A stretch of DNA of 58,614 nt, from assembly GCA_032718475.1 (NCBI GenBank), contig JAUCBJ010005177.1, positions 1 through 58,614 on the forward strand, read 5' to 3'. Shown here piece after piece: positions 1 to 58,614 of the stretch. The position numbers and the translations under genes are program-made. The notes under the pieces were generated by a model. That model was not told the origin of the DNA, made no database searches, and worked only from the letters and a program-made list of their open reading frames with translations. Position 1 is the stretch's first letter. The number at the start of each line of letters is the position of its first letter. The DNA is from Nemertoderma westbladi. Lineage: Eukaryota; Animalia; Xenacoelomorpha.

Positions 1-240
1 AGTGGCTCTGTACTAATTAGTGGTCCACTCACACCCCCACCAGTGGACGCCACCTGTTAACTAATTGGATCGCAATGACGGATAAAGTATGAGGAGGAAG
101 TGACGTTAGGAAACTGTTCGGAAATAATAGAGAAATGATTTCTTTAGGGAATTTTGTTGCTAAACCAAATTCCCAATTAACTTGTAATCTTGTGCGGGAG
201 GAGTTGTTGTTATCGAGGTATAAGTTGATTTAATGACGAC

Positions 241-3089
241 ATGGAGGTTGTTACAGATGATAAGAAATCGTTGGTTAACAGTTTATCTCTGGAAACTGTT
301 GATGGATGTGTCAACCGCATTGGTTTCGGATTGTTTCAGGTTCGTTTAGAATTATTTTTATTTTTGTATACCAGTAGTAGTAATTTTCGAATTTTTATAT
401 TAATCTTAGTTCAGTTCAAAGCTTTATAGTTTTTAGTTCCTTGTTTACTGTACCTTAAGGTAACTTCCATAATCTTACACTACAGTATGTTTCATTTTAA
501 TTATATATCAACTCTGTTGTTTCCTTATTTCAGATTTTCGCAATTTTCTACGTTGGGGTGTTATTTATGAGTGACGGTATAGAAATGATGGTAGTTAGTC
601 TACTCGCTCCACAAGTGTACTGTGATTGGCGGTTGTCAAGACTACAAGAGACGTTGATAGCTACCGTTGTGTTTATTGGCATGGGTATCGGCAGTCCAAT
701 TGTTGGGCGAATTTGTGATAAAAACGGCAGGAAGACAGGTCTCATGTATGTTTGTTGTACCGGTACATATACAGCTTGCTACTGTATTATATTCGGGGGG
801 GGGGGTAACTGGACGCAAAACCCGCCTTGGCGAATTAATATCCAGCCTCAATGTTAAATTCCCAATTTAGGGAAAGGAACAGGTTAAAGTGGTACGTTAT
901 TTTAACCAAAACAATAAACAAAACACAACAGGTTACAGGTTACAGTTTTATTTTTGAGGATAATCGGCTGTTATTTGCGTCGAATTTCCCCTGGAGAGGA
1001 ATGAATTTTTATTGCGTCCAGTCCCCCCCCCCCTCCCCCCCCCCCCTATCTGTCGGTGAGATAGGGTTGTGGTTATACGTATCAGGTGAACTGATTAGGG
1101 TAGCCCCAACTACCGACCGGTTTCACCAGTATTCGCCTATGTCGGGAATTGGATGGTACCGATGCAAAGGTGGCGTTGCTAGGTTTCTAAGTCTCTACTC
1201 ACTCAAATATTTACCCAGCCTCATATAGTTTTGTATGGCGACCTCCCATGCCGTGCAGGTAACAGCCAAGAGAGAGGGGCCTTCGGTTTTCCTCGTGAGT
1301 TTCATGTTTCAATTTTACCGATAACTTTATTTGTGTAATTGCCATCGCTTCTGTTACTTGTTTCCAATGTACAGTACTAAGTAGGCCTAACTGTTATAAT
1401 ATTTTATTTGCATTTCCCAGATATTCATCTTGTATTGTGTTTGTATTTGGGTTGCTAAGCGCTTTTTCTCCGAGCTATTATTGGCTGTTGCTGGCTAGAG
1501 GTCTAACAGGTGTTGGCCTGTCGGGAGTGATTCAGGGTTCAACATACCTTGCGGAATTCCTACCTGTGCAGAATAGAGGAAAGGTTTTGAATGGTCTGGA
1601 AGCATTCTGGTCCCTGGGTTCCATTCTCGCTTCCGGTGTAGCAGTACCTATTATGCCTAGGTTAGTTATTGTAACAATTGCATGAAATAAATATATAAAT
1701 AAATAAAATTTGCTGTTGGTATGGAATATGTTGTTATGTTGGAATATGTTGGAATATGTTGTTATGTAAATACATTTATATCATTTATAAATGTTGTTTC
1801 TTTTTTTTTATTTGAAGTGTTAGTGTAGTAACACCTCCCCCCCTCCCCCACCCAATTGCTATTGATAGTATTTAACTAAATTATTTAAATGCCGATTGTA
1901 TTGTATTGAAGAAGTGCAACAGTTGCACATTTGAATATGTTTTGTTTAATATTGTTTATTTTCGCCTTTTTGTTTCCAAAATCTATTTTAATTTTTTCGA
2001 AGTTATTACAGATGCAGCTAGTAACATCATGTTACAATAATTTAGTAAATCAATTTTAATATCCTACTACAAATCATTATCAAATTTGTAATAATAACTA
2101 AAATTTACGGTCCGGAAACGTAAATTTTAAGCTTAGATTGAGCAAAACGTAGAATATAGATAGGGTTAAAAAAACATTAACTTCCTATATACTAAGTTTT
2201 CCTAATTTTTTACTTTTACTTTAGATACGGATGGCGTCCCTATCTCATAATCTGCACGGCACCCAGTCTGATGTTCCTTGTCGCATCCTATTGGGCGCCT
2301 GAGAGTCCACGTTACCACCAAGTGACCCACAGACCGGACTTAGCCATAAAGACCCTGCGAATGATATCGAAAACAAACAAGAAAACTACCACAATAAACA
2401 AACTAATTCCTATAGAAATTAGCGAAAGTCCTGGGAAATTAAAAGATCTATTTACGAAAGATTACTTGCGATTTACGCTTATAATATGGCTACTGATATT
2501 TTTCAGTTATTTTTCATATTACGGCGCTCCGTTATTCACAGCCCAAGTTCTTCGCCAAAACGTGACGTGTCTAACGAAAGTTGAAGTTACTAAAGACAAT
2601 AATTGTCATCACCACGGATGTAAGCTTATGGATAAACGTGAACTAATTGAGTTTCTATGGACATCAACTGCTGGGTTACCTGCTTGTTTTGTTTCTGTAC
2701 TTCTAGTAGACAGGATTGGAAGGAGACCTCTGATATCTATTTCCTTTCTCACTTACGGTATCTTTATGTTTTTACTGTTGATTTGCGGCGGCTCCGCTGT
2801 TATGCTTATAGTCTTTCTGTTTGTCGTCCGCGGCGCTTGCGGTCTCAACACTCAGTCCTTGATCACCTACATGAGCGAGGTGTATCCGACCAGGGCGCGA
2901 GCGGTGGGCATCGGGAGCGCGAATGTTTGGGCACGTATCGCCGCGGGGTTAACAACCTTTGTCGCCATTATGGTCGGTAGCACGGATCCCACAGCTGTTG
3001 TTTGCGTTTACGGGGCTCTCGGAATCCTAGGTACTTTCGTAGTTTTCGCCTCTCCTTATGAAACTAAGAATGTTTCGCTCCGCGACTAG
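241..3089 (+). CDS. SVOP: SVOP/SV2-related MFS transporter; 4 coding exons 241-339, 534-745, 1421-1660, 2225-3089 (~471 aa)
   Basis: All introns are GT-AG with matching phases (0,2,2) and join into one ORF. MFS/SVOP motifs: IGFGLFQ, SDGIEMMV, GRICDKNGRKT (motif A), ARGLTGVG, YLAEFLP, GWR, PESPRY, VDRIGRRP, SEVYPTRARAVGIG, PYETK. Confidence 0.88.
795..1047. mobile_element. Non-autonomous TIR element (MITE) with G-run/C-run termini, in SVOP intron 2; family A
   Basis: Termini G(n)-ACTGGACGCAA ... TTGCGTCCAGT-C(n). The body (GGCGAATTAATAT..TCAATGTTAAATT..TTTAACCAAAACAATAAAC) recurs at 20463-20534, 33053-33201, 33331-33510 and 57063-57255. Confidence 0.8.
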
Positions 3090-3191
3090 CTTACATTCTT
3101 TAGTTCCACCTTGACTGACTATAGATATTACCACAAAAATTACTATGAATATTCTTACATCACTGAATGTCCCAACGTAAAATTTCATAGG

Positions 3192-3470
3192 AATAACTAT
3201 TTACATACTTGTTTCTAAAGTAGCACTTTACCGTGTGATGATCCGAGTGGCTTTGTTACACAAACGAACGTTAATGAGTGAGTGAAAGTAAAGCCATGAG
3301 GATCAGAACACTGTAATAACTACTTACATACTTGTGTGTAAAGTAGCACTTTACAGTTTGATGACCGAGTGGCTTTGTTACACGAACGAAATTAGTGAGT
3401 GAGTGAAAATAAAGCCACCAGGATCAGAACACTGTAAAGTTCTTTGCAACAAGTATGTATGATAATGTAA
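3192..3470. repeat. Tandem pair of ~120-bp units of a palindromic (hairpin) non-autonomous element; family B
   Basis: Two similar units TACATACTTG..AAAGTAGCACTTTA..GAGTGGCTTTGTTACAC..GTGAGTGAGTGAAA..AAAGCCA..GGATCAGAACACTGTAA with internal inverted symmetry (GTGGCTTT/AAAGCCAC, TACATACTTG/CAAGTATGTA). Related sequence at ~9063-9250 and ~37090-37210. Confidence 0.6.
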
Positions 3471-3540
3471 GAATCCGCTCTTTGCCTACCTATAAAAGTA
3501 TTTTCTGTAAAATTTGATTTTACGAAACTTAACGATATCG

Positions 3541-4602
3541 ATGAGCCAAGCAGCTTGTTGTCCGGATTGCCTTCAGGTGTTCAACAGCGTACGAGGCGTA
3601 AGCAGTCATAGACACTTCTGTTCAATGCGCTCTCAAGCACCACCGCCGATAATGCAATCTTTCATTCAACAACCGGCGACGACATACGCCCAAGTAGTGT
3701 CCGAGTCCGATTCCGGTAGTGCAATAAACTCATCGTTCTTTTATTCGCAATCAAACCCGGGATCCCCAAATCAGCATTCTTATGCGCAATATCAACAACA
3801 ACCGACTGGTCAACTGCCTATTCCATTTGCAAATAATCAACAACAATTCCAACAGACGCCGCCACCGGTAACTCAAACGTTCTACAACCGTCAACCCGGC
3901 GATCAACTAGTCACAATCAACGCCTTGAAGCAGATTGTTGGAAGTGTTGTTCGTGAGGAAGTCCGATCCGGAATTAATGTCCTACGATTAGAGCATTCCG
4001 ACCGAATCTCTGCATTAGAGGAACGATGCGATAATTTAGAGAAACACAACGATTATCTGAACAACGAATTACGTACCGTTCACAACACTTTGCGACAACA
4101 ACAAATCTTTATGGAAGCAATCGACCAAGAGAAACGTTATGCAAAGCTTGTTATCTTAGGAGTTCCTGAAGATGAGAATCATGAGGTGCTCCCCGGCTCA
4201 GTTAGTGATAAAGTCGAAATGCTTTTCAAAGAAATTAAATATGATGAGATTGAGTTTACCGCGGAACGCATCGGTGAGTGGAAACCAGGTAATTACACAA
4301 ATGGTAAACCGTATTCTCGCCCGATCATGATAAACACTAAAGACAAGAAGAGTCGAATTAAAGTTCTTAGTAATTCTCAACAATTAAAGGACAATAACAA
4401 GCAAGATCTGAAAGATATTTATGTTAAAAAAGACGTACATCCTGCTACGAGACGCGAAATTCAACAACTTCAACAGGAAGAGAAAAAACTCAAAAACAAC
4501 CCCGAGAATGTAGGCGTACCGATTAAATATGACGCTAAAGCTGGAGTAATACTACGAAATAATGTCATTGTAGATCGATATATGCCCACTTACTTTAAAT
4601 AG
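3541..4602 (+). CDS. LINE ORF1 protein (N-terminal CxxC...H...C zinc finger, Gln-rich linker, coiled coil, C-terminal RRM-like domain)
   Basis: Uninterrupted ORF from ATG 3541: CPDCLQVF..HRHFC, then heptad region RISALEERCDNLE, then EKRYAKLVILGVPE, ERIG, RPIMI and IYVKKDVHPATRRE, as typical of LINE ORF1p. Confidence 0.8.
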   Translation: MSQAACCPDCLQVFNSVRGVSSHRHFCSMRSQAPPPIMQSFIQQPATTYAQVVSESDSGSAINSSFFYSQSNPGSPNQHSYAQYQQQPTGQLPIPFANNQQQFQQTPPPVTQTFYNRQPGDQLVTINALKQIVGSVVREEVRSGINVLRLEHSDRISALEERCDNLEKHNDYLNNELRTVHNTLRQQQIFMEAIDQEKRYAKLVILGVPEDENHEVLPGSVSDKVEMLFKEIKYDEIEFTAERIGEWKPGNYTNGKPYSRPIMINTKDKKSRIKVLSNSQQLKDNNKQDLKDIYVKKDVHPATRREIQQLQQEEKKLKNNPENVGVPIKYDAKAGVILRNNVIVDRYMPTYFK

Positions 4603-6701
4603 GGAGGCCCGCATAATCATCTGTCAATTTGTTCTTTTAATATCTGTGATGTTCAGGACAAACTCCGTTTAAACTGGCTCATAAACTATTTTCAAAATTT
4701 TGACTTAGTTTTCCTGTATGAAATCAAGACTGCACTTCAGCTGTCGCTACCCGGTTTTAAAGTACTTTCCATTCCCGATAAATCCATCCCCGGTCGAGGT
4801 GGAACTGCTATGTGTATCCGCAACTCGCTATACCGCAATGTCTCAAAAATATCGATCAATATTGAAGGCATTATGGCTGTTAAATTTAAACAATATCCGA
4901 ACGTCTGTTTTATTGGTTGTTACATAGCTCCATCAGACTCACTGTACTTCAAAACAGAAACGTTTGGTGTTATTCAGGGCTATTTAAAATAAGATAGTGA
5001 TTCCTTTTTGTTTATTGGAGACTTCAACACACATGTTGTTAATAAACAAGAACGGAAAGATGCTGAACGCTATAATAAAAGATACTGGCTGTAAACTTTT
5101 GGGTCCGTTGGGCGACTTTTCTTATAACTACACATTCTGAAAAAAAGAAAGATGGATCTCACAGATTGATTATAGTTTTGTTAGTAACCAAAACTCAATT
5201 AATTCATTCAACATGAATTCAACAATTCAACAATTCAACATCATTCAACAACAACCAGAATCTCAGCTTCCCGTCTGATCACTCACCCCTGGAAGTCTCA
5301 GTTGAGCTACAGTGTGAAATTAGTGGAGCGATTCTTCTGGAAAGAGCATCAGATCTTGGTAAATCAGTATACTCGAACCCACCTCCGAAATGTTGTAAAA
5401 TTCGCAACACAAACTTAGACACTAGAAAAGTTGTAGATTTCATTGATAAAAACGCTGCAAGATTCTCCGACATTACAGACCCACAAGTCTTCGATGATCA
5501 GTTATATTGGCTACTTTCTCAGACCGAGAAAGTCAGCTGTTTACCAAAGTTGGTATCTACAAACATAATGAATATCCAAGATGGTAACAATATAACGATC
5601 TACAAACATTGGATGGAGATCGCTAAATCGCGAGATCCAAAATCGCTCTGGCAAATGATCTCATGGAAAGGTACATTGGAGACAGATCATTCGGGATTTC
5701 CATCAGATGATGTGTTTGCTACCCACTTTACTAATTTACTGAATCCAGAGAGGAATGACGTCGCCGATGTCTTAATAGACATTTCAAATATACCCATCGT
5801 GCCTGAGCTGGACAACCCCATTAGTCAAGAAGAAGTGGAAGATGCCGTCTGTAAATTGAAATCTAATAAATACGAGTCTAACCAAAAACATGTCAATAAG
5901 TTTTATGCTTTCATTATTGCTAATCGCAATATGCCTTTCTGCATTAAACGGATGGTGTGCAACTCCGCCCTATTTGCCTCGCTGTACTATGGTTGCGAAA
6001 CCTGGATTTGCTCGTCTTATAAACCACTTGAAGCACAATACATACGCGTAATCAAGTCGCTATTAGGAGTTCGCACACAAACAAATAACGATGCTTGTCT
6101 CATCGAATCAGGATTTCCCAGTTTGTCTGCCATGATTCATGAGAAACAGCGAGTATGGTTACTGAAGAAAATGGGTTGATGGGATGTCACAGATCCATTT
6201 TACATTGCGTTCAGCGCTGGGTCGAGAATAAACTCTCCTATGGTTCGCGCAGTCAATCGTTTAATCAGCTCTAATCGAAACTACATTACTGAGGATTTCG
6301 TTGCTCATCAGCAGCGAATTCATCAGCTGGCGCCGTCGCACACAAAGCTACGAACCTACCTGGAGATCAACCCAACGCTTACACCGTTCAGTTGTTACAA
6401 CCGCAATCTAAACAAAAGTCTATTCGAGGAGCATCGTCTCGCCTTAACGCGATTCAGAGTTTCGGCTCATCGCTTGCGCGTCGAAACAGGGAGGTGGAGT
6501 AGAATTGATCGGAAACAACGAACCTTTTGTTGTGGTTCAGGCGACGTGCAAGATGAGAAACATGTTTTGTTCCATTGTAAATTAACAGAACATCTACATA
6601 TTGACGGTGAATGTAGCGATTTGCATGGAATCATGGAACACGATTCGGATTATCGAACTCTAGCAAAAAGGGTCTACGATACACTAACGATGTACAATTG
6701 A
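4603..6701 (+). pseudogene. LINE ORF2 remnant (APE endonuclease + C-terminal CCHC region; RT core missing)
   Basis: Stops (e.g. 4990, 6177) and frameshifts. No QG or YADD/FADD motif: KLKSNK joins directly to post-RT sequence at ~5870. Confidence 0.8.
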
Positions 6702-8734
6702 TTACTACGTCTTCTATTAATTTTAGTAATACAATTATTCTAACAAATGTTTCTTCCTGTAAAATAAAATAAATTTATTTTCTTACTTGTGTAGTGAATT
6801 TGAATTTGTAATTATTATTTTGCTTAGTCCAATATTTTCACATTCTTTTAAGGACTTATGATTACGTCGGGAAATTTATTTGTGCTATAATTTTAAGTCT
6901 ATAATTATATATATATATATGTAGTTTTATTCCAAAATTGTAACATAACGAACTGATTGTATATATATTATAAGTGATAGAAACTGCACAAATTATATTA
7001 GTTGCTGTATAAATAAATGTAAAAATGACATAAATTATGTTATAAAATAGTTAGCTTATATTTATGGTGGCGTTTGGAGCCATGTTATAATAATATAGCT
7101 AGACCCTACTGGTTATTAATAGCTACCACGCCTACCGGTAGGTAATGCAGTAGGCCTATCTGGCGGTCAGGCAATTAATAATAAATATCAACTATTGTTT
7201 ATGTGGTAACCATGACGGCGTCACTTTACGGTCACGCCGTCGGGACATTACAACACCAATACAGTACTAATTGCACAGGCCAATGCAATACTGTACTGTA
7301 ATGTCCTCTAAAGTTGTTAAGAGCTAAATAACAACTCGCTGTTAAAACTAACAGCCAGAGGCTCGCCAAGCCAACCGCCATGTTATCACGCGGCGGTACG
7401 CCCTTCACGGGCTTCACCATGAAATCTGTAAAGAGAGTCGCTTCAAGACCTTATGTGTTCCATATTAGGGAAAGACGCTGCCCTCTATCACCTTGAACAC
7501 TGCCAATGAAACTCCCAATGTCAGTGGGCCTGTCTGTGCCTAGAATAACTAATACTTTCTGACTGGAACTGTTCTGTTCTCAATTTTAATTTATTTACAT
7601 ATCGTTTTATTTAATTTTACTTAAATAATATATTTGAAATTATTTAATAATAAATGTCCTCTCTGGACTTGATTCTCTCTAAAAAAAAATTATTTTATAA
7701 CTAATTTGTGCTAATTGTATTATAGTATGTTATAGTTAGATAGGCCTAATGTATGTATATTAACAGAGATTATCATATCATGTATTTATAGGTGGGGGCA
7801 GGTGTTACAATAATTGATAAAAATATGTATATATTCAACTCAATTACAAATTCTGATACGGCAAGTACGACATTTAATACTTTAATTTAACTTTTATTTA
7901 ATACATTTTAAAAGAGAACAGTAATGTAATTGACACAGGCGCTCCATAGGTCTAGAGAGCTAGAAGAACGTGTCTGAGTCTGTGAGGGGGGATTGTGAAC
8001 GCAGATCAATGTAAGTAAGGACCTCTGTCGTTACATACAAACCGCTACATACAGAGCACAGTTGTCCCTGGTGGCAATTTGTGAGTGCGTATGGAAAGGT
8101 CTAGTTGTGAAATAAAAATAGACCTTTATTTCATAAGGTTATCTCTTCCACAGAAAAAAATAATTTTAAATAGGAAGGTATTTTTGCCTGCAGTGGGAGA
8201 GACACAATTTTTTTGGGGTGGGGAGGATTGATTTGTATAATGTACCTTTTCAACATCTTAGGCTAGTACTGCCGTTTTTCAAATTATTATGTGCAAAAAT
8301 GGTCTCTAGATATTTTATATTTCCTCTGGAGCTGGAATTGATCATAACACCACATTTCGCATTTGATTCCAATTAAAAATACGTTGGGGGGTTCGGCTTG
8401 TTAAAGAAAGTCATGTTAAGGTAAATCCATTATTATATATTTCTAAAAAATTGTTCTTGTGAACTTGTGATAATTTATCAGCGTTCTGAGGATATCCTCG
8501 TAACGTGTCAAAATAATCACTAACTTAGTAACGATAAACTTCTAGAACACTTATTGAGTATTCCCCATTAAATAAATATACCCTTTCATTGTAGCGAGTG
8601 GTTAAATACGGTCAAATACTGTAGGGTTGAGCACAGTGGCAGCATATGATGGTATTGACAGATGGGAGGACATGAGGAGGTAAATTGCGGACATACAAGG
8701 TATCAGATAGTATTTCCAGGTCTATCTTTTACCT

Positions 8735-8807
8735 GAGCTGCAAGCTGAATGGTTATTGCGTCAGACTTCCAACCCGGGGATCACCAGTTCGATCCCATCT
8801 GGTCGTC
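8735..8807 (+). mobile_element. Degenerate tRNA-derived sequence, probable SINE head
   Basis: A-box-like AGCTGAATGGTTA and B-box-like AGTTCGATCCC at tRNA spacing, but the anticodon and acceptor stems do not pair. Confidence 0.5.
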
Positions 8808-9473
8808 TTTAACTTTGCACAACAGTTATGCCCAACGAAAATTATATTAACATGAAACCACTCACACCCAAAACACCATAAATAAATTATGAAAATAAAA
8901 TAATAGTAATTTATCGCCTTTCACTATGGGTGTAACTGTCCTGGCTAAATTAATAGTTCGAGTGTATAATTAATCATTGTGGCCGTGATGGTTCATGGGA
9001 AAGCTAATAATTAAGCTTTCAGAGTTACGATATGTTAACTAATGTATCAAAATAACGTTGACCGTTGTGTGAAAATGGTACTAATAGACCCTTGTTCTTC
9101 TATAGTTATTTGTATATTTATTTATGTCATGTCTATATTTATTTGCATATAAATGCTCCTTGTATATTTATGTAAACTTCCCTCGCTGCGCTCGCTCGGT
9201 ACATAAACACCCGGATCATAACGCTGAAAAGTGCTAATTTCCACACAATGATCTATATAGTTATTAATTAATATACTTATTTGGCATTTAAGAAAGAATT
9301 TATTAAATTTTCGCTCTACTTTAGTTATCATTGATTCGAAAATAAATTATTAGAGTGAATTCATAAATATATGAACTACCAGCCAATTATGTAAGCATAA
9401 TTTTCCGGTTTTAAAATTTTATTTGGTCGCCCAAACGGGCGTTTTACAGTAATTATGTCGGTTTCTTTTGCAG

Positions 9474-12400
9474 TGGACAGACGATTGTCGGCAGACGAAT
9501 GGCCTCTGGATGTCCAGAAACGGTGGGCTTCTTCAAAGGACAATTATTCCTTCCACTTGAGCCGAATTCAAGGGACAACAACTGAAACTGCTAGTGTCTC
9601 AGAATTCAGTAAGGTTCGTTCTGTTATAGGGAATAACGTTTTGTAAATTATGGGTCAGGTAGAGAATGTATAGGCCTAGATAAATTATTTATGAAAAAAC
9701 TAGGAATTTAATAAAAAACAATTTGAGGCAGCCGACCGGTTGGTCAAACGTCAACGATTCCTGAGCTCATAAGTTCCTATATTAAACTCTAGAACCAACT
9801 ATATTTTTTAAAACAAGATACACCCCAAACCGGGGTAAAAGGGATAATTTATTTGAAGTAATAACTAGCCTTGTAAAATGTACACGAGGTACTGTAGAAG
9901 GAGAGTACGACCCAGGGTTTGGTACGACCCAGGGTTTGGTACGACCCAGGGTTTGGTACGACCCAGGGTTTGGTACGACCCAGGGTTTGGTACGACCCAG
10001 GGTTTGGTACGACCCAGGGTTTGGTACGACCCAGGGTTTGGTACGACCCAGGGTTTGGTACGACCCAGGGTTTGGTACGACCCAGGGTTTGACTTTTCAT
10101 CTAGCTAGTTCGCCTAGTCTGGGGCACTCCGTGAAAATGAGACAATGGTAGCGGTTGTCTGCAGTCGCATTGCAGAACCCACAGATTCCCCCGTAATTAT
10201 GTATGTGGAAGGGGGTTATGTTTCGAAGTAGTTGTATCTCTCAACCACGAGAGATACAACGTTTAACTACGTGCCTGTTTCTTTTATTAGTTCCTTTCCT
10301 TATAGCCTTGATCGGCGAAACTTTCATTTCGGCTTTGGTGATATTTTTTATATTCTTCTAAGACATCGGGGTTAAATATATTGGGGTGTTTTTGTATAAC
10401 AACTTCTATATATGTCCGAGAATTTTTTAATTTTAAGGCTATTAATTGTATTAATTATTAATTTGTCGAAGAAGCAGTGCACAGACTATCTGCAAATAAA
10501 TATAATTAGAAGCGAACAACCATCATATTATCTTACTGTAACATAGTTACAATTACTACAGTACTGTTGAACAAAGTCAAGTGAGCGGAACAAAGTTGTC
10601 ACAATGAGAAAAAAGTGTCAATATAGGGAATCTGGGCACAAACAATAAGTATTGGGTGTGACCATTTTCTTCCAACTCATACAGAATAGTATTTTTGTAT
10701 TTTTCACTTGAATTTTGAGTTGTAAACAAAATATTTTTATGTTTTTTCGAAACGTTTGACTAAATTATTCCCCTTATGAATTAAAGCCAAGCAGATATAC
10801 TGTATAGCAAATCACAATTATGGTTTATTCGTAAATTTCTTGTCATGTAACTTATCCTTCGGACAGACAGAATTATATGTTATTCATATCGAATACCTCA
10901 CTAACATCTTGCTCTACCGTCATCGCCCACACAATGACGTAGATGGTTGTGTAATTATTGGTAGATTCTTTCATTTAATAAATTTTGCGCCCTTTGTAGT
11001 TGTTTTTTAGCGAGATTCTAACCAAGATTCCTTCTAGATTCAAAGTTTTCTAATTTAATATAAGAAAATTTCAAACGTAAATACTAATTTCATTATGCGC
11101 ATCCACTTTTATCCTCTATATACTGTATGTTATCTCGGAATACATGGCGGTGTTGACATAATGATGACAACTGCTAGACAGACATCAGACATAAACAGCA
11201 TACTAATAATCTCAGAGCTTATCAGACTCAATTTCATTGTCTCTATCCGGTTAACTATTAACTATGTTTTTCTTGCGATAAACTAACATGTTTTATGTTT
11301 TCTTCTATGTTTTCCTAATATGTTTTCTTAATTCTTTAGTCTGTTATTCAACCGCAGTGTTCTTGTGCGAAGTACGTCGAAGCGTTAATGGTTGAGATAC
11401 GGGAGAAAGATAACGTTATAAAGAATCTCAAAAATAAAAAGAGAGAAAAGGTTTGTATGCTTGTCACGCCGCCTGTTCATTGGCCACTAGTTCGGGGCTG
11501 GGTGCCCAAGTGGTTGCCCAAGTCTTTAGTGAGATAATAGTGGACTATTACATACTAACAAGGTGTAGATAAACTGAAAGAGTAGACCTATATAACTTGA
11601 CGTATTTACACTATTATTGTACAGCTCCTCAAATCACCACAGTCAGATCTGATTCACTATTGTCTTTCTCTCCTACCTTCCATTCCCCCCCCCCCCCTTC
11701 TCCTCCCTTCCTATCTATCTGTACTACTTTTTACTATAACAGACAGACGTTATTAACAAATTGAAACGTCAGACAATGGAGATGAGAGCCGGTGTGAAGC
11801 GACTACAGAAGATATTAGTGGAGAAAGAAGAAACAGTTTGTAGTTTACGAGACGCGATGTCTGTTCTAGAATTACCAAGAGATGTAGAAGCATGGTCAAC
11901 ATCGTTACTAGGTAACATAACTGTCATTAATACAATACCATTGATACATTAATTTACTCTACAAATTAAACCTTGTTTTTAGCAAAGTAATGTAGATGCG
12001 GTCATAGTCAACTCACATCACTCGCCTTCATGTAGATGCGGTCATAGTCAACTCACAACACTCGTTTAGCAAAGTAATGTAGATGCGGTCATAGTCAACT
12101 CACTACACTCGTTTAGCAAAGTAATGTAGATGCGGTCATAGTCAACTCACTACACTCGTTTAGCAAAGTAATGTAGATGCGGTCATAGTCAACTCACAAA
12201 ACTCGCCTTCATGTAGATGCGGTCATAGTCAACTCACAAAACTCGCCTTCATGTAGATGCGGTCATAGTCAACTCACAACACTCGTTTAGCAAAGTAATG
12301 TAGATGCGGTCATAGTCAACTCACTACACTCGTTTAGCAAAGTAATGTAGATGCGGTCATAGTCAACTCACTACACTCGTTTAGCAAAGTAATGTAGATG

Positions 12401-15400
12401 CGGTCATAGTCAACTCACTACACTCGTTTAGCAAAGTAATGTAGATGCGGTCATAGTCAACTCACTACACTCGTTTAGCAAAGTAATGTAGATGCGGTCA
12501 TAGTCAACTCACTACACTCGTTTAGCAAAGTAATGTAGATGCGGTCATAGTCAACTCACTACACTCGTTTAGCAAAGTAATGTAGATGCGGTCATAGTCA
12601 ACTCACTACACTCGTTTAGCAAAGTAATGTAGATGCGGTCATAGTCAACTCACAAAACTCGCCTTCATGTAGATGCGGTCATAGTCAACTCACAAAACTC
12701 GCCTTCATGTAGATGCGGTCATAGTCAACTCACATCACTCGCCTTCATGTAGATGCGGTCATAGTCAACTCACAACACTCGCCTTCAACACTGAACACCA
12801 ATTTGTAAAAGCAACTAATTTATTTTCCACTAAGAATAATAATATTATGGTATTCGCTCTAAAATGATTTATTCCCACAATATATAATTGTATTTCAACC
12901 AAATATAAATACTGTAATTATGTATTGAACAATTCTAGTTATGTATACATCCAAATTTAATCACATTTTACTTAAAATATTTCCAAATTTAATCACTTTC
13001 TACTTAATTGAATCAGTTTCAACTAACTATATTAAATTACTAACCGGACTTCAAATAATTGTATTTTAACAATAATATTTCCTCGTTAATTTGCTGATTC
13101 AATTATTATAATTATAAACTTATGATTTATTGTTGTTCCAGAGCTGACCGACGCTAGCAAACAGTTCCCTTTGTGCTCCAGTAGTGACGATTCCGCTATC
13201 TTTATCAACGGTAGTCTCGACGATATAACATCGATTTGCAGTTCCGTTAAATATGACGACAGTTCTGAGAGCGATGAAGGTAGGAGCTAACTGGGCTAAG
13301 CTAGAGTTAGCTAAGTAGGTGAAGGTTAGCTAAATAAGCTAAAGGTTATCCCCCACCCAGCATGTGGCATGGTTGACATTTTGTATTTAAAATTTTGTAG
13401 GCAGACCGTTCTAACTGATAATACTATTATTATGATTTTTTTTTGTTGACTTATTAAAATTTAAAATTAAAACAGCCCCAGGTTGAACGATAAAAGATAT
13501 ATAAACATATAAATATAATCACGTTCAGGGTGGTAAGGGTTAAGTTCAATAATAAGTCCTAACAGACATAATAACATAAATATATAAATAACATTCATAA
13601 ATAATATGCCTATATTTAGCTATAATAGCTGACTCCCTTCCGGTTGTGTTCATAGATAGTGACGCCAGTAGGAAATGGAATAATATATACAATAAATATA
13701 TTGGAAAATTTTCTTCTTAATATTTCTATTTTCCCTAACTAACAGGTACGTTACGCAGTGCTCCTACCCACACAGATTCTCGAATAGTAAACAGTAAGGA
13801 TTATCAGCTGAACGTATCCGATGTGTTGGGAACTACTGAGGAAGTCAGGAGAAGTAGTTGCAGTTCGGTATATCCTACTCCTAACAAAAGTTGTCTAAAA
13901 CAAGGATTTCTATTTCTACAGGTAAAACTGTAAATGTTTATTTATAAATAGTTACAGTATTTTTAAATATTGACAAAATCAAAATTACCGTTAAAAACTG
14001 TTAAATTGTTTTTAGCGGTATTTCAGAGATAGGGGGCGAGCCATGAAATTGGCAGAGCCTTAACGAATTGACCCTTTTAGGGGGGGTGGTGGGGGGTTGG
14101 TTGGTTGGGTTGGGTTGGGTTGGGTTGGGTTGGGTTGGGTTGGGTTGGGTTGGGTTGGGTTGGGTTGGGTTGGGTTGGGTTGGGTTGGGTTGGGTTGGGT
14201 TGGGTTGGGTTGGGTTGGGTTGGGTTGGGTTGGGTTGGGTTGGGTTGGGTTGGGTTGGGTTGGGTTGGGTTGGGTTGGGTTGGGTTGGGTTGGGTTGGGT
14301 TGGGTTGGGTTGGGTTGGGTTGGGTTGGGTTGGGTTGGGTTGGGTTGGGTTGGGTTGGGTTGGGTTGGGTTGGGTTGGGTTGGGTTGGGTTGGGTTGGGT
14401 TGGGTTGGGTTGGGTTGGGTTGGGTTGGGTTGGGTTGGGTTGGGTTGGGTTGGGTTGGGTTGGGTTGGGTTGGGTTGGGTTGGGTTGGGTTGGGTTGGGT
14501 TGGGTTGGGTTGGGTTGGGTTGGGTTGGGTTGGGTTGGGTTGGGTTGGGTTGGGTTGGGTTGGGTTGGGTTGGGTTGGGTTGGGTTGGGTTGGGTTGGGT
14601 TGGGTTGGGTTGGGTTGGGTTGGGTTGGGTTGGGTTGGGTTGGGTTGGGTTGGGTTGGGTTGGGTTGGGTTGGGTTGGGTTGGGTTGGGTTGGGTTGGGT
14701 TGGGTTGGGTTGGGTTGGGTTGGGTTGGGTTGGGTTGGGTTGGGTTGGGTTGGGTTAATTTTTCCAAATAATTGTCGTTGTCGTCACGATTTTGATATTC
14801 AAAGTTGAGATATTTGAGGGACTTTCAGACACCATTAGTTCAAGAGTATCTCTCTAGAGCGCTACATGTCTAAACATTAAAAATGTTCTCTCATTCCTTT
14901 GCTTTAAATCAGTTCAGCTGTAACTTGGCAGATTTGTACTAGACCATTATTGACCATACTGGCCAGAAGCTGTGCCAGTAAATGAAGGAGGCTAGTCCCT
15001 CTGCTGTTCTCCAGAGGGCAAAATGTCTGAAAGAGAATACCTTTTCCCATTTCGTTACCTGTTATGACGTTATTTATCGTTATTTGGTTTACTCCTAAAA
15101 ATATAACTATAACATGTTCTACAGTATTGACTTTAGTTTACTGTTTTGGTTTGAATCAATCGTACCACTGAAACCATCTCCTTTCCCTTAATTGATAATT
15201 TAACATAAAGGCGAGATAGGATTATAGTCAAGCCCCCCCCCCCCCCCCCCCCCCCGTCTCCATTTTATATTTGGTTAAAATTAGCAGTTTAATTGTTTGT
15301 TTTAGTAACAGTGGTTTATTTATTTATTAAATTAAATTATTTTTATTTTAAACAATTAGCCGGATGACTCATCTACGTGTAAAATCTCCCGCGATGAACT

Positions 15401-15905
15401 AAATTCCGCGGTTAACACGTTCCAACGATTGCGTGCGATACTCAGTCCGAAACACGTGACCCCGTTGCTACCCAAATCGGTTGCGTTTGCCTCGGAGCGA
15501 CAGGAGCGACCCTTCGTTTCCTCTGAGTCCTGCATCTCAACTGCGGCTGATTATCGATCTCTTCCTCACGAACGGAGACCACATTCCCCGACTCCGCGTC
15601 TCTCGTCCTCCCTTCGGCGACGGGTGTTGGAGGTTATCGAAGGTTCGACCGAACAATATGACGAACTAGAAGACAGCTCAATGAGAAAAACTCAATATAC
15701 CGGTAAACATCCGATTCAGAGAGCAACCTCCTGTGAATCCACTGGAAATAAACCCGAAATTCGGAGGCCTACGGGTCAGATGATTGAGTCAACCAAGGGC
15801 GGCTTCCCGAAAGTTATTATTTACAACGAAAATGGCGAGGAATTTCTAGGTGTAGAAAGTTTGAGCGACGATGAACTTCAATGTCTTAAAGATACAGTCA
15901 TATAA
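9474..15905 (+). CDS. RA-domain/coiled-coil protein, N-terminal RASSF (RASSF7-10)-like, 5'-incomplete; exons 9474-9613, 11340-11450, 11743-11911, 13142-13279, 13746-13921, 15360-15905
   Basis: Six open exons with AG/GT boundaries and matching phases (0,0,1,1,0). DRRLSADEWPLDVQKRWASSKDNYSFHL resembles the C-terminal half of the RASSF7/8 RA domain (ERxLxxxExPLxxxxxW...FxL). A coiled coil and Ser-rich tail follow, ending in -DTVI (class I PDZ-ligand-like). The gene model is well supported; the family call is tentative. Confidence 0.65.
9905..10091. repeat. 17-bp minisatellite (GTACGACCCAGGGTTTG) x11, intronic
   Basis: Eleven identical tandem copies with no spacers. Confidence 0.97.
11977..12787. 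repeat. Two-variant minisatellite (47-bp and 40-bp units, ~18 copies), intronic
   Basis: Shared core ATGTAGATGCGGTCATAGTCAACTCAC-nnn-ACTC, preceded by either GTTTAGCAAAGTA (47 bp) or GCCTTC (40 bp). Confidence 0.95.
14031..15040 (+). mobile_element. Dispersed non-autonomous element (family C, Helentron/DINE-like architecture) containing the (TTGGG)n array
   Basis: The flanks of the array align with 37761-38175 (GGGGCGAGCCA.GAA.TTGGC.GAGCCTTA.CGAATTGAC...GACTTTCAGACACCAT...CACATGTCTAAACATTAA...AACTTGGCAGAT). The superfamily call is inference. Confidence 0.7.
14105..14754. repeat. Perfect (TTGGG)130 telomere-like microsatellite, intronic
   Basis: 650 bp of uninterrupted pentamer. Confidence 0.98.
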
Positions 15906-16489
15906 AACATTCATAGATTTATGATATTCTATTGTGAGATTATATTCAACCTGTATTTTAATTAATATCAATATTAATACAGTAAAGTAGGCTTACTTGT
16001 TACTTCCAAGGTATAATAATAATAATTGCATCCCACCACGTTAATATAATGGTGTGCATGGAATTTCATACTGCATGTCTGTTTTTATTTGTTTTAGTTA
16101 TTGTAAATTTAGTTGAAGTTGTTTTGAGATATTTGGCAATATCCTTACTACCTCTTTGAACACTTATCCACTACTTTACTAAAGATACTTTGTTTCGAAG
16201 GCCCTTATTGTTTCTCAACTGTGCTAAACTGTGGTTATAATTCACAGATAGACCATATTCTGATTTTTAGGAATTATAGGAGCTCTGTAACTGTTGTACT
16301 AGATTGCTCTGCATTTTGCCTCTTGGCCACTTCGCTAGTAATTGTCGTATTGTTTGGTTAAGGTAAAACTTAGTCTACGCTCTAGCAGAACTAAGAAACC
16401 TTCATTTCCATGGCATGATTGGTCCTCTCTGTTGCAACAACTACTACTACTATCGATCGGCATGCTGCATAGCAGCTGCATTATATATA

Positions 16490-19400
16490 TTACATAAGAA
16501 TGCTGTGCTGGATTGACGACAAAATTGCGCCACCACAACTCCCTATCACCCACGACATTTGCTAGATCATCCGCATCTTCAAAGCCAGTGTCCTTTAAGA
16601 AGGGTCTCAAGAAAGTCATGAGCTCCATGAGGCTGCCAAAGCACAAGAATATGCACTGGCTGGTCCTCATGGAGAAAGCAATGTCCTGCAAAGCGGAGGC
16701 GGAGAGACTAATGAAACACCTCCAATGTTGTATATAGCCGGATTGGAGATGTGTTTTGTTCATTGCACTAGACACAATGAACCCGACGCAGCATTCTTGT
16801 GTCTTCCAGAGATTTGGTATGCTCTGCAGCTAGAGCCCAGCATGGACTCCCATATCAGAGTACCCGAACTACTACTGCCATAAATAATCGAACCTTGAGG
16901 TTCCGTTTTATTCTCGGAGACTTCCAAATCCTGGAAAGACGATTCAATGCTGCCCATGCCTTCCCCTTAAATATCCGAAGGTCCTCACCTGACTTCAGGA
17001 TCCATGATCCCAGGTAACAGAAGTCATCCACATGCTCAAGCATACGATCCTTCGAGCTATGCTCATCCGATCAGAGACTTGCTGAGGACATTCAAAGTTA
17101 ACTGTAAAAATTGTGGTCTTTTTGGAGTTAATAAAAAGACCAACACTAGAAGCAGCATGTTCTAATGAGCTGAGGAGCCGTTGGGCTCCCTCTAATGCTT
17201 CTGAGAGTACTCCTACGTCATCAGCAAAGTCTAGATCAGTTAGGTACTTGGCAGGATTTCCTCGACTTCTGGAGCCAGTAGGTGGAGTTATCATCACCTC
17301 ATCATCTTTATGATGATCTATGGACATCCGTAGAACATAATCAACTACAATTATGGATAAGAATGGTGCAAGTGTGTCACCCTGAAGGACTCACCATAAG
17401 ACTTAGAATGGATCTGTGTCACCATCAGCAGTGCGACATAAATGCGGTGGAATCATCATACAGTGATCTGATAGCTGCAATAATTTCCTCAGGAATCCCA
17501 AATACTGCCAGTATGCTGAACATACGTGGTCGGAAGACTGAGTCGAAGGCTTAAAGAAGTCAACAAAGATAATAGCCAGTTGTCTTTCTTTCTTTATTGA
17601 TAACTCTTCGATTACCCTTCTAAATGCCATAACAGGTTCCATGGTCCCACGACCTTTACGGAACCCATTTTGGGTCCCAAGTAACAGTCTTTCAACGGGA
17701 TCCCTGATGCAATTTAATAGAACTATGTTGTATAGGTTTGCAGCATTCGAGATTAACGTGATTCCACGAAAAGATCCATAGGTTGCCTTTCTTCGGGGTA
17801 GAGACCAACATATTTGTTTTCATTTCTTGAGGGACTCTCTTTGTCCTATACATGTCCACAATAATGGGGTGAATGAGCACCAAGCACTCAGGTATTTGAA
17901 AGACCTCAAGGCGGCTCTCCATCTACTCCACTGGCACGATTGGTCTTGATGTTCCTTAACTGCAGTCTTGATTTCAGCAAAGGAGATGTCACCAATGGGG
18001 ATATCTGTGAGCGCAGACTCAGATACACGATGTACCTCAAAGTTTTCAGGCAACACCCTGTCTTTGTTTAGAAGCTTCTCAAAGTTGGCCTTCCATCCTT
18101 TGATGAGTTCTGCTGGAGATTCAGCCTTAACCTTAGTGGTTGCGTGGTTTTTCCTCCCAGTGAGCATGTTTATTGATTGCCATGGCTGGGTTGATTGCCT
18201 GCCATTATCAGCATTGTCAATGACAAATGGCAACAACATGCTTATTGATAAGCTCCTTCAGATTATCAGAGAGCTGCCTGTTAAGATGCAGCCTTAACTG
18301 CATCCCTGGCTTTCCCCGTGTGCCCGAGACGGAGGGACTCATTCTGTGCCTTAATTTCAGCACTTTCGAATTCTGTATTTAGTCCAGTGGGTCTTTTTCC
18401 TGTTTCGATGGTATACAGGAACTGTTTCTGCAGCTGCTAACTTATAACTGCTTCTGTGAAGGAAGTATAGCCCTCGCACTGATCTGTTGCCTCAGAGGCG
18501 AGAATCTCATACTTGGTCAGGTGTAGTGTGAAGATGGATCTCACACTGGGCTGTTGTAACAGAGAGGACCAGACAGGCAAGGAAGATTTCGTTGTTCTGC
18601 TAGCACGAAGACTAAGTCTTACCTTGGCCTCATTAAGGCGGTGATCACTGGAGAAGGGTCGATGTGTAAATGCACTAAAGTCTTGCATTTCCTATGAAAC
18701 ATAATATGGTCGGTCTATCTGAGACTTGTGGCCACTGAGTCAAGTATGATTCCACAGCTTTACAGTTTCCTTCTTGAACTGGGTTCCAGTCGAGAAGTCT
18801 ATTTCCAGATATGAAATTCTGAAGATGGGCGGAATTTCGAATAACACTATTGCATAGACCCAGGGCGATATAGATGAGTGATATAGAGTTACATTAATGC
18901 CACCCAGGAGAGTTAAGAATGCTTGCTGATCCACTCCATCAGTATCTGCTTGTATATTGTGCAGAGGCGAATTCTTGTAAAAATAAGACAAATCGGTGAA
19001 AATTCAGGGATTGTGATACAGTCAGTATACAGGACATGTGTCATAAGCGAGAAATGTAACCTTTTTCTCTGCTCGCATCGCTCACCATTCAATATACAGT
19101 ATTATAATTTCACTATATCAAACTTCTGTATAATAGATTTGATATAGTTATATACTTTTAGATACTGTTTTTTAGATGTTTTTCTTAAATATTATATTCT
19201 GTTATATAATATTTAAAAAAAAACCGCCATAAATGAAAAGTTAAAATTATTGAAGGGGTGGGGGGGGGGGGGGGACGCTATCTCAGCTTCATTCCGCTGG
19301 GCGCCAGAAGGGCTCGCTACGCCTCTGATATTGTGGTAGATATTTTCTACTCTACTAGTTAGTAGTCTACTATCAGAAACACCTTAGGAAACTTCTTAGC

Positions 19401-19950
19401 CAGTCTTCCAAAATATGAGAAGTGGCAACGGATGATGCGGCTGGTGAATTGGTCTTATTTGTTTAATGCTGCATGTACAGTTGGATTCATCAATACAGTA
19501 GACCAATTCCACATGATCACTAGCATCTGCAGATGGGAGGGCAAGTCGCCAAATTCCCCCCATATCTTTCATCAGAACTTCATCAATCTGTCCATTCCGC
19601 ATTCGGTGCTCTTGAATACCCACTGCGTTAAGAGAAAGCTTATCTGCCAAGGCAGTCAGCTCACCTTGTCGCATCGGGGACCCGCGTGTTAGGGTGACTG
19701 ATGCTAGTCTAGTGACTTGCCTCAAGTTCACCAATGGCTTGGTTGGTCGGGGTGGAACGTGAGAGTAGCCTCCAACTCCAGATCCCTCTCTACCTTTTTT
19801 GTTTTGGCTAGAAAGGTCATCAGGAAAGGGACTCACAGAATTGTTGTCTGCTCTCTCCAGTAGGGTGTAAGATAGTTGTAGATCCAAATTCACAGCTCCT
19901 GTCTATCAGGCAGTAGATCACTGCGAGGGCTACCTTTTACTGCCTACACA
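16490..19950 (-). mobile_element. Decayed RTE-clade LINE (APE endonuclease + reverse transcriptase pseudogene)
   Basis: Minus-strand fragments: VGIQEHR and SDHRL (APE), QNGFRKGRGTM, IIFVDF, VLQGDTLAPFLSIIVVDYVLR, LTDLDFADDV, GLFINSKKT, VDDFCYLGSWI, AWAALNRLSRIWKS. Many stops and frameshifts. Ends are approximate. Confidence 0.9.
18962..19327. mobile_element. 366-bp hAT-type non-autonomous element inserted in the RTE LINE
   Basis: Termini CAGAGGCG ... CGCCTCTG, with a perfect 8-bp TSD ATATTGTG at 18954-18961 and 19328-19335. Confidence 0.85.
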
Positions 19951-20699
19951 GAAGCAATACTGATAGTAACAATGTGTTAGCAAGCTGTATAATAACAGAA
20001 GCAATACAGAATATAATTAAACTAGGTAGTTTCAATACGATATACATGCATGACGTTTTTTTTGTTTTTTTTTTCGTTTGTTTTTTATTTCAGTTTGAAT
20101 ACATTTAATAATTATTAAATATAATCACATGATACGACACGGAGTAAAATACAGCATTATAAAACAACAACACTGTACATACTGTAGGCCACATAGAAAA
20201 CTGAAAATTAAGAAAACTAAATAAGAGGAGAAAAAAGCTGTGCTAAAAATAGCGGATTGCAGAGGGGGATGGTTAAAATTACAACACTTCAAAAAGTCGA
20301 CTTGCGTGAAATTAAGATATAATGAGTTTAAAAGAAGCTGAAGATGGGAGGAGATCGTTCCATAATCGAACTCGAACTCCATGGGATGATAATGACTGAG
20401 GAATGGGACTGATATCTAACCGACACACTTCCTACAGTTTACATTAGGTACGTAAAGATTCCAAAAATTAATCCATCTCCCTCCAGGGGAAATTCGAAGC
20501 AAATAACAGCTGATTACTCTCAAAAATAAAACTGCACGTAAGCGGATTCAATTCCCTGCACTACCCAGCAGAAAATGGGGGAAGTGGCGTTTTACCAATT
20601 ACAGTTGGGAAGGTGACATTACTTATATAATGTCACCTAATAATCAACTTAGGCGATACACATTGCCAGCCACGAACAGAGTTGAGAGGTCATCTCAGG

Positions 20700-21948
20700 T
20701 GTAAAAGCTTCTGTGGGATATAACTGGCCCCTTTGCTTCGCAATCCAGTTTCCCCCCCAGGCGCTGGAATACTCTAAAAGGTTCTCTAACTGTATATATA
20801 TTCCCCTCGCCCGCAAGGTACCGTTATAGGTGTTTTAACGGACATAAAAGTCATTCTGCTATATACGTGTTTTGGCGGACATGGTAAGGCAAAAAACCTA
20901 CAATGCACCAAATACCTTTCACAGCTTAGCCGTGATGATTCATATTACGACATCTAACAGCTGGTTGCTGACATGGAAACAGCCATTGGACGCATGGTTC
21001 TTTGTTTGGCTTGAGCCAATCAGAGCGATTTTTCCTGTCGACGTGTAGCTTTTCGGCCGATCATAAGGAGAGTGTTCAGTCTTACAGTTTTTTACTGATA
21101 CTTTGTTGTTATTGCTGTCTAAGCCAGAAACAACGGCTCTAGAAAGAAACATTAGTAGGCTTAAGATTATAGAGCGTATGACTGTTATCGGTTCATAACA
21201 ACTCACATATCGGTCCATATCAGTGCATATCATATCTTAACCTACCGTCTTAATGTTTTACTGTTGTCATATCTTATATCAGTGGATTGAATATTATTTG
21301 GAGAACATTTATAAAGAACCCAAATTTCCCAATTTTCTTGATACACTACAGGTTAGAGAGGCGGGTTATATATATAGCGATTGCGACTTATATTATTGTG
21401 GTGTGTATTGAATTTAATGCTATTTGATAAGCCCTACATGAGTCCGTTGCTATTCTCTTTATATATGATCAAATATATTGACGGTCGGCAAATTAGTGAG
21501 CAGTATTGTGCGTTACCGGTAGTGTGCATGATTGTGGCTGATAACTAAGCATTTCCTAAAGAATGCGCCTCATACGTGAATCATAAGCCTTACCGACTTA
21601 CCGTTGTGATTAGTATAAGTCATATCTCTGTTTACTTAGATAGAGCGCCACGTCCTAAAAGGAACTGTTAATATTTCCCGAAAGTGAATAATATTAGTCA
21701 GAAATTAATTATTAATGATCAATCGAATAATACAATACCGTAAGCTTCACTGCAATAATAATCTAAGCCGACAGAATCCAGTCTCCCGGGATTATCCAGC
21801 GGGTGAATGGACGCGCACTAGGCTGGCTTCTGCTAATGTTGTGTTTATTGGTATTAAATATTTGTCATCTTCTAAAGTATATTTGTAAACCAAAAGACAT
21901 ATAAATTTTGGCAGGTTAAACTGCTAAAGGTCTTCAAAAGCGCGTACA
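20700..21948 (+). repeat. 5' LTR (1249 bp)
   Basis: Direct repeat of 31390-32639, starting TGTA and ending TACA. CCAAT box ~21015, TA-rich box ~21366, ATTAAA ~21853. By eye it differs from the 3' LTR at 3 substitutions (21033, 21113, 21595) and 1 poly-C indel. Confidence 0.97.
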
Positions 21949-21959
21949 ATAACAGTCAT
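21949..21959 (+). promoter_or_regulatory. Non-tRNA primer-binding site ATAACAGTCAT (candidate self-priming PBS)
   Basis: Abuts the 5' LTR, lacks the TGG complementary to tRNA CCA, and is the exact reverse complement of LTR 21178-21188 (ATGACTGTTAT). Confidence 0.6.
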
Positions 21960-24211
21960 TGACTTTATTGCAGTAAGCAATAAAGTTGAAAGTACCGGTC
22001 AACCGGTAAACCTGAACCGGTACTTCTGTAGGTCAGTAGGCCCAACTGCCAGAACCGGTACTGCTGTAGGTCCGTAGGTCCAACTGTCAGAACCGGTACT
22101 TCTGTAGGTCTGTAGGCCCAACTGTCCTAACCGGTACTTCCAGTATAAGTACATTAGTATTATTTCGATTGTGATCTATAGTATATTGTAGGCTACCAGA
22201 GGAATAGGGATTGATCACCCCTCATTCTTTTGTATAGTTTACTTATTTCTGTCAGTTTTATTTCCTAGTAAGTTAATATTGAGCTGAAGACGTGTAAGTC
22301 TGCTCAGATTGTTCAGATAATTGTAGGCCAGACTGTTGTCGGATTGTTGTTGAGTTTGGAGAGATTACGGCGTGTGTAGAGTTTGTCTGATAGAGTGCCA
22401 TTAGTAAGTTGGGGCAGCCATATGCTGCAAGGTCAATCCCCTCTTAAAGAATAAGTCGTACTACCGTGTTAGAACGCATACTAACTAACTATTTCAGAAT
22501 CTGCATATACTGTAGTTTATTTAGGCTTGATCATAGTCTGCCAGCGTTTTAGCCTGTGTTTATTTGTGTGGTCTGTTCAGGTACCGTAATAGTTATTACT
22601 CAGATATTTTGTAGGCTGGATTGTTGTCTAGCTATTATTAGGTCTGAAGAGATTGCTGTGTGTGTGGAGTTTGTCTGATAAAGTGCGGTTAGTAAGTTGG
22701 GGCAGCCATATGCTGTAAGGTCAATCCCCTCTTAAAGAATAAGTCGTACTACCGTGTTAGAACGCATACTAACTAACCATTTCAGAATCTACACGTACGG
22801 TAGTTTATTTAGGCTTGGTGGTAGTCTGCCAGCATTTGGTTTGTATTTTGTTTGAGTATTCTGTACGGGTAGTGTAATATTTATTATTCAGAGTTTATGC
22901 GATTATTCGCAACATTCATGTCCCCAAGTTTATTCCTACAGTAATTGTGTTTGTTACACATACCGTTATAGTTAAATTAACCCCGGTACTACACGGGCTG
23001 CTTGGCGTAGGTAAAGACTGGTGACTTTGTGCTTCGGTCACTCCAGCAGATGCCGTGGTTCTTTTAACTGTTCAAGTATATTTAACTGCTGATTATTTGT
23101 TATACCAGTACTTGTACCTAATTTAGGGTTTAGTGTACAGTGCTTTCCGAAGTAATTAGTGTGTAGGCAGTATATTTGTGTTGTAAAGTGGTTAATAGGC
23201 ACGCTGGATCTGGTAGTCCGCGGTAATTAACTTCTGGGTAGGAACACTCCGTGATACATAACGTAGTACCTATAGCGATACGGTTATAGGTCGTCAGGCG
23301 GTGGTATTTTCCTATCTGGACAGTGCAATATATTTACTACTACTTATTATTTCAAATACCGTAGTACCCTGTCAGTTGTAATAACCAGAAATCTAACCCT
23401 TTGTTAGACTGGTTTGTAGACTTCCTGTAAAATTACCCTAAAAATTCGTACGTAATATTTTTGTTGTGTTTAATTTGAGAATTAATCTCACCCGTATCGT
23501 AAGTAATTTGTAGTATTAAGTAACTTAGGTAAATTAGAATTATCTGTTTTAGTGTCCCATAGGTAGCACTTCACTGAGAGCGCACAGCTTCTGTGTAGTG
23601 ACTCCCCCAGAAATAATAACATTTATTTCAAATATTGACAAAACCCTTTTAAACGGGTATATAAATATTATAAATCAACTCAAATGATTTATAAATAGTA
23701 GGCCTGCCATACAACAACTAGGTCTCAATATCAGTTGGACTGCTGCTTAAATAACGGTAATAAAGTAAGTTAAAGTAACCAAGTAACCCTAAAATATTCA
23801 GAAATTCAATTATTCTAAAATAATTGACATACCGGTATTTACCATAGGCTTATTATATTTATTTCTATAAATTTGAGCTGAAATCATACCGGTATTCTGT
23901 AATTAATTCTAGTAATAATTATACTTATATATACTATAAGTGTCAGCTGTATACCGGTATTCACGATAGGCCTATTATATATTTTTAAATATTTGTGCTA
24001 AAATTATATACCGGTACTCTGTGACAAATCTAGTCTGTAATAATACTTATATATATATTATAAGCATACCGGTATTCTAATATAATATATATATATCACG
24101 CTACACTGAGTAGCAGTATCGGTAATTAATTATTAGGCTAACAGTGATACTGAATTACTAGACTTGCTTTAACTGTAATATAGCAGTAGGCATTCGACTG
24201 TACAATCAAAC

Positions 24212-25894
24212 ATGGCTGACACAAGGCAAACTCTGTCAGATAGTCTCCTAGAAACAACAGCCTGTTTCTCAGATCAAAGTGTAGAGAATCCCAGACCGAG
24301 GTCTGAAACCCCTCATACTGTAAGAAGGGCAACCCCTGCAGTGGTTGTGTCAGAACCTAGGTTGGTAGAAAAGATTTCGCAATTTGCGAAGTTAGTGAAG
24401 CGCCGTTGGTCTGCCATAGGTACTCGGGCCCAAGTCAAGCGGGATCAAGAAGAAGCTATAAAACAGCAGCAACCTCCTAGCCAAGAACCTGGTTCTCAGC
24501 GGCCCGATAGCTCCAGTAGTTCGGATACTGTTGAGCGGACGCCAGAACGCGGAGCGAAGATGGCGGATACGGTTTATGATGAGCGGCCAACCTATGAAGA
24601 ATCAACCGACGCCACTTCTTCTCAAGTGGAAAGTGAGGTGGAAAGCGAAGTGGAAAGTGAGGTGGAAAGCGAAGTGGAAAGCGAGGTGGAAAGCGAAGTG
24701 GAAAGCGAATTAACATCAGCAGAGAAGCCACGAACTAGAGACGCTATCGACATTTATTTGTCCGACTATCAGCGATTCCTAGGAGACGAAGAGTTGAGGA
24801 GACGGCTGTCTGGACTTTCCCCTAATAGTGAAGGAACCAAGCTTGTGTTGGACTCAATCGATGCCGAAATGTTAGCTGCAAACCAAGCTGAATGTGATGA
24901 AAAACTCCGCCTCATTAGAGTCCGAGAAGAACAAGTAAAGAAAGAATGGATAGAGAAAAGAAAGGTGGCAGCAGCAGCGGCGGCAGAAGCAGAAGCCGAA
25001 AGAAAGGCGGCAGAAGCAGAAGCCGAAAGAAAAGTGGCAGAAGCAGAAGCCGAAAGAAAGAAGGCAGAAGCAGAAAGAAAAGCAGCAGTGGCAGAAGCAG
25101 AACGGAGAGCTTCTGAGGAGACTATCCAACTGGAGTTGGAGAATCTGCAAGAGACGCAAGACAGTATAAATAAACAGTTTACTGCTAATCAAATGCAGAT
25201 GATGAGAAAATCTACTCCCAAGCGCCAGGGATACACATCCTCGGAGGAAGGCGAGACCACCGATCCTGAAGGCGGAGGAAATAGATCTCATCTAAGTAGG
25301 CGTAGAAAAACATCTTACCGTCGCAAATTGCCTGATTTGCCCCCAGCTGTTAGAAGACAGCTAGCTAGCACAGACTTGAGTAGTATAGAACCTACAGCCC
25401 AAAGTATTAAGGTCAAAAGACTCCCTACAATAGGTGATGAGCCTGAAATAATTAGGCCTGTCGTTCCCAAAGTCACTTCTGTGTTAGAGACCCCTGTACT
25501 TCCAGAGCTTAACTCTAAATTCCCTTTACATAGTACTACACTGCCTGTACCCGGTAGAACAGTCCAAGAGAATATCCCTGTCCAGATAGCAGAGAGAGAA
25601 ATCAAAAATTTGTCTCCCGTCGTCCCGCGTCAGCCCGCTACTATGTTGGCGACTCCCGCTTCGGCGGTTGAGTGGGTGGAAGAGGGACGGCGGGGGATGA
25701 ATCTCCTGCTAGGACAGATGCAGGAGACTGTCCACCAACTTAAGGGAACAGTGAGGGAAGGTAGAGCAGAGTTGCAAGAAGTGCAGCAAAGTATCGCGCT
25801 AGAACGCGACAAATTAGTCAATATACAAAAGGGCATACCAATACCCCCTGTAACATTGTGTCAACCTGTTAGGTCTGAAGTAATACATGCATAA
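24212..25894 (+). CDS. Retrotransposon ORF0 / N-terminal Gag extension (560 aa; acidic ESEV repeats, AEAEAERK coiled-coil repeats, basic RRRK patch)
   Basis: Long ORF inside the element, in the same frame as gag and separated from it only by TAA 25892-25894. Second in-frame start AAGATGGCGG at 24560. Confidence 0.75.
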   Translation: MADTRQTLSDSLLETTACFSDQSVENPRPRSETPHTVRRATPAVVVSEPRLVEKISQFAKLVKRRWSAIGTRAQVKRDQEEAIKQQQPPSQEPGSQRPDSSSSSDTVERTPERGAKMADTVYDERPTYEESTDATSSQVESEVESEVESEVESEVESEVESEVESELTSAEKPRTRDAIDIYLSDYQRFLGDEELRRRLSGLSPNSEGTKLVLDSIDAEMLAANQAECDEKLRLIRVREEQVKKEWIEKRKVAAAAAAEAEAERKAAEAEAERKVAEAEAERKKAEAERKAAVAEAERRASEETIQLELENLQETQDSINKQFTANQMQMMRKSTPKRQGYTSSEEGETTDPEGGGNRSHLSRRRKTSYRRKLPDLPPAVRRQLASTDLSSIEPTAQSIKVKRLPTIGDEPEIIRPVVPKVTSVLETPVLPELNSKFPLHSTTLPVPGRTVQENIPVQIAEREIKNLSPVVPRQPATMLATPASAVEWVEEGRRGMNLLLGQMQETVHQLKGTVREGRAELQEVQQSIALERDKLVNIQKGIPIPPVTLCQPVRSEVIHA

Positions 25895-28396
25895 GGTGTG
25901 GAGCCTACACGCATCTATACTGCTAGTGAAGTTGAAACTCCTATAGCAAACCCTATTAAGGGTGATTATAGACCTGTTATTAATGATATTCCCTATAGAC
26001 CTGATAATGATCCGAGAACTTTATATACCGATAATTCGATATTAAATAACACGATGGCCCAAGAAAGCTTTACGCGTCAGATGGCTAGAACAGAAGCCCG
26101 CCAAGCGGTCAAAGTGGGAGAGATCGTCAAATTCAATGGAGATGAGATGAAATGGTTACCTTTCAACGAATATTACAAAGACAGCATACAGAACTCTGTG
26201 CTATCTAACGGAGAGAAACTTAGGTTCCTCATCAAGTGCTTGGAAGGACCTCCCAAGTTAATGGCGTTAAAGTTTATTGGACATCCAGAAGGATTAAGAC
26301 AAGTTTGGGATACATTAAACATCAGGTATGGTAACAAGGATAACATAGCTAAGTATTTGTATGCAAAATTAGTAGCCCCTCGACACTTCCTTAGTAGCGG
26401 GATTATAGAGTTTTCTGATGAAATTCAGGAAATCTGTAGACAACTGGACTGGTTAGGTAAGTCGCATGAATATCAGAGTTCCATGGTTATTGGAGCCGTA
26501 GTCTCTACTTTACCAAAGGGTGGAGTATGTACACGCTGGGACAAGAAAGTGTTGTACATGAATGAACAACAACGACGAAGTCCTACCATGGCTGATCTCA
26601 TGTCCTTCTTAGATAGTGAAGTAAAATTACAACTCATAAGGCAGTCCAGAGAGAAAACATCGGAAAATAAGGTAAGTGAGAAACCCGTTTCTAGGAGAAG
26701 GATAATACCAGTGTGTTATACTGACGACGGCGAAAGCCAAGCTTCTCAAGAAGAGGACAGCGGGAAAGACACAGCAAAATCTTACTATGACAACAAGACC
26801 TATAAAGACGTAAGTAAATACAAGTCTCGAACCAGTGACAGGAGAGAACAGGTAACAACAACTCCTCCTACGTCTCCTAAGAGAATTCACGGAAGAAAGC
26901 CCGAAGAAAGAACGAGAGTGCATAACGTTAACCAAGTTAAGGTGAGTAACATCAAACCAAAATGTGCGCTGTGCGACGGGCCCCACCGTTTGAGTGCGTG
27001 TGCTGAATTTCTAAAGAAATCCCCTGTAGACAGACGTACAGTCCTGTGGAATAAGCGGTTATGCTATAATTGCCTCAGATCAGGACACCAACGGCGAACC
27101 TGTTACTCCGACGTAAAGTGTGCAAAGTGTGGCGCGAAACATCACATCTTGTTACACAGTGAGTTCGAACGAGACAACCCGAGTCAGGTAAGTGAGCCCG
27201 AACTACATGTCCAATTCAGTGATGTAAATGACACTGATCAAGAGTCTGAGATGGAAGGATTCTATACTGACGAATTCTCCGACGCCAACGAATCCTGTTA
27301 CCTAATAAATACCTCAGTGTATCGAGCACTTACTTATGAAAAAGACACCACCAATGAGTTTCCCCCAACTACTTTTGACAAACAACCATCTTGGAAAACT
27401 CCAACTTCCAATGTAGGAATCAGAGAATTTCCTGTAGTGCAAGTAAGAGTTCACGGACCAAACCACAGTTACATAGTGAATGCACTCCTTGACTCCGGCA
27501 GCACAGGAACATTCATCGATCAAGAACTAGCCGAAGATATCTTTGCTGGACAACCCAAGTTCCGGACTAAATTGAATATGTCAGGAATTATGCAGGTTTG
27601 GAAATCTACCCTAACGGCAGATTACTATGTAGGTGTGTTGTCCACCCCCCAGGATAAGTTAGGAACACAAGGTATAAGGTCAGTAAAAATGGTGGCTATA
27701 AAGAACTTTGCTACTACTCAAGCAGAACCTTATAACTGGGACGAGGATGAGAGTATCCAACATCTTAAGATACCTCGATTCCAGACAGATTATCCTGGAG
27801 TGCAAATACTCATCGGCCAAAACGCGCATGAGGCGCTCGAGACATTGGAGAAACGGCCTGCTCAACCGCAGCCACTACAAACCTATGCGGTAAGAACTAG
27901 AGTAGGTTGGTACTTCACTGGCCCTTCCCGTAGAACTCTCAAAGAGAGATTACCTCAACAACAGGTATACCAAGTAAAGGAATGGGAAGTGGAGAGCAGT
28001 GATGTAGACGATCCAACTGAGGGAACACCATACTCCTCAGATAATGACGATATTAACTCCAATATAGATCAATGGAGACATTGCCTTGGGACGATTAATC
28101 CAGCCGACATCGTTTCCAGAGGAGCAACTCCTCAAGAACTAATAGATACTCCAGGCTGGTTAGGTGGATCCGACTTCTTAAGTAAAGAAGAAGAAGAATG
28201 GCCTCCTCATCTTACCCCGGCGGAGATTAGACAGGCCAAGGGAGCGGAGAAAGTAACACAACAACTCAATCGCCCAGCTGGTCGTTTATGTTTACTGGAA
28301 AGAGACCGAAAACTGTCCGGAAACTATGGAAGGCAAGATACTCTTCCTACGACCACTTCCCTAATCCGACAAATATCTAGGGACTCTATAACGTAA
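25895..28396 (+). CDS. gag: BEL/Pao Gag (DUF1759-type) + 3 zinc knuckles + aspartic protease + RNase H C-terminal remnant
   Basis: KFNGDEMKWLPF..EKLRFLIKCLEG; CALCDGPHRLSAC, CYNCLRSGHQRRTC, CAKCGAKHHILLH; ALLDSGSTGTFI, ILIGQN, AVRTRVGW; then WRHCLGTINPADIVSRG..GWLGGSDFL..EWP (end of Pao RNase H) with no RT in between. Confidence 0.92.
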   Translation, partial: GVEPTRIYTASEVETPIANPIKGDYRPVINDIPYRPDNDPRTLYTDNSILNNTMAQESFTRQMARTEARQAVKVGEIVKFNGDEMKWLPFNEYYKDSIQNSVLSNGEKLRFLIKCLEGPPKLMALKFIGHPEGLRQVWDTLNIRYGNKDNIAKYLYAKLVAPRHFLSSGIIEFSDEIQEICRQLDWLGKSHEYQSSMVIGAVVSTLPKGGVCTRWDKKVLYMNEQQRRSPTMADLMSFLDSEVKLQLIRQSREKTSENKVSEKPVSRRRIIPVCYTDDGESQASQEEDSGKDTAKSYYDNKTYKDVSKYKSRTSDRREQVTTTPPTSPKRIHGRKPEERTRVHNVNQVKVSNIKPKCALCDGPHRLSACAEFLKKSPVDRRTVLWNKRLCYNCLRSGHQRRTCYSDVKCAKCGAKHHILLHSEFERDNPSQVSEPELHVQFSDVNDTDQESEMEGFYTDEFSDANESCYLINTSVYRALTYEKDTTNEFPPTTFDKQPSWKTPTSNVGIREFPVVQVRVHGPNHSYIVNALLDSGSTGTFIDQELAEDIFAGQPKFRTKLNMSGIMQVWKSTLTADYYVGVLSTPQDKLGTQGIRSVKMVAIKNFATTQAEPYNWDEDESIQHLKIPRFQTDYPGVQILIGQNAHEALETLEKRPAQPQPLQTYAVRTRVGWYFTGPSRRTLKERLPQQQVYQVKEWEVESSDVDDPTEGTPYSSDNDDINSNIDQWRHCLGTINPADIVSRGATPQELIDTPGWLGGSDFLSKEEEEWPPHLTPAEIRQAKGAEKVTQQLNRPAGRLCLLERDRKLSGNYGRQDTLPTTTSLIRQISRDSIT

Positions 28397-30022
28397 TAAC
28401 ATATGGAGTGGGCGTGTGACTATATCATTTTATATTTGTTTTTATTTTATATTTATGTATGTATTATTATGTAATTTTATTATAATCGTTTTCTTTAATT
28501 TTATTTAGTAGAATGTTATTTTAGTGATTATTTAGTAGATTAGTGCAATATATTAGTGTTTATTACGTATGTAATTACTTATAATATATATTAGTGCGAC
28601 GGCGAGAAATAATTATTTTTCTCTTTCCTTACTGTCCGTATCATATTATAAATACGTGACTACAGTAAGATGAAATGTCCGTACTTATTAAAGTACAATA
28701 AAGCTCCTACTATACTTAAGTATTATTGGTAGGCAGAGTATTAGGAATGCAAAGTTCAGATCCTCGTGTCTCGGCTAAACCAAGCTCTGGGTAGACCTTG
28801 GAAACGACTTGCCTCTTCACACTGACATTGCTTCGTGCGATATTGCTCTTCTACCTTATAACAAATAATACATATAGTAGCGTGATGTCCCTCTAACAGT
28901 AGCGTAAATCGCAAATAAATCTGTTAAACTTTTTGACCATCTGTAATTCTAGTCGATTAAGATATCGTGGCACCCACCGATATACTTGAAAGACAAATTC
29001 TAGAATCAGTGGTTAACGTCCCCAGACAAGTTCTGGAATAAATCGGTGCTCATCCTAAATATTAATTTAATATTTATTAAAATCTGTAAAATTCAGATCC
29101 TTTAAAATTTCTAGTCAATTAAGATATCGCAGCACTTACCGATATTCTTAAAAGACAATCTCATAGAATTAAGGATCCTATGTCCCCAGACCTGCTCTGG
29201 AATCAACTTATGTCAATTTTAACATCAAATAATAAAATTCACGGGAATAAATTTAAATTCATATTTTAAATGAATTTCATAAATTGTCATTTTGTACAAT
29301 TTATAACATTCCCAAAATTCCATTAATTAATAGATCATGGGAGCGGAGATTCATCCTATTGAGTGTATTAGAGTGCGAGAATCTCCAACATATAGTCAAT
29401 AGCCGATAAAATTAATAAAATCATGCATAAAGAGGATATTGACAATTAAAGAATTATTATTAAATAGCATCCCAGATCTGTATGCATGAGAATTACCCTA
29501 ATTCTACCGCTAGCATTCCATAATGTCACCATAGCAACACCCACGCTAGAATTAGAAGCAAGTTAAAAGAACAATAGAAAGCTTGTCCCATTGCATAGCA
29601 TAGAGAATATAGCACACTGTTAGTATCCAAGGATACACAGTAATAACGTGACATTCTGGAAGGCACTGACTAAGGGACAAATGGCCTGTATGTGTACAAT
29701 TGGTGACAGTTGTGTGGAATTTGTGCGTTTGTAGGCGAATGTTACTGCTAAGGTGTGTTTACAGTAGCTAGTCGCATTTGTGAAAGTAACCCAACTCTCC
29801 TATAGAAAGAACCTAAAGTGGATTCAAGCCTTTGGGACGGACAGTGGAGTGACTTGTGCCGGTTATCATTGTCGTAATGTTGCTACATGTTGGCGTAAAC
29901 ACCGCGACAACGGTACATCGGCGCTGAGGATCCCACTGTCCGGGGGCAAAGAGAGGTGGGCAGAGACGTCCGCTCGCCTAAACATAAACTCATTTCGATA
30001 TTAACAAACTCAGATAGCAGAT

Positions 30023-31311
30023 ATGACGGAGTTGATAGAAGATGATCTTGGTATCAAGGAGCGATATACTCTACTTTTGCAAGCATTTGTGGATAGCTTA
30101 ATACGCGGTGAAGCCGATCCAACCATTACGGAGGACGATGGTCGTTATATCGAACCGCCGATGTCCCAAGAGCAACTTGCGCGTGAATTGGACTATCGAA
30201 AATCCACCGCGCGCTATACGCATCGTAATAGTACGTATATGGACTTCCTAACTACCGGCCATCCTATCGATTTACATGATACGGACGATGTAGACACCGA
30301 AAGGGAAATGGTTCTATTTAAATATCATACCCAGCGGAGTCGGAACGATAAACCGAGAATAGATCACGAAAATTCTATTCGTAACAGACTGGGAAGACGA
30401 ACCAATATGCCTAGAATCTGAGGAGATTCAGCCTATCGCGCCCTGAACAGCGACAACGATTACATCCTAGAATGGTATCAAGGTCCACAGTGTCTCACTG
30501 CGTACGATTATCGCCATGCCAACTATGTTTCTCGGCAACGTTGTCGGTTATGCGCATCGAGAGACCATGTTACGCCCATGGACACAAACGTCCGCTGTTC
30601 CTATTTCCACGAACAACCGGCGATGGAAATTTATTGCGCGTATTGCAGATTTAATAATTTGCATATTTTTGCGGTTTGCCCTCAATTTATGACTCAATGT
30701 CACCATTGTCAACTAAAGGGACACACCAGTTTCGATTGCCCTTTTAATCGCGATTTGGAAAGCGTAGATGAAATGATCACACTACGTTACATTAGAGCTT
30801 GGGAAGCGAAGGCTGATTTACATCGTGATTCGCGCCATCGCTATTATCCTGGACGCGCTTACGAAGGAATTTATGCGTTCCATCCTTATCTATTCGCTTC
30901 TGTCGAACAGAAATCACGCATATCGAGTTACAGGAAGTATATCGACGGCCTTACGAATACCGAGCCCGTGAACGCGAGTTGGAAAGGACCATTAAACCCC
31001 GGAGGTTTCTAGCTGCCTATAGTCCACCCACGGCCCTCGTTCAGACCACTCGTAAAGGACCCGTAAGAGCGGCTGTCTTAAAACGCGCTCTCAAAGCCGT
31101 TAGACCCCTCTCCCCCGACGTTGATGCCAATCAACCCGGCACTTCGACTGGCGGATACACCGACCATAATTCTACACCCTCTGATGCAATCATATTGCAC
31201 CCTTCACCCAGGAGTTATAGCCCTCCTTGTAAAGTGGCTCGCCCCAAAGAGAAAAGGACTCTGGCTAGCTTTAAAAAACTGCGTAAACGCCGTCCGCGCA
31301 AGAAAGACTAA
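30023..31311 (+). CDS. Accessory 3' ORF(s) of the LTR element: zinc-knuckle protein (30023-31012, one in-frame TGA at 30419) plus an overlapping basic ORF (30979-31311)
   Basis: 30023-30421 and 30422-31012 share a frame. Motifs CRLCASRDH..C, CAYCRFNNLHIFAVC, CHHCQLKGHTSFDC. The last segment ends FKKLRKRRPRKKD. Confidence 0.6.
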
Positions 31312-31380
31312 CTGTTTAGAGTATTTACGTATATTAGAAACTGTGATTTTGTATATTTTATAGACTCAAATCCCATTTTC

Positions 31381-31389
31381 TGGGAGCGG
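31381..31389 (+). promoter_or_regulatory. Short polypurine tract (TGGGAGCGG) abutting the 3' LTR
   Basis: Purine-rich run immediately before the TGTA of the 3' LTR. Confidence 0.6.
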
Positions 31390-32639
31390 TGTAAAAGCTT
31401 CTGTGGGATATAACTGGCCCCTTTGCTTCGCAATCCAGTTTCCCCCCCCAGGCGCTGGAATACTCTAAAAGGTTCTCTAACTGTATATATATTCCCCTCG
31501 CCCGCAAGGTACCGTTATAGGTGTTTTAACGGACATAAAAGTCATTCTGCTATATACGTGTTTTGGCGGACATGGTAAGGCAAAAAACCTACAATGCACC
31601 AAATACCTTTCACAGCTTAGCCGTGATGATTCATATTACGACATCTAACAGCTGGTTGCTGACATGGAAACAGCCATTGGACGCATGGTTCTTTGTTTGG
31701 CTTGAGCCAATCAGAGCGATTTTGCCTGTCGACGTGTAGCTTTTCGGCCGATCATAAGGAGAGTGTTCAGTCTTACAGTTTTTTACTGATACTTTGTTGT
31801 TATAGCTGTCTAAGCCAGAAACAACGGCTCTAGAAAGAAACATTAGTAGGCTTAAGATTATAGAGCGTATGACTGTTATCGGTTCATAACAACTCACATA
31901 TCGGTCCATATCAGTGCATATCATATCTTAACCTACCGTCTTAATGTTTTACTGTTGTCATATCTTATATCAGTGGATTGAATATTATTTGGAGAACATT
32001 TATAAAGAACCCAAATTTCCCAATTTTCTTGATACACTACAGGTTAGAGAGGCGGGTTATATATATAGCGATTGCGACTTATATTATTGTGGTGTGTATT
32101 GAATTTAATGCTATTTGATAAGCCCTACATGAGTCCGTTGCTATTCTCTTTATATATGATCAAATATATTGACGGTCGGCAAATTAGTGAGCAGTATTGT
32201 GCGTTACCGGTAGTGTGCATGATTGTGGCTGATAACTAAGCATTTCCTAAAGAATGCGCCTCATACGTGAATCATAAGCCTTACCAACTTACCGTTGTGA
32301 TTAGTATAAGTCATATCTCTGTTTACTTAGATAGAGCGCCACGTCCTAAAAGGAACTGTTAATATTTCCCGAAAGTGAATAATATTAGTCAGAAATTAAT
32401 TATTAATGATCAATCGAATAATACAATACCGTAAGCTTCACTGCAATAATAATCTAAGCCGACAGAATCCAGTCTCCCGGGATTATCCAGCGGGTGAATG
32501 GACGCGCACTAGGCTGGCTTCTGCTAATGTTGTGTTTATTGGTATTAAATATTTGTCATCTTCTAAAGTATATTTGTAAACCAAAAGACATATAAATTTT
32601 GGCAGGTTAAACTGCTAAAGGTCTTCAAAAGCGCGTACA
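31390..32639 (+). repeat. 3' LTR (1250 bp)
   Basis: Direct repeat of 20700-21948, followed by TSD TCAGG. Confidence 0.97.
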
Positions 32640-33052
32640 TCAGGGGACAAAGGGGCTAGCAATTGGGGATAGTGGCAACAGGGAGTGGCGAGATGGAGAT
32701 TAATTAGGTTAGCCAATGATGGGACGGGAAAACAGGTGATTGGAACGCATCCATTGGCCAGGCCACTTAGAACAGTAGGAGTAACTAATATGTGTTAGTA
32801 CTATAACCGTTGTACTTGTTGATTATGATTCAGTTGGTATCTGTAGAGTTGTGTGAGACCGGAACCCGGAACGGTTTTTAACCGTGGTCATTACCGTGAT
32901 ATGATATTCTGACTGTGCTATTATTACTGTACGTTCTGACATTACAACAACTGGCACTAAAACTCAGTTATTCCAACGGCCTTCTGCCTTGATATTCAGA
33001 CGTTAGCCTTTCAGCAGGCTACGGACGCGGCGACGCGTATAGCCCAAACAAC

Positions 33053-33510
33053 AGTTAGTTTATAGTTTTGGTTAAAACAACGTGCCACTGTAACCTGCTC
33101 CTTTCCCTAGAATGAGAATTTAACATTGATGCGGGATATTAATTCGCCAAGATGGCATTTGCGTCCAGCCCCCCCACCCCCCCCCCCCCCCCCCCCCCCC
33201 CTGTCACAGACATGTACATAAAATTTCAATTTTAATACATTTATTATTATTAAATATAATCACTTGAGGTGTGTATGAGAAATAATGGTCAAAGGCGAGT
33301 TCAACTAAGCCGTTTGTGATTTTGTGAGACGGGGGAGGGGGGGCTGGACTCAAATCCCACCTTGGCGAATTAATATCTCGCCTCAATGTTAAATTCTCAA
33401 TTTAGGGAAAGGATCAGGTTACAGTGGCACGTTATTTTAACCAAAACAATAAACCAAACACAATAGAATAAGTTACAGTTTGATTTTTGAGAGTAATCAG
33501 TTGTTATTGA
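33053..33510. mobile_element. Two partial family-A MITE copies in inverted orientation (33053-33201 and 33331-33510)
   Basis: Both match 795-1047; the first is reversed. Confidence 0.75.
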
Positions 33511-34087
33511 GTAAAGTATCCCTGAAGACCCTCAATAATGAAACCTGAAGTACTGAATGCTTCACCCCGAGGCAGTCATATTAATCAAAGGTGGCGGGGT
33601 CATAAGGGGCTTTTAGCCTACATCACGAGAACATTCGGTTTATTTACCGATAGGCCTATGTAGGCCCTACTGTATTTCAAACAGAATACGAATGTATGTA
33701 CAATAGCGGAATCTTTCAATTTGGTACCAGTTTTGTTGATATCACTATAAAGTTGAAGAATAACAGAACTGACATGTCCTTCCAACCCTGAGTTAACATA
33801 AAAGCTGTGTGCGTGCAACTTACAGACTTACTCAATGTCATCTGCTCAGCCAACATAACAGGGGGGAAGAAGAAGAACTATTATACTTTTAGTGCAGTCA
33901 GTACATACTGACATACCATTACTGAAATCCTTACGCTGCTACCGGTACCGTACCAGTACAGTGTTCACAGATAAAACAATACCGGTAATACCCGCACATA
34001 CTGACATAACAGCATAAAGCTATTTTTTTCTGTAGATTTGTACTGCAACAACAACAACTGCTGAACTGCCACTATAATTCAGTAATT

Positions 34088-34399
34088 ATGGAGAAATGCA
34101 AGGATAACCTTCTGGTAGTGGGCCCTGTCGCGGTAACATTAGGCCTGGTGTCCGGAATTCTCGGCTACTACCTAGCGCACCGGTACTGCTGCAAAAAGAT
34201 GCGATGGATTAACCAAACCCAAGCTAAAGACAAAGACAAGATTGTCAACACAGTAGACATTGAGGATATCGGAGAAAAGCAGGCGTTTTGTCGGTGCTGG
34301 AAGTCTAAAAAGTTTCCGTACTGCGACGGAAGTCACAATAAACATAACCAGGACACAGGCGACAATGTCGGGCCGCTAATCGTAAAGAAAGTTAATTAA
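34088..34399 (+). CDS. CISD: CDGSH iron-sulfur domain protein (mitoNEET/CISD1-CISD2 type), 103 aa, intronless CDS
   Basis: N-terminal TM helix ([23 protein letters not shown]), [45 protein letters not shown] at 34398 and 34411; splice acceptor at 34035 in the 5' UTR. Confidence 0.95.
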
Positions 34400-34854
34400 T
34401 AAATTCGAATAATAAAACAAAGTTTTATGCATCGCCGGTCCTCCAATGTGGTTATTCAGAGATGGACAAATAATTAGGCGCGTTATTAATGTATTTAGTG
34501 TTGTTATTAGATGAGATATCAGGTAGAGTGGTTTATTGTTTTCGCATTTGGTTATTATTACTGTATTATTGCAGTATTGTTGGTGTGATTAATGATTAGG
34601 CCTATGTGATTAATTACCGGTGCCATCCGACCAACTGAATCCAAGAAGTACAGCAGATTTATTTGATCCGTATTCAGGTATTGGATGTATGTGTTCTGGT
34701 GATTGATGGCAGATTAGCTTCTATATACAGATATAGGCCTACTGTTTTAGGTCTGCTACTATAGTACTGCAGGTTAATGACCCAAAATGGCCGCAATTCC
34801 AAACAATTGAAGCCAACCGTGTGTTGACAAAATTATATTTAAGTTAATGAAAGT

Positions 34855-35051
34855 CAGGGTTGCCACTCAATATCAGTTTCAATTTTTTTTTATTACTTTT
34901 CTCTGACATTTCCCTGACTTTCCCTGAAAAAATCCCTGACTGAAGTTTATATATGACTTATTTGTCCAATTTTTACAAGAATTTCCTGATATTTCAAATA
35001 AAATCGAAATTTCCTGACTTTTCCAGGTATTCCAGGTGAGTGACAACCCTG
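34855..35051. mobile_element. ~197-bp hAT-like MITE
   Basis: TIRs CAGGGTTGCCACTCA / TGAGTGACAACCCTG (14/15) and repeated internal TTCCCTGAC motifs. No direct TSD seen. Confidence 0.7.
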
Positions 35052-37760
35052 AATTTCATTACTGGATTCCTTATGCGACCAATATGCGTTAGATATCACT
35101 TTTTCACTTGTTACGACCGACCAACTTGCGCTAGTTGGTCACTGCAGTACTGTACTTGCAGACTTGCTAGGCCTATTGTAGGTCAGTTTGTGGAATGTGC
35201 TGATAATCTGCTATTTGTTTTTATTGGTATTTGGGTTAAACTTGTTCCTTATGTTTACTGTAGCCATTTTTAGAGACTAAGAGTATATGTGTAACCTGAA
35301 ATTTATTAGATTATAATTGATAATGTCTTGGAATTTATACAAAATAAGTACCTTCCCTCTAGTTGAATAGTCCGACAGGAACTTACATACAATTGGTTTG
35401 GACATTTTACTGCTATTTTTCTGTGCTTTAATTTTGACATATTAATGTAGGTTTTAATTCTAGTCTCTCTCTACTCAGATTATTGTGCTAGGAACTAGGT
35501 TAATAAGTTAGGGTGGAGGACTATTCGCACAATAAATCATTTACAGTAGATATCATAGTTATCGTGTTTAATCGTATTAATCAATCAGGTTACTAGATTA
35601 TAGGTATATTTTGTAAATAAGTGCGAGTTTAATCAACTTGTTCGGATTAATTTGTTAAATAATAATTAGTAAAACCCATATTGTGTCATTTTCTAGGAAA
35701 ATTGCATCTTCCAATCCCATCTGTTTCTTGGAGTCTGTGTGATACATGCTCGATACGGCGGCGGCGACAGAATCCATATACTGAGAGGTCAGTCTCGGGG
35801 CCGCTCACTCAAATACGTGCACGTTGTGGGTGCCGGCGGTACGCGAGTACACACCACCTTCCTGGCCCGGCTATGGTCATTATGGTCTTGGGTCAGAGGA
35901 CGCGCATACGTTGACCACCAATGTTGCACCCACAGATGACTATTGACACACACTCACACACCGATTACACGAGGCATACAAGGACGGCAGATAAACTGAG
36001 TTATGCAACACCAATATCATATTTTTTATTTAGGTTATGTTACTTATTATTTATTTTGCAGGACGTAAAACCAATTAAGTCTTTCTAATCTATTTGTTGA
36101 TTTTCAGTCTAGTATATTATGTTGTCTCCCCTAAATCCCGTAATAATTCCTATATATCAAAATTTCCGTACTAAAAGTGTTATTTATTTTTTACGCAAAT
36201 TGTGTTATATTGTACGGACATTTGTAGCATATTTGAAATCGTCAAGTTGTATTAATTTTCTAGAATATTAGCTACAGCATTTTTACATAATTATACTAAG
36301 GTAAGGATTCCACATGAACATTATTCTATTGGCCTACAATTATTCTAGAAAATTTTAAGTTTCCCATTTCATTTAGCGCAATGTAGGCTACTATACTATA
36401 CAGAGACTAGGCCATCATAAATAATTTTGAAGTTATTCTGGTATGTATTCAAGGTTATCACTTAGCCACAGTTGTGAAAAAATATAGCACTAAATTTTTT
36501 ATCCTAATTGAGCGACAAGTCGTAATTACGAATGCGGCCCCTTAACTGGGCAACTCTCTCCCTCTCCGCTATATTTTTTACAAATCTTTAATGATATCAG
36601 GAAAACTTTGAAATATAGATAGATATAGATGCACTCGAATTTATCGGTAGGTGGGAGAAATTAACTTTCTCACTACTTACTTTGTCAGCGTTTGCAAAAA
36701 GTGTCTCCTCAATATTGCACCCTTTGTACATCAAGAAATATTGGTATCATTTTGCTGCTTTGTTGTTGCCGCTGGAAAGGCGGCATACAAGAATACAAGA
36801 GTAATGTATGTAAAGTGCAGGCTGAATTAACTGGCATATTGGCATTATTGCATTTCCTCTGATGTTTTGTGTGGCCATTTATTTGGTACGCAGCAAACTT
36901 CGGCCGGAGAAAACTTCACTCTCAAAATGATTATTAGCAACATTGTTTATTGTTTTGGTTAGAAAAAGTCATATGTAACCTGCCGTTTCTGTAATCTGCT
37001 CATTTCCCCCAATCAGACGAAGATTGGACGCGGGTGAAGACGCGCCAAACTATTTATTTAACTAATATTCTTGAAATACAAAACTATTTACATGATTGTG
37101 TGAAAACTAGCACTTCTCAGAGATATGACCCGAGTGTATTTATGTAACGAGCGAGTGAGATTTACATAAATATAAACGCTGTTAACAGAACAGTGCCCTT
37201 TTTACACAATGGCTGAATGATGTATTGGGTGCGTAATTTTGTTACATTATGTAAACTTGTCTGCGTTTTCAACGCTTAAAATTTTTATATTTAATATTGA
37301 AATGTTCACTCTCTAGTGATATAAGTGAAATTGATATCTTTTTTAAGAAATTGCTTGCAGTTATTGTAACAAATGTAACGTAAATAATGTTACACTTACA
37401 GTACAATATGGCTCTCATCGATAGACTGAGAACAGTCAAGACGTTTAGGAGTTTATTGCTATTAAATTATGAATACTTTACAGGGTTCCGTCCTATAGGC
37501 CGCAATGCTGTAAATGGTACCTCGCTCGTTGTGGAGATATCACTAGAACGCTGATAAGTTGTCATAATAATGTAACAAAATACATAATATGTTCTAGAAT
37601 GGTTTGTATGTTAAATAGTCCGATGGCAGAGGTATGAGAATGAAAATGGTGGGAATGGGCGTCGCCTAAATCCTGAGTGCCTTGGAGTGAGTTTCACAAA
37701 ACGGTAGATCCATCTCTTAGAAACGCTGACCAACCATTCTGCCAAATTAATTACAGCTGT

Positions 37761-38260
37761 GTGGGGCGAGCCACGAAGTTGGCGGAGCCTTAGCGAATTG
37801 ACACTGTTAGGGGGTGGGTCAATTTATGCAAATAGTTGTCGTCGTCGTCGTCGTCGTTGTCGTCGTCGTCGTCGTTACGATTTTGACATGCTAATAACTT
37901 TGTCGGATTTAAAGCTGCCAAGTTGAAAATTTGTAGGTATCAATATGAGCAAAAGTTAAGATTTTTGAGAGACTTTCAGACACCATCAGTGCAATGGTCT
38001 CCCGCTAGAGGGCCACATGTCTAAACATTAAACGCCCTCCCATTTCTTTGCTTTTAATCCGTTTAAGCTGAAACTTGGCAGATATGTATTAGACCATTAG
38101 CTGTGACTTTCAAAGGAGGCGAATCCATCTGCAGTTCTACAGTCTGCCGCTAGAGGGCCAAAGGTCTGAAAGTGAAAACAACTAACGACGACAACTATTT
38201 GCATAAATTGACCCACCCCCTAACAGTGTCAATTCGCTAAGGCTTCGCCAACTTCGTGCT
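37761..38260. mobile_element. Family-C element with (GTC)n microsatellite and ~75-bp terminal inverted duplication
   Basis: Homologous to 14031-15040. 37772-37845 is inversely repeated at ~38185-38258. Confidence 0.75.
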
Positions 38261-38726
38261 GCGCGAAGTCCCCACTTCGTGTCACAATGTATCTATAATG
38301 TTCTCCTGTACCACCATATTAAACAAAAAACCCCATGAGAGGATCAGCTTAGCCTGACTTCGCTGAGACCCGAGCCGTGAAATATGTCTTCTGCCAATGA
38401 AGAAAGAGCAACAATGAGTAATAATTCAATTAAACTGATTAGTCTGTCACCTGCCCGCAGTCGAAATATTGAGGGAGGGAATTTTCTACTGTAACATCAT
38501 CAATGGTCAGTCTATTTACATAGAGAAATTAAATAAAAACGCTTAAATTACTTACTGTATTATTACTTGTAATTATTTCCCGCTAAAATATTGAGTTTTT
38601 TTAAATAGAGTCCGTAATAAATACCGTTATTTATATTATCCCCCAAAAATTCCATGCCCCATTTTCTTTACTCTCCCCCAAACAAAACCCTTTTAGAATT
38701 GTTAACCTTCTCAGGGAGACAACACA

Positions 38727-38903
38727 TTTATTGAACTGTTATTTGTTATTTTGTACGGATATTTTGTACGAGTAACTATTATTTCGTCCTCGGACGTGTT
38801 ATAATTCCTCGGCTTCGCATCGGACGTTATAACAGTCCTTGGACGAAATAATAGTTACTCGTACAAAATATCCGTACAAAATAACAAATAACAGTTCAAT
38901 AAA
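38727..38903. repeat. 177-bp palindromic element with perfect 63-bp arms
   Basis: 38727-38789 is the exact reverse complement of 38841-38903. The centre contains CCTCGGCTTCGCATCGG. Confidence 0.93.
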
Positions 38904-40550
38904 GATAGATATAATTAAGACATAATTAAGAATTTAAGAATTAGTAAGCATAGGACTACCCTATAAACCCTATAGTACCCTATACTTACTTAATGTTAAT
39001 AAAACCTCATAACCAACCCCTGGATTTCCATGAATATATATTGTTACACGTTATGGCACTACAAACACTTCGCCAGACAGACCACTACGTCCTAATAGAC
39101 ATCCTTTATAACTCTGCACTATAGAATTAATGAACCATAGTTATACAGAACCCCCACCACCGGGCCCATTTTGGGCAGGGACTACAGCGTAGGAACTATC
39201 GCCGTGGGGGGTCCTGCTTCACACTTAGTATTTCTTTTTGGTAATAGTTTTAAACTATGGACAGGTCGGAAACACCTTTGATATTTTAGTCCAAATGTTA
39301 AGTTTTTATATCCCGTTTCAGCCGAAATTTTAGTATAAAAGGAAGCGGCGACATTAGAGGCGCAATTATTTAAATTAGGGACGCAATAAAACGCACCTTA
39401 ATTGTTGCTTAAATTTTGGACTGAATTACGTAGGTGTTTGCGGAACTATTAGCGCTTTACTTAGGTAAAGGTTGGGTTTAAGGGGGGGGGGGGGGGGGGG
39501 TACACACCCCCCCCCCCCCCCTGAACACTTTTTTTAAATGTCTACAATTTCTGCTAAAATTAAAATATTTTGATTTTATACAGCATGGGCTGTTAAAATA
39601 TGGCTAACATTTATTTTTTCGAAAAATTTTCAAATTTCCAGACGCCCTCTAGCGGCCATTGGATGAAACAATCAGAAGTTATCAGAAACCAATTTTTTTC
39701 TAATTACGGAGGTGAGCTCCACAAAAGTTAGGTTAAAAGTTTTACTTTTGCCTTTTTATGAAAATTTATTAAAATTAATATTTGGCAAAATTTTAAAAAT
39801 TTTTGGCTTTTAATATGAAAAATTGGCTGTAAAAACAGAAATATAAAAATTCCAACCGATAACTTTTAAAGAACTGCCGAAACCCTTTCAAATTATCCAA
39901 AAATAAAGAAAATTGATTAAAAAATGGTCGAGCAGTAAGTAGTATATAATTTTAAAAATGAAAAATGTCATTCCAAGATAATATTTGCCTTCAAACTTTA
40001 AACCTTCCAGCCAGAACTGGCTGTCTGTGGTCTGGTTGGTTAATTATTTCAGGCATGATACAGTTCATTGGTGTCATTGGGTTTCATTGGGGTTTAATTT
40101 CTCTCGTTTATTTTATTTTAGTACATAAGTTAAGTGATTGAAAAGAAACCTCTCAGTACTATTTTCGCGGACAAAATATTAGCCAGAACGTTATTCATTC
40201 ATTTATTTTGATTAGCTGATATCAACAGCTATTTGAACCAGGTTTTGCACATTCGGTATTCAACTTTATTTAGATATTTTCGGATAAAATTATAAAATTG
40301 AATTGACCCGCGCCCTTGCACGCGCTCTCAACTACAGATTGTCTGTCGGTTAGTAAGGCTTCATGTTAGCAGTGGTTGGCGGACCTTAGTGGGAAGACTA
40401 CTGTATAAAATTAGACCGGTAGTTGAGACCGAATTTAGAACGGCTCGATCTTATTAGACCTTCGCACCCCTGGATATCAGAGCGTCCAGCGAAGAACTTC
40501 TAGACTCTCGAGATACAAAGTAAGAACTCTTGTGGATTCGGTTCTTGACG

Positions 40551-43500
40551 GATCTTCCACAGTAAACCCTTCCTCTCTGTTTCCTAAAGGAAATACTGTT
40601 CACCACCCTGGGTGATCTTCCACAGTAAACCCTTCCACTCTGTTTCCTAAAGGAATGCCTGTTCACCACCATGAGTGATCTTCCACAGTAAACCCTTCCA
40701 CTCTGTTTCCTAAAGGAATGCCTGTTCACCACCATGGGTGATCTTCCACAGTAAACCCTACCTCTGTTTCCTAAAGGAATGCCTGTTCACCACCATGGTG
40801 ATCTTCCACAGTAAACCCTTCCACTCTGTTTCCTAAAGGAATGCCTGTTCACCACCATGGTGATCTTCCACAGTAAACCCTTCCACTCTGTTTCCTAAAG
40901 GAATGCCTGTTCACCCCCATAGGTGATCTTCCACAGTAAACCCTTCCTCTCTGTTTCCTAAAGGAAATACTGTTCACCACCCTGGGTGATCTTCCACAGT
41001 AAACCCTTCCACTCTGTTTCCTAAAGGAATGCCTGTTCACCACCATGGCTGATCTTCCACCGTAAACCCTTCCACTCTGTTTCCTAAAGGAATGCCTGTT
41101 CACCACCATGGGTGATCTTCCACAGTAAACCCTTCCACTCTGTTTCCTAAAGGAATGCCTGTTCACCCCCATAGGTGATCTTCCACAGTAAACCCTTCCA
41201 ACTCTGTTTCCTAAAGGAATCCCTGTTCACCACCATGGGTGATCTTCCACAGTAAACCCTTCCACTATGTTTCCTAAAGGAATGCCTGTTCACCCCCATG
41301 GGTGATCTTCCACAGTAAACCCTTCCACTCTGTTTCCTAAAGGAATGCCTGTTCACCACCATGGGTGTCTTCATCTTCCACAGTAAACCCTTCCACTCTG
41401 TTTCCTAAAGGAATGCCTGTTCACCACCATGGGTGATCTTCATCTTCCACAGTAAACCCTTCCACTCTGTTTCCTAAAGGAATGCCTGTTCACCACCATG
41501 GGTGATCTTCATTTTCCACAGTAAACCCTTCCACTCTGTTTCCTAAAGGAATGCCTGTTCACCCCCATGGGTGATCTTCCACAGTAAACCCTTCCAACTC
41601 TGTTTCCTAAAGGAATCCCTGTTCACCACCATGGGTGATCTTCCACAGTAAACCCTTCCACTCTGTTTCCTAAAGGAATGCCTGTTCACCCCCATAGGTG
41701 ATCTTCCACAGTAAACCCTTCCAACTCTGTTTCCTAAAGGAATCCCTGTTCACCACCATGGGTGATCTTCCACAGTAAACCCTTCCACTATGTTTCCTAA
41801 AGGAATGCCTGTTCACCCCCATAGGTGATCTTCCACAGTAAACCCTTCCACTCTGTTTCCTAAAGGAAATGCCTGTTCACCACCATGGGTGATCTTCATC
41901 TTCCACAGTAAACCCTTCCACTTTGTTTCCTAAAGGAATGCCTGTTCACCACCATGGGTGATCTTCATCTTCCACAGTAAACCCTTCCACTCTGTTTCCT
42001 AAAGGAATGCCTGTTCACCACCATGGGTGATCTTCATCTTCCACAGTAAACCCTTCCACTCTGTTTCCTAAAGGAATGCCTGTTCACCACCATGGGTGAT
42101 CTTCATTTTCCACAGTAAACCCTTCCACTCTGTTTCCTAAAGGAATGCCTGTTCACCACCATGGGTGATCTTCCACAGTAAACCCTTCCACTCTGTTTCC
42201 TAAAGGAATGCCTGTTCACCACCATGGGTGATCTTCCACAATAAACCCTTCCACTCTGTTTCCTAAAGGAATGACTGTTCACCCCCATAGGTGATCTTCC
42301 ACAGTAAACCCTTCCACTCTGTTTCCTAAAGGAATACCTGTTCACCCCCATAGGTGATCTTCCACAGTAAACCCTTCCAACTCTGTTTCCTAAAGGAATG
42401 CCTGTTCACCCCCATAGGTGATCTTCCACAGTAAACCCTTCCACTCTGTTTCCTAAAGGAATGCCTGTTCACCACCATGGTGATCTTCCACAGTAAACCC
42501 TTACACTCTCCTAAAGGAAATACTGTTCACCACCATGGGTGATCTTCCACAGTAAACCCTTCCAACTCTGTTTCCTAAAGGAATCCCTGTTCACCACCAT
42601 GGGTGATCTTCCACAGTAAACCCTTCCACTCTGTTTCCTAAAGGAATGCCTGTTCACCCCCATAGGTGATCTTCCACAATAAACCCTTCCACTCTGTTTC
42701 CTAAAAGAATGCCTGTTCACCACCATGGGTGATCTTCCACAGTAAACCCTTCCACACTGTTTCCTAAAGGAATCCCTGTTCACCACCATGGGTGATCTTC
42801 CACAATAAACCCTTCCACTCTGTTTCCTAAAGGAATGCCTGTTCACCCCCATAGGTGATCTTCCACAATAAACCCTTCCACTCTGTTTCCTAAAAGAATG
42901 CCTGTTCACCACCATGGGTGATCTTCCACAGTAAACCCTTCCACACTGTTTCCTAAAGGAATGCCTGTTCACCCCCATAGGTGATCTTCCACAGTAAACC
43001 CTTCCACTCTGTTTCCTAAAGGAATGACTGTTCACCCCCATAGGTGATCTTCCACGGTAAACCCTTACTCTGTTTCCCAAAGGAATGCCTGTTCACCACC
43101 ATGGGTGATCTTCCACAGTAAACCCTTCCAACTCTGTTTCCTAAAGGAATGCCTGTTCACCACCATGGGTGATCTTCCACAGTAAAGCCTTCACTCTGTT
43201 TCCTAAAGGAATGCCTGTTCATCAACATAGGTGATCTTCCACAATAAACCCTACCACTCTGTTTCCTAAAGGAATGACTGTTCACCGTCACCACCATGGG
43301 TGATCTTCCACAGTAAACCCTTACACTCCCCTAAAGGAAATACTGTTCACCACCATGGGTGATCTTCCACAGTAAACCCTTCCACTCTGTTTCCTAAAGG
43401 AATGCCTGTTCACCATCATGGGTGATCTTCCACAGTAAACTCTTACACTATGTTTCCTAAAGGAATACCTGTTCACCCCCATAGGTGATCTTCCACAGTA

Positions 43501-46500
43501 AACCCTTCCAACTCTGTTTCCTAAAGGAATCCCTGTTCACCACCATGGGTGATCTTCCACAGTAAACCCTTCCACTCTGTTTCCTAAAGGAATACCTGTT
43601 CACCCCCATAGGTGATCTTCCACAGTAAACCCTTCCAACTCTGTTTCCTAAAGGCATCCCTGTTCACCACCATGGGTGATCTTCCACAGTAAACCCTTCC
43701 ACTCTGTTTCCTAAAGGAATGCCTGTTCACCCCCATAGGTGATCTTCCACAGTAAACCCTTCCACTCTGTTTCCTAAAGGAATGACTGTTCACCCCCATA
43801 GGTGATCTTCCACAGTAAACCCTTACACTGTTTCCTAAAGGAATGCCTGTTCACCACCATGGGTGATCTTCCACAGTAAACCCTTACACTCTCCTAAAGG
43901 AAATACTGTTCACCACCATGGGTGATCTTCCACAGTAAAGCCTTCACTCTGTTTCCTAAAGGAATGCCTGTTCACCACCATAGGTGATCTTCCACAGTAA
44001 ACTCTGCCACTCTGTTTCCTAAAGGAATGACTGTTCACCATCACCACCATGGGTGATCTTCCACAGTAAACCCTTACACTCTCCTAAAGGAAATACTGTT
44101 CACCACCATGGGTGATCTTCCACATTAAAACCTTCCACTCTGTTTCCTGAAGGAATGCCTGTTCACCACCACGGGTTATCTTCCACAATAAACCATTCCA
44201 CTCTGTTTCCTAAAGGTATACCTGTTCACCACTATGGGTGATCTTCCACTGTAAACTCTGCCACTCTGTTTCCTAAAGGAATGACTGTTCACCATCACCA
44301 CCATGGGTGATCTTCCACAGTAAACCCTTACACTCTCCTAAAGGAAATACTGTTCACCACCATGGGTGATCTTCCACATTAAAACCTTCCACTCTGTTTC
44401 CTGAAGGAATGCCTGTTCACCACCACGGGTTATCTTCCACAATAAACCATTCCACTCTGTTTCCTAAAGGTATACCTGTTCACCACTATGGGTGATCTTC
44501 CACTGTAAACCCTTCCACTATGTTTCCTAAAGGAATACCTGTTCACCACTATGGGTGAACTTCCACAGTAAACCCTTCCAACTCTGTTTCCTAAAGGAAT
44601 GCCTGTTCACCACCACGGGTTATCTTCCACAGTAAACCCTTCCAACTCTGTTTCCTAAAGGAATACCTGTTCACCACCATGGGTGATCTTCCACATTAAA
44701 ACCTTCCAACTCTGTTTCCTAAAGGAATACCTGTTCACCACTATGGGTGACCTTCCACAGTAAACCCTTCCAACTCTGTTTCCTAAAGGAATGCCTGTTC
44801 ACCACCACGGGTTATCTTCCACAGTAAACCCTTCCACACTGTTTCCTAAAGGAATACCTGTTCACCACTATGGGTGATCTTCCACAGTAAACCCTTCCAC
44901 TATGTTTCCTAAAGGAATGACTGTTCACCACCATGGGTGATCTTCCACAGTAAACCCTTCCACTATGTTTCCTAAAGGAATACCTGTTCACCACCATGGG
45001 TGATCTTCCACAGTAAAACCTTCCACTCTGTTTCCTAAAGGAAATACTGTTCACCACCATGGGTGATCTTCCACAGTAAACCCTTACACTGTTTCCTAAA
45101 GGAATACCTGTTCACCACCATGGGTGACCTTCCACAGTAAACCCTTCCACTCTGTTTCATAAAGGAATGCCTGTTCACCACCATGGTGACCTTCCACAGT
45201 AAACCCTTCCAACTCTGTTTCCTAAAGGAATGACTGTTCACCACCATGGGTGATCTTCCACAGTAAACCCTTCCAACTCTGTTTCCTAAAGGAATACCTG
45301 TTCACCACCATGGGTGATCTTCCACAGTAAACCCTTCCAACTCTGTTTCCTAAAGGAATACCTGTTCACCACCATGGTGACCTTCCACAGTAAACCCTTC
45401 CAACTCTGTTTCCTAAAGGAATGACTGTTCACCACCATGGGTGATCTTCCACAGTAAACCCTTCCAACTCTGTTTCCTAAAGGAATACCTGTTCACCACC
45501 AGGGCTGATCTTCCACAGTAAACCCTTCCAACTCTGTTTCCTAAAGGAATGCCTGTTCACCACCACGGGTTATCTTCCACAGTAAACCCTTCCACACTGT
45601 TTCCTAAAGGAATACCTGTTCACCACTATGGGTGATCTTCCACAGTAAACCCTTCCACTATGTTTCCTAAAGGAATGACTGTTCACCACCATGGGTGATC
45701 TTCCACAGTAAACCCTTCCACTATGTTTCCTAAAGGAATACCTGTTCACCACCATGGGTGATCTTCCACAGTAAAACCTTCCACTCTGTTTCCTAAAGGA
45801 AATACTGTTCACCACCATGGGTGATCTTCCACAGTAAACCCTTCCACACTGTTTCCTAAAGGAATACCTGTTCACCACTATGGGTGATCTTCCACAGTAA
45901 ACCCTTCCACTATGTTTCCTAAAGGAATACCTGTTCACCACCATGGTGACCTTCCACAGTAAACCCTTCCAACTCTGTTTCCTAAAGGAATGACTGTTCA
46001 CCACCATGGGTGATCTTCCACAGTAAACCCTTCCAACTCTGTTTCCTAAAGGAATACCTGTTCACCACCATGGGTGATCTTCCACAGTAAACCCTTCCAA
46101 CTCTGTTTCCTAAAGGAATGACTGTTCACCACCATGGGTGATCTTCCACAGTAAACCCTTCCAACTCTGTTTCCTAAAGGAATACCTGTTCACCACCATG
46201 GGTGATCTTCCACAGTAAACCCTTCCAACTCTGTTTCCTAAAGGAATACCTGTTCACCACCATGGTGACCTTCCACAGTAAACCCTTCCAACTCTGTTTC
46301 CTAAAGGAATGACTGTTCACCACCATGGGTGATCTTCCACAGTAAACCCTTCCAACTCTGTTTCCTAAAGGAATACCTGTTCACCACCAGGGCTGATCTT
46401 CCACAGTAAACCCTTCCAACTCTGTTTCCTAAAGGAATGCCTGTTCACCACCACGGGTTATCTTCCACAGTAAACCCTTCCACACTGTTTCCTAAAGGAA

Positions 46501-47312
46501 TACCTGTTCACCACTATGGGTGATCTTCCACAGTAAACCCTTCCACTATGTTTCCTAAAGGAATGACTGTTCACCACCATGGGTGATCTTCCACAGTAAA
46601 CCCTTCCACTATGTTTCCTAAAGGAATACCTGTTCACCACCATGGGTGATCTTCCACAGTAAAACCTTCCACTCTGTTTCCTAAAGGAAATACTGTTCAC
46701 CACCATGGGTGATCTTCCACAGTAAACCCTTACACTGTTTCCTAAAGGAATACCTGTTCACCACCATGGGTGACCTTCCACAGTAAACCCTACCACTCTG
46801 TTTCATAAAGGAATGCCTGTTCACCACCATGGTGACCTTCCACAGTAAACCCTTCCAACTCTGTTTCCTAAAGGAATGACTGTTCACCACCATGGGTGAT
46901 CTTCCACAGTAAACCCTTCCAACTCTGTTTCCTAAAGGAATACCTGTTCACCACCATGGGTGATCTTCCACAGTAAACCCTTCCAACTCTGTTTCCTAAA
47001 GGAATACCTGTTCACCACCATGGTGACCTTCCACAGTAAACCCTTCCAACTCTGTTTCCTAAAGGAATGACTGTTCACCACCATGGGTGATCTTCCACAG
47101 TAAACCCTTACACTCTGTTTCCTAAAGGAATGCCTGTTCACCACCATGGATGATCTTCCACAGTAAACCCTTCCACTATGTTTCCTAAAGGAATGCCTGT
47201 TCACCACCATGGGTGATCTTCCACAGTAAACCCTTCCAACTCTGTTTCCTAAAGGAATGACTGTTCACCACCATGGGTGATCTTCCACCGTAAACCATTC
47301 CAACTCTGTTTC
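40551..47312. repeat. 63-bp minisatellite array (~107 copies, 6.8 kb)
   Basis: Consensus GATCTTCCACAGTAAACCCTTCCACTCTGTTTCCTAAAGGAATGCCTGTTCACCACCATGGGT, with 62/64-bp and other indel variants. Confidence 0.98.
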
Positions 47313-48020
47313 AAAGAAATGAATGCAGTGAATTGGGCAAAGAAACTCGAACGAAAGCAGAAGAGGACATTTTTAGGATTATTCATGATAAAAGTAGGGT
47401 TCCCGAATAACATAACATTATATTAAAGGGAGAGGGGGAGGGGGGGGGGGGGGCTATTATTAACTCCGACATTACTGTCATTACTTTTCAATTTAAATTA
47501 TAAATATGTGGGGTTTTAAACTAACCAATAATGTTAAAGAATAAAAATGAAAATAAATCGTAATTCTTGTCGTAAATACTCATTAAGAATGACGTGTCAC
47601 TACAAAAATCGCATAAAGAGAATTTTCTATTATAAATTATGCCGTATAATAGTACTATTATTATGAATAAATATTTTTAAGTACTATTTATATGATATTC
47701 ATTGTTACAAGTTACATCAAGGTAATAATGCACCAATTGGTTAAAAGGCAAATATAAGCTGAACCTAGGTACATAATAAAGAAATATAAACCATACGAAA
47801 GTATACTTTAGTAACCATAGTAACTTAACTATACTAACCATACTTATAGTACATTAGTTGACATAGTAACCAATAACCTTTAGTACAATGAGAAAGGAAA
47901 ATGTTTAATTAAATTCTAATCACCCAAATCCAATGTTGAAGACGGAAGGCTAATGTAAAACTAATAATAATCAACCGAATAGCAAAGTAGTAATGAATAA
48001 ATACGAGTAATTTTAAAGCA

Positions 48021-51000
48021 AGACTTCAGTACTTATTTCAGTCTGAACGGACAGACTTCAGTACTTATTTCAGTCAGAACGGACACTGAACGGACATACT
48101 TCAGTACTTATATCAGTCTGAACGGACAGACTTCAGTACTTATTTCAGTCTGAACGGACAGACTTCAGTACTTATTTCAGTCTGAACGGACATTTCATTC
48201 TAAACGGACATACTTCAGTACTTATGTCAGTCTGAACGGACACACTTCAGTACATTTTTCAGTCTGAACCGACAGACTTTAGTACTTATTTCAGTCTGAG
48301 CGGACAGACTTTAGTACTTATTTCAGTCTAAACGGACAGACTTCAGTACTAATTTCAGTCTGAACGGACAGACTTCAGTACTAATTTCAGTCTGAACGGA
48401 CAGACTTCAGTACTCATTTCAGTCTAAACGGACAGACTTCAGTACTAATTTCAATCTGAACGGACAGACTTCAGTACTCATTTCAGTCTAAACGGACAGA
48501 CTTCAGTACTTATTTCAGTCTGAACGGACAGACTTCAGTACTTATTTCAGTCAGAACGGACACTGAACGGACATACTTCAGTACTTATATCAGTCTGAAC
48601 GGACAGACTTCAGTACTTATTTCAGTCTGAACGAACATACTTCAGTACTTATTTCAGTCTGAACGGACATTTCATTCCAAACGGACATACTTCAGTACTT
48701 ATGTCAGTCTGAACGGACACACTTCAGTACATTTTTCAGTCTGAACCGACAGACTTTAGTACTTATTTCAGTCTGAGCGGACAGACTTTAGTACTTATTT
48801 CAGTCTAAATGGACAGACTTCAGTACTTATTTCAGTCTGAACAGACAAACTTCAATACTTATTTCAGTCTGAACGGACATACTTCAGTACTTATTTCAGT
48901 CCAAACGGACAGACTTTAATACTTTTCAGTCTGAGCGGACAGACTTCAGTACTTATTTCAGTCTGAACATACATACTTCAGTACATATTTCAGTCTGAAC
49001 GGACACACTTCAGTACTTATTTCAGTCGGAACCGGCAGACTTCAATACTCAATTCAACCTGAACAGACAGACTTCAGTACTTATTTCAGTCTGAACGGAC
49101 ATACTTTAGTACTTATTCAGTCTGAACGGACAGACTTCAGTACTTATTTCAGTCTGAACGGACAGACTTCAGTACTTATTTCAGTCTGAACGGACACACT
49201 TCAGTACTTATTTCAGTCGGAACCGACAGACTTCAATACTTAATTCAGTCTGAACAGACAGACTTCAGTACTTATTTCAGTCGGAACCTACAGACTTCAA
49301 TACTCAATTCAGTCTGAACAGACAGACTTCAGTACTTATTTCAGTCTGAACGGACATACTTCAGTACTTATTCAGTCTGAACGGACAGACTTCAGTACTT
49401 ATTTCAGTCTGAACGGACACACTTCAGTACTTATTTCAGTCGGAACCGACAGACTTCAATACTCAATTCAGTCTGAACAGACAGACTTCAGTACTTATTT
49501 CAGTCGGAACCGACAGACTTCAATACTCAATTCAGTCTGAACAGACAGACTTCAGTACTTATTTCAGTCTGAACGGACATACTTCAGTACTTATTCTGTC
49601 TGAACGGACAGACTTCAGTACTTATTCAGTCTGAACGGACAGACTTCAGTACTTATTTCAGTCTGAACGGACAGACTTCGGCACTTATTTCAGTCTGAAC
49701 GGACATACTTCAGTACTTATTTCAGTCTGAACGGACATACTTCAGTACTTATTCAGTCTGAACGGACAGACTTCAGTACTTATTTCAGTCTGAACGGACA
49801 TACTTCAGTACTTATTTCAGTCCAAACGGACAGATTTTAATACTTTTCAGTCTGAACGGACAGACTTCAGTACTCATTTCAGTCTGAACGGATAGACTTC
49901 AGTACTTATTCAGTCTGAACGGACAGACTTCAGTACTTATTTCAGTCTGAACGGACAGACTTCAGTACTTATTTCAGTCTGAACGGACATACTTCAGTAC
50001 TTATTTCAGTCCAAACGGACAGACTTTAATACTTTTCAGTCTGAACGGACAGACTTCAGTACTCGTTTCAGTCTGAACGGATAGACTTCAGTACTTATTC
50101 AGTCTGAACAGACAGACTTCAGTACTTATTTCAGTCTGAATGGACATACTTCAGTACTTATTTCAGTCCAAACGGACAGACTTTAATACTTTTCAGTCTG
50201 AACGGACAGACTTCAGCACTTATTTCAGTCTGAACGGACATACTTCACTACTTATTTCAGTCTGAACGGACAAACTTCAGTACATATTTTAGTCTGAACT
50301 GACAGACTTCAGTACTTATTTCAGTCTGAACGGACATACTTCAGTACATATTTCAGTCTGAACGGACAAACGTCAGTACTCATTTCAGTACAAACGGATA
50401 GACTTTAGTACTTATTTTAGTCTGAACGGACAGACTTCAGTACTTATTTCAGTCTGAACGGACAAACTTCAGTACATATTTTAGTCTGAACTGACAGACT
50501 TCAGTACTCATTTCAGTACAAACGGATATACTTCAGTAGTATTTCAGTCTGAACGGACAGACCTCAGCACTTATTTCAGTCTGAACGGACAGACTTCAGT
50601 ACTCATTTCAGTACAAACGGATATACTTCAGTACTTATTTCAGTCTGAACGGACAGACTTCAGTATTTATTTCAGTCTGAACGGACATACTTCAGTACTT
50701 ATTTCAGTCCAAACGGACAGACTTTAATACTTTTCAGTCTGAACGGACAGACTTCAGTACTCGTTTCAGTCTGAACGGATAGACTTCAGTACTTATTCAG
50801 TCTGAACAGACAGACTTCAGTACTTATTTCAGTCTGAATGGACATACTTCAGTACTTATTTCAGTCCAAACGGACAGACTTTAATACTTTTCAGTCTGAA
50901 CGGACAGACTTCAGCACTTATTTCAGTCTGAACGGACAAACTTCAGGACTTATTTTAGTCTGAAGGGACAGACTGCAGTACTAATTTTAGTCTGAACGGA

Positions 51001-51803
51001 CAGACTTCAACACTTATTTCAGTCCAAACGGACAGACTTCAGTACTTATTTCAGTCTGAACGGACAGACCTCAACACTTATTTCAGTCTGAACGGACAGA
51101 CTTCAGTACATATTTCAGTCTGAACGGACAGACTTCAGTACTTATTTCAGTCCAAATGGACAGACTTCAGTACTTATTTCAGTCCAAACGGACAGACTTC
51201 AGTACTTATTTCAGTCCAAACGGACAGACTTCAGTACTTATTTCAGTCCAAACGGACAGACTTCAGTACATATTTCAGTCTGAACGGACATACTTCAGTA
51301 CTTATTTCAGTCCAAACGGACAGACTTTAATACTTTTCAGTCTGAACGGACAGACTTCAGCACTTATTTCAGTCTGAACGGACAAACTTCAGGACTTATT
51401 TTAGTCTGAAGGGACAGACTTCAGTACTAATTTTAGTCTGAACGGACAGACTTCAACACTTATTTCAGTCCAAACGGACAGACTTCAGTACTTATTTCAG
51501 TCTGAACGGACAGACCTCAACACTTATTTCAGTCTGAACGGACAGACTTCAGTACATATTTCAGTCTGAACGGACAGACTTCAGTACTTATTTCAGTCCA
51601 AATGGACAGACTTCAGTACTTATTTCAGTCCAAACGGACAGACTTCAGTACTTATTTCAGTCCAAATGGACAGACTTCAGTACTTATTTCAGTCCAAACG
51701 GACAGACTTCAGTACTTATTTCAGTCCAAACGGACAGACTTCAGTACTTATTTCAGTCTGAACGGATAGACTTCAGTACTTATTTCAGTCTGAACGGACA
51801 GAC
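48021..51803. repeat. 32-bp minisatellite array (~118 copies, 3.8 kb)
   Basis: Consensus AGACTTCAGTACTTATTTCAGTCTGAACGGAC. Confidence 0.98.
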
Positions 51804-51921
51804 ATCAGACTATAAACTGGTTTCATTTTGTACCACCGATATCATTATTTTGCACGAATAATTCACTGTGTTTACCTTTAGAGGCACAGGGGAGGGATAC
51901 TATCGGGTGAGACAACGAATC

Positions 51922-54900
51922 TCAGGATATTTTGGACGCCTTTAGTCTCTGAGCACCGAGACTTTTAACCTGTTTACCGCGGGGTTTAGTGTCCCATTCC
52001 TGTCCCCAATCATCGTCGTCCCACCCGCTTGGAGCCGCCACCCCAGTAGACTGACCTAGAGTGGACGCAGGTTGCTTAGCAACAACCTCGAAACCCCAAT
52101 CAGCGTCGATGTCCCAGGAGTCCTTCCTACCGGCGGGAGTCTGTCGACGGGATTTACTCGAACTTTTGTGCGGATTTCGCTCGGACCCGGATTTACTGGA
52201 AGACTTGGTTGCCTTGGTAACAGGGCCTGCGGTTAGCTCCTCGAAGAACGATTCGCTGGGAGCGGGAGCGGCAGCGCTGGCGGGTTTCGCGTCCCAGTCG
52301 TAACGACTGGTCGGCGTCGCTGAAGGGGTCTCGAGAGCCGGCCAATCAGAGTCGTCCTCCCATTCGGCGGACTGCGAACCCCAATCGGATTGTGTCGAAT
52401 CGACCAACGGCGTTCTCGTCTCGGTTAACGTGCGAGTCGATTCGTACACTCTGCTCGGCGCGTCTTCTACTCCCCCTAACGGCCCCCCATCGCCCCCTAA
52501 CGAGCCCCCACTGTCCCCTAACGGCCCCCCATCACTCCCGATGTCCCCCACCTCCCCCTCCCCACCCCTAACATCCCCTCCCTTCTCCCCAACTCGAGTT
52601 ACAACGGGTTTCTTTATCTCACCGATGCGACCTTTAGTCGGGTCGTTAGCCGAACCCGCCGCGGCGCTACGATTGGACCAGATGCTGGAGGCGGCCCAGC
52701 TGAGGAGTCCGGTTGCGGACGTCCCGACCGACTCCGTCTGCCGCGAGGCCGACTCCGACTCCGCCACCAGCTCCGGGTGTTGCGACAATCTATCGAGTTT
52801 CGACACGATGGCGCCGACCGTTTTGAAACAGTTGTCCCTGACCTCGCGCTCTGGGTCGATGGTGAGTCCACAGAGCATAGGGAGGACTTTGGTAGCGAGT
52901 TCATTGATAGTGAAGTAGCGCTGTGTGGCTGCGATACCGGCGAGAGCAGCCGAGCGGGAAGGGGGGAAGGGGTCCCGTAGCGCTCGGGAGAACGCAGATA
53001 GGAGAACCTTCGGACGCGTCTAGAAACAAAAGATATAAAACAAAACAAGTTATAATAAAATGCTGTTGATGGTGGATCACTAGAGAAAGGAAAATGGTTA
53101 AAAACAACGAACAAATTATACACATTAATTAAATAATATTTTATTAAGGCCAAGGAAGGATGTTCAAACTACAAATTTATAAAATTGGGAATGTAGAGAT
53201 CAATTGATGAAATGTTCCACAATACTGCAAATATATTACCGGCTTAATTTTATCTTATTTATATCCGATGGCTTCAAGTCAAAATATCCCAAACACCAAA
53301 TTTCTGAAAAAGTTTTTATTGGTCAATTATATTAAATGCAGGATGCTGATGTTTTTTCCTAATTTCAACGGATTGGCGATATCTTAATTTGTTTTAAAGA
53401 TATAGTAAATTCAAAAATATACCAAAAGCCAATTGTTAATTTTATTTTTTTTCAAAATATCCCAAATGACATTTAAACATCCCAGATTCTGGATTATCTT
53501 GGCTAAAACCGGATATTTATTGTTTCAAATTGTCCCAAGTACCTCATAATGAAATAGACAAGCCTAGGAAAATGGCGCCAAATTTAAACAGGGGTAAAAT
53601 GCGGTATTAGGTCCCTCCACCTATTCAGCCTGTACTGTGTACCGTACTGCAGTAATACTGGTATTTTTGTATTTATACCGTAACCTGACTGACTCATTGT
53701 CTGCTAGCTTACTTTAAGTGGCTTGTTGTGTTATTTAGTTTATTATTTTGGTTAGGGTTAGTTGGTCAGGCTTTTAAGTCACAATCTAAGAATTCAAGCG
53801 GAATTTCGGACATTATTCTCATCTAGGCCCGAAGGCCGAAGGGCCGTTAAAGGCAATAATGTCCTGAAAACGAATATTACCTAAAAGAATCGAAATTTGT
53901 GGAACAAATTATGATTGTATTGTGCCTGTCTGTGCAGTCTATGAACAATAGTGTACCGGTCTATATCTAACAATGTCTTTTACTGGTTTTATTGGTAATG
54001 ATTTGAGTGACGGGGAGATGGGGAATAACCATCAGTTTAGTGCCGAGGAAGATACGTTTATGGGTGTAGGGGTGACATAAATTCGACAGTTGGTCCACCA
54101 AATCCGCAGAAAAAAACTGGCAGAAAAAGAAAAATACACGAATCAGATGATTATCCCAGGTTTAATAGAAAACTGGCCCGTCTACGTGGTCGTGGCTATA
54201 CAACAAACGGAAAGTTTCGAAAGCCAAAAGATGAGACCGATACCGCGCAAAGGTTGTGCTCGTAAGTGCAGTGAAAATTGGGCACCGGAGGAGCGATGTG
54301 AGCAGTTTGAACATTTTAGCAAAAACTTCAGAAGTCGCGAAGAGCAACATGCTTACCTTCGCACCTTAATGGAATAAAAATAAGTTGAGGAGGCGAGAGC
54401 CTGATAAGGGCACCGGTAAGAAAGGAAATCGTAAGGATGTATCAGTGGAGTGGTATTTGTACAAGGATGGCGATAAAATTCCTGTGTGTAGACAGTTTGG
54501 CGAATGTACGTTGGATGTTGGTGAACAAGTCCTGAAAATAATAGTTACGAGAACAACATCATGTGGTTCTCTTTCACACTCCCGAGGGGGTGGCGCTACC
54601 AATCGGACAGCAGAAGCGCGGGAAGGGGGAGTTCGGGAATTCATAGCGGATCTTCCCGCTATGAGTTCGCACTATTGTCGAAAGGATTCTAAACGTAAAT
54701 ACCAACCGACATCGTGTGAGAGTGAAAAGAACCTGCATCGGATCTATAAAACCAAAGTTTCAAATCCAGTGAGTTCGTCAGTTTTCCATAGGATATTGAA
54801 ATCCGAATTCAACTTGGGGTTCCATGCTCCAAAAAAGGACAAATGCCAGTTGTGTGTCCAGAACCGAAGAAACGACCTGGGGCTTAATTTGGAAGAAACA

Positions 54901-57900
54901 CTAGTGAAATAAATACGATATCTATGGCATTCAGGTCAGCACAGGAAAGAATTAGTGAAAACTACCGGTGCTGTAGTTTTGACCTACAAAAGGTCCTAAA
55001 TACACCACATTCAAACTCCATGCTCGTCGGGTTCTCTAGGCGGTTCGCTTTTTACATTGAGAGTCTTTTTGATAGTGGCACGGAAAAGGGATTTTGCTTC
55101 ATTTGGGGCGAAAACACTGCTAAGAGGGGGTCTACAGAGGTGTCTTCTGTCCTTTATAAGTATTTGGAGAACTTGAGAGGTGTCCTGGTCAGAACAAATA
55201 TAAAATTGTTATTGCCTCTCCCCACCAAGCACTTCTTCGAGTCCCGACTGTTCGACGAATCAGAGTAACATTTTTACTCCCTGATCACACTAACATGCCC
55301 GTGGATTCAATCCACGCGCGAATAGAGAATTATACGCGAAAGCGGGAGGTCTGGGCCCCTTCCGAGTGGAACACCGTCATCCGACATTCTAAAATAGAAA
55401 ATACTTACGAGGTTATTGAAATAAAATCTCACGATTTCTTCCAATGGAAACAATCTCGAATGGTTCAGATTCTTGAGAATGTCAAGAATAGCGACAAGGT
55501 GGCAGTTCCGTGGTCAAAGGCCATGTCAGTGAAGACATGGTCAAGGAGATTATTCTTCCTCGACAACGAGGAAGACATTCGCGCTCCCTTCGTTTCGATC
55601 TTCCACCACTTGCTTACCCCAACCAAGTTCCATTAGCCACTGCTAAGTTCAATGACCTTGTGTAAAAAGCGAATTCAGGAAAGAATACGAGCCCATGGTA
55701 GCAGATGACTCTGTAGATGATATTTTGAACGAAACTGATGGGAAGATTGACCTTTATTGATAATTTGTGATTGGATATATAGTGTCTTGAGATTCTACTG
55801 TTAATATTGTACACTTTTTTGATTATCAAAATGATGCTAAAATGCATTTGGGGTATTTTGAAAAATAATATTTATATTAACCCCTTTGTAAATGTAATGT
55901 TCAAAATGTCCCAATTACCCTAGACCTTAATCGCAGAATTATATTAAAAAAACGCACCCTGCAGTGGAAACAGCACGATTTTTTTAAGTAATTAAAAAAA
56001 ATCGAAATTCTGTACGGCCTTCGTCAGAATAAGAATATAAAAAAAATCTCTCCTGAACAATTTATCATTTGGCGTTTGGTATATTTTGACTTGAAGCTAT
56101 TGACTTATTCGATTATATTTTTGAACATTAACAGTGTATGACTAGTCCAGTGTATTCGTTTAAAACTAACAGGAACAGCAAATAATGTGATATTTTGCAA
56201 GAAACGAACCAGCAACTTGAATTGAACGGTTTAAAATATTATGGGGAGAGAGACCAGGGAAATAAACAAATATAATAGTATATTTGTCGTCCAGGGGAAT
56301 TATCGCACGTTGCTACATTACGTGACCATTAAGACCACCATTGACTGATTGTTGGCCACTTTTTAAATAAAATATTATCGGAGGGAAATAAAGTAATAGC
56401 AGGGAGATAAAGTAATTAAACTAAAAGTTCGAGAGAAATAAACTAATAGTTGGAAGGAAAAAAAACTATTAGTAGGTGTGAATGCTCACCTGCGGGTTTA
56501 TGTATCCAGCTATTTTCCCCAGACATACAGTGGCGTTGGTCCGTATACCGGGTTGGTCGTCCTTGCCTTGCACCTGCGCTAGGTGCTGCAGTAACACCGA
56601 ATTCAGGTGCTTATCGTTCAGCTTCCCCGCGATCAAGGACATACACTTCACGGTGTGCTCGCGAATAACCGGGTTGGAGTCGGTGAATCCGGGGACGAGT
56701 TGAGGGAATATCTGCTCGTTGGTCGTTCCTACCGAGAGGAACTCTGCGAACCGTTCCATCTGCTGGAGTAGCCGCACCCGGGTGGCGCGGTCCGGCGATT
56801 TAAATAGTTTAACGACGGCCGGGACTATCCGCTGTTGGTACTCCTCGGTGGGAAGGAGGGAACCCACCTGGGTAATACAATACAATCATTAATTAATTTA
56901 GTGATGATTAGAACTGGAAACTAAAAATGTTATTAATTATTATTATTTATCTTTTATTATCTTAAACTCTCTTTCATAAAAAATAAAAATGAAGGCAGTT
57001 CACTCGGGAGAGTCCAGACAGACAGCTGATAATTGGTAGATAATAAGCGTCGACGATCCAGATAGGGGGGGGGGGGGGGTGGGGGGGAAACTGGACGCAA
57101 TTTCGACGCAAATAATGTCACTTGTTCTATAGTGTTTAGTTTATTGTTTTGGTTAAAATAACGTGTCACTGTAACCTGCTCCTTCCCCAAAATTGAGAAT
57201 TTAACTTTGAGGCGGGATATTAATTTGCCGAGATGGGATTTGCGTCCAGTTTCCCTCTGATTAATTTGTTGTAACTATTGTAGCTAATTAATTGCTGGGT
57301 ATCCCTGAAAATACCCCTAGCGACCTGGGTCTCTTTTTTTTGCTTCCAATATCCCTCATAATTGTCTCAAAAATGCTGCAAAATAAGGTTAAATAAAATA
57401 AAATAGGCCTAAAAAATACAAACAAATCTTAATAAAGAAACCTTAATCTTAGAAATCTTAATACAGAAGACAGAAATATGGATATTCATAAGCTGTAATA
57501 CCGGTATTAAAATACCTTTAGTAAAGGCGGTAGAACAGCGCTCCCCGCGTTCCCAAACTCGAACGCATGGAGGAGCTGCGGGAGGATTCTATTCCTCGTG
57601 AAATGATGAGGAAATTCCCCCAAAACGTCGACGAGATTCTGAAAAAATTTTTGTTTTTCCGTCGCGTCGGCGACTTGGATTTCCTCCAAGAATTTATTGC
57701 ATTTCACGAAGTTGTTATCCATAAATCCGTCAGGGCGTGAGGCGCGCTCTAAGAACTGCTGTACGGAGCAGCGGGAGTTCGCGTTCTTATCGGAAAGACT
57801 CGAGAACAACGAGGAGAGATTCCTCGGAATGTTTCCGAGTTTACGAAGGTCGGAAGAGGCATGGAGTCTCCCGTTATGGATCTCCCATACGAGACAGGCA

Positions 57901-58487
57901 AATCCGTATGAGTCCGACAGATTTCGCACGCCGCGATCCGACGGTTTATAGACCGCCAACGCCGGTTGGATCGAACCCGAAGGCGGTTTACCGACGCCGG
58001 ACATAAACTCAACGCCGCCGAGTTTCCATTCCCCCGCCGCGTTTACAAACACGCTGGACGCGCAGAGATTGTTGTGGACCAAGTTGCACTGCGCGCCCAG
58101 GAAATCTACCCCTTTCGCTATCACGTGAAGTCCCCATGTGATGTCTAACCGTCGTTCGTTAGCGTCTAGTGCTGACAGATGGTCGGACAGGGGGACTATC
58201 GGTTCCGTTACTAAATAAACGCAAGTCGGAGTCTCTAGACTGTCTACGTAGGTGAGTATACTGGGATGACGCAGAGTGCGCAGTTGTTTCAACGCGTTCT
58301 GTGTAGCTTCCGCTAGGGCCGTATCTGCGTCTACCTTAGCAACGAATACAGAAACGGGTGCGCCGTTGCTACGGCGTTTCCCGTCGTTAAGCGTCCAGAT
58401 GGAAGTTTCGCTTTTATATGTTTTCACCTCCTCGCCTACTTCGAAGGCAAATGTTGCTAGCGGTGCGCGAGAAAACAGGGACCACAT
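51922..58487 (-). CDS. SCYL1: SCY1-like protein 1 (N-terminal kinase-like pseudokinase, HEAT repeats); exons 58487-57516, 56867-56490, 53019-51922 (~815 aa)
   Basis: Two phase-0 GT-AG introns join one ORF. Motifs MWSLFSR, LRTLRHPSIL, LVHNNLC..VFVNAAGEWKLGG (no HRD/DFG), ILPQLL..FEFGNAGSAVLPPLLK, KLFKSPDRATR, DDQPGIRTNATVCLGKI, RDPFPPSR, LTIDPEREVRD, acidic W-D tail, KSLGA. Confidence 0.95.
53266..56102 (+). mobile_element. Sola-type (probably Sola1) DNA transposon with decayed transposase, in SCYL1 intron 2
   Basis: 36-bp imperfect TIRs (CGATGGCTTCAAGTCAAAATATCCCAAACACCAAAT / ATTTGGCGTTTGGTATATTTTGACTTGAAGCTATTG) flank transposase fragments. Confidence 0.85.
54090..55636 (+). pseudogene. Sola-family DDE/D transposase pseudogene
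   Basis: SHYCR, FHAPKKDKCQLC, SFDLQKVLNTP, WGENTAKRGSTEV, CPGQNK (other frame), HTNMPVDSIHARIE, split by stops and frameshifts. Confidence 0.82.
57063..57255. mobile_element. Internally deleted family-A MITE in SCYL1 intron 1
   Basis: G-run-AAACTGGACGCAA ... TTGCGTCCAGTTTCCC, with a body matching 795-1047 in reverse. Confidence 0.78.
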
Positions 58488-58614
58488 TACTGCATTACTC
58501 TCGTTATTTATAATAGGCCTATCAGGTACTCAGGTAGGTCTGTAGGTACTCAGGTACTGGGCACTGCACACTGCACACTGTGGTAGAGCTGTAGAGCGTC
58601 TGTGTTTGGTGTTC

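Follow-up and report, generated by a model that had tools for sequence, protein, structure and literature searches.

The locus raised the question of what primes reverse transcription in a BEL/Pao retrotransposon that lacks the usual TGG tRNA-type primer-binding site (PBS). Within the window, which is the whole 58,614-nt stretch of DNA analyzed and in which all of the element's features lie on the forward strand, the element spanned 20700-32639. It was bounded by a 1249-nt 5' LTR (20700-21948, TGT...ACA), a 3' LTR (31390-32639), and target-site duplications of the 5 bp TCAGG on the left (20695-20699) and right (32640-32644); TG...CA LTRs and a duplication of this length agree with the 4- to 6-bp duplications of BEL/Pao elements. 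The 11 nt adjoining the 5' LTR (21949-21959) formed a predicted PBS without TGG, and its exact reverse complement was an 11-mer inside the LTR, the candidate self-primer ATGACTGTTAT at 21178-21188, of which a second copy was located at 31869 in the 3' LTR. Based on the sequence comparisons described below, we propose that the LTR 11-mer serves as the reverse-transcription primer instead of a tRNA, and we assign this reading a probability of roughly 0.78.

The assignment to BEL/Pao was based on the coding region. An open reading frame at 25895-28396 encoded gag (DUF1759, E=3.9e-12 in Pfam, and zinc knuckles) and an aspartic protease, for which the profile match was weak, in fusion with the tail of a BEL RNase H. 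All protein matches of the element were to BEL/Pao elements rather than to Ty3/gypsy chromoviruses, and Peptidase_A17, a BEL/Pao domain, was present in 16/16 long homologues. In an alignment with P0007, residue 668 corresponded to position 27925 and residue 1229 to position 28055, indicating that about 560 residues, including the reverse transcriptase (RT), were absent from the element. Thus, the RT and most of RNase H were missing between ~27930 and 28055, and only the RNase H tail matched BEL proteins. There was no integrase match downstream of the gag-protease frame. The element is therefore a non-autonomous BEL/Pao element that has kept gag and protease and has lost RT and integrase, and because it does not encode these enzymes itself, it would need the RT/RNase H of a helper element. 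Protein relatives above ~50% identity (over short stretches) were not found, and hence no helper was identified. The two LTRs differed by three substitutions and one indel (99.7% alike). These near-identical LTRs and the target duplication show that the element was recently inserted or mobilized and that it moved carrying its present PBS.

Several other features of the element were recorded. A coiled-coil-like, low-complexity frame without a Pfam match (ORF1, 24212-25894) preceded gag, and a single in-frame TAA (25892-25894) separated the two; this codon could be a site of readthrough or else have arisen by mutation in this copy. Additional frames were located ahead of the 3' LTR (30005-31311). 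One of them had a weak CCHC zinc-knuckle signal, with Atlas matches to CCHC proteins that each scored below 0.9, and an overlapping one was basic. Inspection of the sequence located a short, imperfect purine tract at 31382-31389, just before the 3' LTR. The leader was long (2.2 kb) and contained three 38-nt repeats (22014-22138) and a duplication with a 288-nt period (22321-22837).

We recomputed the pairing between the PBS and the LTR, on which the original prediction was based, and it held. The match was exactly 11 nt long, began at offset 0 from the LTR end, and had no Watson-Crick extension on either side. The chance level of such a match was about 1e-3: when the LTR was shuffled with its dinucleotides preserved, 15 of 20,000 shuffles gave an anchored match and 43 of 20,000 gave one if offsets of 0 to 5 were allowed, and 27 of 55,839 background 11-mers matched equally well. 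The two hairpins that had been described were also recovered: the one immediately 3' of the PBS (21962-21986) folded at -13.3 kcal/mol, and the local hairpin that competes for the LTR 11-mer was present but weak (-5.1 kcal/mol). An extension of the primer:PBS duplex by upstream pairing was not above chance in the window (p=0.064) or in the relatives combined (p=0.22, a value that includes a wrong row for locus L046, whose junction with a non-YAG acceptor was missed). ARAGORN detected no tRNA genes in the window, nor did it detect any in 36 loci. The pairing between the PBS and the LTR is likely functional.

The 11-mer was next compared among other copies of the family. The family is present in high copy number, with 16,582 contigs of sequencing run X1 mapping to 20500-22700. 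The region 21120-21240 was covered by 155 contigs in X1, 72 in X3, and 2 in X5, which represent three studies. The 11-mer was invariant within the family: no substitution at a frequency of at least 1% was listed within 21178-21188 among the X1, X3, and X5 contigs, with variants close to contig ends left off. Because the 11-mer did not vary, there was no within-family covariation with the PBS. Divergent family copies aligned over 21144-21189 and then turned into unrelated sequence, so the conserved block also reached 34 nt upstream of the 11-mer. The depth in X1 was 77,085 at 21185-21189, 28,632 at 21190-21194, and 13,415 at 21195-21199; that is, because the divergent copies break off, the depth falls one base past the predicted 3' end of the primer. 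In the case of the PBS, none of the 40 entries listed, out of 377, was located at 21949-21959, and the family depth was continuous over the LTR-PBS junction. Two further features of the LTR were noted in the family data. The X5 depth on 20700-21165 was ~10 to 100 times that of the LTR part beyond it, as if this segment were common to a more abundant subfamily with a different downstream part. At 21140-21145, many family contigs had ~20 extra letters that were missing from both LTRs of the window copy.

A comparison with relatives extended the analysis beyond the family. The BEL loci sampled comprised 35 loci (L001-L035) on eukaryotic contigs in GTDB prokaryote genome bins and 68 loci from metagenomes. 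The presence of the former in prokaryote genomes is most likely due to contamination by host animals; one of them, L012, lies within a Wolbachia chromosome record. LTR pairs were searched for in 35/35 bin loci, 7 of which had too little flank, and in 39/68 metagenome loci, 2 of which were also too short; the other 29 were left out because of short flanks. A TGG PBS was found in 17 relatives, several of which were near-copies of one another, and the longest self-complement was 6 nt or less in 16/16 that were scored. All seven relatives that lacked TGG and whose LTR end was defined (L001, L003, L004, L011, L013, L042, and L103) had an 11- to 15-nt self-complementary PBS. In each of the seven, the match bridged a predicted splice junction inside the LTR that joins a strong donor to a YAG acceptor, and shuffles equaled the junction match in only 0 to 5 of 300 cases per element. 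For L003, the LTR end was assigned by visual inspection; for L004, L013, and L042, the score came from the 3' LTR. Comparing relatives had been suggested as a check on the prediction, and its outcome was favorable: the PBS letters were unlike among the seven elements, each PBS was complementary to its own LTR, and when PBSs and LTRs were swapped between elements, the best match in 56 pairs was 10 nt.

When 37 upstream regions were scanned blind, a spliced match of at least 11 nt was obtained in 9/37 regions versus 8/740 shuffles. Unspliced matches were weakly above the shuffles (3/37 versus 15/740; L018, L044, and L059). The L018 match was an inverted repeat of the host that lies next to a TGG element. 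In contrast, L044 (122-285) and L059 (166-465) had an unspliced 11-nt self-match directly before gag, with a geometry like that in the window; L059 is distinct from protein P0013 (44%). Overall, a PBS with an 11- to 15-nt match to a predicted LTR splice junction was observed in L001, L003, L004, L007, L011, L013, and L042 and also in L046, L049, L066, L076, L080, L086, L098, and L103. The match in L046 was 13 nt and used a non-YAG acceptor. Junction matches of 10 nt were observed in L041, L099, and L082, and a doubtful one of 11 nt was observed in L036. L095, whose LTR end was ambiguous, yielded no match. Metagenome contigs contained no match to an exact 22-nt LTR-end pattern, and viral contigs contained no BEL relative. 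In the window LTR, the best junction with a strong donor scored 4, compared to 11 for the contiguous match. Thus, most of the sampled relatives appear to assemble the primer by splicing, and the window element appears to be an intron-less form.

The phylogeny was in line with this grouping. In an IQ-TREE analysis of 18 natural long open reading frames, from which frameshifted loci were excluded and in which 400 window residues were aligned, the window protein fell into a group with 11 self-complementary elements, and the 7 TGG elements were separate from it (SH-aLRT 96.7, UFBoot 95). FastTree gave the grouping a support of 0.92 when two more elements were included and 0.71 in an earlier, broader set. 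The window protein sat on a long branch, and support for whether it was nested in or sister to the self-complementary clade was 33/38. L059 was in none of the trees. The original prediction that this BEL lineage primes itself had two parts, and independence from tRNA is the part that gained support, namely from the conserved 11-mer in the family, the self-complementary relatives with different letters, and the tree grouping. The other part is a putative transcription start at 21178.

A motif scan confirmed that there was no TATA box 30 nt before 21178 and that a TA-rich box (TATATA at 21367-21371) was located downstream, as had been noted. Candidate promoter motifs were found farther upstream (21016-21080), namely CCAAT at 21016 and an initiator-like TCAGT at 21076. 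The sole hexamer of the LTR that resembled a polyadenylation signal was ATTAAA at 21853-21858. In 4 of 13 relatives, TATA-like boxes were located 103 to 244 nt before the donor; hits were listed for five loci (L001, L003, L103, L042, and L004), and they were farthest in L003 and L001 and at ~140 nt in L103 and L042. In L059, a TATA at 166 lay 49 nt upstream of the primer, which is at 215. Because the boxes were 49 to 244 nt upstream of the primer, the primer appears to be internal in this lineage. The distance from the primer to the LTR end was 760 nt in the window element, compared to 44 to 216 nt in the relatives and 222 nt in L059.

RNA folding favored the primer:PBS duplex only when the RNA 5' end was placed at ~21170-21178 (0.86 to 0.9 in 4/5 lengths), which counts for a start at 21178 and against an upstream one. 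With upstream sequence the duplex was lost (+8.8 kcal/mol for a start at 21144 and +10.7 kcal/mol for a start at 21078), and even from 21178 itself it was lost in 1/5 lengths folded. Modeled long-range folds of such size are weak evidence either way. We slightly favor a start site upstream, near 21078-21100. A start exactly at 21178 is doubtful, and a start downstream of 21178 is unlikely. If transcription started upstream, the primer would bear an unpaired 5' tail. A start at 21178 is not required for self-priming.

The proposed mechanism would proceed as follows. Transcription from the 5' LTR would begin at or upstream of 21178, and the RNA at 21178-21188 would pair with 21949-21959. The RT/RNase H of a helper element would then cut directly 3' of U21188, and the released 3' OH, facing the last LTR base, would start minus-strand strong-stop DNA, which RT would extend across the LTR. 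Since only the 3' cut would be needed, an internal primer could work. In relatives of the spliced type, the intron would lie 5' of the cut, where the DNA copy would not record the splicing. The LTR of the unspliced type may be ancestral; alternatively, a single splicing of the 3' copy followed by reverse transcription could have produced it. The chances seem about even that a branch of animal BEL/Pao elements dropped tRNA priming in favor of an internal primer that is cut out midway along its leader, mostly built by splicing and unspliced in some elements (the window element, L044, and L059) through intron loss or gain. If so, priming would be gated by splicing in the spliced state but constitutive in the unspliced one, and both would be distinct from the 5'-end primer of Tf1. 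A replicative intron at 21352-21914 was considered and rejected by reasoning, as it would vanish from the LTRs, yet both LTRs retain it.

Other explanations of the pairing were weighed against self-priming. Six letters of the 11-mer (21182-21187) appear to resemble the anticodon loop of tRNA-Asn(GUU), and the primer could be a host tRNA fragment, that is, a half-tRNA cut in the anticodon arm, with the LTR match being incidental. Priming of this kind is known in Ty1/copia lineages (PMC6317226), but it would leave both the exact LTR match and the conservation edge at 21189 unexplained, and the unrelated PBS letters of the relatives each match their own LTR. We consider it improbable. It also seemed quite improbable that the pairing was selected as an RNA structural switch for packaging, dimerization, or translation control while the 3' hairpin or another RNA acts as the real primer. 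The PBS does have a competing hairpin and an alternative helix of 10 bp as neighbors, and fungal GalEa elements have been proposed to use a hairpin site without a PBS (PMC6934838). However, in the element and its relatives, the duplex ends 0 to 5 nt from the LTR end with its 3' end pointing into the LTR, which is the geometry of priming, and the core length stays at ~11 to 15 nt.

Given the spliced primers in most sampled relatives, a splice-junction primer might be expected in the window element too, and junction matches of 10 nt do exist in its LTR: a donor at 21184, within the 11-mer, joined to an acceptor at 21914 or 21351 would give a 10-nt match at offset 1. That donor is non-consensus, though, and strong donors gave a best score of only 4; the unspliced letters are retained up to 21189 in copies of the family, and no such joint was found among the 15 of 27 joints listed. 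These observations make a spliced primer here very improbable. The idea hardest to credit was that a copy or subfamily had its tRNA PBS deleted and that the match arose by chance. Large stretches are deleted inside the element, and a genome scan inspects many elements, both of which would favor coincidence. Against it stand the chance level of ~1e-3, the continuous depth over the LTR-PBS junction in the family, the nearly identical LTRs of an element that moved with its present PBS, and the recurrence of the pattern among relatives. Self-priming by the LTR 11-mer thus remained our preferred reading.

In the literature consulted, Tf1 has been shown to self-prime, and the same has been predicted for related chromoviruses and for some plant copia elements. 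In Tf1, the mRNA's initial 11 bases act as the primer, and the RNase H cut falls between bases 11 and 12 (PMC7175516). The window element shares with Tf1/Tf2 of S. pombe, Tj1, Tosmo, and the Tf1/sushi chromoviruses an 11-nt PBS that adjoins the 5' LTR, is complementary to a stretch of it, and has no tRNA site (PMC7175516, PMC10085805, and, for self-priming of Tj1, PMC4600332). Unlike the Tf1/sushi elements, which are Ty3/gypsy chromoviruses, it belongs to BEL/Pao (DUF1759, with Peptidase_A17 in its matches). In contrast to the 5'-end primer of Tf1, the primer of its relatives appears internal, and most of them seem to build it across an intron. Tf1 RNA also folds into a pretzel with three duplexes around the PBS (PMC10085805). 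Candidates for the side helices occurred in the right order in the window, yet 32/300 and 151/300 shuffles did as well. One putative side helix, a 10-nt stretch at 21749-21758 complementary to 21965-21974, was not above chance as a duplex. The pretzel gained no clear support here, and the window copy, unlike Tf1, has no RT. The window element may work like Tf1 while standing outside the Tf1 group. As a separate observation, a strong donor-like site at 21740 overlapped a stretch (21740-21758) complementary to the leader hairpin (21965-21978), and in the 5' LTR alone, pairing with that hairpin might hide this donor.

Self-priming has also been predicted from PBS-LTR complementarity, as here, for Tcn1 and the plant TAR (Houba, Osr-1) Ty1/copia elements (PMC6317226). 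These elements differ from ours in superfamily and hosts, and the available part of that paper describes no splice-assembled form for them. Their case indicates that the trait can arise outside one superfamily. With tRNA-primed BEL/Pao elements (Belpaoviridae), the window element shares TG...CA LTRs, a 5-bp target-site duplication, a DUF1759 gag with zinc knuckles, a protease, and the RNase H tail motif. The tRNA-primed elements have a TGG PBS and no self-match, and the window element shows the reverse pattern. No report of self-priming in BEL/Pao was found in the literature searched, which did not reach most subscription papers and Repbase notes. The available list of self-priming elements in PMC6934838 names no BEL element, and the main text, as available, of three BEL/Pao surveys (PMC554778, PMC3118150, and PMC6238403) contains no discussion of PBS, tRNA, or priming; further background is in PMC3601003 and, in generic form, in PMC8220671. 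If our reading is true, BEL/Pao would be the third self-priming superfamily, in animals, which would point to repeated escape from tRNA dependence and possibly also from control by tRNA fragments. PBS annotation based on tRNAs would then miss a self-priming BEL lineage, and an internal or splice-built primer would alter the rule that a self-primer is the RNA 5' end.

The remainder of the window contained a frame for an MFS transporter (2196-3089), a kinase-like frame (57507-58529), and a DUF7869 frame (55160-55636). The MFS transporter frame was ~30% like the best database protein, and the host seems to belong to a lineage that has been poorly sampled. Satellite arrays were located at 9871-10125, 11983-12827, 40488-46000, and 47989-51509, with units of 17, 40/47, 63 to 64, and 32 nt, respectively.
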